A stretch of DNA of 64,000 nucleotides from an uncultured Nitrospiraceae bacterium (lineage in GTDB: Bacteria > Nitrospirota > Thermodesulfovibrionia > Thermodesulfovibrionales > UBA6898). The DNA is taken from NCBI GenBank assembly GCA_963811165.1, contig CAWEQH010000004.1, positions 160,001 to 224,000 on the forward strand. The letters are read 5' to 3'. The position numbers were made by a program, and so were the translations under genes. The notes beneath the pieces were generated by a model. The model was not told where the DNA came from, did not search any database, and worked only from the letters and a program-made list of their open reading frames with translations. Below, one piece after another: positions 1-64,000 of this stretch; the first letter of the stretch is position 1, and each line of letters starts with the position of its first letter.

Positions 1-433
1 GACTAAGCGCTCCCCCAAGGCGCAATGTTTTTTGAAAGAGCAGCGAGAACACCCTCACTATGGCCGGAAGTATTCGCCAGTAAAAAAGAAGCGACGACAA
101 TGCCCCGACTAAAAGCACAAGGGGCAGGGCCTGAAATGCCAGCGTGTAACTCATGCCCGGACCCTTTTCGTCGAACGGCAGGGGGCCGCCTCCCAGATAG
201 CCGAAGACGAAAGAAGTCCCTGCCCTTGTCGCTTCTTCAAGCGAAAGCACGAGCCCGTTTAATAACAAAAAAATCTGCCTGAATATGGGGATGTGCAAAA
301 GTATTGCGGCGATAACGAGTTGTAAAACGACCCCGGCGATGATCGCCTTGTAATTGATGTTCCTTCTTTTTTCGCTGACGGCCCATGCTATCCCAATCAG
401 CACAACCAGTCCGGCTATCCCTTGAAGATGCAT
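1..433 (-). CDS. nupC: NupC/CNT-family nucleoside transporter, 5' part (runs off the window edge)
   Basis: Manual translation from ATG at 433 gives MHLQGIAGLVVLIGIAWAVSEKRRNINYKAIIAGVVLQ...GTSFVFGYLGG...LAFQALPLV, the typical CNT N-terminus. AGGA SD upstream. Absent from the ORF track because there is no stop inside the window. Confidence 0.85.
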   Translation of the reverse strand, partial: MHLQGIAGLVVLIGIAWAVSEKRRNINYKAIIAGVVLQLVIAAILLHIPIFRQIFLLLNGLVLSLEEATRAGTSFVFGYLGGGPLPFDEKGPGMSYTLAFQALPLVLLVGALSSLLFYWRILPAIVRVFSLLFQKTLRLGGALS

Positions 434-671
434 TTCCTGTCCCTCATACGATATGTCTTTTCAATCTGGAAGATACAAGCTCTATGATAAATGCGGCGCG
501 GGAATAATTCAAATGCAGTACGGCGGATATTAGCCACAGGTATCTTTAGAAGTTTTTTGTCGAAAGAAGTAAAAAAAGATTAAGGACATTGACGGAAATG
601 TACGATAATGGCATAAGGAGTGTGAGGCGCTAGAAAAACTGCGGCGGTTGACAAAAGGGAAGGGGGTTGAG

Positions 672-1004
672 ATGTATTATTCGCGGGACAGAATTTTGCT
701 CTGCAATGTCTGCAAACGGGAATACACTTCTTTTCATTTTGAGGCCAGACCCGGACTTAAGGTCTACGTCTGTGAGAACTGCCTCGACTCGGCAAAGTCC
801 AATTTTGTCTGGATATGCCTTAACTGCGGAAATTCCTATCAGCGGGCAAAGGAAGTAGTCATGGGCAGGATCTGCGATTACGGCGTCAAAGAGGCGTCTT
901 TCCTTTGCGATAACCAGATCATCCAGGGGATTGAGTCCTGTATACATTGTAATCCCGAACTCATAGTGGAGTATTCGGGCAAGTTGCGGGAATGCGTTTT
1001 GTGA
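672..1004 (+). CDS. Small Cys-rich protein with four CxxC motifs (putative double zinc-binding protein)
   Basis: CNVC, CENC, CLNC and CIHC motifs. G-rich SD before ATG 672. Confidence 0.7.
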   Translation: MYYSRDRILLCNVCKREYTSFHFEARPGLKVYVCENCLDSAKSNFVWICLNCGNSYQRAKEVVMGRICDYGVKEASFLCDNQIIQGIESCIHCNPELIVEYSGKLRECVL

Positions 1005-1069
1005 CCGGAAGGTAACCCGGCCCCCTGACTGTTTTTTACCCCGTTAGGAGACTTTGACTTCTCACGGGG

Positions 1070-1098
1070 TTTACAAACATTTTTCTTTTATTTATCAT
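1070..1098 (+). promoter_or_regulatory. sigma70-type promoter for the nadE operon
   Basis: TTTACA-N17-TATCAT upstream of the GTG at 1126. Confidence 0.5.
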
Positions 1099-1125
1099 TG
1101 TACATATGCGAAAAGGACTATCCAC

Positions 1126-2859
1126 GTGAAGACCCTCCGGCTTGCCCTTGCCCAGATCAATCCCACGGTAGGAGACCTCTCCGGCAATTCAAAAAAGATC
1201 CTTGAATATGTGAAAAAAGCGAAACGAAAAAAAGCCGATATCGTTGTCTTCCCCGAGCTTGCGGTGACGGGGTACCCCCCTGAGGACCTTGTGCTGAAGC
1301 CCCAGTTCATCTCCGATAACATGGCCGCCATAAAAAAGATAAGCCTCGGGGTATCAGGGATAGTAGTGGTAGCGGGTTTTGTCGACCGTGGGGAAGGCGG
1401 AGATATTTATAACGCCGCGGCCCTTATTGCTGACGGCAAAATCAAAGATGTCTACCATAAGATGCTGCTTCCGAATTACGGGGTCTTCGACGAGTTCAGA
1501 TATTTCAGGCCCGGCAAAAGGTCCCCGGTTTACCATATCGGCGGGGCGAAGGTCGGGATCAATATCTGCGAGGACATCTGGCACAGGGAGGGGCCGGCGC
1601 GCATGCAGTCCCTCGCCGGCGCCGAGCTGATACTAAACATAAACGCCTCACCTTACGAGCGGGGAAAACCGGAGACCCGGGAGAAGGTTCTTTATGAAAG
1701 GACGACCGAGAACTCCGTGATGATAGCATATGTGAACACGGTCGGCGGCCAGGACGAGCTGGTATTCGACGGGCTGAGCATGGTCTTTGACCATAGGGGC
1801 CGCAGGATAGCCAGGGGAAAGCAGTTTGAAGAAGAGTTGATGTTTGTCGACGTCGACCTCGATGAGGTAAGAAGGTTCAGAAGAGAAAAGGCACGGAAAA
1901 GGGGACGCGTGCCCGAGGCCCGGACCTGCCCTGCAATGAAGGTGCGGATTTCTTCGGCTGAATATTCCGACCGCAGATCCATGCCCTGTCCGGTGGAGCC
2001 CCGCCTGGTAAAGGATGAGGAGATCTACAGGGCGCTTGTACTGGGTACTGCCGACTACGTAAGGAAAAACGGCTTTAAAGGGGTTGTTATCGGCTTAAGC
2101 GGCGGGATCGACTCTTCGTTAGTTGCGGCGTTGGCCGTCGATGCGGTCGGGAAAGAAAACGTGACCGGGCTTTTTATGCCGTCACAGTTTACCTCACGGG
2201 AAAGCAGGGAAGACGCCTTTGAGCTTGCATCAGGCTTAGGCATTGCCATAAAAGAAATCATGATAAGCCGCGTCCTTGAGGGATATCTGAAGGAGCTTAG
2301 TCCGCATTTCAAGGGGAGAGGAAAGGACATAACCGAGGAGAACCTCCAGGCCAGGATAAGAGGGAACCTCCTCATGGCCTTTTCGAACAAGTTCGGTTGG
2401 CTCGTCCTAACGACCGGGAACAAGTCGGAAATGAGTGTGGGATACGCCACTCTCTACGGCGACATGGCGGGCGGGTTTGCGGTCATCAAAGACGTGCAAA
2501 AGACGCTTGTGTATGACCTCTGCAGGTGGAGAAATTCCGTAGGCAAGGCCCCCGTGATACCTGCGAGGGTCTTGGTGAAAGAGCCGACTGCGGAACTCAG
2601 GCCCGGACAGAAAGATACCGACACGCTCCCGCCCTATGAGCTCCTGGATCCCGTGCTTAAGGCCTATGTCGAGGAGGAAATGAGTTTTGAGGAGATCGTG
2701 AAGCTGGGCTGTGACGGCGAAAGTACGCGCAAGGTCATACGCATGGTGGATAAGAGCGAATATAAGCGGAGGCAGTCGCCGCCGGGCGTCAAGATCACCG
2801 GCAGGGCGTTTGGCAGGGACAGGCGCTTCCCGATAACAAACAAGTACAGGAGCTACTAA
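1126..2859 (+). CDS. nadE: Glutamine-dependent NAD+ synthetase
   Basis: N-terminal CN-hydrolase domain (FPEL, YHKMLLPNYGVFDE, ICEDIW). C-terminal synthetase (GLSGGIDS, ENLQARIRG, TGNKSE, SEYKRRQ). Likely GTG start at 1126. Confidence 0.95.
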   Translation: MKTLRLALAQINPTVGDLSGNSKKILEYVKKAKRKKADIVVFPELAVTGYPPEDLVLKPQFISDNMAAIKKISLGVSGIVVVAGFVDRGEGGDIYNAAALIADGKIKDVYHKMLLPNYGVFDEFRYFRPGKRSPVYHIGGAKVGINICEDIWHREGPARMQSLAGAELILNINASPYERGKPETREKVLYERTTENSVMIAYVNTVGGQDELVFDGLSMVFDHRGRRIARGKQFEEELMFVDVDLDEVRRFRREKARKRGRVPEARTCPAMKVRISSAEYSDRRSMPCPVEPRLVKDEEIYRALVLGTADYVRKNGFKGVVIGLSGGIDSSLVAALAVDAVGKENVTGLFMPSQFTSRESREDAFELASGLGIAIKEIMISRVLEGYLKELSPHFKGRGKDITEENLQARIRGNLLMAFSNKFGWLVLTTGNKSEMSVGYATLYGDMAGGFAVIKDVQKTLVYDLCRWRNSVGKAPVIPARVLVKEPTAELRPGQKDTDTLPPYELLDPVLKAYVEEEMSFEEIVKLGCDGESTRKVIRMVDKSEYKRRQSPPGVKITGRAFGRDRRFPITNKYRSY

Positions 2860-3044
2860 TGGAAGAAGAGCTGAGGGTTTGTCTGAGCTGCAATTATGAG
2901 AAGGGATTCCATATCTGTTTCAAAAAGGTCAGGGGACGGGTCCGGATATGTCTCGTCTGTCCGAACTGCGGTCAGTCGTATGATTTGGGCTGGTCGACCT
3001 CGGCCATCAAGTCATTTAAGACTAAACCGGGGGTGATCTATTGA
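2859..3044 (+). CDS. Small zinc-ribbon protein
   Basis: CLSC...HIC...CPNC motifs. Start overlaps the nadE stop (TAATG). Confidence 0.7.
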   Translation: MEEELRVCLSCNYEKGFHICFKKVRGRVRICLVCPNCGQSYDLGWSTSAIKSFKTKPGVIY

Positions 3045-3298
3045 TGAGGCCGACGCATATCCTTCTTGCCGCGACCCTGCTGTTTTTTTCGGCTTCTTCC
3101 GCCTATCCTCTGGATAAGAAGGAGGCATTCCCGGTCAAAAAACAGCCCGAACTCCAGCAGATAAAACCGAAGAAGCCCGTCAAGATCAAGCTAAAGAGGA
3201 CCGCCAAGGACGAATACAGTTGGGAACTCAGCGGCGACGACGCGGATGATATCGTCAGGACCGACCAGCGGCTGAGAAAGATGCTGAATGTCAAATAA
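3041..3298 (+). CDS. Small exported hypothetical protein
   Basis: Signal-peptide-like N-terminus (ILLAATLLFFSASSAYP). Overlaps the upstream stop. Confidence 0.65.
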   Translation: MMRPTHILLAATLLFFSASSAYPLDKKEAFPVKKQPELQQIKPKKPVKIKLKRTAKDEYSWELSGDDADDIVRTDQRLRKMLNVK

Positions 3299-3322
3299 CG
3301 CGCCCGGCCTTCTCAAATAGAC

Positions 3323-4153
3323 ATGCCCAAGGGTACGCTCTACATTGTATCTACTCCCATAGGAAACCTCGAGGACATCACCTTTCGCGCTATCCGGATA
3401 CTCAAAGAGGTCGACCTGATCGCAGCCGAAGACACCAGGCACACGCTTAAGCTCCTGAACCATTACGGCATAGCGAAGCCCCTGATCAGCTACTGGGGGG
3501 AAAGAGAAAAGGCCAAGGCCGAAGAGGTGATCGACAGTCTCGGCAACGGCAACTCGGTCGCACTCGTCTCCGATGCGGGTACGCCGGGCATATCCGATCC
3601 GGGCAGTGTCCTCATCAGAAGGGCGCTTGAGGAGGGTATCGAGGTGGTGCCGATCCCCGGGCCAACGGCCATGATCGCCGCGCTTACCATATCGGGGTTT
3701 TCAACCGAAGAGTTTGTCTTTTGCGGGTTCCTGCCTGCAAAACAGTCGCAAAGAAGGAAATTTCTTGATGAACTGAGTCTCGAGAAAAGGACGGTCGTCA
3801 TATACGAATCCCCGCACAGAGTCCTTGAATCCATGGCGGAAATTTCCGGTATATTCGGCAACAGGAGGATGGTCCTCGCCAAAGAGATTACGAAGCTCTA
3901 TGAGGAGGTCATAAGGGGGACGGCAGGTGAGGTGTTTGAGCGTCTTGAGGACTCAAAGATTGTGGGAGAATACGTCCTGGTCATCGAAGGCAGGCAGGAG
4001 GTCGAAAGCGGCCCGCGGGAAGGAGACGCGATAAAGGAGATCAGATCCCTTATGAGAAAGGGTCTCGGCAGAAAAGAGGCGGTCAAACGTGTTGCGGAGC
4101 AGTACGGACTGAGCAGAAAAGAACTGTACGACCGGAGTCTCGAAGGAGAGTAA
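3323..4153 (+). CDS. rsmI: 16S rRNA C1402 2'-O-methyltransferase
   Basis: LYIVSTPIGNLEDIT, AAEDTR, SDAGTPGISDPG and YESPHR motifs. Confidence 0.95.
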   Translation: MPKGTLYIVSTPIGNLEDITFRAIRILKEVDLIAAEDTRHTLKLLNHYGIAKPLISYWGEREKAKAEEVIDSLGNGNSVALVSDAGTPGISDPGSVLIRRALEEGIEVVPIPGPTAMIAALTISGFSTEEFVFCGFLPAKQSQRRKFLDELSLEKRTVVIYESPHRVLESMAEISGIFGNRRMVLAKEITKLYEEVIRGTAGEVFERLEDSKIVGEYVLVIEGRQEVESGPREGDAIKEIRSLMRKGLGRKEAVKRVAEQYGLSRKELYDRSLEGE

Positions 4154-4159
4154 CGCATT

Positions 4160-5686
4160 ATGCTCCTCCATCGTCATTTCATCCGGATCGCCAGGAGGTT
4201 CGGCGGCAAACTCGCATTTATCGACAGGAGTGCCGATAAGCGTATCACGTATTCAAAGGCCCTCATCGCCTCTCTTATTCTCGCCGAGAAGTTCAGAAAA
4301 TATGAAAAGGGCTGTGTAGGGATCATGATCCCTACTTCGGCCGGCTGTTCTTTGTCGATCCTCGGCGCACTTATGAGCGGAAGGACGCCGGTGATGATCA
4401 ATTATTCAACGGGTGCGGACCGTAACTGCAGGTACGCCCAGAGGAAGTGCGGTTTCAAGACGATCGTTACTTCGAAGGCGCTTCTTGAGAAGATTAATTG
4501 CCCTTTGGTTGACGGGATGGTCTTCATCGAAGACATCATGGCCGGCGTTTCGGCAAAGGACAAGATAAAGGCCGCGCTCGTCTCGAAATTGCCTTTGCCT
4601 CTGTTGCTCGGAAAATTCCGTTTCGGGGGAGAGGAAGATGATGGCGTGGTTCTCTTTACGAGCGGCAGCGAAAAGGACCCGAAGGCCGTGCAGTTGAGTC
4701 ATCGCAATATCTTTTCGGATATCAGGAGCTTCAGCGAAGTCGTAAGCCTTTCTAGTAAAGACAGTATACTCTCCAATCTCCCGCTCTTCCATGTCTTCGG
4801 CCTTACTATCAACATGTGGACCCCGCTTTTTCACGGGATGACGGTCGTCACCTATGCAAACCCGCTCGATTACAAGGCGATCTGCGACATCATAAGGGAA
4901 GAAAAACCCTCTATAATGGTCGGTACCCCAAGTTTTTTATCGGGATACGTGCGAAAGTCCGAGGCCGGCGATTTTAACAGCCTGCGTCTTGTCTTTTGCG
5001 GCGCCGACAAGTGTCCCGATGCTCTACGGGATGAGTTTTTTAGGCGGCACGGCATCACGGTGTATGAGGGATACGGGGCGACCGAGACATCGCCCGTGAT
5101 CTCGGTAAACACGCCCGACCAAAACAGACCCGGCAGTATCGGCAAGGCGCTTCCGGGAGTGCAGGTGAGGATAGAGAGCTACGAAACCGGCGGGGCCTGC
5201 GGGCCGGGGGACACGGGGAGGATCCTCGTAAAAGGCGCCATTGTTATGAAGGGTTACTTCAATGACTCAGAGGAAACATCTATGCGTATCCGGCACGGTT
5301 GGTACGACACCGGCGACATGGGTTTTATCGACGAAGACGGGTTTCTTTGGCATGCCGGGAGGCTCAGGAGATTTGTAAAGATCGGCGGGGAAATGGTCTC
5401 ACTCGTGAACGTGGAAAACGTCATGGAAAAGTTCCTGCCGGGAGACGTATCCTGCTGTGTGGTCGATGCGCCGGACCCGATCAAGGGCGCAAGGGTCGTT
5501 GCTGCGGTAACGAAGCCGGTAGACGAGAAGAAGATCCTGAAACAGATGACCGAACATATTTCGAATATCGCGCTTCCGAGGCGGATGGTGGTCATAGAAG
5601 AACTCCCCAAGATGGGAAGCGGGAAAATAGATTTCAGGACTGTGACGGAAATGGTGAGCGAGCGGTTGCAGAAAGAGTGCCCTTAA
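4160..5686 (+). CDS. AMP-binding acyl-ACP synthetase-like enzyme (Aas synthetase domain without the acyltransferase part)
   Basis: LFTSGSEKDPKAV, YEGYGATETSP, WYDTGD, RFVKIGGEMVSL and GSGKID adenylate-forming motifs. Confidence 0.85.
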   Translation: MLLHRHFIRIARRFGGKLAFIDRSADKRITYSKALIASLILAEKFRKYEKGCVGIMIPTSAGCSLSILGALMSGRTPVMINYSTGADRNCRYAQRKCGFKTIVTSKALLEKINCPLVDGMVFIEDIMAGVSAKDKIKAALVSKLPLPLLLGKFRFGGEEDDGVVLFTSGSEKDPKAVQLSHRNIFSDIRSFSEVVSLSSKDSILSNLPLFHVFGLTINMWTPLFHGMTVVTYANPLDYKAICDIIREEKPSIMVGTPSFLSGYVRKSEAGDFNSLRLVFCGADKCPDALRDEFFRRHGITVYEGYGATETSPVISVNTPDQNRPGSIGKALPGVQVRIESYETGGACGPGDTGRILVKGAIVMKGYFNDSEETSMRIRHGWYDTGDMGFIDEDGFLWHAGRLRRFVKIGGEMVSLVNVENVMEKFLPGDVSCCVVDAPDPIKGARVVAAVTKPVDEKKILKQMTEHISNIALPRRMVVIEELPKMGSGKIDFRTVTEMVSERLQKECP

Positions 5687-5744
5687 TGAGGTATCATTTG
5701 AGAAAAAAATATATCCGAGAATTGTTTTGTAAGGAGCTATAGCT

Positions 5745-6866
5745 ATGTCAAAGGTCTATTTTGCATCTGCGAGGGTGAAAAAGTGGAGATACGAAGACAG
5801 CATGCCCGGCAAACTCGACATGCTTCTTAAGAAACTTGGCCTGATGGACTATTTCAGCCCTGATGAATGGGTCGCGTTGAAGACGCACTTCGGTTCCGAT
5901 GGCGCCCACAGGATCGTGAGGCCTGTATTTTTAAGAAAGATCGTGGAGTCCCTTAAAAGGATAGGGGCCAAACCCTTTGTGACGGATACGGTGCGCATAA
6001 AGGGACTTGACTATCTCGAGGTCGCCAACCAAAACGGCATAAACCACCTTTCGGTAGGTGCGCCTGTCTTACTTGCCGACGGCCTATACGGGAACGACAA
6101 CATCATGGTGAAGGCCGGAGAAATACTTGGCGAGGTCGCTGTGGCCTCAGTGATCCACGATGTCCCGGCTATGGTTGTCTGCTCCCATGTCAAGGGACAT
6201 ATCAACGCAGGGTACGCCGGGGCCATCAAGAACCTGGCGATGGGGGGGGTAAGCGCCAACCATCGCACCTGCGGGTGGAAGTGCGGGAGGGGATCGATGC
6301 ATACCATCGGCGAGGGCGAGCTTGTATGGGACGAGAATAAATGCGAGCTTTGTTATCAGTGCCGGGACATATGTCCGATGGATGCCATTGAATTCAAGGA
6401 GGGCGAACTGGTATGGGAAGGCGATAATTGCTGGAGGTGCGGCAGGTGCGAAAGGGTCTGCCAGTCGGAAGCCCTCACCATCGCCGGAGATGACAATAGG
6501 TTTATGAAATCCCTGGCAGAGGCGGCCGGAGCAGTCCTGAGCACCTTCGGTGAAAAGAAGGTGGTCTTCATTAATTTTCTTACCGAGATTCAGCCCGAAT
6601 GTGACTGCATGCCGGCAGCGGAAGTTCCGGTCATGCAGGATGCCGGAATCCTTCTTTCGGACGACCTGGTCTCGATAGAGCAGGCGAGCATAGACATCCT
6701 TCTCAAGTCGGAGCCCTTGCCCGGCTCCCTTGCATCCGACAAAAAGATCGGACCGGGTGAGGATATACTGATGAAAATCCATAATAAGCCTTATATCCTA
6801 CAGGTGGAGGAAACAGAAAGGCTTGGACTTGGCACAAGGAGTTATGAACTGATCGATCTGGAATAA
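5745..6866 (+). CDS. DUF362-family Fe-S protein with inserted 2x[4Fe-4S] ferredoxin domain
   Basis: ALKTHFG, SHVKGH, GAIKNLAMG and PECDC motifs, plus CELCYQCRDICP and CWRCGRCERVC. Confidence 0.85.
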   Translation: MSKVYFASARVKKWRYEDSMPGKLDMLLKKLGLMDYFSPDEWVALKTHFGSDGAHRIVRPVFLRKIVESLKRIGAKPFVTDTVRIKGLDYLEVANQNGINHLSVGAPVLLADGLYGNDNIMVKAGEILGEVAVASVIHDVPAMVVCSHVKGHINAGYAGAIKNLAMGGVSANHRTCGWKCGRGSMHTIGEGELVWDENKCELCYQCRDICPMDAIEFKEGELVWEGDNCWRCGRCERVCQSEALTIAGDDNRFMKSLAEAAGAVLSTFGEKKVVFINFLTEIQPECDCMPAAEVPVMQDAGILLSDDLVSIEQASIDILLKSEPLPGSLASDKKIGPGEDILMKIHNKPYILQVEETERLGLGTRSYELIDLE

Positions 6867-6930
6867 AAAAAAGTGCTGCTGCCCGTGGGATGTGGGCAGC
6901 AGCTTAGGGGAGGTAACGAGGCGCTTAATA
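6865..6930 (-). ncRNA. Candidate small RNA with C-rich motifs and an intrinsic terminator
   Basis: Minus-strand TTGACA-N17-TTTCAT promoter (6964-6936), an ACCUCCCCU motif, a 10-bp stem (6875-6903) followed by U8, and no ORF. Confidence 0.45.
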
Positions 6931-7209
6931 ACTATATGAAACCAGACTTTATGGGTGATGTCAAGTAAAAAAAATAGATAACCTATAAATTATAACTTTA
7001 GCTTCTGTGAGTAGCTTTTCAAGGTAGCCCCGCGTATCGGGAGCCTTTTCCGCCTCATCCCTGCGCCGGGTACGGTTTACCTTCTAAAGACGGTATTCTC
7101 ACATGTACCCTTCTTTCTTCAATTATTTCAAAGAGTTCCGGGCTCTTTTTTCCGCACTTGGCGTAATTGATCTGTTGTAATTTGAAATAATATTGATTAT
7201 GCTACTCCT

Positions 7210-7878
7210 ATGTTTGATGTAAGGCAGATTGCGATCTTCAATACCCTGAGTGCTGAGGAGGCAGGGGAGATTTCCCCCTACTTTCTGGCGGGGAGGTTCA
7301 GAAAGAAAGAGGCCATATTTTCAGAGGGGGACTCCTCTGAATGGTTTTACATCGTCAAGAAGGGAAAGGTCAAGATCACCAAGCTCTCGCACGATGGCAA
7401 AGAGATCATCCTAGAAATCATCTCCCCCCTGGATTTCTTCGGGGGCATCGCGGTCTTAAGAGGCTTCCCTTATCCTGCCAATGCAGTAGCGATGGAGGAC
7501 ACGGAGGTGCTGAAGATATCCCGGAAGAACCTGATGCGAGTCATCGACAGGTTCCCCAACCTCATGTACTGCATGGCAACGAACATCGGCGACAGGATAA
7601 AAGGATCCCATGAGACGCTCAAGAGCATCGCCCTCGAAAAAGTCGAATCCAGGATAGCCTCGCTTCTCATCAAGTTATCCGATAAGGCCGGGGAAAAGAC
7701 CCCGGAGGGGACGGCGATCAATATGAAGCTTACCAAGCAGGACATCGCAGAAATGGTTGGGACAACCGTCGAGACATCGATACGCACCATGAGCAAACTG
7801 TCGAAGGCTGGACTGGTGAGTTCGAAGGCAGGCAGGATCGTTATTAGGGACCTTGAGAGACTTAAATCCCTGACTTAG
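7210..7878 (+). CDS. Crp/Fnr-family transcriptional regulator (HcpR/Dnr-like, no FNR Cys cluster)
   Basis: cNMP-binding-fold N-terminus (GKVKITKLSHDGKEIIL) and HTH (LTKQDIAEMVGTTVETSIRTMSKL). Confidence 0.9.
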   Translation: MFDVRQIAIFNTLSAEEAGEISPYFLAGRFRKKEAIFSEGDSSEWFYIVKKGKVKITKLSHDGKEIILEIISPLDFFGGIAVLRGFPYPANAVAMEDTEVLKISRKNLMRVIDRFPNLMYCMATNIGDRIKGSHETLKSIALEKVESRIASLLIKLSDKAGEKTPEGTAINMKLTKQDIAEMVGTTVETSIRTMSKLSKAGLVSSKAGRIVIRDLERLKSLT

Positions 7879-7912
7879 CAGGAAGGCATCGGTCGTCCCA
7901 TTGGAGGGTACT

Positions 7913-8158
7913 TTATAGCTTTCCCTCTTGCAGGAGTTTCAGCAGTGCCTTTGCATATCTGGACGAAAATGAGAATATACGTTCATCTCTATGCTCTTAT
8001 TGAAGAACTCCTTGGCACCTTTTATATCTTTTCAATAAGTAATAATATGCATCACAAAGTCTGTGTTGCACCGCTTTTTCATTCTTGCCGTTTCGCGCCC
8101 CAGCAAGCAATTTTGTGTCCGTAAAGTCCTCCATCAGGTAATATTTCGAGATGGTCCT
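7913..8158 (-). pseudogene. Frameshifted C-terminal remnant of an NlpI-like TPR protein
   Basis: Stitched frames read KYYLMEDFTDTKLLAGA...QHRLCDAYYYLL / KDIKGAKEFFNKSIEMNVYS / SRYAKALLKLL*, resembling the NlpI C-terminus (RLCETYFYL...NVYNFVEHRYA). No 5' part present. Confidence 0.5.
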
Positions 8159-8159
8159 T

Positions 8160-8567
8160 TCAATGAGCCGCCTTAGGCAGAAGCGTTGCCATCATATTGT
8201 AAAGGAAGAGCGCGATGGAGAAGACCTCGACTACGCCGAAGGTTACCGATAACATCTTGTAGGCTTGAGAAGGGTTGTAGACCCCCAGGGCATAGAAAAG
8301 GAGCATGCCGATAAGCCCTATGTTTGCGGTCCAGAACTGCAGTTCCCCAATTTTCGGATATTTAAGAGGCCTGCCCGAAAACCTCGGCAATACGTGATAG
8401 CCGACGCCGTATATCATCATCGATACCCAGCCAAGCAGGTTCAGATGTGAATGCACGAACTTCAGGGACAGCAGTGATTCGTTCCATAACATGCACACGC
8501 CAAGGACGGAAGCGGCGCCAAGATAGACGATGCTTATGATGATAAAGTTTCTTACAAAGCGGTCCAT
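8160..8567 (-). CDS. Small 4-TM membrane protein related to heme-copper oxidase/NOR subunit I helices
   Basis: Start MDRFVRNF at 8567 after a GAGGA SD. HSHLNLLGWVSMMIYGVGYHVLPRFSG motif and four hydrophobic segments. Confidence 0.75.
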   Translation of the reverse strand: MDRFVRNFIIISIVYLGAASVLGVCMLWNESLLSLKFVHSHLNLLGWVSMMIYGVGYHVLPRFSGRPLKYPKIGELQFWTANIGLIGMLLFYALGVYNPSQAYKMLSVTFGVVEVFSIALFLYNMMATLLPKAAH

Positions 8568-8629
8568 AATTCCTCCTCTTTTTCTTTTAAAGGTTGAATA
8601 AAAGTATATCTCCATATTTGGTGTTGTTC

Positions 8630-8645
8630 TATGACGCTTGTCATA
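8630..8645. promoter_or_regulatory. Crp/Fnr-type palindromic operator TATGAC-N4-GTCATA
   Basis: Perfect inverted repeat between divergent genes, with the spacing of TTGAC-N4-GTCAA/TTGAT-N4-ATCAA boxes. Confidence 0.6.
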
Positions 8646-8703
8646 AACTTTCGTCCCCCGCTGTTTTATACTCTTAGTGAGAACAAAAAATAAGGAGGAC
8701 GAT

Positions 8704-8934
8704 ATGAACGCGACAAAAAAACTTGTTACGAAAGATTCGGTCATAGGTGAGGTGATCAGGGAAAACCCTGGGGCCAGGGATGTGATCCAGAAATATTTCG
8801 GGGGAGGGTGTTTCACCTGTCCCGGTATTAATATGGAATCAATATCCTTCGGTTCCATGATGCATAACCTCGATCCTGAGAAGATCGTCAAAGAGATCAA
8901 TGAGCTGCCGGATTTACCCGGCTCGCCGGAATAA
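8704..8934 (+). CDS. DUF1858-family small protein
   Basis: TKDSVIGEVIRENPGARDVIQKYFGGGCFTCPGINMESI pattern. AAGGAGG SD. Confidence 0.8.
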   Translation: MNATKKLVTKDSVIGEVIRENPGARDVIQKYFGGGCFTCPGINMESISFGSMMHNLDPEKIVKEINELPDLPGSPE

Positions 8935-8948
8935 GGAGGAACAACGAT

Positions 8949-9077
8949 ATGTCGGCAAAATGTTTTCTCTGCGGTGTTACTGACAAAGAGAGGGTCTGCT
9001 TGAAATGCGTCTCGGAAGGCGTCGAAAAATTTGTCTGCGTAAGGTGCTTGCCGGTCCTCATTCACGGCGGACATTGA
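8949..9077 (+). CDS. 42-aa microprotein with three CxxC motifs
   Basis: MSAKCFLCGVTDKERVCLKCVSEGVEKFVCVRCLPVLIHGGH*. TAAGGAGG SD. Below the ORF-track size cut-off. Confidence 0.75.
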   Translation: MSAKCFLCGVTDKERVCLKCVSEGVEKFVCVRCLPVLIHGGH

Positions 9078-9162
9078 TTTATTATAGCGGCCCGCCTGAG
9101 TGTTTTTAAGGAGGCAGGAGGGACCATTGAGCCTGCCTCCGGCCGTTATGGTAAAATCGGCT

Positions 9163-10020
9163 ATGAGAAGGCTCGGCGTCCATACGTCCATAGCGGGAGG
9201 GCTTCACCTGAGTTTGGAAAGGGCGAGGGAACTCGGGTGCGATACGGTGCAGATCTTTTCTCATAATCCCCGCGGGTGGGCGCTCCCGTCAAGAGGAGCG
9301 GACGAAATTGCCCTGTTTAAAAAGCTGGCTGCAACATACTTGATTGCGCCGGTCTTCATCCATACGTCTTATTTGATCAACCTTGCATCTGCGGACCGGG
9401 AACTGCTCAAGAGATCTATGGACATGGTAATCGAGGAATTGAATATAGCCGATTCCATAGGCGCTGAGTTCGTTGTGCTGCACTCGGGAAGCGCCTCTGG
9501 TGATGATCCGAAGACCTCCAGAAAAAGGGCAGCTGTACTTCTTGGGGAGGTCTCAAAAAGACACAGGTGGCGGGCTGCCCTTCTCCTCGAAAACACCGCG
9601 GGAGAACGCGGTGATATAGCTTCTAAGATCGAAGAGATATCGGAAATACTTGAGGACGTGCCCGCCGGTCTTATCGGGGGCATTTGTCTTGATACCTGCC
9701 ATGCCTTTGCGTCGGGCTATTGCCTTACATCAGAGGACGGGGTCGATTCGCTTGCCGGTGACATTCGCAAATACATAGGGAGGGACGCTATCAAACTCCT
9801 TCATCTGAATGATTCAAAAGGGGGCATCTCTTCCGGCACCGACAGGCATGAGCATATCGGGAAGGGGAAAATAGGTCTCCAGGGCTTCGGGAACCTCCTC
9901 AAGCATCCTTACTATGCCGATATCCCGCTTATCCTTGAAACGCCAAAGAAATCAAAGGTCGACGACATCATTAATTTGCGGGTTGTGAAAAAGCTTCTCG
10001 GGGCGGCTTCTTTAAGGTAA
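9163..10020 (+). CDS. nfo: Endonuclease IV
   Basis: LGVHTSIAGG, QIFSHNPR, HTSYLINLAS, LENTAG, CLDTCH, HLNDSK, DRHEHIG and ILETP motifs. Confidence 0.95.
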   Translation: MRRLGVHTSIAGGLHLSLERARELGCDTVQIFSHNPRGWALPSRGADEIALFKKLAATYLIAPVFIHTSYLINLASADRELLKRSMDMVIEELNIADSIGAEFVVLHSGSASGDDPKTSRKRAAVLLGEVSKRHRWRAALLLENTAGERGDIASKIEEISEILEDVPAGLIGGICLDTCHAFASGYCLTSEDGVDSLAGDIRKYIGRDAIKLLHLNDSKGGISSGTDRHEHIGKGKIGLQGFGNLLKHPYYADIPLILETPKKSKVDDIINLRVVKKLLGAASLR

Positions 10021-10273
10021 TAAATAATAGCCGGCGTTCTTTTCAGCTACAGACGCGGATTTCATACTCGATCTCCGCGCCCCCCGGCACCTTATTGGGC
10101 AGCTATTATTTCAATAAAATCTTCGATAAAACCAATCTTGCTGGACAAGGTGGACTTTATTGATCGGTCGATCCATTCTTGTCAATGATCGTTTATGTTA
10201 TGAAACGATTGTATCCTTCGGCAGTTCGATCCTTCAGGATAGGTATTCATTGGTATATTGAATACGATTCATC

Positions 10274-10420
10274 TGTATCAAAGATTCAAATGTCTGTATC
10301 ACTTTTTTCATTGGGTGTTATTAAGAAAGAATGCTTTGTATTCTTATGTGATAAAAATGTATTTAAACTGCATTTTGTTGTTGACAAACGCAATTTAGTT
10401 GTTGTATAAATATATACAGA
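10274..10420 (+). promoter_or_regulatory. AT-rich array of TGT(AT) sites at exact 21-bp period, ending in a promoter and palindromic operator
   Basis: TGT at 10274, 10295, 10316, 10337, 10358, 10379 and 10400. TTGACA-N18-TATAAA (10381-10410). Palindrome TGTATA-AATA-TATACA (10403-10418). Confidence 0.55.
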
Positions 10421-10987
10421 ATGTCGAAACAAGCACGAGATACACTAAAAAGTTTATTCTCCTCGGCAATCAGGGCTGATCTTCTGGCGCTTCTTCTGAA
10501 CAATCCTGAAGAAAGATTTTATGTAAGGGAAATCGCGACACTCTTAAGAAAGAACCCGTCAGGCGTAAAAAGAGAGCTCGATAATCTCGAAAAAATGGGT
10601 ATACTTTCCAGTAAAAAAGTTGCCAACCTCAAATACTTCCAGGCTGAAAAGAAATCACCCCTTTTCTCTGAGTTGAAGAGTCTTATCGCGAAATCGCTGG
10701 GCGCTTCAGGGGCACTGAAGGCCGCGCTGAAAAATTCCGGATCGAAGATCGCTTTTATTTTTGGTCCCTACACGGAAAGTGAAGATACAGCGACGGTGGA
10801 TTTATTTATAGTCGGTTCCCCGTCATTAAGCGGCGAGGTGCTTAAGGACATCGAGGAAAAATTCGGGAAAAAAATCAACACAACGATAATGGATGAAAGC
10901 GAGTTCAGGGACAAAAAAGACAGCGGAGATCCCGAACTGGAAAAGCTCCTGTCTGGTGATAAAATAGTGCTGGCAGGGAAGCTTTAA
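10421..10987 (+). CDS. Winged-HTH protein with a degenerate minimal nucleotidyltransferase (MNT)-like domain
   Basis: LFSSAIRADLL...FYVREIA...GVKRELDNL wHTH, then AFIFGPY...TVDLFIVG in place of FGS...DxD. Confidence 0.8.
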   Translation: MSKQARDTLKSLFSSAIRADLLALLLNNPEERFYVREIATLLRKNPSGVKRELDNLEKMGILSSKKVANLKYFQAEKKSPLFSELKSLIAKSLGASGALKAALKNSGSKIAFIFGPYTESEDTATVDLFIVGSPSLSGEVLKDIEEKFGKKINTTIMDESEFRDKKDSGDPELEKLLSGDKIVLAGKL

Positions 10988-11031
10988 CTTAATTTTCCCC
11001 GTTTTTCGGGGATAGAAAGGTGGTGAAGAAC

Positions 11032-11115
11032 ATGGCAGTTAAGAAAGCAGCAGCAAAGAAGCCGGCAGCAAAGAAGGCAGCTCCGAAGAAAGCCGCCCCT
11101 AAGAAAAAGAAATAA
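11032..11115 (+). CDS. 27-aa Lys/Ala/Pro-rich histone-H1-tail-like peptide
   Basis: MAVKKAAAKKPAAKKAAPKKAAPKKKK*. AGGTGG SD, synonymous codon variation between the repeats, and a terminator directly downstream. Confidence 0.75.
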   Translation: MAVKKAAAKKPAAKKAAPKKAAPKKKK

Positions 11116-11137
11116 GTTAAAGGAAAAAAATTACTCT

Positions 11138-11174
11138 GGGCTGGGGAACCCTAATTCTCCAGCCCCTTTTTTTT
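11138..11174 (+). terminator. Rho-independent terminator
   Basis: GGGCTGGGGA/TCTCCAGCCC stem followed by T8. Confidence 0.8.
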
Positions 11175-11240
11175 GATATCTTAGCATAGAAAAAGGGGAA
11201 ATGGGAACTTTTTTTGTGAAATTCTGTAACTGCCGGAAAT

Positions 11241-12128
11241 TTAAGTATTAATCTGCAAAAGGGGACTAACTCTCACCGGTTCTTCCAATATGAGATCCCA
11301 TGCCTCGGGAAAAGCGAGAAGTTTTTTAAGAAATTTTATATTGGTGGAATGCCCTGATTTGTTTGCTATGATATGGCCGTAAATAGGGAACCCAAGAATA
11401 GCTAAATCTCCAATAGAATCAAGGACTTTATGGCGTACAAATTCATCTTTGAACCGCAGTCCCGAAGAGTTCAGCACTCCTTTTTCTCCCAGGATAATTG
11501 CGTTTTCGAGGGATCCGCCCTTGGCAAGACCATTCGTCCTGAGATATTCTATGTCTTTCAGAAAGCCGAAGGTCCTTGCCGGGGCGATTTCCCTGGCGAA
11601 AGTCTCTTCATTGATTTCGATGCTCAGCCGCTGTTCACCAAACCCGTAGTGATTGAAAAATATACTGTAGGTAATACGACTGCCTTCGTAAGGAAGCGCT
11701 GCCACTTTTGAATTGCCGTCGTCGAATATTATCGGCCTCTTTATCCGCAAATAGGGCATTTTTTTGCCCTGTTTTGCGATGCCCGCGCTCAGTATAATGT
11801 TTATCAATTGCGTTGAACTGCCGTCAAGTATGGGGATCTCGGGACCGTCGACATCCACCATGATATTATCTATCCCGAGTCCGGCGAGCGCGGCCATGAT
11901 GTGTTCTACCGTTCTGATCTTTGCGCCGTCCCGACCTATAGTAGTAGCAAAGGCCGTATCGATTACCGAGCCGACATGCGCCTTTATAAGCGTGTTTTTG
12001 TCGCTTCTCATAAAGGCAATACCCGAGTCCCTTGATGCGGGTTTGAGCGTAACTCTGGCATGCCTTCCGGTATGGAGGCCAATACCTTCAAATGAGACTT
12101 CGCTTTTTATGGTTCTTTGTGAGCGCAT
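11241..12128 (-). CDS. lpxC: UDP-3-O-acyl-N-acetylglucosamine deacetylase
   Basis: QRTIK, GIGLHTG, TVEHIMAAL, EIPILDGSS, ARTFGF, HKVLDSIGD and KSGH motifs. Start at MRSQRT. Confidence 0.97.
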   Translation of the reverse strand: MRSQRTIKSEVSFEGIGLHTGRHARVTLKPASRDSGIAFMRSDKNTLIKAHVGSVIDTAFATTIGRDGAKIRTVEHIMAALAGLGIDNIMVDVDGPEIPILDGSSTQLINIILSAGIAKQGKKMPYLRIKRPIIFDDGNSKVAALPYEGSRITYSIFFNHYGFGEQRLSIEINEETFAREIAPARTFGFLKDIEYLRTNGLAKGGSLENAIILGEKGVLNSSGLRFKDEFVRHKVLDSIGDLAILGFPIYGHIIANKSGHSTNIKFLKKLLAFPEAWDLILEEPVRVSPLLQINT

Positions 12129-12149
12129 AATAATCAGGAATATTAAATA

Positions 12150-12165
12150 AGCAAAATAGATGCCA
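12150..12165 (-). promoter_or_regulatory. sigma54 -24/-12 promoter for lpxC
   Basis: TGGCAT-CTATT-TTGCT matches TGGCAY-N5-TTGCW. Confidence 0.7.
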
Positions 12166-12339
12166 AATGCAATTGCTGTTAATTCAAAGACCCGCATCAA
12201 TGGTAGTGTTGATAAATAACCTCACTTGTGCAGCCCTCGACACAGTCCAATAGGTAAAAAACGGCTGGTAATTAATGAAAAAGGACCCAATCTTGATGCC
12301 GGATATTGGACCTGGACGGCCGTTGTTCGTTCTGAGTTG

Positions 12340-13725
12340 TCAATCATAAGTGCCGCCGACAACGATCTCCGGTATCCTTACTGTAGGCATTGCGTCCGAT
12401 ACAGGAACCCCCTGAGCGTCTTTGCCGCACGTTCCTATCGAAAACCCCAGGTCATCGCCGACCATATCTATCGACTGAAGGACCCTGGGGCCGTTGCCTG
12501 TCAACGTCGCCCCTCTCACCGGTTCCCCTTTTTTTCCGTTTTTGATTACATATCCTTCCTGAACTTCGAAGACGAAGTCGCCTGTTACGGTATTTACCTG
12601 TCCACCTCCCATTTTTTCCACGAGGAGGCCCTTATCGAGCGAGTTCAGTATCTTATCGGGGTGCATGCTCCCTTGGGCGATAAAGGTATTTGTCATCCTT
12701 GGAATCGGGCGGTGGCGGTACGATTCACGTCTCCCATTTCCTGTTGAAATTGTCTTATCTTTCATTGAAGTAAGTTTGTCGTACAGATAGCTCCGCAGGA
12801 CACCTTTTTCCACGAGAACGGTCCTTTGAGACGGTGTCCCTTCATCGTCGAACCTGAAAGAGCCTCTCTTGCCCGGAAGGGTCGCATCGTCCATCACGGT
12901 GATAAGTGGGGAAGCCACCTGCGTCCCGATTTTTCCGGAAAATACCGAGAGACCCTGCTGGGCAAGGTCGGCCTCGAGTCCGTGCCCAATCGCCTCGTGT
13001 ATCATCGTGCCGCCTGCTCGCGATGAAATAATAACGGGCATCCTGCCGCCCTGGGTTTTTCTTGCCGACAGCATCATCACCGCCCGTTTTGCGGCCCTGA
13101 GGCTCACCTCTTCGATAGTATTCTCTTCGAAGATCTCAAAGCCGACGAATCCCCCGACCGGTTCAATGCCTGACTGGATGATGCCGTCATCTACCGCGAT
13201 GACCTGGACGACCGCCGTAGTATACACCCTGTCGTCCTCAGTGAATGAACCCTCGGACGTTGCAACCCGGACTTTCTGCACCGAATCCCTGTACGTGACC
13301 GTCACCTGTTTTATCCTGCGGTCGAACTTCCTGGCCGTTTCATCAGCTTTTCTCACGAGCGCTATTTTCACGCCAACGGCAATGTCCGCAGGCAATAATT
13401 TTATATCAAAAGCCACCGACGGTCTTCTCACCTCTAGGTCGATAGGCCTCTCAAAGGAGCCTTCTCCTGCCGCCTTACTTGTCTTGAACGCGGCCTCCAG
13501 CAACGCTTTTTCCGAAAGGTCATTACTGTAAGCATAGGCGGTCCTCCCCTTATATATCAGGCGCAGGCCCATGCCCGTTTCAGTCCCGGTCACCACTTTT
13601 TCGAGTTTCCCGTCTTCAAGCACAAGAGACGTCTGCTCCCGCTGTTCGAAAAAGGCATCGGCGTATTCTCCGCCGCGGGAAAGGGTTTTCCCGATCAGTT
13701 TCGATTGGAGTTCTTTATCGATCAA
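12340..13725 (-). CDS. tldD: TldD metalloprotease subunit
   Basis: HEAIGHGLEAD, DDEGTP, TGNGRRESY, PRMTNT and GTCGK motifs. TTG start after GAGGAG. Confidence 0.93.
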   Translation of the reverse strand: MIDKELQSKLIGKTLSRGGEYADAFFEQREQTSLVLEDGKLEKVVTGTETGMGLRLIYKGRTAYAYSNDLSEKALLEAAFKTSKAAGEGSFERPIDLEVRRPSVAFDIKLLPADIAVGVKIALVRKADETARKFDRRIKQVTVTYRDSVQKVRVATSEGSFTEDDRVYTTAVVQVIAVDDGIIQSGIEPVGGFVGFEIFEENTIEEVSLRAAKRAVMMLSARKTQGGRMPVIISSRAGGTMIHEAIGHGLEADLAQQGLSVFSGKIGTQVASPLITVMDDATLPGKRGSFRFDDEGTPSQRTVLVEKGVLRSYLYDKLTSMKDKTISTGNGRRESYRHRPIPRMTNTFIAQGSMHPDKILNSLDKGLLVEKMGGGQVNTVTGDFVFEVQEGYVIKNGKKGEPVRGATLTGNGPRVLQSIDMVGDDLGFSIGTCGKDAQGVPVSDAMPTVRIPEIVVGGTYD

Positions 13726-13845
13726 ATCCGCTCCTCTCGGCCAATTAGAAAATATTTTGCAATCCCATCGTCGAAAATATGAGACAAATTATTATACACT
13801 ATTACCCTGACTATGAAGCCCAGACAGCCTAAAAAAGGAGATCGT

Positions 13846-14631
13846 ATGCCGATAATTGGAGTGATAGGAGGTAGCGGACTGTATGATATTCCGGGAATGG
13901 AGATAAAAGATTCCGTGAAGATCAGTACGCCTTACGGTGAGCCTTCGGACCTGTACAGGACCGGGAGATGGTCGGGTAGGGATGCGGTCTTTCTCCCCAG
14001 GCATGGTTCGATGCACCACATCCAGCCGCACAAAGTGAACTACAGGGCCAATATTTGGGGGTTTAGGGAACTGGGGGTCGAGAAAATTATTTCCGTATGC
14101 TCCTCAGGCGGAATTACCCCGGCGATGAAACCCGGGATGATTGCGGTGCCGGAGCAGATAATCGATATGACACACGGCCGGATGTCGACGTTCTATGACG
14201 AAGATGAAGTAGTGCATGTGGATTTCACCGAGCCTTTCTGCCCTGATATGAGAACGTATGTTTCCGACGCCGCCGCGGCGGCCGGAGTGGCAGTGATCAA
14301 CTCCGGAGCGTATGTCTGCACGAACGGCCCCAGGCTTGAGACCGCCTCGGAGATAAGGACTTTTTCGAAGTGGGGGGCAGATATGGTCGGCATGACGCTT
14401 ATGCCCGAGGCCGTGCTTGCGCGGGAGCTTGAAATATGTTTTACTTGTATTGCGGTGATCACTAACTTTGCTGCGGGGATAGCGGCCAAGAAACTTACGA
14501 CGAAAGAGGTCCTTTCAACTATGCACTCCTCCTCGGAAAGCCTGCGCTCGGTCCTGCAGGCCCTCTTTTCCCTCAGGATGGGACCTTCCTCCTGCGGGTG
14601 TAAACATACTCTGAAAGAAGCAAGAATGTAA
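13846..14631 (+). CDS. mtnP: S-methyl-5'-thioadenosine/thioinosine phosphorylase
   Basis: IGVIGGSG, TPYGEPS, FLPRHG, NYRANI, GPRLETASE and VGMT motifs. AAGGAG SD before ATG 13846. Confidence 0.9.
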   Translation: MPIIGVIGGSGLYDIPGMEIKDSVKISTPYGEPSDLYRTGRWSGRDAVFLPRHGSMHHIQPHKVNYRANIWGFRELGVEKIISVCSSGGITPAMKPGMIAVPEQIIDMTHGRMSTFYDEDEVVHVDFTEPFCPDMRTYVSDAAAAAGVAVINSGAYVCTNGPRLETASEIRTFSKWGADMVGMTLMPEAVLARELEICFTCIAVITNFAAGIAAKKLTTKEVLSTMHSSSESLRSVLQALFSLRMGPSSCGCKHTLKEARM

Positions 14632-14635
14632 ATCC

Positions 14636-16006
14636 ATGCAGACGATCCTCCTGGTCGAAGACAAAGATTCGATGGCGCAGATGCTGAAAGAAACACTTGA
14701 GTCCGCCGGATACGGGACTGTTGTGGCCAGAGACGGACTTGAAGGCATTCGCATACTGAAAGAGGGCCATTTCGACCTTGTCCTTTCCGATCTGAAACTT
14801 CCCAAAAAGGACGGGATCGAAGTTCTCAAGGCCTCTAAAGCTGAGAATCAGCTTACGCCGGTTATCGTGATGACGGCCTTCGGCACTGTGGAGAACGCGG
14901 TTGCCGCCATGAAGGAAGGGGCTTTTGACTTCATTACTAAACCCTTTGATACCGACCACCTGCTTTTGCTGATCGGAAGGGCGCTTGAGACGCAGAGACT
15001 GCTTACCGAGAACATACTCCTCAAGGACGAACTGGCCGCTAAATTCGGGACCCCGAAAATCATCGGCAAGAGCAGCGGCATTGTCGAGGTCGCTCAAAAC
15101 GTCCGGAAGGTGGCCCAGGGGAAAACAACGGTTCTCCTTCTTGGTGAAAGCGGCACGGGGAAAGAGCTCTTTGCACGGGCGATTCACAACCTCAGCCCGA
15201 GGGGGAAGTATCCCTTCGTACCCATCAATTGCGCTGCAATTCCGAAGGAGCTTCTCGAGAGCGAACTTTTCGGACATGAAAAAGGGGCATTTACCGGAGC
15301 CGAGGCCAAGAAGATCGGCAAGTTCGAGCTTGCCGATAAGGGCACAATATTCCTCGACGAGATAGCCGACATGGAATTGTCGCTTCAGACAAAGCTATTG
15401 AGAGTGATACAGGAAGGCGAGATAGAGAGGGTGGGCGGCGTCAAGTCCGTCATCATTGATGTAAGGATAGTGGCGGCAAGCAACCGAAATATCGAAAGGG
15501 CGGTCGAGGACGGGACATTCAGAGAAGATCTCTATTACCGGCTGAACGTCTTCCCCATAGTGATACCGCCTCTTAGGGACCGGACAGACGATATCCCGCT
15601 TCTATCGGAATATTTTATCATTAAGTACAGTACGGAACTCAAAACTTCTTTAAAGAAAATGTCGAAAGAGGCGACGGAAATGTTAATGGGTTATCCCTGG
15701 AAGGGGAATGTGAGGGAACTCGAAAATTGCATCGAGAGGGCCATCATTCTCTGCGACGGAGATACGATCCTGCCTGAGCACATGGCGCTCAACCAGAAAC
15801 TCTCCCTCGAACACTCGCTCAAAAACCTGCCGGCGGAGGGGCCCCTGGAGAATACTGCAAGAGAGGCCACGAGGATCGTGGAGACACAAAGGATAGTCCG
15901 CGCCCTTAAAGAGACGAGGGGGAACAAAAGCAAGGCTTCCGAACTGCTTCAGGTAAGCTATAAGACACTTCTGACAAAGATAAAGGAATACGGCATCGAA
16001 TCATAA
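14636..16006 (+). CDS. sigma54-dependent response regulator (NtrC/AtoC family)
   Basis: REC domain, [19 protein letters not shown] and C-terminal Fis HTH. Confidence 0.95.
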
Positions 16007-16255
16007 AGGCCCGTAGGGATCTGCGGTGGACTGTGCGAGAATGTATAGTCACAGATCGATTTCCCGGTCCCAAGGTGTTCAAAACGTATATATTCGGCCG
16101 GCCTCTCCTTGACAGTATTAAGTTCCTGGAATTAATATAAAAAAGACGGTAAATTCCTTTCTCTATTCCTCGATTTTCAGGGAAGGTTGGGTTTTCGTAA
16201 CAGAGGCTGATGAGAAAAGGCAGGACGAAAGACAAAAATTGCTCAGGAGGTTTTC

Positions 16256-17011
16256 GTGTCAGGACATTCCAAGTGGTCTCAGATAAAACATAAGAAAGGT
16301 CATACGGACGCAAAGAGGGGAAAAATATTTACAAAAATAGTGAAAGAGATCTCTATTGCGGCGAGACTGGGCGGCGGCGACCCCAACGGTAACCCCAGAC
16401 TTCGCACCGCGATTGAAAAGGCCAAAGAAGTGAACATGCCTCACGATAACGTGAAAAAGGCGATCATGAAGGGCACAGGTGAACTCCCTGGCGTCGCCTA
16501 TGAAGAATATGTGTATGAGGGGTACGGACCGGCTGGAGTTGCACTGATGATCGAGGTCATGACCGACAATAAAAACAGGACATTGCCCGAGATCAGGCAC
16601 GTATTGGCAAAGACCGGCGGCAGCCTTGGGGAGACGGGATGCGTGTCGTGGATGTTCGATAAAAAGGGATACATATTGGTCGGTAAGTCGAAGTCATCGG
16701 AGGATACGGTGATGTCGATCGCGCTGGATGCGGGCGCCGAGGACATGAAAAACGACCCCAACGAGGAGAACTATGAGATCATTACGGCGCCGGAGGATTT
16801 CACAAAGGTAAAGGAGGCGCTTGAAAAAGCCAACATACCGATCTCTTCAGCCGAGGTGTCGATGCTGCCCAAGAATTATGTCGTGCTGGATGAAAAGGCC
16901 GCCGAACAGATGGTGAGGCTCATGGACGGCCTTGAAGACAATGATGATGTCCAGAATGTATACGCGAACTTTGATATCCCCGACGAGGTTGCCGAAAAGG
17001 CGGGGGCATAA
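16256..17011 (+). CDS. yebC: YebC/PmpR-family protein
   Basis: [26 protein letters not shown] and DDVQNVY motifs. GTG start after AGGAGG. Confidence 0.95.
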
Positions 17012-17103
17012 CGGCTTCCAACCGGTGTCTTATCCATGCAAAATCAAATGGGCCATCGTACAAAGGACATTGCAATAATAACCTTGGCGATTTATCATAA
17101 AAA

Positions 17104-17724
17104 ATGAGCGGTCCTTTCTTTAGTATCTTCAAGAGAAAGTTTATCACGGGTTTGTTTGTTTCGATACCCGCGGTGATTACCATTTTGATCATAGGAAAAT
17201 TCATCTCTTTCGTCGACAGTCTCCTTGAACCCATTTATTACAGTATCCTCGGGTATCACACCCAGGGCCTGGGTTTCATTTCGGCGATAATAATTGTTTT
17301 TGTGATCGGCATACTCTCGACGAACGTATTTGGGAAGAGGATCATCAATTTCTTTGAACAGATATTTATCAATATTCCTGTTTTTAAAGGCTTCTATACT
17401 GCGGTAAAACACCTCGTCGATGCATTTTCACCTGATAACAAATCTGTTTCTTTCAAAAAGTTCGTCATTATTGAATATCCAAGGCCCGGCCTGTTTGCCT
17501 TCGGCTTTCTCACGAAAGAATGCACGGTTAAATCCTCAAAAGACGGAACGGAGTCCCGTTTCAGGGCCATTTATGTTCCCACAAATAACCTTTATCTCGG
17601 TGAAATCGTGCTTGCCAGTGAAGGGGACGTGTATTACACTGATATCCCTATCGAGGAGGGAATAAAAATAATCCTCTCGGGGGGGATCGCCGCACCCAAT
17701 GTAATACGGGAAACAGAGAGATGA
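17104..17724 (+). CDS. DUF502 membrane protein
   Basis: FITGLFVSIPAVIT, IPVFKGFYTAVK, IEYPRPG, YVPT and KIILSGG motifs. Confidence 0.85.
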   Translation: MSGPFFSIFKRKFITGLFVSIPAVITILIIGKFISFVDSLLEPIYYSILGYHTQGLGFISAIIIVFVIGILSTNVFGKRIINFFEQIFINIPVFKGFYTAVKHLVDAFSPDNKSVSFKKFVIIEYPRPGLFAFGFLTKECTVKSSKDGTESRFRAIYVPTNNLYLGEIVLASEGDVYYTDIPIEEGIKIILSGGIAAPNVIRETER

Positions 17725-19127
17725 AGACCGCATGTATAATCCTCGCCGCAGGGCTGGGGAAGAGGATGGGTTCTCCGCTGCCGAAGGTGCTGCACCGGAT
17801 ATGCGGGACCACCATGCTTGAGAGTGTCCTCTCCTCTGTGCGAAAACTCCGGCCCGACAGGACCATCATAGTCGCGGGCAGGCATATTGAGGCAATAAAG
17901 GAGACCTTGGGAAACGAGGGCCTTTCCTACGTCCTGCAGAAAGAGGCAAAGGGCACAGGCCACGCTGTGTTGTGCGCCAGGGCGGCATTGAAAGCCTTTA
18001 GGGGAACGGTGGTCGTCTTAAACGGCGATACGCCCCTTTTGGACTGTGAAACGATAAAAAAGTTTTTAAGGATGCACAGGAGAGACGGAAACACTCTTTC
18101 GGTGCTTTCTTTTACGGCCAAGGACCCGACGGATTACGGAAGGATCCTCAGGGACGGTTCCGGAGAGGTATCGGCGATCATCGAGGAGAAGGACGCCAGT
18201 CCGTCTCAGAAGGGAATACGCGAGATAAACAGCGGTGTCTACGCCATTAATAATGAAGCGCTTCCCCTTCTTGACGTGATCAGGATGAACAGGGCCAAGG
18301 GTGAATACTATCTTACCGATATCGTCTCTGAGGCGGCGAAGCGCGGGGTAAAGACATCCGCCTACTGCATCGGCACCGAGGAAGAATTTATGGGAGTCAA
18401 CACAAGGGAGGAACTTGGCAGGGCATCACTTCTTATGAGGAAGCGCATAGTAAAGAAATGGTCCGAAAGAGGGGTGATTTTTCTCGATGCCGATTCGGCG
18501 TTTGTCCATGCCGGTGTCTCGATAGGGAAAGATGCGACAATCTACCCGAATGTGTATCTCGAAGGGAATACAAAGGTAGGGCGGGAAGCTACGATATTCC
18601 CCAACGTCCGGATCGTCGACGCCGAGATCGGGGCGGGGGCCGTCATCAAAGACTCGACGGTCATCGAGGATTCGAAGGTGAAAAACGGAGCATCAGTGGG
18701 CCCCTTTGCCCATCTGAGGCCCGGTTCTGAGGTGGGTGCCGGAGCAAGGGTTGGAAATTTTGTAGAGTTGAAGAAGGCGGTCATGGGCAAGGGAAGCAAG
18801 GCCTCCCACCTGAGCTATCTCGGCGATGCTCACATCGGAAAAGGCGTAAACATAGGGGCCGGGACGATTACCTGCAATTACGACGGGACGAAGAAACACA
18901 GGACGGTCCTGGGCGACGCTGTTTTTGTCGGCAGCGATACGCAGTTCATTGCGCCGGTGAAGGTCGGCAAAGGCGCTTATATAGGGGCCGGTTCGACGAT
19001 CACCACGGACGTCCCTGCGGGTGCCCTTGCGGTAAGCAGGACAAAGCAGAAGAACATACGCGGCTGGGCGGACAGAAGACGCCAGGAAACGCAAGGCGGG
19101 AGAAAGAAGGCTCCGATACAAAAATGA
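17721..19127 (+). CDS. glmU: Bifunctional UDP-GlcNAc pyrophosphorylase/glucosamine-1-P acetyltransferase
   Basis: LAAGLGKRM, PKVLH, EYYLTD, GPFAHLRP, GNFVE, HLSYLGD and TCNYDG motifs. Confidence 0.97.
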   Translation: MKTACIILAAGLGKRMGSPLPKVLHRICGTTMLESVLSSVRKLRPDRTIIVAGRHIEAIKETLGNEGLSYVLQKEAKGTGHAVLCARAALKAFRGTVVVLNGDTPLLDCETIKKFLRMHRRDGNTLSVLSFTAKDPTDYGRILRDGSGEVSAIIEEKDASPSQKGIREINSGVYAINNEALPLLDVIRMNRAKGEYYLTDIVSEAAKRGVKTSAYCIGTEEEFMGVNTREELGRASLLMRKRIVKKWSERGVIFLDADSAFVHAGVSIGKDATIYPNVYLEGNTKVGREATIFPNVRIVDAEIGAGAVIKDSTVIEDSKVKNGASVGPFAHLRPGSEVGAGARVGNFVELKKAVMGKGSKASHLSYLGDAHIGKGVNIGAGTITCNYDGTKKHRTVLGDAVFVGSDTQFIAPVKVGKGAYIGAGSTITTDVPAGALAVSRTKQKNIRGWADRRRQETQGGRKKAPIQK

Positions 19128-19184
19128 AAAGGGAATTTTGCGTGGACTTATTCCCCATACTGTCTCACGGATTACGGTGGTAGC

Positions 19185-21011
19185 ATGTGTGGAATAATCG
19201 GATATACCGGAAATAAAAACGCAGTGACGGTCATTCTCGATGGGCTCAAGAGGCTCGAATACCGTGGATACGATTCAGCGGGGATCGCCTTTTTTTCGAA
19301 GAAGGGTGTGGACGTGATCCGGTGTAAAGGGAAGATCAAAGAGCTGGCATCGATCGTTGAGAAGGGGAACCTTGCAAGCATGACCGCCATCGGGCATACC
19401 CGATGGGCAACGCATGGGAAACCATCAGAAGAAAACGCCCATCCCCACCGCTCAGATGGCATCGTTGTCGTGCATAACGGCATAATCGAGAATTATCTCA
19501 TCTTGAAAAAGAGACTTCTTCTTAAAGGATATAAATTCTATTCAGACACCGATACCGAGGTGCTCTGCCACCTTATCAGGGATTATGCAAACACCCTTCC
19601 GTTTGAAGAAGCGGTGAGGGCCGCATTGAGGGAAGTACGGGGTGCATACGCTCTGGCCGTGATCAACGAAAAGGAACCGGGCAAGGTCATCGGCGTCAGG
19701 AAGGACAGCCCTCTTGTGGTGGGGCTGGGTGACGGTGAATATTTCATCGCCTCCGACGTCCCGGCGTTCCTGAGTTATTCGAGGAACGTGATGTATTTAG
19801 ATGAGGAGGAAATGGTTGTCCTTACCAACGACGGGGTCCTTGTGACGAAACTTGACGGCACCCCTGTGCAAAAAGAGGTGCAGTCCATCACGATGAGCCC
19901 GTCCATGGCCGAAAAAGGAGGGTACAGGCATTTCATGCTCAAAGAGATTTTCGAGCAGCCCCGTGCCGTTGCAGATACTCTCAGGGGCAGGTTTTCGCTC
20001 GACAGCGGCGAGGTCAACCTCGATGAGTTCGGGATCCCCCGGAATATATTGAAAGATATAAAAAAGATCTTCATCGTGGCCTGCGGAACTTCATGGCATG
20101 CGGGACTTGTCGGCAAGTACATGTTCGAGGAACTCGCCAGAATGAGTGTAGAAGTCGACATCGCATCGGAATTCCGTTACCGCAAGCCCCTTGTCGGCCC
20201 CGGACATCTGCTTATCGTCATTTCCCAGTCGGGGGAGACTGCGGACACCCTCGCGGCGCAGAGGGAAGCAAAAAAGCTGGGCGCCACGGTACTGAGCATC
20301 TGTAATGTCGTAAACAGTACGTCTGCGCGAGAGGCTGATGCGGTTTTCTATACCCACTCCGGTCCCGAGATCGGGGTGGCATCGACGAAGGCTTTTCTGA
20401 CGCAGGTCTCGGCGATTTACCTGCTGGCGGTTGCGTATGGGCGCCTGTGCGGAACGCTCACCCCTGAGCATGGCAGGGAACTTCTCGAAGAACTCATCCT
20501 CATCCCCGGGAAGGTGGAAAAGGCACTTGCCGCCGACGAAGCGATCAGGTCGATTGCAAAGGACTATTTCAAGGCAAGAGGGTTTATCTTCCTGGGCAGA
20601 GGGATCAACTATCCGATCGCGCTTGAGGGCGCGCTCAAGCTGAAGGAGATATCCTATATCCATGCCGAGGGATATCCGGCCGGGGAAATGAAGCATGGTC
20701 CGATCGCGTTGATAGATGAAGAACTCCCGGTCGTGGTACTGGCCTGCCGGGACGGTCTTTTCGAAAAAATGGTGACGAGCATTCAGGAGGTCAACAGCAG
20801 GGGAGGAAAGGTCATCTCGATAGCGGCCGAGAGCGCGCGGGACGTCTGTGAAATTTCAAGAAGCTGCATCCTCGTGCCCGACACCAACAGGTTCCTGTCC
20901 ACGATGCTCTTTGCGGTCCCTCTTCAGTTGCTTGCATACCACATTGGAGTGCTCAGGGGATGCGATGTCGACCAGCCCAGGAACCTCGCCAAGAGCGTTA
21001 CGGTCGAATAA
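19185..21011 (+). CDS. glmS: Glutamine-fructose-6-phosphate transaminase
   Basis: MCGIIG, LEYRGYDSAG, HTRWATHG, SQSGETAD and PRNLAKSVTVE motifs. Confidence 0.98.
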   Translation: MCGIIGYTGNKNAVTVILDGLKRLEYRGYDSAGIAFFSKKGVDVIRCKGKIKELASIVEKGNLASMTAIGHTRWATHGKPSEENAHPHRSDGIVVVHNGIIENYLILKKRLLLKGYKFYSDTDTEVLCHLIRDYANTLPFEEAVRAALREVRGAYALAVINEKEPGKVIGVRKDSPLVVGLGDGEYFIASDVPAFLSYSRNVMYLDEEEMVVLTNDGVLVTKLDGTPVQKEVQSITMSPSMAEKGGYRHFMLKEIFEQPRAVADTLRGRFSLDSGEVNLDEFGIPRNILKDIKKIFIVACGTSWHAGLVGKYMFEELARMSVEVDIASEFRYRKPLVGPGHLLIVISQSGETADTLAAQREAKKLGATVLSICNVVNSTSAREADAVFYTHSGPEIGVASTKAFLTQVSAIYLLAVAYGRLCGTLTPEHGRELLEELILIPGKVEKALAADEAIRSIAKDYFKARGFIFLGRGINYPIALEGALKLKEISYIHAEGYPAGEMKHGPIALIDEELPVVVLACRDGLFEKMVTSIQEVNSRGGKVISIAAESARDVCEISRSCILVPDTNRFLSTMLFAVPLQLLAYHIGVLRGCDVDQPRNLAKSVTVE

Positions 21012-21081
21012 TAAAGGGATTTCCGGATGCGCCGTAGATTTAAATTGGGGAAATCTGTTATCCTAATAATGCCTAGGACGA

Positions 21082-23196
21082 ATGATGTCTAAAGAGAATT
21101 TAATGCAAGACTTAAATCCACAGCAGAAAGAAGCCCTCAAACATATCGAAGGTCCATTGTTGGTATTGGCGGGGGCTGGCAGCGGTAAGACGAGGGTGAT
21201 CACCCATAAATACGCGCACTTCGTAAAAGCCCATAAAACCTTGCCCGAATCGATACTTACCGTCACCTTTACCAATAAGGCCGCAAACGAGATGAAGGAA
21301 AGGATCCATAATCTCCTTGGCAAGGAGCTAAAGCAGGCATGGATCGGGACGCTCCATTCGCAGTGCGGCAGGATACTGAGAAAAGAGATCAAATCTCTCG
21401 GTTACAGCCAGCAATTTTCCATATACGATGAGGACGACCGGTGCAGCCTTATACGCCATATACTTAAGGAGTTCAAGATCTACGAGGCACTCTATAAAGG
21501 GGTATCAACGAGGATCAACTTCCTGAAGGCCTCGCTTGTCGGACCCGAGGATTTCCTTTCTTCTGGCGACGGGTTCGGCTTTGACGAAAAACTGGCTAAG
21601 GTCTACGTAAGATACCAGGACGAACTCAAGCGCAGTAACGCACTTGATTTCGACGACCTGATCATGCTTACCGTCAGGCTTTTTAAGGAATATCCCGTTG
21701 TCCTCAAAAAGTACCAGTCGATGTTCCCCCATATTCTCGTCGATGAGTTCCAGGACCTCAACTACGCCCAGTACCAGTTGATCAGGACGCTCGCAAAGGC
21801 CCATATGAACATATGCGCGGTCGGCGACGACGACCAAAGCATTTATAAATTCCGGGGCGCCGACGTCCGCAATATATTGAATTTTGAAAAAGACTTCCCG
21901 GGGGCAAAGATCGTCAGGCTCGAGAGGAACTACCGTTCCACGCAGAACATACTCGATGTTTCGAATGCCGTGATCGCGATGAACCCGCACAGGAAAGAAA
22001 AGAAGCTCTGGACGGACAAGGGCAGGGGTGAAAAGGTCCACTTCTGCTGGCTCAACAACGAGGAGGAAGAGGCAAAGCACGTCGCAAAGATCATCAAGGA
22101 ACTCTACCTGAAAGAGGCCTTTTCCTTCAGAGATATCGCGATCCTTTACCGGGTCAACCTCCAGTCCAGGGCGATCGAGGACGGGTTGCGCGAGATGGGG
22201 CTGCCGTACCAGGTTATCGGGGGCATCAGTTTTTACCAAAGGAAAGAGATCAAAGACATTGTCTCTTATGCGCGGCTGGTGCTGAACCACGGGGACAACG
22301 TCAGTCTAAGGAGGATCATCAACTGTCCTTCACGGGGTATAGGGGCTGCGACGCTTTCGAAAATAGAAAATGAGGCAAAAAAGAAATCGGCCTGCCTTTA
22401 CGATACGCTTAAGGCGAGTATGCGCAACAACGGTATCGTTTCTGCCACGAAGGATAAGATAGGCAGTTTCGTCAGTCTTGTCGAAAAGCTGTCTTCGGCC
22501 TCTTTTGATTCGGCTTCAGACCTGTTGAAGGCGATCATCGATAAGTCCGGCTACTCGGCTGCCCTTGATGACGAGAGAAAGCAGAACCTCAATGAGCTGA
22601 TTTCCTCCGCCGAGGGAAAAGAGATCCGTGATTTTATCGACAGGGTCTCTTTGCTGACAAATGTCGATGAACCATCCGGTGAAAACCGTATATCTCTGAT
22701 GACGCTGCATAATGCAAAAGGACTTGAATTTCCCGTAGTGTTTGTGGCCGGTCTTGAAGAAGGCATCCTCCCTTATTTCAAGGCCAACGGAAATGAGGAC
22801 GAGATATCGGAGGAACGGAGACTCTTTTATGTGGGGATGACCCGCGCGAAGGACCTTCTTTTACTGACGGGCGCACGCAGGAGGAGGTTATATTCACGCA
22901 TACAGGACCAGGAGCCTTCCAGGTTCCTCAAAGACATGCCCAAGAGCTACTGCCAATGGATCGAGAAAGTGGCCGACCCCCATCCATTTCGCGGCAGGAC
23001 CGACAAGAAAAAGCCGGAGATAAAAAAAGTAAAGCCTCTCTTCTCCTCCGGGTGCAGGGTGAAACATCCGGTATGGGGAATAGGCGTAATACGCGACTGT
23101 TATGGCGACGGGGAAGAACAGAAGGTCATGGTCAACTTCCCGAATATCGGTCTGAAGAGACTCTCTCTGAAACTCGCTAACCTGACAAAGATATAA
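21082..23196 (+). CDS. pcrA: ATP-dependent DNA helicase PcrA/UvrD
   Basis: AGAGSGKT, TFTNKAA, VDEFQD, GDDDQSIY, NYRST, HNAKGLEF and EERRLFYV motifs, plus a C-terminal Tudor-like domain. Confidence 0.93.
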   Translation: MMSKENLMQDLNPQQKEALKHIEGPLLVLAGAGSGKTRVITHKYAHFVKAHKTLPESILTVTFTNKAANEMKERIHNLLGKELKQAWIGTLHSQCGRILRKEIKSLGYSQQFSIYDEDDRCSLIRHILKEFKIYEALYKGVSTRINFLKASLVGPEDFLSSGDGFGFDEKLAKVYVRYQDELKRSNALDFDDLIMLTVRLFKEYPVVLKKYQSMFPHILVDEFQDLNYAQYQLIRTLAKAHMNICAVGDDDQSIYKFRGADVRNILNFEKDFPGAKIVRLERNYRSTQNILDVSNAVIAMNPHRKEKKLWTDKGRGEKVHFCWLNNEEEEAKHVAKIIKELYLKEAFSFRDIAILYRVNLQSRAIEDGLREMGLPYQVIGGISFYQRKEIKDIVSYARLVLNHGDNVSLRRIINCPSRGIGAATLSKIENEAKKKSACLYDTLKASMRNNGIVSATKDKIGSFVSLVEKLSSASFDSASDLLKAIIDKSGYSAALDDERKQNLNELISSAEGKEIRDFIDRVSLLTNVDEPSGENRISLMTLHNAKGLEFPVVFVAGLEEGILPYFKANGNEDEISEERRLFYVGMTRAKDLLLLTGARRRRLYSRIQDQEPSRFLKDMPKSYCQWIEKVADPHPFRGRTDKKKPEIKKVKPLFSSGCRVKHPVWGIGVIRDCYGDGEEQKVMVNFPNIGLKRLSLKLANLTKI

Positions 23197-23204
23197 GGCC
23201 CTGC

Positions 23205-23483
23205 ATGAAGATCTCGATCGAGCATATCGCAACCCTCGCACGGCTGTCGCTTTCCGAGCAGGAAAAGGAACTTTTTGGCGGTCAGCTGGAGGGTATCCTC
23301 CGGTATATGGATAAGCTCAATGAGCTCGATACGAAAGACATAGGACCTACGTCCCACGTCCTCGACATACACAACGTTACCAGGGACGACGTCCCTGCCC
23401 CTTCCCTCGGCAGGGAAGACGCCCTGTCGAACGCTCCCGACAAGACCGAGAAATTTTACCGGGTCCCGAAGATCATCGAATGA
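23205..23483 (+). CDS. gatC: Asp/Glu-tRNA amidotransferase subunit C
   Basis: HIATLARLSL, LNELDT, PTSH and FYRVPKIIE motifs. Confidence 0.93.
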   Translation: MKISIEHIATLARLSLSEQEKELFGGQLEGILRYMDKLNELDTKDIGPTSHVLDIHNVTRDDVPAPSLGREDALSNAPDKTEKFYRVPKIIE

Positions 23484-23491
23484 TACACTGC

Positions 23492-23610
23492 GCGGAAGTC
23501 CGGAAGTCGGGAAATTCAGAAGTATTACCCCTCACGGCCTCCCCTTGCCAAGGAGAGGAAAAAGGTGGAGTTGGTTTTCACTTTTCACTCTTTACTATCC
23601 GCGATTCACG
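23492..23610. repeat. Intergenic degenerate tandem octamers, REP-like hairpin and heptamers
   Basis: CGGAAGTC x2 plus two degenerate copies; CCTCCCCTTG-C-CAAGGAGAGG hairpin; TTTTCAC TTTTCAC TCTTTAC TATCCGC GATTCAC. Confidence 0.5.
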
Positions 23611-23619
23611 AGGGATTAT

Positions 23620-23979
23620 ATGCTGAGGTGCATGCTCAGGGCCAAGATCCACATGGCGACCGTTACCGAATCGAACCTCGAATATGAGGGCAGTATCACA
23701 ATCGATGAGGACATCCTGAAGAAGACGGGGATACTTCCTTACGAACAGGTGATGATCAGCAACGTAAACAACGGGGAACGGTTCGAGACTTATGTGATCC
23801 CGGGCAGGCGGGGTTCCGGGGATATATGTCTTAACGGCCCTACCGCGAGGAAGGGTGTCGTAGGGGACAAGGTCATTATATTTTGCTACGCGTATCTCTC
23901 GGACGACAGGATAAAAAGATTCAGCCCCAGGATAGTCAAACTCGACTCAAAGAACAAGATAGCGGGAAAGGCCAGATAG
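23620..23979 (+). CDS. panD: Aspartate 1-decarboxylase
   Basis: MLRAKIHMATVT, YEGSITID (pyruvoyl Ser), NGERFETY and ICLNG motifs. Confidence 0.95.
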   Translation: MLRCMLRAKIHMATVTESNLEYEGSITIDEDILKKTGILPYEQVMISNVNNGERFETYVIPGRRGSGDICLNGPTARKGVVGDKVIIFCYAYLSDDRIKRFSPRIVKLDSKNKIAGKAR

Positions 23980-24113
23980 ACGGCCTTTATCTGCCTCGTG
24001 TTTTCTCCAATTTCTTCCAGTAAGAGACTTCTGTGTTAATCCGCTAGCGGTACCATTGGTTGACCGGCCTGGTTGAGAAATTCCCTCTTTCGTGCTATTC
24101 TTCCAACGTGCGA

Positions 24114-25016
24114 ATGAAAAGCAGTTATCGGTATACGTCGTTCATAAAAAGGATCGGGGTTTTTTCCCTGATCCTGGTTGCGGCATCACTTACCGGCTGC
24201 ATCACCTTTCTGACCCAAATCAGGGTCAGGGGCGACGGCAGCGGGACGATGGTGCAGACGATGACCATGAACCCGGAACAGATAAAGGCGTCGATGGAAG
24301 GAATGGCCAAGCAGATGGGCGCGGCAACGACCGAACCGAAAGAGGAGTCGAAAAATAAGCCGGAGAAGGCCCCGGATGAGGGCCCGATCAAGGAAAGTGA
24401 CCTTAAGGGAAGGGCCCCGGATATGGGTCAGGGCGTAACGTTCGTGTCGGCGGAGAAGATCGACACGAAGACTGCAGTCGGCGTCCGCGTGACCTACGCC
24501 TTCAAGGACATCAATCAGTTGGCCGTCAACCCCAAGCCTGCGGCGGCCATGGGAACAGAGGGCGCCGGGGCTTCCTCGGAGGACGCCCTTAAGTTCCGGT
24601 TCAACCGCACGCCAAACGGTAACGCGGTTCTTACGGTAGTTTTTCCCAAGCCCAAGCCGGATGCGGCAAAGGAAGAAGCCGCTACGCCGCCGACGACGGC
24701 ATCTCCGGAGGGACCGGCCAAGGATATGTCAATGATGGTAATGCAGATGTTTAAAGGTCTCCATATGGGCATGGCCATCGATGTCGAAGGTAAAGTCATA
24801 AAGACAAATAGTCCGTATGTCGAAGGATCGAAGGTCACGCTTATGGACATCGACTTCGATCCGCTTCTTTCGGACGAGAAGGGCATCAAGGCCTTAAGCG
24901 AAAAGATGGAAAAGACTATGGGAGATGACCGAAAGACAATGGAGGCCCTGAAGGGAATCAAGGGCCTGAAGATCACTACAGAGCCGGAAATTACGATCGA
25001 GTTCGCCCCAAAATAA
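24114..25016 (+). CDS. Putative lipoprotein
   Basis: Basic N-terminus, hydrophobic core and LTGC lipobox. IRVRGDGSGT beta motif. Confidence 0.75.
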   Translation: MKSSYRYTSFIKRIGVFSLILVAASLTGCITFLTQIRVRGDGSGTMVQTMTMNPEQIKASMEGMAKQMGAATTEPKEESKNKPEKAPDEGPIKESDLKGRAPDMGQGVTFVSAEKIDTKTAVGVRVTYAFKDINQLAVNPKPAAAMGTEGAGASSEDALKFRFNRTPNGNAVLTVVFPKPKPDAAKEEAATPPTTASPEGPAKDMSMMVMQMFKGLHMGMAIDVEGKVIKTNSPYVEGSKVTLMDIDFDPLLSDEKGIKALSEKMEKTMGDDRKTMEALKGIKGLKITTEPEITIEFAPK

Positions 25017-25163
25017 GAGACCCCGGCCTCCTTGATCGTTGAGGCTGAGGTTTATAGCTCGCTTTTTTTATGCATGCTTGATCCGCTAATTCTTGATTTT
25101 TGCAATTGATCACCGGAGGGCCGGAATAGGTCACGACTTATGATGCGTATGCGGACCCCGTCG

Positions 25164-25904
25164 CTATAATTCAATACGAACGGCTTCGGCCTCGCGAATA
25201 AGATCCGGCCAGATCTTCTCGGGGGGCTTCTTAAATATTGTCTCGGCATCCGCCCCTACGACCTCCCAGTCCCCTCTCCACATCTCCTGTTGGAGTTGTC
25301 CGTCGATCCATCCCGCATAACCGGCATAAGCGCGAAATTTCGCTTCCCCGTCAGGATTCTTAATAAGCTTCTCAAGGACGGTCTTGCTCGCACTCACATA
25401 TACGTCATCGAATATCCACTGGGACCCTTCAGACTTATTCTGTAAACGTATGAGAAGAAGCACCTGGTTCATGCCGACCGGCCCCCCGATATAGATGAAA
25501 TGCTCATCCCCTTTTCGCTCCTTAATCTCCGGGAAAAAGTCAGAAAGTCTCACCGTGGTCGGCCGGTTGACAATCAGGCCTACCGTGCCGTTTATATCGT
25601 GTTGGATCAATACTATGACGGTTTCCTTGAATCTTGGATCCCTTATCTGTCTGCTTGCAACGAGGAACTTGCCCTTTGATAACCTGCCGTTTAACTGACT
25701 ATTCCCCAGCGAAATGAGACTGCGAGAGGCCGGCAAAGACAGGAAGGCGGCATGGCCTGCCTGATGGGATGGGGGCACCGCCTTTTCCCATGTGACGGTC
25801 CTTGCACTCTCGCTCTTCCACGGGGGCGTGCCCCCTGTTTCAGTACCCCAGCACAAAAAAAAGGCAAACAGAAATAGTAAAAAATAACTCTTAGGAAGTA
25901 TCAT
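25164..25904 (-). CDS. YqgE/AlgH-family protein with an N-terminal signal-like extension
   Basis: GKFLVAS, DPRFKETV, GLIVNRP, GGPV and GYAGWIDGQL motifs. Confidence 0.85.
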   Translation of the reverse strand: MILPKSYFLLFLFAFFLCWGTETGGTPPWKSESARTVTWEKAVPPSHQAGHAAFLSLPASRSLISLGNSQLNGRLSKGKFLVASRQIRDPRFKETVIVLIQHDINGTVGLIVNRPTTVRLSDFFPEIKERKGDEHFIYIGGPVGMNQVLLLIRLQNKSEGSQWIFDDVYVSASKTVLEKLIKNPDGEAKFRAYAGYAGWIDGQLQQEMWRGDWEVVGADAETIFKKPPEKIWPDLIREAEAVRIEL

Positions 25905-26197
25905 TTTTTCAACCTCTATCGATACCAGTATAACAGGGTTGAGGGATATGAACTAGTGCAAGTAAGAACCGTTTGACAAGGTACGGGAAGTGAGATTAGG
26001 CTTATACGCATACGAGGGACTTCCATGGTAAATATACCTTCCGTTTACCGTGGCCGACTCCTTTATCCCAAGTATGAGTATCACGGTGATGATCTGTTCA
26101 CACGTATTTCAACTCTATCTCTGATGGCCTTAATGCGCAAGTGTTTGCCGAAAAAAAAGAGACGATTATGCGGCTGCAGCAGAATAGGGCGGTATGA

Positions 26198-26812
26198 CTA
26201 TGAGGATTTCTTTACAAATTCTCCGAAACCGGCAAGGACCTTCAATCCAAGTCCCTGGCTCTTTTCGGGATGGAACTGCGTTGCAAAGACATTGTCCTTC
26301 CATATCATCGAAGTAAAAGAAACACCGTAGTCGGTCGTTGCGGCGATAATGTCTTGGTCATCAGGCACCACGTAATAAGAGTGGACAAAATAAAAGAATG
26401 CTTCATTGGGGACCGCCGAAAGTATAGGGGGCTTCTTTACGATCCTTACGTTGTTCCAGCCCATATGCGGGACCTTCTCTTTGATCTGGAACCTTACCAC
26501 TTTTCCTCTGAAGATATCGAGACCTCTACATCTGCCGAACTCCTCTGATTCGCTGAAGAGTACCTGAAGGCCAAGACAGATCCCGAGATAGGGTTTGCCT
26601 TTTTGTATCGCCTCCGCGATTGCGCCGGTCAAAGAAAGGTCCGTAAGATTTCTTATACAGTCTCTAAATGCCCCGACGCCCGGGAGAACGACTGCCCGGG
26701 CGTTTTCGACATCTTGAGGACTTGAGGTCACCTTTGCGTTGACGCCGACCTTCTTAAAGCCCTTCTCGACGGACCTCAAATTTCCCATCCCGTAATCAAC
26801 GATAGCGATCAT
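26198..26812 (-). CDS. hisH: Imidazole glycerol phosphate synthase glutaminase subunit
   Basis: IVDYGMGNLRSV, LPGVGAF, GICLGLQ, PHMGWN, YFVHSY and QFHPEKS motifs. Confidence 0.97.
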   Translation of the reverse strand: MIAIVDYGMGNLRSVEKGFKKVGVNAKVTSSPQDVENARAVVLPGVGAFRDCIRNLTDLSLTGAIAEAIQKGKPYLGICLGLQVLFSESEEFGRCRGLDIFRGKVVRFQIKEKVPHMGWNNVRIVKKPPILSAVPNEAFFYFVHSYYVVPDDQDIIAATTDYGVSFTSMIWKDNVFATQFHPEKSQGLGLKVLAGFGEFVKKSS

Positions 26813-27107
26813 GTCTTTTAAATTACTTTCCCGCAGGCGTAATTGTCAAATTTCTCGCAGGGCCGACGCCGACCGTGTAAAGCACGTTCACATTAAGCCA
26901 AATTCCCTCTGCCGACCGAAGCTCGGAAGATCAACGTCCAAAACATGCCAGAATCCCCTCTCAGCGGCAATAGCAGAAGCCCAAGTTTTCATACCATTGG
27001 TCCAGAGGTCCTCGGGTCTTGTCACACCTCGCAAGAATCCCGTTCAATACAGGCAAGTTCGCTTCCTTCAGCAGATTTATGAATAATCCCGGGTTGGACC
27101 TCTGCCT

Positions 27108-27136
27108 TGACAGTCAACACAATATGGCTGACAATG
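27108..27136 (+). promoter_or_regulatory. Candidate sigma70 promoter giving a ~230-nt leader to the Pat-type gene
   Basis: TTGACA-N17-GACAAT. Confidence 0.4.
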
Positions 27137-27372
27137 TAATTGTGAGTGCAAGATATCGCTATCCATGTCTTAGCCTTAGGCAGATGCTATGAACAGCTAT
27201 GAACCGGCACCATGACAGCACTCTTTACCGGCTGGATTTCTTTCTTATCTGCGTCGCGAGCAACACTTTGACTGCTGTCTTGCGCCAGAGAGAAACGGAA
27301 TGTTTCTGTTGTTACGCTCTGTCTGAGCCGGCTATTTACCGTAGCCGAAGCGTGCAATAATGAGGTTGCGAC

Positions 27373-30051
27373 ATGTCTATTAAAAATCTCGACGTGTTTT
27401 TCAACCCCCATCGGATAGCTGTCATTGGAGCGAGCGACGACACGCGGTCTCTGGGGTACTATGCCTTCAGGAATCTTGTGGGAAAAGGGTTTCCCGGGGT
27501 TGTCTTTCCTGTGAATCAACACCGGGAGGCTGTGCAGGGCGTCGAGGCGTATAAGACGATCACCGCAATACCTCACCAGATCGACCTGGCCATCGTCGCA
27601 TCTTCTGCCGCTGAGCTTTACACAGCGCTAGATGAGTGCGGGCAGAAGGACGTCAAAGGTGTCATCATCCCTGCGCCGCACTTTGAACGCGCCGGCGCCG
27701 ACTCTGAAGAGCTTGAAAGCCAGATCAGGAGGCTCTCGAACATCTATGGCTTCAGGGTCATGGGTCCCAACTCCTTCGGCTTTCTGCGACCGTCGAAAAA
27801 CCTTAATGCGAGCCTTTTCCCCCATATTCCCCGGAAGGGGAACATCGCCTTCATCTCCCATAGCGGCATCTTCTCTTCCGCCTTTTTGGAGAGGGCGATA
27901 AGCAAACAAATGGGGTTCAGTCATTTCATCTCGGTGGGAGGAAAGCTGGATATCGACTTTGCCGATCTGATCGACTACCTGGGGATCGACCCCGAAACAC
28001 GAGCGATCATCCTGTATGTCCAGAATATCAATAACGGAAGAAAGTTCATGACTGCGGTCAGAAGCTTCTCAAGCAGCAAGCCGATAGTGGTGGTGAGGTC
28101 CGGACGGGCTGAGGTTTCAGGGCGGATGTTCCTGACCCATTCCGGTGCGCTCGCAGGGGAAGACAAGGTCTATGAGGCGGCATTCAGGAGGGCCGGCGCG
28201 GTGCGCGTGTACGAGATGCTCGATCTTTTCTATATTACTGAGACACTCGCAAAACAGCACCGTCCACGGGGGAAGAAGTTGGCGATTATCACCAATTCCC
28301 TGGGGCCGGCTTCCATGGCGGTAGACGCCCTCGTCCTGATGGAGGGGGAACTGGCAGCGCTGGGGAAAGAAGTCCTGGATGAAATCGAGGAACACCTAAC
28401 CCTCAGAAGGAGGGTCAATAATCCTGTCTGCCTTCTGCCGGATGCCTCGCCCGAAGACTTCGAACTGGCGGTGAGAAGCTGTTTGAAGGACAATGGGGTC
28501 GACGGTATTTTGGTGGTCTATGTCCCTTTTCCCTGCTTTGATCCGAGGGACGTAGCCGCTGCCGTGGTAAAGGTTGCGAAGTCGGATCCCGAGGTCCCTT
28601 TGTTTACGACATGGCTGGGAGACGAACAGGTGCTTCGGGCCCGCGAATTTTTCAGCAGCAACGAGATACCCACCTTTGTAACTCCCGAGCAGGCGGTAAG
28701 GAGTTTCCTTTATATGTACCGGTATGACTTTAACCTTACACTGTTGCACGAAACTCCCGAGGCGATCCTCAAGGACTTTGTCCCCCATATCGATAGGGTG
28801 GGGAAGATCATCAGGAATGCGTCGGAGACCCGCAGGGGCACCCTCCGCCTGGACGAAGCAAAGGAAATCTTCGAGGTATACGGCATTCCCATGGTTGAGA
28901 CGGTGAGGGCGGTCCATGAAGATGATGCTGTCCGGCTGTCGGAAAAGATGGGCTATCCGGTGGTCCTCAAAATTGATTCTGAGAAGATCTTTCACAAGCT
29001 TGAAAAAGGGGGCGTCGTTCTGAACCTCAGGGATGAGAAGTCGGTCAGGGAGGCGTTCCGGGCACTGAAGATTATAGCCTCCAAGATGGGAGATACCGAG
29101 GCAGGCGTGGTCATTCAACCGATGGTATTAAAGAAGGGGTACGAACTGGTGATCGGCGCAAAAAAGGACCCCAGTTTCGGAGCCGTCATCGTCTTCGGAA
29201 CAGGAGGTGAACTTCTCGATGCGATAAAGGATTATTCTATCGGCCTTCCTCCCCTGAATCAGGCCCTGGCGAGACGGATGATGGAGGAGACAAAGATATA
29301 CCAGTATCTGCAAAGTCTCCCTGCCTATCAGGGAGTTCTGCGGCTTCTTGAAGAGATACTGGTCAGGTTTTCCCAGTTGATCGTCGATTTTCATCACATC
29401 CGCGAGGTTGAGATCAACCCCTTCGTCCTCTCCGACAAATACTGTATTGCCCTGGACGGCGGGATCCTGCTTGAAGAGGAGGCCTTGACCAACAATCGCA
29501 GAGTCACGGGCGACCTCTGCCCTCCGCATCTGTCGATCTGCCCGTATCCCTTCAAATATGTCGTGGAAAGAACGCTTGGCGACGGGACCGTCTGTAACGT
29601 CAGGCCGATACGCGGCGAGGACGAGCCGCTCATCTATGAGTTTTTAAAGACCCTCTCAACTGAGACCATCGTATACCGGTTTTGCCATCTGCTTACCTAT
29701 TTGCCCCATGAGAAGCTTGTCAGATACTGCCAGGTGGACTATGATCGCGAACTCGCTTTTGTGGCCCAGAAAGAAGATGAGAAAAACATTATCGGGGATG
29801 TCAGAATCAGCAAGCTCCCCGACCTGGAGAATGCCGAGGTGTCGATTCTGGTCGCCGACGAGTGGCAGGGAAGAGGGGTGGGAAGCATGCTGATGGATTA
29901 CTGCATAGATATCGCGAAGGAGGCCGGCCTGACGACACTCTGGATGGAGATACTCAAAAACAATCTCCGCATGTTGGCCCTTGCCCGAAAATATGACTTT
30001 AAACAGGCCTATGACGACGAAGACATGGTGCGTGTGGTCCTTAAGCTATAG
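27373..30051 (+). CDS. Pat/Pka-type protein: ADP-forming acyl-CoA synthetase-like domains fused to a GNAT acetyltransferase
   Basis: IAVIGAS, GPNSFG, THSGALAG, GYPVVLK and EINP motifs. C-terminal GNAT (QVDYDRELA, WQGRGVGS). Confidence 0.9.
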   Translation: MSIKNLDVFFNPHRIAVIGASDDTRSLGYYAFRNLVGKGFPGVVFPVNQHREAVQGVEAYKTITAIPHQIDLAIVASSAAELYTALDECGQKDVKGVIIPAPHFERAGADSEELESQIRRLSNIYGFRVMGPNSFGFLRPSKNLNASLFPHIPRKGNIAFISHSGIFSSAFLERAISKQMGFSHFISVGGKLDIDFADLIDYLGIDPETRAIILYVQNINNGRKFMTAVRSFSSSKPIVVVRSGRAEVSGRMFLTHSGALAGEDKVYEAAFRRAGAVRVYEMLDLFYITETLAKQHRPRGKKLAIITNSLGPASMAVDALVLMEGELAALGKEVLDEIEEHLTLRRRVNNPVCLLPDASPEDFELAVRSCLKDNGVDGILVVYVPFPCFDPRDVAAAVVKVAKSDPEVPLFTTWLGDEQVLRAREFFSSNEIPTFVTPEQAVRSFLYMYRYDFNLTLLHETPEAILKDFVPHIDRVGKIIRNASETRRGTLRLDEAKEIFEVYGIPMVETVRAVHEDDAVRLSEKMGYPVVLKIDSEKIFHKLEKGGVVLNLRDEKSVREAFRALKIIASKMGDTEAGVVIQPMVLKKGYELVIGAKKDPSFGAVIVFGTGGELLDAIKDYSIGLPPLNQALARRMMEETKIYQYLQSLPAYQGVLRLLEEILVRFSQLIVDFHHIREVEINPFVLSDKYCIALDGGILLEEEALTNNRRVTGDLCPPHLSICPYPFKYVVERTLGDGTVCNVRPIRGEDEPLIYEFLKTLSTETIVYRFCHLLTYLPHEKLVRYCQVDYDRELAFVAQKEDEKNIIGDVRISKLPDLENAEVSILVADEWQGRGVGSMLMDYCIDIAKEAGLTTLWMEILKNNLRMLALARKYDFKQAYDDEDMVRVVLKL

Positions 30052-30268
30052 AAGACGCAGCAGCTATTTTCCGCCTGCAGCCGGTTCGCCGCCGCCCCTG
30101 TGTGGTTGTTTCGATCGTTCTCCCGCGGTGAACAGTCACCAGTGGGGAGAAATTGGCCGATTGATTATAATAAAACCTCCTACTTTACTATTCTCTACAA
30201 TCGTCATATCGTAAATTCTCATACTTAAGAAACCGCCGAAGTCTCAATCTCCTCGCTTTCTAAGTCAT

Positions 30269-30298
30269 TGACACTCTTAGATTTTTCCTGATATACTC
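30269..30298 (+). promoter_or_regulatory. sigma70 promoter upstream of glgC
   Basis: TTGACA-N18-TATACT with TG just upstream of -10. Confidence 0.55.
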
Positions 30299-30415
30299 GA
30301 CTATAAAAAAGATTGGTCCGGCAACTAACCGGGATGAATATTTACAGAATACTGCTGTCCCCATTTAAGGTGAGCGGAGCACCTGATGATTGAAAGAATG
30401 AGAAGGGAAAAGGCG

Positions 30416-31636
30416 ATGGACAATGTGTTGGCCCTTATCCTTGCGGGCGGCAAGGGAGAAAGGCTGCACCCGCTTACGATCCACAGGGCGAAGCCTGCGG
30501 TGCCTTTCGGCGGCAAGTTCAGGATTATCGATTTTACCCTCAGCAACTGCATTAATTCCCATGTCCGAAGGATCGTAGTCATTACGCAGTATAAGTCCCT
30601 CTCCCTTGACAGGCACCTTGCGTTGGGATGGGAGCACCTTCTGAACCCGGAACTGGGCGAATATATATTCACTATCCCGCCCCAGCAGAGGATCGACGAA
30701 CGGTGGTATGAGGGCACCGCCGATGCGGTCTTCCAAAACATATATCTCATAGAAAAAGAAAACCCCCCGTATATCCTTATACTTTCGGGCGACCATATCT
30801 ATAAAATGAACTATGCCGAGATGTTCGACTTCCATCTCATGAGGGAAGCTACGGGGACTGTGGCCACAATAAAGGTACCCCAAAAAATAGCCTCTTCTTT
30901 GGGCATAGTTGAAGTGGACAGCGATTTCAGGATCATCGGGTTCAAGGAAAAGCCGGCGGACCCTGTTACCATACCCGGTGACCCCGAGCATTGTTTTGCC
31001 TCGATGGGGATATATCTTTTCAATAAGGAAGATATCATACACGAACTGAGGGCCGACTCCGGAAAATCGTCAGCCCATGATTTCGGCAAGAACATCCTGC
31101 CCGAAATGCTTCATACCGGAAAACTCTTCGCCTATGAGTTCAAGGACGAGAACAAAAAGGAGGCGAAATACTGGCGCGACGTCGGGACGATAGACTCGTA
31201 TTGGGAGGCGAATATGGACCTCGTCGCGGTCGATCCCCAGTTTAACCTTTATGACGGTGGATGGCCGCTCAGGACGAACCAGGGACAGCATCCGCCCGCT
31301 AAATTCGTCTTTGCCCAGGAATATAAAGGCGGCAGGTTAGGGATAGCACTGGATTCGATAGTCTGCGGAGGCTGCATCATAAGCGGCGGCAGGGTGCAAA
31401 ATTCAGTCCTCTCTCCCAGTGTCAGGATCAACAGCTATGCAGATGTCAGGGAGTCCATTCTGATGGAAAATGTGCAGATAGGGAGGAACTGTAAGATTAG
31501 ACGGGCCATTATCGACAAGGACGTGTATGTCCCGGCCGGTACCACGATAGGGTACGACCTCGAGGCCGACAGGGAGCGGTTTTTCGTAAGCGAAGGGGGA
31601 GTAGTCGTGATACCAAAAGGGGCTGAAATACGATGA
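30416..31636 (+). CDS. glgC: Glucose-1-phosphate adenylyltransferase
   Basis: LAGGKGERL, RAKPAVPFGG, WYEGTADAV, GDHIYKM, ASMGIY, DFGK and YWRDVGT motifs. Start could be 30386. Confidence 0.97.
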   Translation: MDNVLALILAGGKGERLHPLTIHRAKPAVPFGGKFRIIDFTLSNCINSHVRRIVVITQYKSLSLDRHLALGWEHLLNPELGEYIFTIPPQQRIDERWYEGTADAVFQNIYLIEKENPPYILILSGDHIYKMNYAEMFDFHLMREATGTVATIKVPQKIASSLGIVEVDSDFRIIGFKEKPADPVTIPGDPEHCFASMGIYLFNKEDIIHELRADSGKSSAHDFGKNILPEMLHTGKLFAYEFKDENKKEAKYWRDVGTIDSYWEANMDLVAVDPQFNLYDGGWPLRTNQGQHPPAKFVFAQEYKGGRLGIALDSIVCGGCIISGGRVQNSVLSPSVRINSYADVRESILMENVQIGRNCKIRRAIIDKDVYVPAGTTIGYDLEADRERFFVSEGGVVVIPKGAEIR

Positions 31637-32766
31637 GCCTTGCCGGCAGGCTTGAAGACCTCGCTATTTCGGACATCTTTCAGATACTCAGTGTGGGCAG
31701 AAAGACCGGCACTTTCATTGTAAGCGGGTCAAGAGGGGTCGCAATGATCGTCTTTAAAAACGGGATGGTCGTAAGGGCTGAGACGGACGACCTGGAAGGC
31801 TCTCTCGGGCAAAACCTGCTTGATGCCGGCCTCGTGAAAAATACGATACTGAATATGGCGTATGAGGTAAAAAAAAAGTTGCCCGGCAAATCCGTGGCCG
31901 AAGTCCTTTTTGAGTTGGGCTCGGTGACACAGGAGACGCTGGAAAAAGCTACCAGAAAGCGGATCGAAAAAGTCATTTACCGTCTGCTTATGTGGGAAGA
32001 CGGTGATTTCCAGTTTGAGCTCGACGACCTGGACCTTGAAGGTAAAACCGACCTTACCGACCTCGGCTGGGAACTATCGAGGGGGTTGAGTCCTGAATAC
32101 CTCTTGATGGAAGGCGCACGGGTGCAGGACGAGTCGACCCAGTTGTCCTTTGTAGAGACCGAAGAGATCTCGGGTGAGGAAGCGGGAGAGGGCGGATGGG
32201 AAGAAGACTGGGAGACCGCCCCTGCTGAGCGGAAGGACATATCTCAACTTAAGGCCCTGACGCAGGAACTCAGGTTCCCCAACTCGGCGTCCGAGATCAC
32301 CCTTCTTATCCTAAGGTTTGCCAGCGACATCTTCCACCGGGGGGTGCTCTTTATGGTCGGCAAGAACCAGATAGTGGGGCTTGGCCAGTTCGGACTCGAG
32401 ATAGACAGGGCGGACGAAAAGGTCCGTGAGACGGTCCTAGAGACAGAAAAAAGCCCTTTTCTGAAACAGATCGTTACCGAACAGATGCCCTATAAGGGGC
32501 CTCTTGAAAAAGATGAAGTGACCCGCAAACTGATGGCGGAACTCGGCGGGGTCTGGCCGTCTGAGGTCGCAGTATTTCCGATTGTGGCCGAAGGCCGGGC
32601 GGTCGCATTTCTCTACTGCGACAACTTCTCCACCGGGACGGCGTCTACGGAAACCGAGGGGCTTGAAATCTTCATAAGCCATGCCGGTCTGGCCCTGGAG
32701 AAATCCCTGCTTCAGAGGAGGATCCAGGAGATGGAGATGAAAAAAGGTCAGGAAGAAGCCGGGTGA
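31633..32766 (+). CDS. DUF4388-domain protein with a C-terminal GAF-like domain
   Basis: LAGRLEDLAISDIFQILSVGRKTG, WEDGDFQF and LLMEGAR motifs; acidic linker; FPIVAEGRAVAFLYCDN. Confidence 0.8.
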   Translation: MSLAGRLEDLAISDIFQILSVGRKTGTFIVSGSRGVAMIVFKNGMVVRAETDDLEGSLGQNLLDAGLVKNTILNMAYEVKKKLPGKSVAEVLFELGSVTQETLEKATRKRIEKVIYRLLMWEDGDFQFELDDLDLEGKTDLTDLGWELSRGLSPEYLLMEGARVQDESTQLSFVETEEISGEEAGEGGWEEDWETAPAERKDISQLKALTQELRFPNSASEITLLILRFASDIFHRGVLFMVGKNQIVGLGQFGLEIDRADEKVRETVLETEKSPFLKQIVTEQMPYKGPLEKDEVTRKLMAELGGVWPSEVAVFPIVAEGRAVAFLYCDNFSTGTASTETEGLEIFISHAGLALEKSLLQRRIQEMEMKKGQEEAG

Positions 32767-32908
32767 GCTTTTTTTTGCGCTATCTGATAAAATCTTACAA
32801 AATAATGCGCCCGAAACAGAAAGCGGAGAGGAAAGTGATGAGGGTCAAGGGAAAAGTTCCCGTAGTCCGGAACCGTAACTTTTATAACCTGCAAAGGGGA
32901 GAGGTTTT

Positions 32909-33277
32909 GTGAAGACCATTCTCATCGTTGAAGACTCCGCCACCACGCGGGCGCTTATCAGGGCCGTGATAGACGAGATCGGCGAGTTCGAGACGGTCGA
33001 GGCATCGTCGGGATTCGAGGCCCTTAAGATGCTGCCGCAACAGCAATACGACCTTATCATCACCGACATCAATATGCCTGACATCAACGGCCTGGAACTC
33101 ATCAGTTTTGTCCGGAACAACCCGAGGTTCACCCATCTGCCCATCGTGATCGTCAGCACCGAAAGGAGTGAGGAGGACAAAAGAAGAGGGATGGCACTCG
33201 GCGCCACGGCTTATGTGACGAAACCGTTTAAGTCGTTTGAACTGCAGGAAATCATAAAGAAGACCATGGGCCTATGA
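32909..33277 (+). CDS. cheY: CheY-like single-domain response regulator
   Basis: ILIVEDS, TDINMP, VST and TKPF motifs. Confidence 0.85.
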   Translation: MKTILIVEDSATTRALIRAVIDEIGEFETVEASSGFEALKMLPQQQYDLIITDINMPDINGLELISFVRNNPRFTHLPIVIVSTERSEEDKRRGMALGATAYVTKPFKSFELQEIIKKTMGL

Positions 33278-35235
33278 AAGCCTCGAAAAAGGAATTCATC
33301 GCAGAAGCGGAAGATCTCATCGAGGAATCCCAACGCCTGATCCTTGAAATCCAGGACACGTTTGCCACGGGCATCAACCCCGATACGCTAAACGCCCTGT
33401 TTAGGTCCATGCATACCCTTAAGGGCGTCTCCGGCCTTTTCGGCCTCCAGGGGATCACTAATGTAAGCCATTCCCTTGAGGCGCTGATGGATGACGTGAG
33501 GCTCGGCAAGATCGAGGTGGGAGCGTCGGTCGTCAATTTCCTCTTCAAGAACCTCGATATCCTGAAAGATGTTGTCGATAAGCTCAGCCAGACCGATGAA
33601 GAGTCCGATACATCCGGCTTCATCAAAGATATAGAGGCCTTCAGGGAATCCCTGAAAGGAAAATCCGTCCCTGCATCAGTGGGGGGAGTGATGGACGAAT
33701 CGATCCTGAAGGTGCTCTCGGAGTACGAGGAGCACAGACTCAAGGCCAACATAAAAGAGGGCAAGACGGTCTACCTCGCAAAGGCGGTCTTCCCGCTTGA
33801 GGTATTTGACACGTCGCTGGCCGAACTGACGAAGATAATCAAGACAAAAGGCGAACTCATATCGACCCTCCCGACCTCGTCGAACGTCCCGGACGGTTTT
33901 ATAGGGTTCAACCTGATGTTCGGCAGTACCGGCTCCCACGACGAGGTAAAGAAAGACGTGGCCTTCGATGTCGATGTCCTGGTCGGCCCCAAGAACGCGG
34001 AGCCCGGGCCCCAGCCCGACAGCCATCTTCTGAAGAGCACTTCGACGACCGTCAGGGTAGATATAGAAAAACTCGACAGGATTCTTAATACGGTAGGTGA
34101 ACTCAGCCTCGCGAAAGAGGCGGTAAAACGGATAGGAGCGGAACTCGTGGAACTCTACGGGCATTCGTCCCTCGTCTACGACATCCACAAGATATCCCAG
34201 ACGTTCGAGCGGAGGCTCGCCGAACTTCAGGACCAGGTCCTTGAGATCAGGATGGTGCCTATAGGACAGATTTTTGCGAGGCTCGCCCAGGTGGTAAGGC
34301 GGTATTCAAGAGAGATAGGCAAGCAGATAGAACTCGTCATGTACGGTGAGGAGACCGAACTGGACAAGTACCTTGCCGAAGAGATCATCGACCCCCTGAT
34401 GCACCTTGTCAGGAATTCCCTGGACCACGGCATCGAAAGCCCCGAGGAAAGAAAAATGAAGGGAAAAAGCGAGTCGGGGACGATCGTACTGAAGGCATAC
34501 CAAAAGGGCAACCATGTCGTCATCGAACTCAAGGACGACGGAGCGGGCATAGATCTTGTGAAGGTGCGGAAAAAGGCCGTGGAAAAGGGACTCGTCCGGG
34601 AGGAGACCGAACTGAGCGAAAGCGAGATCGTCGATTTTATTTTTACCCCGGGTTTTAGCACAAAGGACGTAGTGAGCGAGGTGTCGGGCAGGGGGGTCGG
34701 GATGGATGTGGTCAAGGAGAAACTCTCCGCCCTGGGCGGGTTCGCCGACGTCGAAACGAAAAAGGATGAGGGCACCACTTTTATGCTCACCCTGCCGATC
34801 ACCCTGGCGATAATCAAGGCCCTCTTAGTCAGGGTCGGCGACGAAAAATTCGCGGTGCCCCTGACGTCCATGTCTGAGACGCTCATCGTCGAGCACAAGG
34901 ACATTCAGACGATAGAATGGAAAGAGGTCTATTACCTCAGAGGAGATATGCTCCCGATGGTAAGGGTGAGCAAGTTTCTCAACCTCGCAGGCGACGACAA
35001 CAGCCGTTCTTTCGCGGTTGTCGTGGGGTTCGGAGAAAGGAAGGTCGGTCTCCTCGTAGACGAGCTTTTCGGCCAGCACGAGATCGTCATCAAATCGTTG
35101 AGCGACTATCTTAAGAAGTTAAGGGGCTTTGCCGGGGCCGCCGAGATAGGCAAGCATGAGGTGATTCTTGTCCTCGATATCGAATCGCTTATAGACGAAT
35201 CAATGATCAGGCAAAGAGGTGCGACGCATGTATGA
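33274..35235 (+). CDS. cheA: Chemotaxis histidine kinase
   Basis: Hpt (FRSMHTLKG), VRVDIEKLD, RMVPI, HLVRNSLDHGIE, DDGAG, SGRGVGMDVV and a C-terminal CheW domain. Confidence 0.96.
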   Translation: MKASKKEFIAEAEDLIEESQRLILEIQDTFATGINPDTLNALFRSMHTLKGVSGLFGLQGITNVSHSLEALMDDVRLGKIEVGASVVNFLFKNLDILKDVVDKLSQTDEESDTSGFIKDIEAFRESLKGKSVPASVGGVMDESILKVLSEYEEHRLKANIKEGKTVYLAKAVFPLEVFDTSLAELTKIIKTKGELISTLPTSSNVPDGFIGFNLMFGSTGSHDEVKKDVAFDVDVLVGPKNAEPGPQPDSHLLKSTSTTVRVDIEKLDRILNTVGELSLAKEAVKRIGAELVELYGHSSLVYDIHKISQTFERRLAELQDQVLEIRMVPIGQIFARLAQVVRRYSREIGKQIELVMYGEETELDKYLAEEIIDPLMHLVRNSLDHGIESPEERKMKGKSESGTIVLKAYQKGNHVVIELKDDGAGIDLVKVRKKAVEKGLVREETELSESEIVDFIFTPGFSTKDVVSEVSGRGVGMDVVKEKLSALGGFADVETKKDEGTTFMLTLPITLAIIKALLVRVGDEKFAVPLTSMSETLIVEHKDIQTIEWKEVYYLRGDMLPMVRVSKFLNLAGDDNSRSFAVVVGFGERKVGLLVDELFGQHEIVIKSLSDYLKKLRGFAGAAEIGKHEVILVLDIESLIDESMIRQRGATHV

Positions 35236-36046
35236 GGAATTTTACGGACTGACGGCGAGACCCTTCAGCAAGACGCCGGACCCGAAATTCCTTTTCCTCA
35301 GCAGAAACCATGAGGAGGCGCTTGCGAGACTGCAGTACGCGGTCGAAGAGAAAGACATGATCTTGCTTACCGGCGAGGTGGGCTGCGGGAAGACGACCCT
35401 CACAAGGGCGTTGATGGACGTGCTCGGCGACGACTACCGGGTCATCACGATCATAAATCCGGTCCTGAGCCCGGCCCAGTTCTTAAGGACGATCGCCAAG
35501 AGGATGGAGATCGATATTCCCTCCATTTACAAGGCGGACCTCCTCGACGCCATCTGCGAAAGGGTCTACCACGACCACGAGGCAGGTGTGACGCATGTGA
35601 TCATCATAGACGAGGCACAGCTCATACCGAGCAAGGACACGTTTGAGGAGATACGTCTTTTGACCAACTTTCAGCTCGACGATACAAACCTCCTGAGTAT
35701 TGTACTCGTCGGCCAGACCGATCTAAGGCGGAGGCTGAACCATAAAACGTATCTTCCCCTGAGGCAGAGGATAGGGCTTTTCTTCCATCTCGGCCCGCTT
35801 ACCGAAAGCGAGATAAAGGGATATGTGATGCACCGGCTGAAGATGTCGGGGAGGGAAGATATGTTGTTCACCGATGAAGCGCTGGCCATACTGTACAGGC
35901 TTTCGGGGGGTATACCGAGGGTGATAAACAGCATTGCCACGTCAGCGCTCCTTGACGGATTCGCTAAGGAGATGACCGTCATCAACGAGACACTCGTGGA
36001 AGACGCTGCAAGGGAACTGGGGTTAAATGGATATCGCGAAAATTAG
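35228..36046 (+). CDS. ExeA/GspA-like AAA ATPase (ATPase domain only)
   Basis: MYEEFYGL..PF..TPDP, Walker A GEVGCGKT, Walker B IIDEAQ, LRQRI and GIPRVIN motifs. Confidence 0.9.
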   Translation: MYEEFYGLTARPFSKTPDPKFLFLSRNHEEALARLQYAVEEKDMILLTGEVGCGKTTLTRALMDVLGDDYRVITIINPVLSPAQFLRTIAKRMEIDIPSIYKADLLDAICERVYHDHEAGVTHVIIIDEAQLIPSKDTFEEIRLLTNFQLDDTNLLSIVLVGQTDLRRRLNHKTYLPLRQRIGLFFHLGPLTESEIKGYVMHRLKMSGREDMLFTDEALAILYRLSGGIPRVINSIATSALLDGFAKEMTVINETLVEDAARELGLNGYREN

Positions 36047-36749
36047 GAAGAAGGCCAGGGAGAAGGAAGAAAGCGGGAAGAACGTTGAGGGCGGTACGCC
36101 TAAAGAGGTAAGGCCGGAGACAGGCGGGAAACACGTTGCCCACGAAGGGCCTCTCCCGGAAGTTCACGGAGGGCCGGATGATGAGGCATCCCTTCCACCC
36201 GGCTCCGGGGAGAAAAGAGACGAAGTCCCCCTTCCTTCCCGGGGCGGCGAAGGGACAGGAGGCCCTTCGGAAAAGAAAGAGGCGCCGGAGGTGGAAGAAG
36301 CTGCGCTTGAGCTTCTTACGTTTAGCCTCTCCGGCGAGGAATTTGCATTCCGGGTTTCCGAGGTTGAGGAGATCATCAGGTTCCAGAGGATCACGGGGGT
36401 CCCGACAATGCCGGATTATGTCCGGGGGATAACCTCGTTACGGGGGAAGGTTATCCCTGTCATAAACCTCAGGACCAGACTTGCGCTGAAAGGGCCGGTC
36501 GAGCCGCAGCAGGAAAGAGGAGAAAGGGAAGACAGGAGGATACTTATCCTCTCGGGCCCCAAGGGGATGATAGGGGCGACGATCGACAGGGTGCTGGGAG
36601 TGGTAAGGTTTCCGGCCGCCACCATACTCGATCCGCCGGCTCATCTTACGGAAAATGAACTTAAGTATATAGAAGGCGTGGTAATACTCGAAAAGCGCTT
36701 TATATCAATAATCAGGTCTGACGACGCTCTGGATATAGAGTTCGCCTAA
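36027..36749 (+). CDS. cheW: CheW with a long low-complexity N-terminal extension
   Basis: LLTFSLSGEEFAF, VEEII, ITGVP and SLRGKVIPVINLR motifs after ~90 aa rich in E/G/P. Confidence 0.9.
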   Translation: MDIAKIRKKAREKEESGKNVEGGTPKEVRPETGGKHVAHEGPLPEVHGGPDDEASLPPGSGEKRDEVPLPSRGGEGTGGPSEKKEAPEVEEAALELLTFSLSGEEFAFRVSEVEEIIRFQRITGVPTMPDYVRGITSLRGKVIPVINLRTRLALKGPVEPQQERGEREDRRILILSGPKGMIGATIDRVLGVVRFPAATILDPPAHLTENELKYIEGVVILEKRFISIIRSDDALDIEFA

Positions 36750-36758
36750 GGAGGGCGA

Positions 36759-39611
36759 ATGAGGGAAAAACTTGAACTGAAAATACTGGCGCTCGTGGCA
36801 GGTATGCTGCTGCTGGGCATAATTATAGCCGGGGTCATGGTACTGACCATCGAAAAAAAGAGTCTCTACAACCTGACCGAAACGGCTTCCGAGGCCACGG
36901 CGAACGTCATCGCCAAGGACGTAGAGCGGACGATGCTCGAGGGGAGGGCCGACCTCACAAAGGCGCTTGTGGAGGAACTGAAGGGCGCCAGCGGCGCGGA
37001 AGATATTTCCCTGGTGAATTACCGCGGCGCTAGGGCGTTTGATAAAGCGGCGCCTGAACTCGAGGCTGCTTTGATGAAGAAAATGGCGCGGACAAAGGCG
37101 CCGGTGTTCGTCAGGGAAGTGAAGAGTCTGATCTATTATAAGCCGCTTGAAAACGGTGAAAAATGCAGGACGTGCCACGCAAACGACCCCTCCATACTCG
37201 GCGCCGTCAAGACCTCGATATCAATAGCCAAAGAATATGCCGACGCATCCAGGATGATCATCATAGTGATTCTCGCCACGGTCCTCGCCTGCTTCGTCTT
37301 CAGCATCGTGCTATGGGCGATGATACGAAGGATGGTTATCCTGCCCCTGAAGTCCCTCGGAGATGCGGCGGCAAAACTCTCCGAAGGGGACATGTCCTTT
37401 AAAGTCGAGGTGAAGAGCACCGACGAGATAGGCAGGTTCAGTAAGGCGATACGGGAATCGCTGGTTTCGATATCCGGCATCCTGCAGAGGATCCAGGATG
37501 TGTCCAAGAAGGTGAAGCGCGTGGCTGCAGACGTCGAAAGTGAATCGAGAAAAGTGGTCGACGGGACGATGCTTGAGACCGAGGCGGTCAACAACATTTC
37601 GGCCTCGATAGAAGAACTAAACGCGGTCATATCCGAAATAGCCGGCGGGACTGACGCGCTTGCTGTCTCGGCCGAGGAGACATCCGCATCAATGGTGCAG
37701 ATGGCGGCCAATATTGACGAGATTACCAGCAACACGCAGGACATGTCCATGGCCGTGGAAGCGACATCCGCGTCGATAGAACAGCTGTCGGCCACCATCA
37801 AGGAGGTCGCATCAAACACCGGTGAACTGGCCGGGGCGGCGGAAGAGACGCAGTCTGCGATAGTGGAGATCGCGACCTCGGTTAAAGAGGTCGAGCAGAG
37901 GGCGAAGGAGTCTGCGATGCTCTCCGATAAAGTCAGGAACGAGGCCGTCACGTTCGGGATGGTCTCTGTCGAAAAAACGATCAAGGGAATGCAGAACATA
38001 AAGGCGTCGGTCGAGAAGACGGCGGATTATATAAAGAAGCTCGGGGGTCGTTCCGAGGAAATAGGCAAGATACTGAACGTGATAGATGAGATCACCGACC
38101 AGACTACGATGCTTGCCCTGAACGCGGCGATCCTGGCGGCGCAGGCAGGGGAACAAGGGAAGGGCTTCTCGGTTGTCGCCGACGAGATCAAGGAGCTCGC
38201 CGAGAGGACGTCGATGTCTACCCAGGAAATCGCCGCCCTCATACAGGCTGTCCAGCAGGAGGTGGGCGATGCGGCAGCCGCGATGGAAGAAGGGCTTAAG
38301 TCAGTCGAAACGGGATTCAAGGTGACCAACGAGGCCGTCGACGCACTAAGGAAAATTGTGGAAAGTTCCAGGAAATCTTACGAAATGGCTGCGGCGATAG
38401 AGCAGTCGACTACTGAGCAGGCAAAGGCGGCGCTCCTTGTCTCTGGGGCGATGGAGAAGGTCCTGGATATGGTGGGACAGATCGCAAAGGCCACGACCGA
38501 GCAAAACAGAGGGATCCAGCTCATTATGAATGCGACTGAGAAGATCAGGGACGTTTCCAGCTATGTAAAGACGGCAACGAACGAGCAGTCCTCGACCAGC
38601 AAACAGATTTCCATGGCGGTCGAACAGGTCTCCGAAAAGAGCCAGCAGATATCCCGGGCCATAAACGAACAGAAGATAGGTTCAAACCAGATATGGAACT
38701 CGGTTGAAAAGATAAAGGACCTGCCCAGACAAAACAGGGACCGCGCCTTCCACCTCGACAGAATGGTGAAAGAACTCCTTAGGGACGCCGAACTGGCGGC
38801 CATCGAGATGGAGAGGTTCACCTTCGCCGAGGACACTTCGGCCGGCCTGCTTAAGATGGGCATCGTACCACTCGAATCACCGGCCGTAATGTACAAGAAA
38901 TTCGCCCCCCTGGCTGAATACCTCAGTAAGAGGCTGAAGAGGAAGGTCGAACTGAGAGTAGCGGTGGATTTCCAGGGCGCGGTCAACGACATAGGACAGG
39001 GCATTACCCAGTTTTGTTTTATGACGCCGTCGACCTATGTCGAGGCGCACGACAGATATGCTGTCCGGGTGTTGGTGAAGGCCCTGCGGGAGGGCAAACC
39101 TTTTCAGCATTCCGTGATCGTCACGAGAAACGACAGCCCGATCAATAGTCTGGAAGATATAAAGGGCCGCTCCTTCGCGTTCGGAGATCTTCATTCCACT
39201 TCGAGCCACATAGTTCCGAGGGCGATGCTGTTGTCGGCGGGTGTCGACGTGTCGGGGCTCCTGTACCATAATTATCTGGGACACCACGATGATGTTGCGA
39301 AGGCGGTGCTTGCCGGAGATTTCGATGCAGGCGGGATAATGGAGTCGACCGCGTATGCGTTTCAGGACAAGGGGCTGAAATTCGTCAAGATTTCCGACGA
39401 TATTCCGGAATTCAATATCTGCGCTTCCCGTGACCTCGACCCTCAGCTCTCCGATGAATTAAAAGATGCGCTTGTGAGTTTAAACGACGGTACCGCCGAA
39501 GGGAGCGAGATACTGAAGTCCATCAGCAAGAGTTACACGGGCTTCCTTGAGGCTTCCGACGAGGATTACCACGGCGTAAGGACTATGATGACGAAGATAG
39601 GATTGGTCTGA
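36759..39611 (+). CDS. Methyl-accepting chemotaxis protein with a periplasmic c-heme (CxxCH) sensor and a C-terminal PhnD-like binding domain
   Basis: TM1, CRTCH, TM2, HAMP, long MA domain ([30 protein letters not shown]), then LKMGIVP...[12 protein letters not shown]...[16 protein letters not shown]. Confidence 0.9.
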
Positions 39612-39701
39612 GGTCCGGCTATGACGGGTGAAAAAGGCAAAACGGAAAAGGGGGGTTAAGATGAGAAGGACGATTTCGTCGCGGACGGCGGTGAAGGTGA
39701 C

Positions 39702-41723
39702 ATGATATTGAATAAATCCATAACGACAAAATTCCTGGCCGCACTATTTGTGATCCTCCTGGTGGGACAGTCGCTCGGGGCGCTCATTATGATTTTATAT
39801 TCACGCTCGGCGCTTATCGATTCTCTTGAGAACAGGATGAAGAGAGAGTCAGCTATCGCCGCGGGAGTCACGGCGGGGCCTCTTCTTAGTTACGACTACG
39901 TACTTATCGACTCTTGTCTGGAAGAAATTGCTAAAGACGAGGACATTACCGCCATACGCGTACTGGACGCCAGCGGGAAAGTCGCCCGGGAACGCATAAA
40001 AAAGCTCGACAACGATTCTTCTGCCGCCAGCTTCTTTTATAAAAAGGACTTCTCTTTCAGGGTCCCTGTTATGGCAGCGGGCGCCAAGATCGGAGAGGTG
40101 GTCATCGACTTTACCACGAAATCGATAAACAGGCACCTTTCCGAAAATGTGCTGACGATTTCTCTCTATCAGGTTATCATGCTGTTTGCCGTGGGCGTGA
40201 TCATGATGTCCCTTTTCAACAGGAACATCAAGAGACCTGTATCCGAGGTCAACAAGACGATCGAGAGGATCACGATGGGCGAGCTGTCCACCGAGGTCCC
40301 CGACCTTGGGGAAAACGAGATAGGCAGTATCGCCAAGGGCATCTCCTTTCTTGCCGAGAGACTTTCTCTCACCGTTTCGAGGCTCAATTCCACTGCGGTG
40401 AACGTAACGATGGCGATCAAACAGGTAGACCTGACTTATAAGAATGCGATAGCGGGGACAACAAGGCAGACGACGGCTGTAAAGGATGTCGTTAAGTCCA
40501 TCCATAACGCCAATAAAGTGGAGTCCGAAATCAGCGACAGCGCGGAAAAGCTTGCGAGTCTGTCCACGGAAAACGTGTCGTCGTTAATCGAACTGAAGGC
40601 CACCGCGGAGGAGATAGCCTCGAGCAACCAGCGACTTTTCAAGGCGACCGAGGATTCTTACTCCGTCGTAGCGGAGATGACCCATACCGCAAAGGCGATT
40701 TCGAAGAATTCCGGAGAGGCCCTCTCGGCCGTCGAGGATACCTCCGCCTCTATCGAAGAGATTGGGGCCTCCATCAGGGAGGTCGAGGACCACGCCAAGG
40801 AATCGTCCAAGATGGCGGAGCAGGTAAAGGAGATTACCTCGGACATCGGTATGCTTTCGATCGTAAATGCCGTTGAAGGAATGGAAAAGATCTCTGAAGA
40901 GGTGAAGAAATCCTCCGAGATCGTGCAAAGGCTGGGAACCAGGTCGTCCGATATCGAGAAGGTGCTCTCAGTGATAAAGGACGTAACGGAACAGACGAAC
41001 CTCCTCAGCTTAAACGCGGCGATCCTCGCGGCGCAGGCCGGCGAGTACGGGAAGGGTTTTTCAGTCGTGGCTGACGAGATAAGGGCTCTGTCGGAGAGGA
41101 CCGCGAGTTCGACGAGGGAGATAGGGGGCATCGTCAAGACGATCCAAGAGGACATAAGGGACGCGGTTTTTTCGATCGATTCGGCAAATGCGAAGGTGGA
41201 GGAGGGCAACGGACTTGTGCTCAAGGTAGGAGACGCCCTCAGGGAGATCCTGACCGCATCCGAACACTCCACCGAGATGACCAAGGCGATCGAAAGAGCG
41301 ACGGAGGAACAGTCGCTCGGCCTGCGGCAGGTCACCGCGGCAATCGAGGACATCAGGAAGATGATGCACAGTGTGGCGAAGGCCACGAGCGAGCAGGACA
41401 ACGCCCTCAGTTATCTTCTCGAAGGAGTGGGTGAGGTCAAGGAGGTCGCCGACCTAAGCAAACGCGGGACCGAGGAGCAGGCGATCGGCACGAGGGGCAT
41501 ATCCAAGAATCTCGAACTGGCCAACGAAAGGATCACCAGGATAAACGAGGCGGTCCTGAACCATAAGAAGTTTAATGACTCGATCATCCAGGCCATGGAC
41601 CAGATCGGCAACATCGGGGTATCCACGGTAAAAGACATGGAAGAGGTTTCACTTTCCCTGAGCGCGCTCTTTGAGGAGATCAATGTTTTGAAAAAGGAGA
41701 TGGAGGTTTTTAAGGTAAAGTAG
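39702..41723 (+). CDS. Methyl-accepting chemotaxis protein (long signalling domain)
   Basis: Two TMs, a ~120-aa periplasmic domain, HAMP and [31 protein letters not shown]. Confidence 0.93.
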   Translation: MILNKSITTKFLAALFVILLVGQSLGALIMILYSRSALIDSLENRMKRESAIAAGVTAGPLLSYDYVLIDSCLEEIAKDEDITAIRVLDASGKVARERIKKLDNDSSAASFFYKKDFSFRVPVMAAGAKIGEVVIDFTTKSINRHLSENVLTISLYQVIMLFAVGVIMMSLFNRNIKRPVSEVNKTIERITMGELSTEVPDLGENEIGSIAKGISFLAERLSLTVSRLNSTAVNVTMAIKQVDLTYKNAIAGTTRQTTAVKDVVKSIHNANKVESEISDSAEKLASLSTENVSSLIELKATAEEIASSNQRLFKATEDSYSVVAEMTHTAKAISKNSGEALSAVEDTSASIEEIGASIREVEDHAKESSKMAEQVKEITSDIGMLSIVNAVEGMEKISEEVKKSSEIVQRLGTRSSDIEKVLSVIKDVTEQTNLLSLNAAILAAQAGEYGKGFSVVADEIRALSERTASSTREIGGIVKTIQEDIRDAVFSIDSANAKVEEGNGLVLKVGDALREILTASEHSTEMTKAIERATEEQSLGLRQVTAAIEDIRKMMHSVAKATSEQDNALSYLLEGVGEVKEVADLSKRGTEEQAIGTRGISKNLELANERITRINEAVLNHKKFNDSIIQAMDQIGNIGVSTVKDMEEVSLSLSALFEEINVLKKEMEVFKVK

Positions 41724-42212
41724 ATGCGTAAATTTGCGGTATTTACGATAGCGGATGAAATGTTCGGCGTCGAGATCGAACGGGTGGTCGAGATCATCAG
41801 GGTGCAGAAGATATTTTCTATTCCCGGGCTGCCTGATTTCCTGTCGGGGGTCATGAGCGTAAGGGGGATGGTGGTCCCTCTTGTGGACCTCAGAAGGCGC
41901 TTTGGAAAGGAGCCTTCGGGAAAGAAGGAGCGGATAGTCATAGTCCGTTTCGGACAGGAAAAGATAGGGCTGCTCGTCGACGGGATAAAGGAAATCATGT
42001 CGCTGGCCGCCGAAGAAATGACAATGCCGCCCTCCCTCTTCAAGGGTTTCAGGACGGAGTATCTGACCGGCCTCGGAAAAAAGGACGGGGTGATCATCAT
42101 CTTGCTCAATATCGACAACCTCCTTACTTCGGAAGAGAAGATCATGCTGAAGGAATCGATGGGACTGATAGAGGAGAGCGGTGCAGGAATTAATAAAACG
42201 GATCAGCGATAG
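41724..42212 (+). CDS. cheW: CheW
   Basis: FAVFTIADEMFGV, VVEII, SVRGMVVPLVDLR and GLLVD motifs. Confidence 0.93.
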   Translation: MRKFAVFTIADEMFGVEIERVVEIIRVQKIFSIPGLPDFLSGVMSVRGMVVPLVDLRRRFGKEPSGKKERIVIVRFGQEKIGLLVDGIKEIMSLAAEEMTMPPSLFKGFRTEYLTGLGKKDGVIIILLNIDNLLTSEEKIMLKESMGLIEESGAGINKTDQR

Positions 42213-44154
42213 CAACGTAGAGACAAGAAGAGAGGCCGTCGAGAGCATAAAGGGGAGGAAGGACAACACATATATCCCCCTATTGCTCAAGGCTATGGAA
42301 GACCCAAGCTGGCGCGTCAGGAAGACGGCGGTCGACATTCTCTTCGATGACTATCCGGTCGAAAAATACATTCCGGGACTGATTGGACTTCTTTCCATCG
42401 AAGACAATGCAGGGGCGAGAAACTCCGCGATTGAGGCGCTTATCAGACTCGGCAAAAAGGCCACGGTCTATCTTGTCGATGCCTTCAAGACTCCCAACAG
42501 GGACGTAAGAAAATTCATTATCGACGTCCTCGGCGAGCAAAGAGACGCCAGGTCGCTGCCCCTGATGCTTGAGGCGATCAGGGACGAGGATGAAAACGTC
42601 AGTGCGACGGCGGTGGAGCACCTGGGAAAGGTCGGAGAGGTCTCGGTGGTGGACGCGCTTATTGAGATACTCGACGGCGGAGACCTATGGGTGGCCTACC
42701 CCGCCGCAGACGCACTGGGGAGGATCGGCAATAAGAAGGCGGTCCCGCATCTGCTTGGTGCGCTCAAGAAAAAACCTCTGAGGGAACCGGTGATGAAGGC
42801 CCTTGGACGACTTTCAGAGGCCTCGACGATCAAGCATATCGTCCCGCTCCTCGATGACCCTTCGAGGAATATCCAGGAGCAGGCGCTGAAGACGATCGAA
42901 AGGTTTTATCATAACGGTGTCGATGCCGATTATATAATTGGAGAAATGAGGAGGATCCTTGGTCCCAGGGTGATGGAACTCCTGATAAGCCACGCCTGGT
43001 CGACGAAACGGGAGGTGAGAATCTCGGCGATTCTGTTGCTCGGCCTGATGAAGGACGAGGCGGCGTACGGTCCCCTTCTGGACATATCGCAGGAAGAGGA
43101 GTTTACTGAAGACGTGAAAAACGCCCTCGTCTACATAGGAAGAGACAAGCCGGAATCGCTGTTGAAGCTCTTTGATACGGACAACCCTCACCAGATGCGC
43201 TTTATCTGCGAGGTGACTGAAAGGGTCGTTTCACCTGTCTACTATGATATCCTCGAAGGGCTTCTTACGAATGCGGACGGCCATGTAAGGGCCACGGCGG
43301 CGATCAGCATTTCGAAGCTCGCTGACCGGCGGTCGGTCGAAAAGCTTAAAAGGCTGCTGGTCGATCCTTATGAGGACGTACAGGAGGCAGCGGTGGAGGC
43401 GCTTTCGAACCTTAAGGACGCGCTGGACGCGGGGCAGCTGGTGCCTTCATTAGGACATGCCGATGCCGTGTTAAGGAGGAATACGGCGCTACTTATGGGG
43501 AAGATAAAGGCGTCTGCTTCGGTGAAGAACCTCGGGTTTGCGCTGAAAGACGAAAACGTAAGGGTGAGAAAGGCGGTCGTGGGGGCGCTTTCTTCCATAG
43601 GCACTGAGGAGGCCGTGAGGTATCTCACTTACGCCCTTACCGACGAAAGCGCTGACATCAGGACCTCTGCTGCACTGAGTCTCGGCGCCATCGGAGGCAA
43701 AGACGTTCTTGAGTCTCTCACGATCCTGAGCAAGGACACCGACAATTCCGTCAGGGTCGCTGCAGCGAAGTCGCTTGGCATGCTGAAAGACAAAAGCGCG
43801 GTGGGGACTCTGATCGGCCTGTTGGCCGACAGGAACGGTTTCGTGGTGACGACCGCGATTGAGTCTTTGAGCGGGCTGAGAGGAGATGAGGCGAGGGACG
43901 CAATTATCGGGATGCTCTCGTCTGCCGACGACGAGGTCAGGAGGACGGCGATCACCGCGCTTGCACCTTTCGAAAATATGGAAAGCAGTCTTATCCCTTT
44001 TCTTAAAGACCCGGACTGGGCGACCAGGATCGCCGCGGTCAGGACCCTTGGCAGAAATGCGGGAGGGTATGTCAGGAAAGAACTCGAAAGGCTCCTTGAC
44101 ACTGAAGAAGATCCGACCGTAATTAAGGCTGTCGAGGAGATCCTTCTTGTTTGA
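42181..44154 (+). CDS. HEAT/PBS-lyase repeat protein
   Basis: Many D..VR.AA..ALG repeats (DPSWRVRK, DENVRVRK, DPDWATR). Confidence 0.9.
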   Translation: MQELIKRISDSNVETRREAVESIKGRKDNTYIPLLLKAMEDPSWRVRKTAVDILFDDYPVEKYIPGLIGLLSIEDNAGARNSAIEALIRLGKKATVYLVDAFKTPNRDVRKFIIDVLGEQRDARSLPLMLEAIRDEDENVSATAVEHLGKVGEVSVVDALIEILDGGDLWVAYPAADALGRIGNKKAVPHLLGALKKKPLREPVMKALGRLSEASTIKHIVPLLDDPSRNIQEQALKTIERFYHNGVDADYIIGEMRRILGPRVMELLISHAWSTKREVRISAILLLGLMKDEAAYGPLLDISQEEEFTEDVKNALVYIGRDKPESLLKLFDTDNPHQMRFICEVTERVVSPVYYDILEGLLTNADGHVRATAAISISKLADRRSVEKLKRLLVDPYEDVQEAAVEALSNLKDALDAGQLVPSLGHADAVLRRNTALLMGKIKASASVKNLGFALKDENVRVRKAVVGALSSIGTEEAVRYLTYALTDESADIRTSAALSLGAIGGKDVLESLTILSKDTDNSVRVAAAKSLGMLKDKSAVGTLIGLLADRNGFVVTTAIESLSGLRGDEARDAIIGMLSSADDEVRRTAITALAPFENMESSLIPFLKDPDWATRIAAVRTLGRNAGGYVRKELERLLDTEEDPTVIKAVEEILLV

Positions 44155-45016
44155 AAAAGAAGACGTTATCCCGCTTTCCGATGATGTATTCCGGCTCATA
44201 AGGGACATTATTAAGGACTACTGCGGATTATATTTCGACGACGGCTCCAAATACCTTCTTGAGAGGAGGCTTGCAAGAAGGATACGCAGCCTGCATCTTG
44301 ACGACTTCAGGGACTACTACCGCTTTCTCAGGTACGACAAGAACTCCGAAGAGGAGCTCGCGGCGATCATCGACCTGCTGACGGTGAATGAAACCTATTT
44401 TTTCAGGGAGCAAAACCAGCTGAAGGCCTTCAGCGAGGAGATCCTGGAAGAATTAAGAGAAAAGAACCGCGACAGAAGGTCTTTGAGGATATGGTCCGCA
44501 GGGTGTTCGACGGGCGAGGAGCCCTATACGATTGCGATGCTTATACAGGAAACGGGGAACTTCGCAGGCTGGGACATTGAAATATACGGAAGCGACATCA
44601 ACCAGAGGGTGCTGCAGGCGGCCAGGAAAGGGATATACAGAAGGAACTCATTCAGAACGGCTGAGACACGGTATATCGACAGGTATTTTGCCCAGGAGGA
44701 CGATTCCTACAGGATAGCAGACGGCGTCAAACGATATGTAAACTTCAGTTACCTGAACCTCCTTGATTCTTTCAGGACGAGGTTCCTCGGCAAAATGGAT
44801 GTGATTTTATGCAGAAATGTATTAATATATTTTGACGGTCCTTCACGGAAGAAGGTAATAGAAAATTTCTATGACAGACTGGTAGACGGCGGGTATCTCC
44901 TGCTTGGTCACGCCGAGTCGCTGATAAATATATCGACCGCCTTTACCTTGAAGCATTTCAAAAATGATATGGTGTATCAGAAGCCCCCGGGCAAGCACCC
45001 GGGCTTCAGACACTGA
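44147..45016 (+). CDS. cheR: Chemotaxis methyltransferase
   Basis: TVNETYFFRE, IWSAGCSTGEEPY, CRNVLIYF and GHAESL motifs. Confidence 0.96.
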   Translation: MFEKEDVIPLSDDVFRLIRDIIKDYCGLYFDDGSKYLLERRLARRIRSLHLDDFRDYYRFLRYDKNSEEELAAIIDLLTVNETYFFREQNQLKAFSEEILEELREKNRDRRSLRIWSAGCSTGEEPYTIAMLIQETGNFAGWDIEIYGSDINQRVLQAARKGIYRRNSFRTAETRYIDRYFAQEDDSYRIADGVKRYVNFSYLNLLDSFRTRFLGKMDVILCRNVLIYFDGPSRKKVIENFYDRLVDGGYLLLGHAESLINISTAFTLKHFKNDMVYQKPPGKHPGFRH

Positions 45017-45041
45017 GATGCAAAACTACCCGACAGGAGTT

Positions 45042-46112
45042 ATGCAGGTGTCCACAAAAATACTTATCGTCGACGATTCTGCGTATACGAGGCAGATGAT
45101 TAAAAAGATCGTCGAGCAGGAGGCGGGGCTCGAGGTTGTGGGCATCGCTTCCGACGGCATCGACGCCATGGCCAAGACGCTCAGGTTGAAGCCCGACATC
45201 ATTACCCTCGATTTCGAGATGCCGGAGATGGACGGCTTCAGTTTTTTGCGCTGGCTGATGCGTGAAAGACCCACGCCAGTGATCATGGTGAGCTCCCACA
45301 ATGACTCGAAAACCGTGTTCAAGGCGCTCGAATTCGGGGCGGTCGATTTTATCGCAAAGCCGACAAAGCGCGCCTCGCTTGAGCTGCAGAGAATCGAGAA
45401 GGACCTCATAAGAAAGATCAGGGGGATAAAAGATATCAGGCTGGACATCCTCAGCAATAACCTGAAATTGCTCGACAAAGAAGAGCGTGTCGAGCCTGCC
45501 GGCGAAGTCGGCAAGCACTCCGTGCAGGTGGTCGCCGTGGGGTCTTCGACGGGCGGCCCCGCGGCGCTTCAGATCGTCCTGTCGAGACTGCCCGCGGATT
45601 TTCCCGCGGCGATCATCATAAGCCAGCACATGCCGCGGGGTTTTACCGGCCAGCTTTCCGAAAGGCTCAACAGGTTGTCTCAGTTGAGGATAAAGGAGGC
45701 CGAGGACCTTGATCCGATCACGCCCGGCCAGGCGTTGATCTGTCCCGGCGGGTACCATCTCGGGGTGAGGCGCCGTGGATCAAAGGAAGTGATCGTATTG
45801 AAAGAGGGGAAAATCAGCGACAAATATATACCGTCCGTGGACCATATGATGAAGTCGGCGGCCGATGTGTTCGGGGCAAACACTATGGGAGTTGTACTGA
45901 CCGGCATGGGCAATGACGGGAAGCAGGGCGTGGTGGAAATTAAAGCCAAAGGTGGGTATACTATAGCAGAGTCGGAAGCAAGTGCGGTGGTTTTCGGCAT
46001 GCCGGCAGAGGCGATAAAGACGGGAGCGGTCGAAAGTGTGCTCCCGATATCCGAGGTTGCGTTTGAAATATTGAGAGTTGTAAGTTACTCGGCCAAGAGG
46101 GAGAAGGATTAG
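45042..46112 (+). CDS. cheB: Chemotaxis methylesterase/response regulator
   Basis: REC domain plus SSTGGP, QHMP, PSVD, LTGMGNDG and VFGMP motifs. CAGGAG SD before ATG 45042. Confidence 0.96.
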   Translation: MQVSTKILIVDDSAYTRQMIKKIVEQEAGLEVVGIASDGIDAMAKTLRLKPDIITLDFEMPEMDGFSFLRWLMRERPTPVIMVSSHNDSKTVFKALEFGAVDFIAKPTKRASLELQRIEKDLIRKIRGIKDIRLDILSNNLKLLDKEERVEPAGEVGKHSVQVVAVGSSTGGPAALQIVLSRLPADFPAAIIISQHMPRGFTGQLSERLNRLSQLRIKEAEDLDPITPGQALICPGGYHLGVRRRGSKEVIVLKEGKISDKYIPSVDHMMKSAADVFGANTMGVVLTGMGNDGKQGVVEIKAKGGYTIAESEASAVVFGMPAEAIKTGAVESVLPISEVAFEILRVVSYSAKREKD

Positions 46113-46933
46113 TGGAAAAAGAGACCGGTTTTGTCGGCAAGGCGGACGAATTCCTTCAGATGTTCAAGAAAGGGGAGGAATTCACGAAAGAACTCCTTAA
46201 GGAAAACGAGAAGCTGAGATACAAGATCGCCCAGCTCGAAGAGACCCTGCAGAGGTCAGGAGACGAGGCGAGGACCAGGCTATATGAAGACAGGATCGGC
46301 CTGCTGGAAGAGGAGCTGAAATCCCTCAAAGAAAGGTTCAGAAAGGTGGAGGAGGAGAACAAGGACTTCGCCTCCAAGTATCTCGAGGTGGAAGAGGAAA
46401 ACAACAACCTCGCCAATCTCTACGTGGCGAGCTACCAGTTGCATTCCACCCTCGATTTTTCCGAGGTCTTAAGGATTGTCCTTGAGATCATCATCAATCT
46501 CATCGGCGCCGAGAAATTCGCGGTACTGCTGATAGACGACAAGACGAACGAGCTTATACCGGTAAGCGCCGAGGGCATGGCCGTCTCAGAGGCCCCCAAG
46601 ATAAAGATCGGCCAGGGTACAATAGGGACCGTTGCCAAGGAAGGGGAAAGTTTCTTTTCAGATAACCTGATCGGCGCCGCGGAGTTTGATCCTCATGAGC
46701 CCATCGTATGCATCCCGCTTAAGATAAAGGAGCATGTCATAGGCGTACTGTCGATCTACAAGCTTCTTACGCAGAAAGCCGGTTTTACGAACGTAGACTA
46801 TGAGCTTTTCAACCTGTTGGCCGGTCATGCGGCGACTGCGATCTTTTCATCCCGGATGTATACGCAATCTGAGAGAAAACTTACTACTATACAGAGTTTC
46901 CTGGATCTCCTCAAAGAGAAGCCGAGGAAATAG
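46112..46933 (+). CDS. Coiled-coil plus GAF domain protein
   Basis: E/K/L heptad N-terminus, NLANLYVASYQLHSTL, GTIGTVA and CIPLKI. No output domain. Confidence 0.8.
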   Translation: MEKETGFVGKADEFLQMFKKGEEFTKELLKENEKLRYKIAQLEETLQRSGDEARTRLYEDRIGLLEEELKSLKERFRKVEEENKDFASKYLEVEEENNNLANLYVASYQLHSTLDFSEVLRIVLEIIINLIGAEKFAVLLIDDKTNELIPVSAEGMAVSEAPKIKIGQGTIGTVAKEGESFFSDNLIGAAEFDPHEPIVCIPLKIKEHVIGVLSIYKLLTQKAGFTNVDYELFNLLAGHAATAIFSSRMYTQSERKLTTIQSFLDLLKEKPRK

Positions 46934-46945
46934 GGGGATTGTGAT

Positions 46946-47314
46946 ATGCCGAATATTCTCGTTGTTGAAGATTCGCCGACGATGAGGCAGCTTATCAGTT
47001 TTGCGATAAAGCGGATCCCAAGTTGTCATGTTATTGAGGCCACCGATGGTGTGGATGCGCTCAAAAAACTTTCGTCGGAGAAGATCGATCTTATCCTTGC
47101 CGACATCAATATGCCGGTAATGGACGGTCTCAAACTTGTGAGCCTTGTTCGGGGGAACGCGGCGTATAAAGATATTCCTGTAATAATAGTCACGACCGAA
47201 GGCGCAGAAGAAGACAGAAAGAGGGCGCTCTCAATCGGTGCCAACGCCTACCTGCCAAAACCGATCCAGACGCAGGAACTGCTCAAGCTCGTAAATACCT
47301 ACCTGGCCAGATGA
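46946..47314 (+). CDS. cheY: CheY-like single-domain response regulator
   Basis: ILVVEDS, ADINMP, VTT and PKP motifs. Confidence 0.85.
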   Translation: MPNILVVEDSPTMRQLISFAIKRIPSCHVIEATDGVDALKKLSSEKIDLILADINMPVMDGLKLVSLVRGNAAYKDIPVIIVTTEGAEEDRKRALSIGANAYLPKPIQTQELLKLVNTYLAR

Positions 47315-47383
47315 CCCACGAAGTCCATTTGCCGGATGTCGCCGCCGATTTGTCCTGACCATTTTATTGTTCCAAAAAAGAGG

Positions 47384-48784
47384 TTATTCCGTAGGCGGTT
47401 CTTTTTTCGCAGGGCTGCCCGGGTTCAATTTTTCCCACCGGTACCAGAAAGTCTTATAGCTCAGGCCGAGGAGCTTGGCCGCCTTGGCAACGACTCCGTT
47501 GGCCTTTGTCATCGCTTTTCTCAGGAGTCTTTCTTCGAGTTCCTCCAGATTGATCCCGTCTTCCGGAAGATCCGGATCGAAGGCCTCGGCCGGCTGGAGT
47601 GTCCTGAGTTCCCTCTTTATTTCTTTCAACCCGATGGTGTCGGTGTCGCACATGAGGACCGCCCTCTCGATGACCGATTCGAGCTGGCGAATATTTCCGG
47701 GCCAGTTGTATCCCTCAAGGGCGTTGAGCGTTGCTTCTTCGATGCCCTTTATTCTCTTGCCGAATTCGCGGTTGTATTTACCGATGAAAAAGTCCGCGAG
47801 TTCGGAGATGTCGCTCTTCCTTTGGCGCAGAGGGGGAAGCTCTATCGATACGACCCTAAGCCTGTAGTAAAGGTCTTCCCTGAAATTCCCCTTCGCCATT
47901 TCCTTTTCCAGGTCCTTGTTCGTGGCGGTGATGATCCTCACATCGATTTTTATCGCTTCTTTTCCGCCAAGCCTCCTGATCTCCTTGTCCTGAAGGACCC
48001 TGAGGAGTTTTGACTGCATCATCTGGGGCATATCCCCGATCTCGTCGAGAAAGAGGGTGCCGCCGTTTGTAGCCTCGAAGAGCCCTATCCTTCGCGCTAC
48101 CGCACCGGTAAAGGCGCCAGGCTCATAGCCGAAGAGTTCACTTTCGAAAAGGCTCTCGGGGATGGACGCGCAGTTGAGGGCGGTGAATGGTTTCGACCGT
48201 CTCGGACTGTTGTAATGGATGGCCTTCGCTACCAGCTCTTTTCCGGTACCGCTCTCGCCTCTTATCAGTACGGTGGCGGAACTGCCCGAAATCTTCTTCA
48301 TGATCTCCATCGCATCCTTCATCATGCCGGACTCGCCGACTATGCCCTCCATCCTGAACCTGTCATAAAGCTCTTTATGGAGCTGAAGATTCTCCTTCAG
48401 AAGTTCCGCGTGCCCCGCCGCCCTGGCTACGGTCATGACGCAGGGAGTCTTTGTTCAGAGGTTTTGTCAGGTAATCGAAGGCCCCTTTTTTCATTGCTTC
48501 GACCGCCGAGGAAATCGTGCCGTGGGCGGTCATGATAATCATCGTCGGTACGACCCGTCTCTCGTCGGCAGCTCCATTTTCGAGACCGTCTCTATCAGCT
48601 CTATCCCGTCCATGCCCTCCATCTTGAGGTCCGTAAGTATCACGTCGGGATAGTACTTTGCCATGACCTTAAGGGCCTCTTCTCCGGAAGAGGCGGTAAG
48701 GGCCTCATATCCTTCGTCCTCGAGAATCGTCTTCAGTATGTCTCTCTGAAGGGGTTCGTCATCTACAACGAGCACTACCGGCAT
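47384..48784 (-). pseudogene. sigma54-dependent response regulator (NtrC/AtoC family) interrupted by two compensating frameshifts
   Basis: The REC N-part (48784-~48555), a shifted middle ([38 protein letters not shown]) and the AAA+/HTH ORF ([14 protein letters not shown]) join into one full-length protein. Confidence 0.85.
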
Positions 48785-48786
48785 AC

Positions 48787-50244
48787 TTAGCCCTCCTTTT
48801 CCATCGGCAGAATCATAGTTATGGTGCTTCCCTTCCCTACCACGCTCTTAAAATCCACCTTGCCCTTATGCTCCTCGATGATACGTTTCGTGAGTGCGAG
48901 CCCGAGTCCAAGCCCCTGTCCCTTGGTCGTGAAGAAGGGGTCGAAGATTCTCCCGGCCTTTTCTTCCGATATTCCGATACCGGTGTCTTCGACTATTATG
49001 CTAAACTTTTCCCCGTTCCTTCTTGTCCTTATGGTAAGCGTGCCGCCTTCCGGCATCGCCTGAAATGCGTTCAGGACGACGTTGTAGAGGCAGGTCTTTA
49101 TGAACTCACTGTCCACAGACAGCTCCGGAAGCGCCTCGCATTCCTTCCTGATCTCTATGCCTTCCTTCTGAGCCTTTGCCATCACAAGGCCTAACACTTC
49201 ATCGATGAGCAAGCCGATGTCGGTCTTCTGGAGATTGAGTTCGAGCGGCCTGCCGTATTGAAGGAAGCTCTCGGCAAACCCGCTGACACGCTGGATCTCT
49301 TTCTTGATATTAGAGATCAGGGATTCGAAGGCGTTTCTGTCGCCTTCTGCCGGCTTGTACCGCTCCTTGATATGGTCGATCGAGAGGCTGATGAAGTTCA
49401 GAGGGTTTTTTATCTCATGCGCGATGCTCGTCGAGAATTGGCCAATTCCTGCCAGGTGCTCCGCCTTTCTGAGCCTCTCTTCGAGTTCCCGCTCCTCTCT
49501 GAGTTTCCTTAGCATGAAGTTGAAGCTCTGGGTGAGTTCCCCTATCTCATCTTTCCGTTCGGTGATGAGTTCCTGATTGAGGTCCCCTCCCGCGACCCTG
49601 CGGGCAGCCTCGACGACTTCTTCGATCGGTCCGGTGTACCTCCTCGCAAGGTAGAAGATGAAGACTATGCCGACCCCGAAGACGAGGCTCGCAGCCAGTA
49701 TCCGCTGAAAGAGCCTTTTTCTCATAAAGATCGAAAAGTCCTCGGTGTTGATCGTAAGGTGGATGTACCCATAGTGTTTCTCGCCTGCGACGACCGGTAT
49801 GATAACATTGTAGGCATGGCCTTCGCCGGTAACGGGTTCGCCCAACTGCGCCTTGAAGATGAGCTCCTTTTTCTTTGTGGTAAGCCACTTCCCCACATTC
49901 TTGGGGTTCGTGCTGGAAATGATCTTGTCTGAATTGCTGATGATCGACAGCTCTTTTACTCCCTTAGTGTTTAGTTTCTGGAGGTAGTTCTGGAGTCTCT
50001 TTTCGTCTGTTGAGCCGCTGCTTGTTACCTCTTCGACCCCGACCTGTATCGCTTTAGAGAGTTCCGCAGTCTGGCTTTCCATCTCGTTGTACATCGCCTT
50101 TTCAGTCTGCGAATAGAGCAATATGAATACGGACATAAGACTCAAGCTCAGCAGCAGCATCATCGCCACAAGCTTTTGATTAAGGGAGAGTTTGAGAAAG
50201 TAGTCTTTCACACTCTGTTTTACGGTCCGTACGCTGATCTGCAT
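48787..50244 (-). CDS. Membrane sensor histidine kinase (HAMP, HisKA, HATPase)
   Basis: Two TMs, HAMP, IAHEIKNPL, NAFQAM, DTGIG, FDPFFTTK and GLGLGL motifs. Start uncertain. Confidence 0.93.
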   Translation of the reverse strand: MQISVRTVKQSVKDYFLKLSLNQKLVAMMLLLSLSLMSVFILLYSQTEKAMYNEMESQTAELSKAIQVGVEEVTSSGSTDEKRLQNYLQKLNTKGVKELSIISNSDKIISSTNPKNVGKWLTTKKKELIFKAQLGEPVTGEGHAYNVIIPVVAGEKHYGYIHLTINTEDFSIFMRKRLFQRILAASLVFGVGIVFIFYLARRYTGPIEEVVEAARRVAGGDLNQELITERKDEIGELTQSFNFMLRKLREERELEERLRKAEHLAGIGQFSTSIAHEIKNPLNFISLSIDHIKERYKPAEGDRNAFESLISNIKKEIQRVSGFAESFLQYGRPLELNLQKTDIGLLIDEVLGLVMAKAQKEGIEIRKECEALPELSVDSEFIKTCLYNVVLNAFQAMPEGGTLTIRTRRNGEKFSIIVEDTGIGISEEKAGRIFDPFFTTKGQGLGLGLALTKRIIEEHKGKVDFKSVVGKGSTITMILPMEKEG

Positions 50245-50280
50245 AGTGATGTATTGTATATTAAACACTCGCGGTGAGGT

Positions 50281-50311
50281 CAAATAAAACCCCCGCTTGA
50301 GGCGGGGTTAT
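50281..50311 (-). terminator. Intrinsic terminator after the lipoprotein gene
   Basis: AACCCCGC/GCGGGGTT stem with a T-rich tail on the minus strand. Confidence 0.65.
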
Positions 50312-50362
50312 TGTGTCGCTGTGACGGGCGTCTTTTATAAAACGCGAAGACTTTTATCGGGG

Positions 50363-50974
50363 CTATTTTCTTTTTTTCGCCGTCTTCCTTGGCGCATTAT
50401 TTGCGGCCTTCCCCTCCTCTTGAGCCATCTCCGTCGCCTTTTCTTTTAGGACGTCGGCCTTTTCTATCGCAGTGGTATAGTCTTCGGTATCGATCAACTT
50501 CCTTATCTCCGCAAGTGATTCGTCGAGCCCCCTGATGGTATTGCTCAGGACCTCGATATCAAGTTCAACCTGTGTCGACTTCATCGCCTTTGCCAGCGAC
50601 TCCTTTGCCTCGCTTACGGACGCCTCGGCGGACGCCTCGGCGGCGATCGCCTTTTTTTTCGCCTCTTCTTTTTTCGCAGCCAGGCCCGCCTTTAAATTGT
50701 CTGCATCCGTTTTTACGGTGGCAAGCATTTCCCTGGCCTTCTTATAGTCTTTCACAAACTTGCTGTCCTCCATCTTCACCTCGGCCATTGCCGAGGCCAG
50801 GGCATCATTCACTTTCTTTGCTTCGGCAGGAGAATATTTTTCGGCGCCCTCGGCCATCGCAGAATCCACGGCCGATTTTGCGACATTGATCTCCTGGACG
50901 GGCTGTTTGGAACAAGCGGCGAGCGCATACAGGACAAAAAATCCAAACAGGAAATACCCGGTTATGCCCTTCAT
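50363..50974 (-). CDS. Alpha-helical lipoprotein (DUF4398-like)
   Basis: LAAC lipobox, AKSAVDSAMAEGAEKYSP, Ala/Lys-rich coiled coil. GGGAGG SD. Confidence 0.8.
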   Translation of the reverse strand: MKGITGYFLFGFFVLYALAACSKQPVQEINVAKSAVDSAMAEGAEKYSPAEAKKVNDALASAMAEVKMEDSKFVKDYKKAREMLATVKTDADNLKAGLAAKKEEAKKKAIAAEASAEASVSEAKESLAKAMKSTQVELDIEVLSNTIRGLDESLAEIRKLIDTEDYTTAIEKADVLKEKATEMAQEEGKAANNAPRKTAKKRK

Positions 50975-51027
50975 GTTAAAACCTCCCTTATTGAGTAGCG
51001 GCCACTTGTCCTTCGGACAGGGTCAGT

Positions 51028-51068
51028 AAAAGAATACCTCCCCAGGTCTCGGACCGGAGGAGGTATTC
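51028..51068 (-). terminator. Intrinsic terminator after the secreted protein gene
   Basis: GAATACCTCC/GGAGGTATTC stem followed by TTTT on the minus strand. Confidence 0.65.
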
Positions 51069-51092
51069 CTGACAGAACAAAAAAACTCTTGA

Positions 51093-51503
51093 TTAGTAGC
51101 CGCCAGCTGCGGGCTTCTTGGCTGCAGGCTTCTTCTCCTCTTTTGCAGGAGCTGCCTCCTTCTTCTCTTCCTTCGCAGGAGCTGCTGCCTCGGCATAATG
51201 CACAGTAACCTTGTCTCCGACCTTGACGTCCGCAAGGGCCTTCTTTGCCTTGCCGACCATGATCTTGGTCTTGTCGTCGACTGTGATCGTTGTGTCTTTC
51301 TTCCCCTTCTTCACCGTGATGGTGTTAGCCTTGGCGTCAACAGCGGCGACCTCTCCGGTCACCTGCTTCATCTTGACCTTCTCAGCCTTTGGAGCTGCCT
51401 CCTTCTTATCGGCAGGAGCCATCTTCTTCTCGGCTGCGAACGTTACTGATGTAACGGCTAGGATAAACATGATGGAAAGTACGATTGCAATTGCTTTCTT
51501 CAT
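51093..51503 (-). CDS. Secreted Lys/Ala-rich small protein with an OB-fold-like core (DUF5666-like)
   Basis: Signal peptide ending TFA; VTGEVAAVDAKANTITVK...LADVKVGDKVTVHY; repeated AAPAKEEKK; AGGAGGTG SD. Confidence 0.8.
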   Translation of the reverse strand: MKKAIAIVLSIMFILAVTSVTFAAEKKMAPADKKEAAPKAEKVKMKQVTGEVAAVDAKANTITVKKGKKDTTITVDDKTKIMVGKAKKALADVKVGDKVTVHYAEAAAPAKEEKKEAAPAKEEKKPAAKKPAAGGY

Positions 51504-51573
51504 TAGATTCACCTCCTTTCATTACTAAAGTAATACAGCAATATATTTTTTACATGGTCACATGTCATGACAT

Positions 51574-51589
51574 ATCAATATTTATGCCA
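51574..51589 (-). promoter_or_regulatory. Candidate sigma54 promoter
   Basis: TGGCAT-AAATA-TTGAT (variant -12 element). Confidence 0.5.
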
Positions 51590-51737
51590 GCAAAAAGGCA
51601 AGATAAATAGGCGGCAGGAACAACAATAATTTCTCTTTTGAGAAAATGAGTCCTTTTTTCAGGAGGAAAGCGGACGTGGAGCGTCCCTCTTGGACCCGGG
51701 ACACTACGCGCCGGGGATATTAATGTGCAGCGAGATT

Positions 51738-52541
51738 CTAAAGGATTCCAAGCTCTTCTGCGTAATTTCTGAAAAGGTCGAGCCCTTTCCTGTGATCATC
51801 CCCGAAGTCGTAGGAAATCCCCTTCCAGTATGAGACAAGCTGTTTCTCCGAGATGAAGTTTCTAAGGGGGGATGCCGCGGCGACCGAGTCCAGGTCCCTC
51901 AAGGCGGATTTCTTAGCGGCATCCAGCGCGCCCATGAAACTTTCGAGCAGCTCCCTCCTATTCCTGCAGCAGTCCCTTCTGACTATCCAGAGGGCGAATA
52001 CCGAGGGAAGTCCCGTATGCCTGTACCAAAGATCCCCTATGTCATAGATATGCAGTCCCGGCCATTTGAGGGACTCGGTGAGGGCATCATCGCCTATCAG
52101 CATGTAGGCTTCTCCGGTCCCGAGCACTTTTTCGATCGGCTCGGAGGTCGACAGAAAAGTGCATTCCGTATTGAAGAATTTTTTCAGAATAATATGCATG
52201 AGTACCACCGACGTTTCGGACTGCGAGGAAGTAAACACGGTGACATTGTCCAGCGCTTCGATCGGTCTTTTGCTGAACAGAAAGATACTCCCCACCGGCC
52301 CGCTCGAACTTATCGAGTGGCCCGGGATCAGGTCATACCTGTCCGGATTTCTCAGATATTCGATTGAAGATGACGGGCTTACGTCGATCCTGCCCTCGCG
52401 GATCTCCCTGTTCAGATAGGAAGGGACCCCTTCGATGAACTCGTATGCCGAGCAGTCCGCTTCTTTATCGAGCATATAAAATATCGGGAAGAGGTTTGAG
52501 TAGGAGAACCTGCCTATTCTCAGTTTTTGCATGGACTTCAT
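51738..52541 (-). CDS. mqnA: Chorismate dehydratase (futalosine menaquinone pathway)
   Basis: IGRFSYSNLFP, GVPSYLN, SSSIEY, GPVGSI, SETSV, IGDDAL, DIGDLW and TGLPSVFALW motifs. Confidence 0.88.
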   Translation of the reverse strand: MKSMQKLRIGRFSYSNLFPIFYMLDKEADCSAYEFIEGVPSYLNREIREGRIDVSPSSSIEYLRNPDRYDLIPGHSISSSGPVGSIFLFSKRPIEALDNVTVFTSSQSETSVVLMHIILKKFFNTECTFLSTSEPIEKVLGTGEAYMLIGDDALTESLKWPGLHIYDIGDLWYRHTGLPSVFALWIVRRDCCRNRRELLESFMGALDAAKKSALRDLDSVAAASPLRNFISEKQLVSYWKGISYDFGDDHRKGLDLFRNYAEELGIL

Positions 52542-53986
52542 CCTTTCACCACACCCATTGGTCTCAGGCGTGCGACCTTCTTCGATATACCTGCCCTCTG
52601 GACCACGTCTACCACCGCAGTGATGTCTTTGTAAGCGTCGCTCATCTCCTCTGCAAGGGTCTCCCTTCCGGCAGACCTCACGAGGATGCCTTTTTCCTCA
52701 AGCTCCCGCCAGATCTTCCGGCCCCTGGCAAGCCTGATCGCCTGGTGCCGGGAGAGGACCCTCCCTGCTCCATGACAGGTAGAGCCGAAGGTTTCCTGCA
52801 TCGCCTTTTCAGTACCCAAAAGCACAAAGGACGCCCTGCCCATGTCCCCCGGGATGAGGACGGGCTGTCCAAGATGTCTGTAGATATCGGGCAGTTCGGG
52901 ATGTCCGGGCGGGAACGCGCGGGTCGCACCTTTCCTGTGGACGACCAGCTTTCTTTTTTCTCCATGAACGATATGGTCTTCAACCTTGGCGATGTTATGG
53001 GCGACGTCGTAAACCAGGCTCATCCCCAGACCACGGGGAGATGAGCCCAAGACGCTCATGAAGGCCTCCCTCGTCCAGTGCATGATGCATTGTCTGTTTG
53101 CCCAGGCGTAATTTGCCGCGGCCCTCATTGCGGCAAGGTAATCCTGGGCTTCCCGACTCTGAAACGGTGCGCAGGCGAGTTCCCTGTCGTAGAGTTCGAT
53201 CCCGTATTTGACGGCGGCACGCCCCATCACCTCTAAAAAATCAGTGCATACCTGGTGCCCGAATCCCCTTGAACCGGTATGGATCATCACCGTCACCTGG
53301 TCCCTGAAGAGTCCAAGGCCGTTTGCCGCCTGTTCATCGTATATCTCATCGACATACTGGACCTCCAGGAAGTGGTTGCCTGAGCCGAGCGTCCCCTGCT
53401 GGGACCTGCCCCGGTCGTATGCCTTGCTGCTGATGAGGGAAGGGTCGGCACCTTCGATCCTGCCCCCTGACTCCGTCCTCTCTATGTCGGCCGGATCGCC
53501 CATGCCTTTTTCGACTGCCCAGGCTGCGCCTTTTACCAGTATCTGCTTTTCGTCGTCCGGGCCGAGGCGTAACTTCCCTTTTGATCCTACCCCTGAGGGG
53601 ACCTCACGATAGAGGACATCCACAAGGTCTTTCATCCTCGGGAAGACCTCATCTTTTTTGAGATTGCTTCTGAGGAGCCTTACGCCGCAGTTTATGTCGT
53701 ACCCCACACCTCCGGGAGATATGATCCCTTCTTTGAGATCGAAGGCTGCCACCCCCCCGATGGGGAACCCGTATCCGTTATGAATATCAGGCATCGCCGT
53801 TGAGCATTTCACGATGCCGGGGAGCGTGGCGACGTTGGCGACCTGATCGATCGCCTGCGGTTCGAGTTCCTTTTCCAAAACGGTGTCGACATAGACTATT
53901 CCCGGTACCCTCATGCCTTTTTTGTAATCAACGGGCACCAGGAGCCTGGTTTCATCGATCCTTTTGAGCGTATTGAGCGTCATCAA
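52538..53986 (-). CDS. rtcB: RNA-splicing/repair ligase RtcB
   Basis: MPDIHNGYGFPIGG, DINCGV, GNHF, HTGSRG, HNI, HRKGA and HGAGR motifs. Confidence 0.96.
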   Translation of the reverse strand: MMTLNTLKRIDETRLLVPVDYKKGMRVPGIVYVDTVLEKELEPQAIDQVANVATLPGIVKCSTAMPDIHNGYGFPIGGVAAFDLKEGIISPGGVGYDINCGVRLLRSNLKKDEVFPRMKDLVDVLYREVPSGVGSKGKLRLGPDDEKQILVKGAAWAVEKGMGDPADIERTESGGRIEGADPSLISSKAYDRGRSQQGTLGSGNHFLEVQYVDEIYDEQAANGLGLFRDQVTVMIHTGSRGFGHQVCTDFLEVMGRAAVKYGIELYDRELACAPFQSREAQDYLAAMRAAANYAWANRQCIMHWTREAFMSVLGSSPRGLGMSLVYDVAHNIAKVEDHIVHGEKRKLVVHRKGATRAFPPGHPELPDIYRHLGQPVLIPGDMGRASFVLLGTEKAMQETFGSTCHGAGRVLSRHQAIRLARGRKIWRELEEKGILVRSAGRETLAEEMSDAYKDITAVVDVVQRAGISKKVARLRPMGVVKG

Positions 53987-54025
53987 TTCTCCTGTCCTTT
54001 ATTATACCCGACTCCGTGCGCCTTA

Positions 54026-54472
54026 TCAGATGTCGAAGATGATTTCAGCGCTCCAGCGGCCGCCCTCATTCTCAATCTTCAGCCTGTGATACGTTGCCGC
54101 TTTCAGCAGCAACTTGCCCTGATGTCTGGCCGGGTCGAAATGCTCCCCTGAAAGCGAGGCCCTCAGGGAATATGCGGGTCCTCTTTCCGTGAAATCATCC
54201 TCGGAAAGAAATTCAGTGATTACGATTTCTTTCCCTATGAAACCGTGGGCGTCAAACCGGAAGATAAGCTCGTTAAGCCAGGATACGAGAAGCCCTTCCG
54301 GTGAATCATGTGCCAAAGAGATATCGATCGTTTCGGTCTTTCCGACGTTCCCCGTGTCCGTCATCAGATCGTACATACCGCGGGCCGCATTGACGAAGAG
54401 CTCTTGGGCAGTATCACCGAAGGCCCTTATGCCGGCGTCGCCTGAGATATCGAGAAACTCATAGGGTCCCAT
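54026..54472 (-). CDS. Archease
   Basis: YEFLDISGDAGI, LLVSWLNELIF, KAATYH and IIFDI motifs. Adjacent to rtcB. Confidence 0.9.
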   Translation of the reverse strand: MGPYEFLDISGDAGIRAFGDTAQELFVNAARGMYDLMTDTGNVGKTETIDISLAHDSPEGLLVSWLNELIFRFDAHGFIGKEIVITEFLSEDDFTERGPAYSLRASLSGEHFDPARHQGKLLLKAATYHRLKIENEGGRWSAEIIFDI

Positions 54473-54558
54473 CACTTTTTAGAGTAGCATCATCGGATAT
54501 CACGGTCAACCAGGCCGGCCGGAACCCATCAGCGAAAATATATGTATGAGGACGCGAT

Positions 54559-54597
54559 TGTGGCCGGTCCTCTGTGGCCGGTCTGTGGCCGGTCCTC
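54559..54597. repeat. Three tandem TGTGGCCGGTC repeats
   Basis: Copies at 54559, 54573 and 54584, directly abutting a TTGACA -35 box. Confidence 0.8.
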
Positions 54598-54625
54598 TTG
54601 ACATCACATTGTTATTTGATAGCAT
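54598..54625 (+). promoter_or_regulatory. sigma70 promoter
   Basis: TTGACA-N16-TAGCAT with an extended TGn. Confidence 0.55.
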
Positions 54626-54660
54626 AGAATCAGACCTTTGTGCATGAAGGAGGTGAGAGA

Positions 54661-54675
54661 ATGGGTGTTACGTAA
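54661..54675 (+). other. 4-codon upstream minigene (MGVT*)
   Basis: AAGGAGGTGA SD a few nt before ATG GGT GTT ACG TAA. Confidence 0.45.
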
Positions 54676-54744
54676 ACTAGAGGCAGACTCGCGGGAGTTT
54701 TTATAAAGGGAAAGAAAATAAAATGATTACAAGGAGGTCTCACC

Positions 54745-55221
54745 ATGGCAGAAAGAGCGCCGGCTAAGAAAAAAAAGATCGCTACATCCAGAAGAAAACC
54801 AGCGGAACTCTCCAGGGAGTTTTTGGCGACCATCAAGGAATGGCAGCGTCTGGAGGACGAGACGATCAGGTTCTCGGAAGAGCTGCTGAAAAAGACCAGT
54901 AACCGTCTCATAAAAATGACGATGGAAATGATCAAGAGCGACTCTCAGAAACACAAGGTTATGCAACAGATGCTCATAGACAGTGTCACGAAGGAGCCCT
55001 TTGTCCTTAGCCCGGACGACCTCAACGCCCTCGGGTCCGGACTGAACAAGCATATCACGGCGGAGGCCACGTCTTTACAGCTGGCGGAAGAGGCCCTCGA
55101 AAAAAGCGAACTCTTCGTGACCCGCTATGTGCTTTCCTATCTTATCGCAGATGAGCATAAGCATCATACCCTGCTCTCGAGGCTCGAGGACCTCAAGAGG
55201 GCGACGGTTTTCGTTACGTAG
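54745..55221 (+). CDS. Ferritin-like four-helix-bundle protein with a basic N-terminal tail
   Basis: Duplicated E...D/ExxH pattern (LEDET...DSQKH; AEAT...DEHKHH). AAGGAGGT SD. Confidence 0.75.
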   Translation: MAERAPAKKKKIATSRRKPAELSREFLATIKEWQRLEDETIRFSEELLKKTSNRLIKMTMEMIKSDSQKHKVMQQMLIDSVTKEPFVLSPDDLNALGSGLNKHITAEATSLQLAEEALEKSELFVTRYVLSYLIADEHKHHTLLSRLEDLKRATVFVT

Positions 55222-55237
55222 AATCCGTCATCCGTTT

Positions 55238-55285
55238 CCGGCAGGTGCGGCACGACTTCGTTTCGCCTCCTGCCGGGTTTTTTTT
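55238..55285 (+). terminator. Intrinsic terminator
   Basis: CCGGCAGG/CCTGCCGG stem followed by T8. Confidence 0.7.
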
Positions 55286-55329
55286 GTATGCCGGCAGAGA
55301 GGATTTGAGGGTACCGGGATGTCAGTCAT

Positions 55330-57477
55330 CTACACAGCTGACTTGAGTTCCCTGATCACTGATTTAAGGGCCTCACCGTAAAACCGTTCAGCGTATTCCT
55401 TCGTCATCCGCCTGGCGCTGAAAGCAGGGGCGGTGCTCTTGATCGCTTCTTTCATTACCCTCGCCCATTCATGCGGTACGCCGTCATCGTCGACGCGATA
55501 ATACATGGGGACCACCTGTGTTTCGAGTATATCGTAAAGGGTCCGTGCGTCCTGCGCGTCCCTGTCTTCTCCTTCATGTCCTTCGAATGCCCAGCCGTTT
55601 TTGCCGTTAAACCCTTCGGTCCACCATCCATCGAGAATGCTCAGATGGGGCACGCCGTTTAAAGAAGCCTTCATCCCGCTTGTGCCGCATGCCTCAAGCG
55701 GCGGCAGCGGGTTGTTGAGCCATACGTCGACGCCGTGCACGAGGTACTGCGCCAACTGTTCATCGTAATCCTCGACAAAGGCTATGCGGCCCCCGAAGGA
55801 AGGGTCTTTGGAGGCGTTGAAGACCTTCTGGAGCACCTGTTTGCCCGGCTCGTCTGCGGGGTGGGCCTTTCCGGCGAAGATGATCTGCACGGGTTTCCAC
55901 CTGTCGGTAAGGATTTTCCTCAGCCTTTCGACGTCTTCGAATATGAGCGTTGCCCTTTTATAGGTGGCGAACCTGCGCGCAAAGCCGATCGTAAGCACGT
56001 TGGGGTCCAGCAACACTCCCGACGCAAGGATCAGTCTCGGCTCGGGAGCTTCGAGCCACCGCTGTCTTGCCCTTTCCATGATCCGGAGGATGAGCTTCAT
56101 CTTGTGCCAGTAATGGCTGTTCCAGAGTTCCCGGTCGGGTATGTCGTCGATGAGTTCCCAGATGTCGGGGTTGTCGTGGTCGGTGAGCCAGTGCGGCCCG
56201 AGGTATTTGTTGTAGAGGAGTTCCACTCTCGGCTCCGCCCACGTGGGTATATGGACCCCGTTTGTGATATGGACGATAGAGACTTTCTCCTCGGGCAGGT
56301 CGGGCCATAGAGACTGCCACATCTTCCGTGCGACCTCCGCATGTTTTTTGCTTACCGCATTGTGATAGGCCGATGCCCTCAGTGCAAAGGCGGTCATATT
56401 GAAGCCCGCGTTGGGGAATTTCGGGTCGACCCCCAGCTGAAAGAATGCGTCACAACAAAGCCCCAGTGAAGGCCAGTAAGAGGTGAAGTATTTCTCGACG
56501 AGCTCGAAGGTGAATACGTCATGGCCCGCAGGCACCGGCGTGTGGGTCGTGAAAATAGTGGTGGAGCGGACTTTTTCGAAGGCCCCTTCGAAGCTAAGAC
56601 CTGCCCCGACTTTCTCCCTTATCCTCTCCAGTATGGCAAAAGCCGGATGTCCTTCATTTAGATGCAGTACGGAATGCTTTATGCCGAGCGTGGTGAGGAC
56701 CTCGGCCCCGCCTATGCCCAGGACTATCTCCTGTCTCAGCCTCTGTTCATGCCCGCCGGCGTACAGATGCGAGGTGATGCTCCTGTTCCAGGGATCGTTG
56801 GCGTCGATGTCGGTGTCCATGAGATAGAGAGTGACCTTCCCGATCCTGACCTTCCAGACCTCGACGTAGATGGGCGGCTCGATGAAAGGGACCCTTACTG
56901 TCAGGCGGTTGCCCTGAGGATCGAGGATGCGGGTGATCGGGGCGTTTTCCCTGTCGATTCTCTCACTCTCGGCGGACTGCCAGCCGTCGGGTGACATCTT
57001 TTGCCTTAAATAGCCCTCGGGGTACATGAACCCCATGGCGATGATGGGCACGCCAAGGTCGCTGCATTCCTTAAGGAAATCCCCTGCAAGAAAACCGAGT
57101 CCTCCAGCGTAAAAGGGCAGAGAATGATGGAGACCGTATTCGGCCGAAAAGTATGCGATCGGCAGAAGCTTTGCGTCGGCTACCTTGGAGGAGAACCAGT
57201 CGCCGGAAGGACTCATGTCGGACCTGAATCTCGCCATGACCGCGTCGTGATGTCTGAGAAATTTCGGGTCTCTTGCAGCCGCCTCGAAGGTCTCACGGCT
57301 GACGTCGTGGAGCATCTTTACCGGGTTATGGACACTCAGCTTCCATGCGGCACGGCTGAGCATCTTAAACAGCATACGCGCTTCGGGGTGCCAGCTCCAC
57401 CAGAGGTTGTATGCGAGTTCCCTCAGACCGGCTATCCTGTCGGGAATATCAGGAAACGCCTCTTTCCCGTCGTCCAT
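55330..57477 (-). CDS. glgP: Alpha-glucan (glycogen) phosphorylase
   Basis: LAYNLWWSW, AYFSAEYG, GGLGFLAGD, NEGH, FARRFATYKR, AGKAHP and EACGTSGMK motifs. Confidence 0.96.
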   Translation of the reverse strand: MDDGKEAFPDIPDRIAGLRELAYNLWWSWHPEARMLFKMLSRAAWKLSVHNPVKMLHDVSRETFEAAARDPKFLRHHDAVMARFRSDMSPSGDWFSSKVADAKLLPIAYFSAEYGLHHSLPFYAGGLGFLAGDFLKECSDLGVPIIAMGFMYPEGYLRQKMSPDGWQSAESERIDRENAPITRILDPQGNRLTVRVPFIEPPIYVEVWKVRIGKVTLYLMDTDIDANDPWNRSITSHLYAGGHEQRLRQEIVLGIGGAEVLTTLGIKHSVLHLNEGHPAFAILERIREKVGAGLSFEGAFEKVRSTTIFTTHTPVPAGHDVFTFELVEKYFTSYWPSLGLCCDAFFQLGVDPKFPNAGFNMTAFALRASAYHNAVSKKHAEVARKMWQSLWPDLPEEKVSIVHITNGVHIPTWAEPRVELLYNKYLGPHWLTDHDNPDIWELIDDIPDRELWNSHYWHKMKLILRIMERARQRWLEAPEPRLILASGVLLDPNVLTIGFARRFATYKRATLIFEDVERLRKILTDRWKPVQIIFAGKAHPADEPGKQVLQKVFNASKDPSFGGRIAFVEDYDEQLAQYLVHGVDVWLNNPLPPLEACGTSGMKASLNGVPHLSILDGWWTEGFNGKNGWAFEGHEGEDRDAQDARTLYDILETQVVPMYYRVDDDGVPHEWARVMKEAIKSTAPAFSARRMTKEYAERFYGEALKSVIRELKSAV

Positions 57478-57633
57478 AAATAGTTGTCTCCTCTGCGGAA
57501 GATAATCTCATCGGGCGTGATCACTTCGGGACCACACCTATTAAATAGCACAAAAAAAGATGCGGCGCAATTCAGGGGAGGGGGTAGCAAAACGCAGAGG
57601 AAAAAGGCTAACGGGTGCTTGCCGGCTTAGAAG

Positions 57634-59181
57634 CTAATTAGTCTCAAACAGTGCATATCGTCCGTCGCTGTCCACCAAAGTATAACCCGAGCCCTGCAGA
57701 AGGCCTGCATCATCGGCTTTAGAGATAGCGACGGCATGAGTGCCTTTTTTGGCAAGGGAGCCGAGTTCCTCTTTGTTGTTGGCGCTAAGAATTTTTCTTT
57801 CGGAATAGAATGCAATGCTTGGGTTGTTAATACCAAATACTATGACCCCTTCATCAGGCCTTAGCTTATCCTTGGCGTAAAGGCTGTATTTATGCAGAGT
57901 GCCCTGGAGATAGTCGCTTGCAAGAGGAAGCGCTCCGGTCAATAACACCGCAAAAAATACGGTCATGATACCGGCGATGAGGCCATGAAGGTCACGCCTT
58001 GAGAAAACAGAGTACAGACAAAGCACCCCGCTTACAAAGGCGGCGAGCGCCGTCATGAAAGGCCATCCGGCATTTGCTATGCCGATTTTGGGGAGTAATC
58101 TCTCCGCAATATAGAGAAATGAGACAGCCATCAAGACCGACAACACCCCCATCGAAAGTAAAGAATATCGTCTCCAGTTATCGTCCCTCCCTGATAACCC
58201 TGCCCCTATCAGCACTGCGGCTGCGGGTAGGGCGGGGAGGATATAGTTTGGAAGCTTCGTAGTGGATAAGGAAAAAAACAGAAATACAAAGGCGAGCCAG
58301 ACCAATGCGAAACGATGAAACGGGTCCTTCTCCTTTAGCGCTCTTCTTATGCCTGAAGGGAGGAAGGATATCCAGGGGAACATCCCCACTATTATCACAA
58401 TGAGGTAATAATAAACCGGTCCGCTGTGCCCTGATATGACGTCCGTAAATCTCCTGAAGTGATGTTTTATGAAGAACTGGTCTATAAACTCACGCCCGTT
58501 TATTACGATCTCTGCAAGATACCAGGGTGCGGACACGGCGGTAAAGATCAGGATACCTTTCAGGGAAAAGACCTTCTTCATACCGCGCAATCCTTCGGAA
58601 ATCGACGCGTAGATAAGTGCTATCCCAAAGGGGAAAATGATCCCTATGAGTCCCTTCGTAAGAAAGGCAAGCGCCGAAAACAGATAGAAACCATAAAGGT
58701 ATATACGGCCGTCGGGGGGGGCTTCAGAAAACCAGCGGTAGAAGGAAAAAAGTGACAGGGCGATGAAGAGGGTAAGAGTCATGTCGGTCACCGCCGCCCT
58801 CGAATAGACAACATAATAGACCGACAGCACGGCCGATAAAGCGGCATAACGCGCCGGCTTTTGGCCGCTTGCCTGCCTCACGGAGAGAAAAAGAAGAGCA
58901 ATCAGCAGGACCGCCGCCACGGCCGAGGGGAACCTTGCCCCGAACTCATTGATGCCGAAGACCTTGTAGGAAGCTGCCATCAGCCAGTAAAAAAGGATCG
59001 GCTTGTCATAACGGTTTTCTCCGTTATAAGTCGGGGTGATCCAGTTCTGGCTCACAACCATCTCCCTCGTCGCTTCCGAAAAAACGGCCTCATCGACATC
59101 GAAGAGTTTCGGCGCCCCGAGCCTGAAAAGCGACAGGAACATGGCCGCGGCAATTATCATGGGAAATATAGACCTGTTCAT
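57634..59181 (-). CDS. ArnT/PMT-family (GT-C) membrane glycosyltransferase
   Basis: DVDEAVF, YDKPILFYW, ARFPSA, LTKG, PWY and KLPNYILP motifs, with many TMs. Confidence 0.88.
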   Translation of the reverse strand: MNRSIFPMIIAAAMFLSLFRLGAPKLFDVDEAVFSEATREMVVSQNWITPTYNGENRYDKPILFYWLMAASYKVFGINEFGARFPSAVAAVLLIALLFLSVRQASGQKPARYAALSAVLSVYYVVYSRAAVTDMTLTLFIALSLFSFYRWFSEAPPDGRIYLYGFYLFSALAFLTKGLIGIIFPFGIALIYASISEGLRGMKKVFSLKGILIFTAVSAPWYLAEIVINGREFIDQFFIKHHFRRFTDVISGHSGPVYYYLIVIIVGMFPWISFLPSGIRRALKEKDPFHRFALVWLAFVFLFFSLSTTKLPNYILPALPAAAVLIGAGLSGRDDNWRRYSLLSMGVLSVLMAVSFLYIAERLLPKIGIANAGWPFMTALAAFVSGVLCLYSVFSRRDLHGLIAGIMTVFFAVLLTGALPLASDYLQGTLHKYSLYAKDKLRPDEGVIVFGINNPSIAFYSERKILSANNKEELGSLAKKGTHAVAISKADDAGLLQGSGYTLVDSDGRYALFETN

Positions 59182-59263
59182 ATTAATGTTTTAGCGAAAC
59201 ACAATTATTATACGCGAACCGGATTTTTATGGGTATCTGCTGTGATCCGGATTTTCCTATTTT

Positions 59264-61798
59264 TTAAAATTGGATCTTTTTGTAAAATATCTTTTTTGCC
59301 GCCTCAGCTGCAGCGATGTAGATCGCTACAATCACTCCCATGAGGACAAGAAAAGAGATTGGTAACGGGGTAAATCCAAAGAGCCTTTCTCCAATTGGAA
59401 TGAAAGGGACACTCAGCGTAGCGCTGACGATCAGCAGTGTCGCTATGAACAGAGATTTCCCGGGTCTGCTTTTGAAAAAGGGGCCCCTTGTGCGAACGAC
59501 GAGCACAACCAGCGATGCTGAGATGACGGACTCAGCAAACCAGCCGGTCCTGAATTCCTCCGGAGAGGCACGGAGAATAAATAACAATACACCGAAGGTG
59601 AGATAGTCAAAGATAGAACTTAAAAGCCCGAAGGTCATCATAAAGTTCCGTATAAACCTCATGTTCCACCGTCGCGGGCTATCAACCAGCTCCTTGTCCA
59701 CATTGTCTGCTGCAATAGCCATCTCCGGAAAATCCGTCAGTAAATTGGTAAGCAGGATTTGCTTGGGCAGGAGAGGAAGAAAAGGGAGAAAAAGAGATGC
59801 CCCCGCCATGCTGAACATATTGCCGAAATTGGCGCTTGTCGCCATGAATACATACTTGAGGGTGTTGGCAAAAGTCGTCCTCCCTTCCCTCACCCCCTGC
59901 GCAAGAACCCCAAGGTCTTTTTCGAGCAGCACAATATCGGCCGCATCCTTGGCAACATCAACGGCGCTGTCCACAGATATGCCTACATCGGCAGTATGGA
60001 GGGCAGATGCGTCGTTTATGCCGTCTCCCATATAACCGACGACGTTTTTTGCCTTTTTCAGGGCAAGGATGATGCGCTCTTTCTGATTGGGTTCGACCTC
60101 TGCGAAAACATTCACTTCATTTACTCTTTTAAGCAGCGCTTCATCGCTCATAAGCCGGAGATCCGGACCTGTGAGGATTCCCGAGTCCAATAGCCCGACC
60201 TGTTGTCCGACATGGGCGGCAACCAGACGATTGTCCCCGGTGATTATTTTTAATGAAACGCCGAGACGCTTGAGATCTGTTATAGTCTCAGCGATGCCTG
60301 ATTTTACCGGATCGAAAAGCACAAGAAATCCTAAAAACGTCATGCCAGCTTCGTGGTCTTTAGTGATGCCGGAGGCAGGGCCAACATTTCGGTATGCAAT
60401 CCCCATTGTGCGAAAGCCCTGGCTGCTGAATTCCTCAAAATGGGCTTGCACCTTATCCTGTATTTCAGCTATATCCACAACGGCCCCACTCGAAGTTTCA
60501 GCTTTTGAGCAGGCGGCAAGTACATTCTTTAACGCCCCTTTCGTAATCATAAGATGTGTATCACCGTGAGAGACCAGGACACTTAAGCGTTTGCGAATAA
60601 AATCATACGGCTCTTCGTCAAGCTTTTGCCAGGCCGAAACATCGAACTTCCGATAGGCTCGTATTGCTTCATCAATCGGGTTTGTAAATCCAGTTTCGTA
60701 AAAAGAATTGAGATATGCATAGAGCAGGACTTTTTCGCTTTCATTGCCCTCGATGTCAAGAGCGGAGCGGACATGCACCACCCCTTCGGTCAGAGTGCCG
60801 GTCTTATCGGAGCAGAGGACGTTCATACTGCCGAAGTTCTCGATAGAGGCGAGGCGTTTCACGATTACCTTTTTGAGCGCCATCCCTTTTGCGCCGTGGG
60901 CAAGGTTGACCATAATAATGGCCGGCAGAAGCTGTGGGGTCAATCCGACGGCGAGCGCCAACGCAAAGAGAAATGAGTCCAGAACAGGGCGGGCCAGGTA
61001 TACGTTAATAGCAAAAATGGCGATTACCAGCAGTAGCGTCACTTCCATAAGAAGGTAGCCGAAATGCCTCACCCCGCGCTCAAATTCCGTCTCCGGAGGT
61101 CTGAGCGCAAGGCGTTCAGAGACCTTGCCGAATTCGGTCTCCCGTCCTGTGCGCACAACCACTGCGTTCGCACTGCCGCTGACTACGTGAGTCCCCATAA
61201 AAAGAGTATTGGTCCTTTTGGCAAGTGGAGTTTCCCCTGGCAATATACCGGATATTTTATCTTCAGGGTAGGTCTCGCCTGTCAGAGATGCCTCATCCAC
61301 AAAGAGATTTTTTGATTCGAGGACCAGGCAGTCTCCTGGAATGACATCACCGGCGTTGAATGAGACGATATCTCCGGGCACTATCTCCTCAACGGGAATA
61401 TCCTTCAGAGTGCCATCGCGCATGACCGCAGCTTTGATCTGAACGATCGACAGCAACTTGTCGATTGCATTCGTCGCCCCCCTTTCCTGCCAGAAACCGA
61501 GGAGCCCGCTAACGAGGACAATTGCGGAGATGATGACAGCATCCACAGGGTTGTGCAGGAAAAATGAGAGCACTGAGGCAAAGATCAGGATCAGGATAAT
61601 CGGGCTCTTGAATTGAGATAGGAGGAGAGAGAATGCAGTCGCCCTTTTTTTGGGCTTGAGGAGATTGGCCCCATACTGTGTGAAGCGGCGGCGGGCCTCT
61701 TCATTCGTTAAGCCCTGTGAAGTTGTTTTCAGTTGCCGAAGAAGTTCCTCGGCCGGAATGCTCCAAAAAGACGGTTGCTTATCCAAGTTATTATTCAT
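59264..61798 (-). CDS. mgtA: Mg2+-importing P-type ATPase
   Basis: TGE, VGLTPQLLP, DKTGTLT, TGDN, GDGIND and SANFGNMFS motifs. Confidence 0.92.
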   Translation of the reverse strand: MNNNLDKQPSFWSIPAEELLRQLKTTSQGLTNEEARRRFTQYGANLLKPKKRATAFSLLLSQFKSPIILILIFASVLSFFLHNPVDAVIISAIVLVSGLLGFWQERGATNAIDKLLSIVQIKAAVMRDGTLKDIPVEEIVPGDIVSFNAGDVIPGDCLVLESKNLFVDEASLTGETYPEDKISGILPGETPLAKRTNTLFMGTHVVSGSANAVVVRTGRETEFGKVSERLALRPPETEFERGVRHFGYLLMEVTLLLVIAIFAINVYLARPVLDSFLFALALAVGLTPQLLPAIIMVNLAHGAKGMALKKVIVKRLASIENFGSMNVLCSDKTGTLTEGVVHVRSALDIEGNESEKVLLYAYLNSFYETGFTNPIDEAIRAYRKFDVSAWQKLDEEPYDFIRKRLSVLVSHGDTHLMITKGALKNVLAACSKAETSSGAVVDIAEIQDKVQAHFEEFSSQGFRTMGIAYRNVGPASGITKDHEAGMTFLGFLVLFDPVKSGIAETITDLKRLGVSLKIITGDNRLVAAHVGQQVGLLDSGILTGPDLRLMSDEALLKRVNEVNVFAEVEPNQKERIILALKKAKNVVGYMGDGINDASALHTADVGISVDSAVDVAKDAADIVLLEKDLGVLAQGVREGRTTFANTLKYVFMATSANFGNMFSMAGASLFLPFLPLLPKQILLTNLLTDFPEMAIAADNVDKELVDSPRRWNMRFIRNFMMTFGLLSSIFDYLTFGVLLFILRASPEEFRTGWFAESVISASLVVLVVRTRGPFFKSRPGKSLFIATLLIVSATLSVPFIPIGERLFGFTPLPISFLVLMGVIVAIYIAAAEAAKKIFYKKIQF

Positions 61799-61821
61799 CC
61801 TGAGCAGCGTCCTTCCGCCCG

Positions 61822-63516
61822 CTAGAGCGCTCGCGTGAGTTCTCCAAGCTTATCAGTCAGCACCTTATTTTGTGCATAGTCCACAGGGCAAGCGATAACC
61901 GAGACTGTATTATCCTCCAGGGCGCGCTGCAGCGTGGGAAGGAGGTCCTCCGTTCGTTTTATGGCGTAGCCTTTGGCGCCATAGCTTTCAGCTAATTTGA
62001 CGAAGTCCGGGTTCCCGAAGTCGACGTGCGAGTGGTGCCCTAACTCAATATCCATTTTCCACTTGATCAGGCCGTAGCTCCCATCCACCCATACCAGCAC
62101 GACAACAGGTATTTTTTCGCGTACCGCTGTCTCTAATTCCTGCGAGTTCATGAGAAACCCGGCGTCGCCTGCGACCGCGAGAACTTTTCGTTCAGGGAAG
62201 GCAAGCTTTGCACCAATTGCCCCCGGAAATGCAAAGGCCATGGTTGAGAGCCCATTGGAAATAAGGCACGTGTTTGGGCGGTACGTGGGGTAAAGACGGG
62301 CCATCCACATCTTGACCGCACCCGTGTCAACGAGTACGATATCTTCCTCGCCCATTGCAGTTCTGACATCTGCGACGATTCGCTGAGGCTTGACCGGATA
62401 TAAGTCGTCCTTCCTTCCCCTCTCCAGCTCTTCCCCTATGAGGCGACGGATCTTGATATCTGTTGGGCTCAATCCCGGTGTCGCCTTAATTCCCTGAGAC
62501 AAGGCGTCGAGGGATTCCGAAATACTTCCTATGATACCGACCGCGACGTGATAGTGAGCGTCGACTCCGGCTGGATAGCGATGAATATGAAGAATCTGCT
62601 TATCCCCTCTTGGATTGATTCTCACGGGATCAAATTCCTGCAGATCGTAGCCGACGCATAGAACTACGTCAGCCTGGTCGAAGCCAAAGTTGACGTAGTC
62701 ATGGACCATAAATCCTGCGGTGCCAAGAGAATTGGGATGATTGTCCGGAAAGACGCCCTTGCCCATAAAGGTCGTCGCCACCGGTATCCCGAGGCGCTCC
62801 GAGAAACGGATGAGCGCTTCACTGGCACGATCACGCACGGCGCCGTGCCCTGCCAGCACAATTGTTTTTTTTGCAGTCTCCAGGACTTTGACAGCTCTCC
62901 CGATCTGAGTGGCGGATGGAGAGGAATCGCGAACGATATTAATATCGAGCGGATGGTATCCTTCCGGGACGGGCAAGATTTCGACATCCTGGGGGAAGGC
63001 TAAGTACACGGCTCCCGGCCGCTCAGTCTGGGCCTGCTTGAAGGCACTGCGTACCATTTCCGGTATCGCCTCTGCGGATTGGATCAGGGCTGCCCACTTT
63101 GTGAGCGGTTTGAACATGCCGACCAGATCAATGCTTTGGTGAGATTCTTTGTAGATGCGATTCAGGCCCACCTGTGCGCTGATCGCGACTAGTGGAACGC
63201 TGTCGGTATTGGCATCAGCCGTGCCGAGCGCAAGATTGATCGCTCCCGGTCCGAGCGTCGCGAGGCACACTCCTGGCTGACCAGTGAGACGACCATAGAT
63301 ATCGGCCATGAAAGAGGCGGCCTGCTCGTGACGGACAAGGATGAAGCGAATGGAAGATCCATTAAATGCATCGACCATGAGGATATTTTCCTCTCCGGGT
63401 ATCCCAAAGACATATTTGACACCCTCGTTTTCCAAGCACCGTACAAATAATTGTGCGGCATTCATGGAGGGCTTGATACCATTCTTCCCCTCAAAAGTCT
63501 CATCACTATACTGCAT
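61822..63516 (-). CDS. Acetolactate synthase large subunit (ThDP-dependent)
   Basis: FGIPGEEN, RHEQ, TLGPGAIN, ESHQ and GDAGFLMNSQE motifs. GGAGG SD before ATG 63516. Confidence 0.9.
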   Translation of the reverse strand: MQYSDETFEGKNGIKPSMNAAQLFVRCLENEGVKYVFGIPGEENILMVDAFNGSSIRFILVRHEQAASFMADIYGRLTGQPGVCLATLGPGAINLALGTADANTDSVPLVAISAQVGLNRIYKESHQSIDLVGMFKPLTKWAALIQSAEAIPEMVRSAFKQAQTERPGAVYLAFPQDVEILPVPEGYHPLDINIVRDSSPSATQIGRAVKVLETAKKTIVLAGHGAVRDRASEALIRFSERLGIPVATTFMGKGVFPDNHPNSLGTAGFMVHDYVNFGFDQADVVLCVGYDLQEFDPVRINPRGDKQILHIHRYPAGVDAHYHVAVGIIGSISESLDALSQGIKATPGLSPTDIKIRRLIGEELERGRKDDLYPVKPQRIVADVRTAMGEEDIVLVDTGAVKMWMARLYPTYRPNTCLISNGLSTMAFAFPGAIGAKLAFPERKVLAVAGDAGFLMNSQELETAVREKIPVVVLVWVDGSYGLIKWKMDIELGHHSHVDFGNPDFVKLAESYGAKGYAIKRTEDLLPTLQRALEDNTVSVIACPVDYAQNKVLTDKLGELTRAL

Positions 63517-63598
63517 GAGATTCAAACCTCCTATTTATACATCGTTTGGTGCATCGTTACGGGCGAAAATACTTCAGGATCAATCCGCACATTGATCA

Positions 63599-63898
63599 TC
63601 ATGATATCCTGATCATTGAGAATTCAGTGGTAGTAGTTCCGTTTTCCTTGTCCCGGCGAAGTTTCATTTGGGGGACACGGAACTCGATGTGAAATGCGGC
63701 TTCAAACAACAAGCCAGGCAGGAAGACCGAAAAGAGCAATTCCTTCGTCAGATGCGACGGCGTGAACAGTTTCAGGATACCGAGCGCCAACCCAGTCAGC
63801 ACCAAGGCCACCGTGTACGGCACATGCAGTTGCCGCACCGCAATCGCCACCGCGACCGCGACCGAAAACAACAAAATCAAAATCGTCTCAGTCTGCAC
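63599..63898 (-). pseudogene. Truncated CPA1 (NhaP-type) Na+/H+ antiporter
   Basis: VPYTVALVLTG...LLFSVFLPGLLFEAAFHI matches the first TMs, then unrelated sequence and a stop at 99 aa. Confidence 0.8.
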
Positions 63899-63904
63899 AG
63901 TCTC

Positions 63905-63982
63905 TCACCCCGACAATCTTGCCCGCCAACTTTGGTGCGAGAAGAAGGACAGATTCAATGTCTTACTGAAATAATAGCTCAT
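63905..63982 (-). pseudogene. DUF302-family gene truncated after ~13 codons
   Basis: AGGAGG SD plus MSYYFSKTLNLSF, a characteristic DUF302 N-terminus, then unrelated sequence and a stop. Confidence 0.55.
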
Positions 63983-64000
63983 AATAACCTCCTCCTGTTA

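Follow-up and report, generated by a model that had tools for sequence, protein, structure and literature searches.

The gene at 36759..39611 on the forward strand of the analysed window, the whole 64,000-nucleotide stretch, encodes a chemoreceptor of 950 aa (P0001) whose signalling hairpin continues at its C-terminal end into a complete binding-protein domain of the PtxB/PhnD fold. We see an about even chance that P0001 is a 64-heptad receptor from a chemosensory cluster of likely non-flagellar output, that it has a predicted haem-c sensor outside the cell and that its tail likely binds a small oxyanion inside. What is new here, as far as the sequences tell, is an exchangeable outer sensor over a constant tail, a design that includes 21 apparently fully soluble receptors.

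Pfam profiles match P0001 in the order PF21563 (residues 50-155), HAMP (PF00672, residues 189-226), MCPsignal (151.8 bits against a cut-off of 34.6) and PF12974 (residues 700-937). Only two segments are hydrophobic enough to span a membrane, TM1 at residues 9-27 (36783..36839; hydropathy 2.81) and TM2 at residues 167-185 (37257..37313; hydropathy 3.21), both on the forward strand like all parts of the gene described here. TM2 is followed by the HAMP domain (about residues 189-241, 37323..37481, the end being inferred from the length of the model) and by a methyl-accepting hairpin at 37482..38825 with its tip at E465. With residue 241 taken as the end of HAMP, the two arms comprise 223 and 224 residues, that is 64 heptads with 32 per arm, and with arms of these lengths F689, the last residue of the C-terminal arm, lies at the same level as the end of HAMP. 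Three sites in P0001 match the methylation-site consensus, and both cheR and cheB are present in the cluster. Receptors of 64 heptads form the class named 40+24H (PMC3543383). The tail is joined to the end of the arm by about seven polar residues (690-696, 38826..38846; pLDDT below 50 at 687-694) with no signal peptide. Beyond residue 200 the 19-residue Kyte-Doolittle mean nowhere exceeds 1.29, its peak at the junction being 0.95, and in none of 117 homologues (those of the 120 listed that had the tip motif) does a third segment at the junction reach 1.6. Since there are only two membrane segments, the tail would be cytoplasmic by standard receptor topology, and hydropathy and arm count agree in supporting a position at the membrane-proximal end of the hairpin. 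The earlier note, made from the sequence alone, had proposed this position and the lack of a hydrophobic segment at the junction, and had read the gene as one uninterrupted frame with TM1, a CRTCH-bearing domain, TM2, HAMP and hairpin; all of this is borne out by the ORF list, Pfam and hydropathy.

The periplasmic domain between the membrane segments is predicted to be a haem-c sensor of redox state or gas. Its PF21563 match (36906..37223; 31.8 bits, cut-off 27) is accompanied by a phmmer match to PDB 3B47 (E 3.8e-5) and contains, as CRTCH at residues 136-140 (37164..37178), a CxxCH haem-attachment motif (C136, C139, H140) that is kept in 112 of 112 full-length homologues of the listed set. 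M59, presumably the distal haem ligand, is invariant in 31 of 31 aligned sequences, and three matches to cytochrome c assembly genes were found in the genome. A single CxxCH between two transmembrane helices together with the profile match identifies a sensor of the GSU0582 type; Geobacter sulfurreducens GSU0582 and GSU0935 (PDB 3B47, 3B42; PF21563) likewise have a periplasmic domain with one CxxCH. Unlike P0001, these two receptors are not known to carry a PhnD-like tail. In the Geobacter haem-c sensors the spin state shifts on reduction, and they bind NO and, when reduced, CO (PMC3460858).

The tail (38847..39608) has a type II binding-protein fold and matches PF12974 over the full model with 215.8 bits, so that MCPsignal is indeed followed by the complete phosphonate-binding-type domain that had been proposed to begin at about 38847. 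PtxB is the best match of its predicted structure (pLDDT 89.7). The phosphite site of Te_PtxB comprises Y55, Y100, S130, T131, S132 and H160, with the cap residue Y208 bonded to D22 (PMC5700983). In the alignment with 5JVB, S130, T131, S132 and H160 are kept as S813, T814, S815 and H843, and Y55, Y100, Y208 and D22 are replaced by F738, Q783, F885 and L705. Among 43 divergent tails (less than 65% identity) S813 is found in 42, H843 in 40, E862 in 41 and F885 in 36, for a domain mean conservation of 0.59, which lies below all four. The cap Phe occurs in 95% of 186 long-class tails, 98% of 92 short-class tails and 16% of 125 stand-alone relatives, in sets that include near-copies and, for the stand-alone proteins, a few fusion fragments, 49 fragments having been excluded. 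The long class, to which P0001 belongs, has Phe or Met for Y55 and Gln, His or Thr for Y100 and has also lost the D22 equivalent; the short class retains both tyrosines. The pocket thus looks maintained, but not as a PtxB or PhnD site. Assignment to PtxB was rejected on Y55, Y100 and the Y208-D22 cap, and assignment to PhnD on a TIGR03431 score of 134 against 261 bits, the lack of a signal segment and a genome search that found no PhnE-type permease over the cut-off. The tail shares its fold and the Ser-Thr-Ser/His oxyanion site with PtxB, PhnD, ArrX and AioX, but it is not exported, no permease partner was found, and the Tyr-Asp cap has become Phe-Leu. Degenerate pockets were seen in four genomes of genus g39 (L059, L087, L089, L050), two of which have dsrA; the cap Phe is lost in all four and the His as well in three, which amounts to a natural loss-of-function series.

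The tail is constant while the outer sensor is exchanged or absent. Nine of 21 fusion proteins from 20 loci carry the haem sensor, two sCache_3_2, one a weak 4HB match, six an unassigned periplasmic domain and three none. The genome's own paralogue (C8:568359-570890, reverse strand) is an orphan of 843 aa that lacks a periplasmic domain; its two transmembrane segments are adjacent, and its tail has a variant pocket (SATGH, SHD). A second, shorter fusion class was found by profile search, its sources being by name Acidiferrobacterales, Rhodocyclaceae, other Gammaproteobacteria, Bacillota and Nitrospirota. Among 80 short-class proteins, 53 have N-terminal membrane segments that leave no space for a periplasmic domain, and the other 27 lack such segments; 21 of the latter are consistent soluble proteins of 541-573 aa and six are fragment-like. 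Two loci were checked, and both have an in-frame stop codon 9-13 codons ahead of the start. In these soluble receptors the tail is, by domain content, the only recognisable candidate sensor, and because they have no other sensor domain there is a strong but indirect case that the tail acts as an input. Receptors without a sensor domain are known, for example DifA (PMC2577667).

In a rapidly built tree of 100 domains (23 long-class, 17 short-class and the first 60 of 98 stand-alone ones), 16 of the 17 short-class tails group with 97% support, the long class with only 80%, and one Bacillota-type row stands apart, which does not establish a single origin of the fusion. In the ESM Atlas there are two Bacillota clusters, of 494 and 191 members, and SBP_bac_3, NMT1 and DctP occur in similar fusions. 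The cap is Asp in the one Bacillota-type tail seen and in three near-copies, and a metagenome scan found no further tails of this type. Two tandem PF12974 domains occur in the secreted-looking proteins P0145, P0149, P0154, P0155 and P0160, which are among the nearest stand-alone relatives. The genome itself encodes stand-alone PF12974 proteins with signal-like N-termini at C10:50293-51192 (forward) and C6:13190-14095 (reverse); they do not lie beside transporters, and their neighbours are a second che cluster and a kinase with a sigma-54-type regulator.

The conservation of S813, H843 and F885 well above the domain mean in the 43 divergent tails argues against the view, which we consider unlikely, that the long-class tail binds no ligand and serves for docking or structure (e.g. 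as a tether for CheR/CheB or the HEAT-repeat protein) or is decaying. The soluble relatives argue against it as well, having no other candidate sensor and lying outside such clusters (as far as scanned in 5 of 22 short-class neighbourhoods and in further gene samples). It would fit, on the other hand, with the Y208F exchange in PtxB, which weakens phosphite binding about 1,700-fold (from 0.17 to 295 uM) and abolishes binding of phosphate and methylphosphonate (PMC5700983), with the additional loss of the Y55, Y100 and D22 equivalents in the long class, with the degenerate tails of the four g39 genomes and with the occurrence of the cluster marker without the fusion in 35 of 80 genomes.

If the tail does bind a ligand, it might report phosphorus status, be it phosphate, phosphite or a phosphorylated metabolite, which we regard as quite unlikely. 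No phn, ptx or pst transporter was named among the 36 short-class neighbours scanned, which held no consistent ligand clue, and the missing PhnE-type permease points in the same direction; an OmpR-type regulator adjoins two short-class loci, and the best match of the one that was scanned is PhoB, below the cut-off. The earlier note had suggested an internal oxyanion or phospho-metabolite as the signal: the idea of an input is upheld by the relatives without another sensor, but its phospho half is weakened by the replacement of the Tyr cap and its Asp partner, as a Tyr-to-Phe exchange abolishes phosphate binding in PtxB.

Within the reading of the tail as an oxyanion sensor, sulfite is our leading guess for the ligand, a tentative one with a chance well below even, which draws on co-occurrence and shape. 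The bisulfite form H-SO3 is shaped like phosphite, and sulfite is the cytoplasmic intermediate common to the reductive and oxidative Dsr/Apr pathways. Carriers of the fusion are mostly dissimilatory sulfur metabolisers. A profile search (E 1e-60) detected dsrA in 101 of 201 genomes of the phylum. It missed the gene in the present genome, in which aprA is present; that the host lacks Dsr was nevertheless rejected, since tblastn shows a dsr operon at C8:231886-241620 in which dsrA is frameshifted three times and dsrB, dsrK and a dsrJ-like gene once each, through either assembly error or pseudogenisation, and the host is therefore counted as dsrA-bearing. With this frameshifted copy dsrA is found in 50 of 53 carriers in the phylum; 52 of the 102 genomes with dsrA have no fusion. 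Where the cluster marker is present (80 genomes), the fusion is found in 42 of the 69 that have dsrA and in 3 of the 11 that do not (p = 0.051 before allowing for kinship), and within the phylum shared ancestry could explain the association. Across phyla, 22 short-class carrier genomes were found by pattern, which represent perhaps six or seven lineages rather than 22 events and two of which seem to recur in the phylum sample; 17 have dsrA, four more have aprA and one has neither, so that 21 of 22 have sulfur genes. Each of the ten proteobacterial carriers has dsrA, as has the single acidobacterial one, against a background of 61 of 251 Rhodocyclaceae, 91 of 301 genomes in a sample of the gammaproteobacterial class and 25 of 201 in an Acidobacteriota sample, each background sample, counted for dsrA, including one or two carriers. 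The fusion itself occurs in only 1 of the 61 dsrA-bearing Rhodocyclaceae sampled. Exceptions to the sulfur link are G015, G067, G081 and G215: no dsrA, aprA or dsrB over the cut-off was found in the phylum carriers G015, G067 and G081 (100, 91 and 94% complete), and no dsrA, dsrB or aprA in one Bacteriovoracaceae carrier. The large Bacillota class with the same architecture further implies that the design is not in itself bound to sulfur. We also considered whether loss of Dsr leads to decay of the pocket: it is degenerate in two dsr-less carriers, but intact in a third and degenerate in two relatives that have dsrA, so that pocket decay lends no support to a Dsr link. In the one short-class carrier without dsr or apr, a SulP-family anion transporter is encoded just downstream of the fusion (L078:5071-6660).

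That tails with a Phe cap act in the cytoplasm as dedicated sensors of sulfite, joined to various chemoreceptors by sulfate reducers and sulfur oxidisers of several phyla, is a doubtful proposition, no firmer than the guess at the ligand. If it holds, the tail would drive taxis by flux through the Dsr/Apr pathway where it sits on flagellar receptors (flagellin is found in 21 of 22 short-class carriers), and here the haem receptor would weigh the state of the electron acceptor outside against sulfite inside. Under the main reading of P0001, haem attached at CxxCH would respond to redox state, NO or CO as in GSU0582/GSU0935; the two-lobed tail would close on its ligand and make the last hairpin helix repack next to HAMP, and the altered packing would bias CheA. 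That the ligand would be a three-oxygen anion with a small apex is the weakest of these steps.

The fusion receptor itself is real and conserved. P0001 is read from a single frame with no internal stops; an independent 34-kb contig spans the entire gene, from which it differs by 64 substitutions but by no gap, and two further contigs from other runs bridge the junction gap-free. These assembled contigs, as distinct from raw reads, show no indel at the junction, and the fusion gene has none of the frameshifts seen elsewhere in the assembly (dsrA, dsrB, dsrK). MCPsignal and PF12974 are both present in all of 120 listed homologues, out of 515 found; all homologue figures rest on these 120, of which 112 are full length, and the source names are Nitrospirota. 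Linker length varies by only four residues across 115 homologues. A query of junction plus tail matches 102 of 201 phylum genomes at E 1e-20, and among the matches listed the alignment spans arm and tail without stops in 53 of the 201 and covers the tail only in the remainder, which gives the count of the architecture across genomes. That the fusion is an artefact of assembly or gene calling and the binding protein really separate and exported, as the frameshifts in other genes and the signal-like N-termini of the nearest stand-alone relatives might suggest, has a negligible chance of being right in view of the contigs, the 120 two-domain homologues, the 53 stop-free matches and the near-constant linker, and was rejected.

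DcrH (haemerythrin), TlpD/McpA (CZB) and Azospirillum Tlp1 (PilZ) are other receptors in which an input, be it the second or the only one, is attached where the hairpin ends on its C-terminal side; their sensors have unrelated folds, and none is a solute-binding-protein clamshell. CZB chemoreceptors have been described (PMC13370339), and folds of the solute-binding-protein type are regarded as inputs for signals from outside the cytoplasm (PMC8050422). Among the ligand-binding domains tabulated by Sanchis-Lopez et al. 2021 (PMC8547431), 74 are Phosphonate-bd, and among the rows listed from their Data Set S4 Phosphonate-bd follows MCPsignal in 22 of 23 such receptors. These rows include at least three Nitrospirae receptors with this exact architecture in cluster 1183 (11 sequences), where TM1 10-29, TM2 166-188, HAMP, MCPsignal and Phosphonate-bd 700-937 are arranged as in P0001, and at least 19 receptors in cluster 237 (60 sequences; e.g. 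Acetobacterium woodii Awo_c15430), a separate, shorter class; one protein of the latter type, its assignment to cluster 237 being inferred, has Asp at the cap. These entries are only listed there, in the text searched without discussion of ligand or topology, and the main text of that paper makes no mention of 'phosphonate'. No functional study of the architecture was found in the literature searched, and some reviews outside that search may discuss it. The earlier statement that no characterised receptor of this kind is known thus stands, except that Data Set S4 had already catalogued the architecture, which is uncharacterised. Hundreds of receptors (clusters of 494, 191 and 74 members) would bear a solute-binding-protein fold inside the cell, and with a 254-aa tail that has a clear pocket and a soluble 543-aa form the ligand question is directly testable in vitro. 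Should the ligand be sulfite, sulfur-cycling bacteria would have in the tail a molecular sensor that ties behaviour to metabolism, and it might serve as a scaffold for biosensors; if not, the tails would still make up a family of internal inputs with a different pocket from lineage to lineage.

The gene lies in a chemosensory cluster on the forward strand, preceded by genes for a DUF4388 protein, CheY, CheA, an AAA ATPase and CheW (31633..36749) and followed by genes for a second 64-heptad receptor without tail, CheW, a HEAT-repeat protein, CheR, CheB, a GAF protein and CheY (39702..47314), as judged by ORFs and Pfam; the fusion is found among these che genes in 15 of 20 fetched loci and as an orphan in five. 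Promoter and terminator scans gave hits near chance level (16 against 11.2 and 28 against 19.3). Flagellin, FliM and FlhA were not found in the 95% complete host genome, which seems to belong to a non-flagellated bacterium, and a role as flagellar chemotaxis receptor is unlikely; as three PilT genes lie over the cut-off, the output of the cluster is likely not flagellar. CheA, ATPase and CheW are adjacent as in the Geobacter beta-group/Esn cluster (GSU2220-2222; F10-type), a putative match by gene adjacency. In Geobacter, GSU2220-2222 (CheW, ATPase, CheA) is required for electrode colonisation (PMC5585712), and a non-flagellar output has been proposed for the beta group, whose clusters are said to have no mcp genes (PMC2577667), whereas the cluster described here has two.

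Upstream, glgC (30386-31636 of the window, forward strand) overlaps the first cluster gene by four bases, likewise in the same-family locus L036, and is possibly co-transcribed with the cluster. A sigma-54 activator and a HAMP histidine kinase (47384-50283, reverse strand) converge on the cluster end. In three genomes of one family, genes for a multihaem cytochrome, an outer-membrane beta-barrel (MtrB/PioB-like in two) and ABC_sub_bind are inserted between the cluster receptors (L042:7651-11670, L051:3328-7295, L043:10234-14262), which suggests a link between the cluster and extracellular electron transfer.
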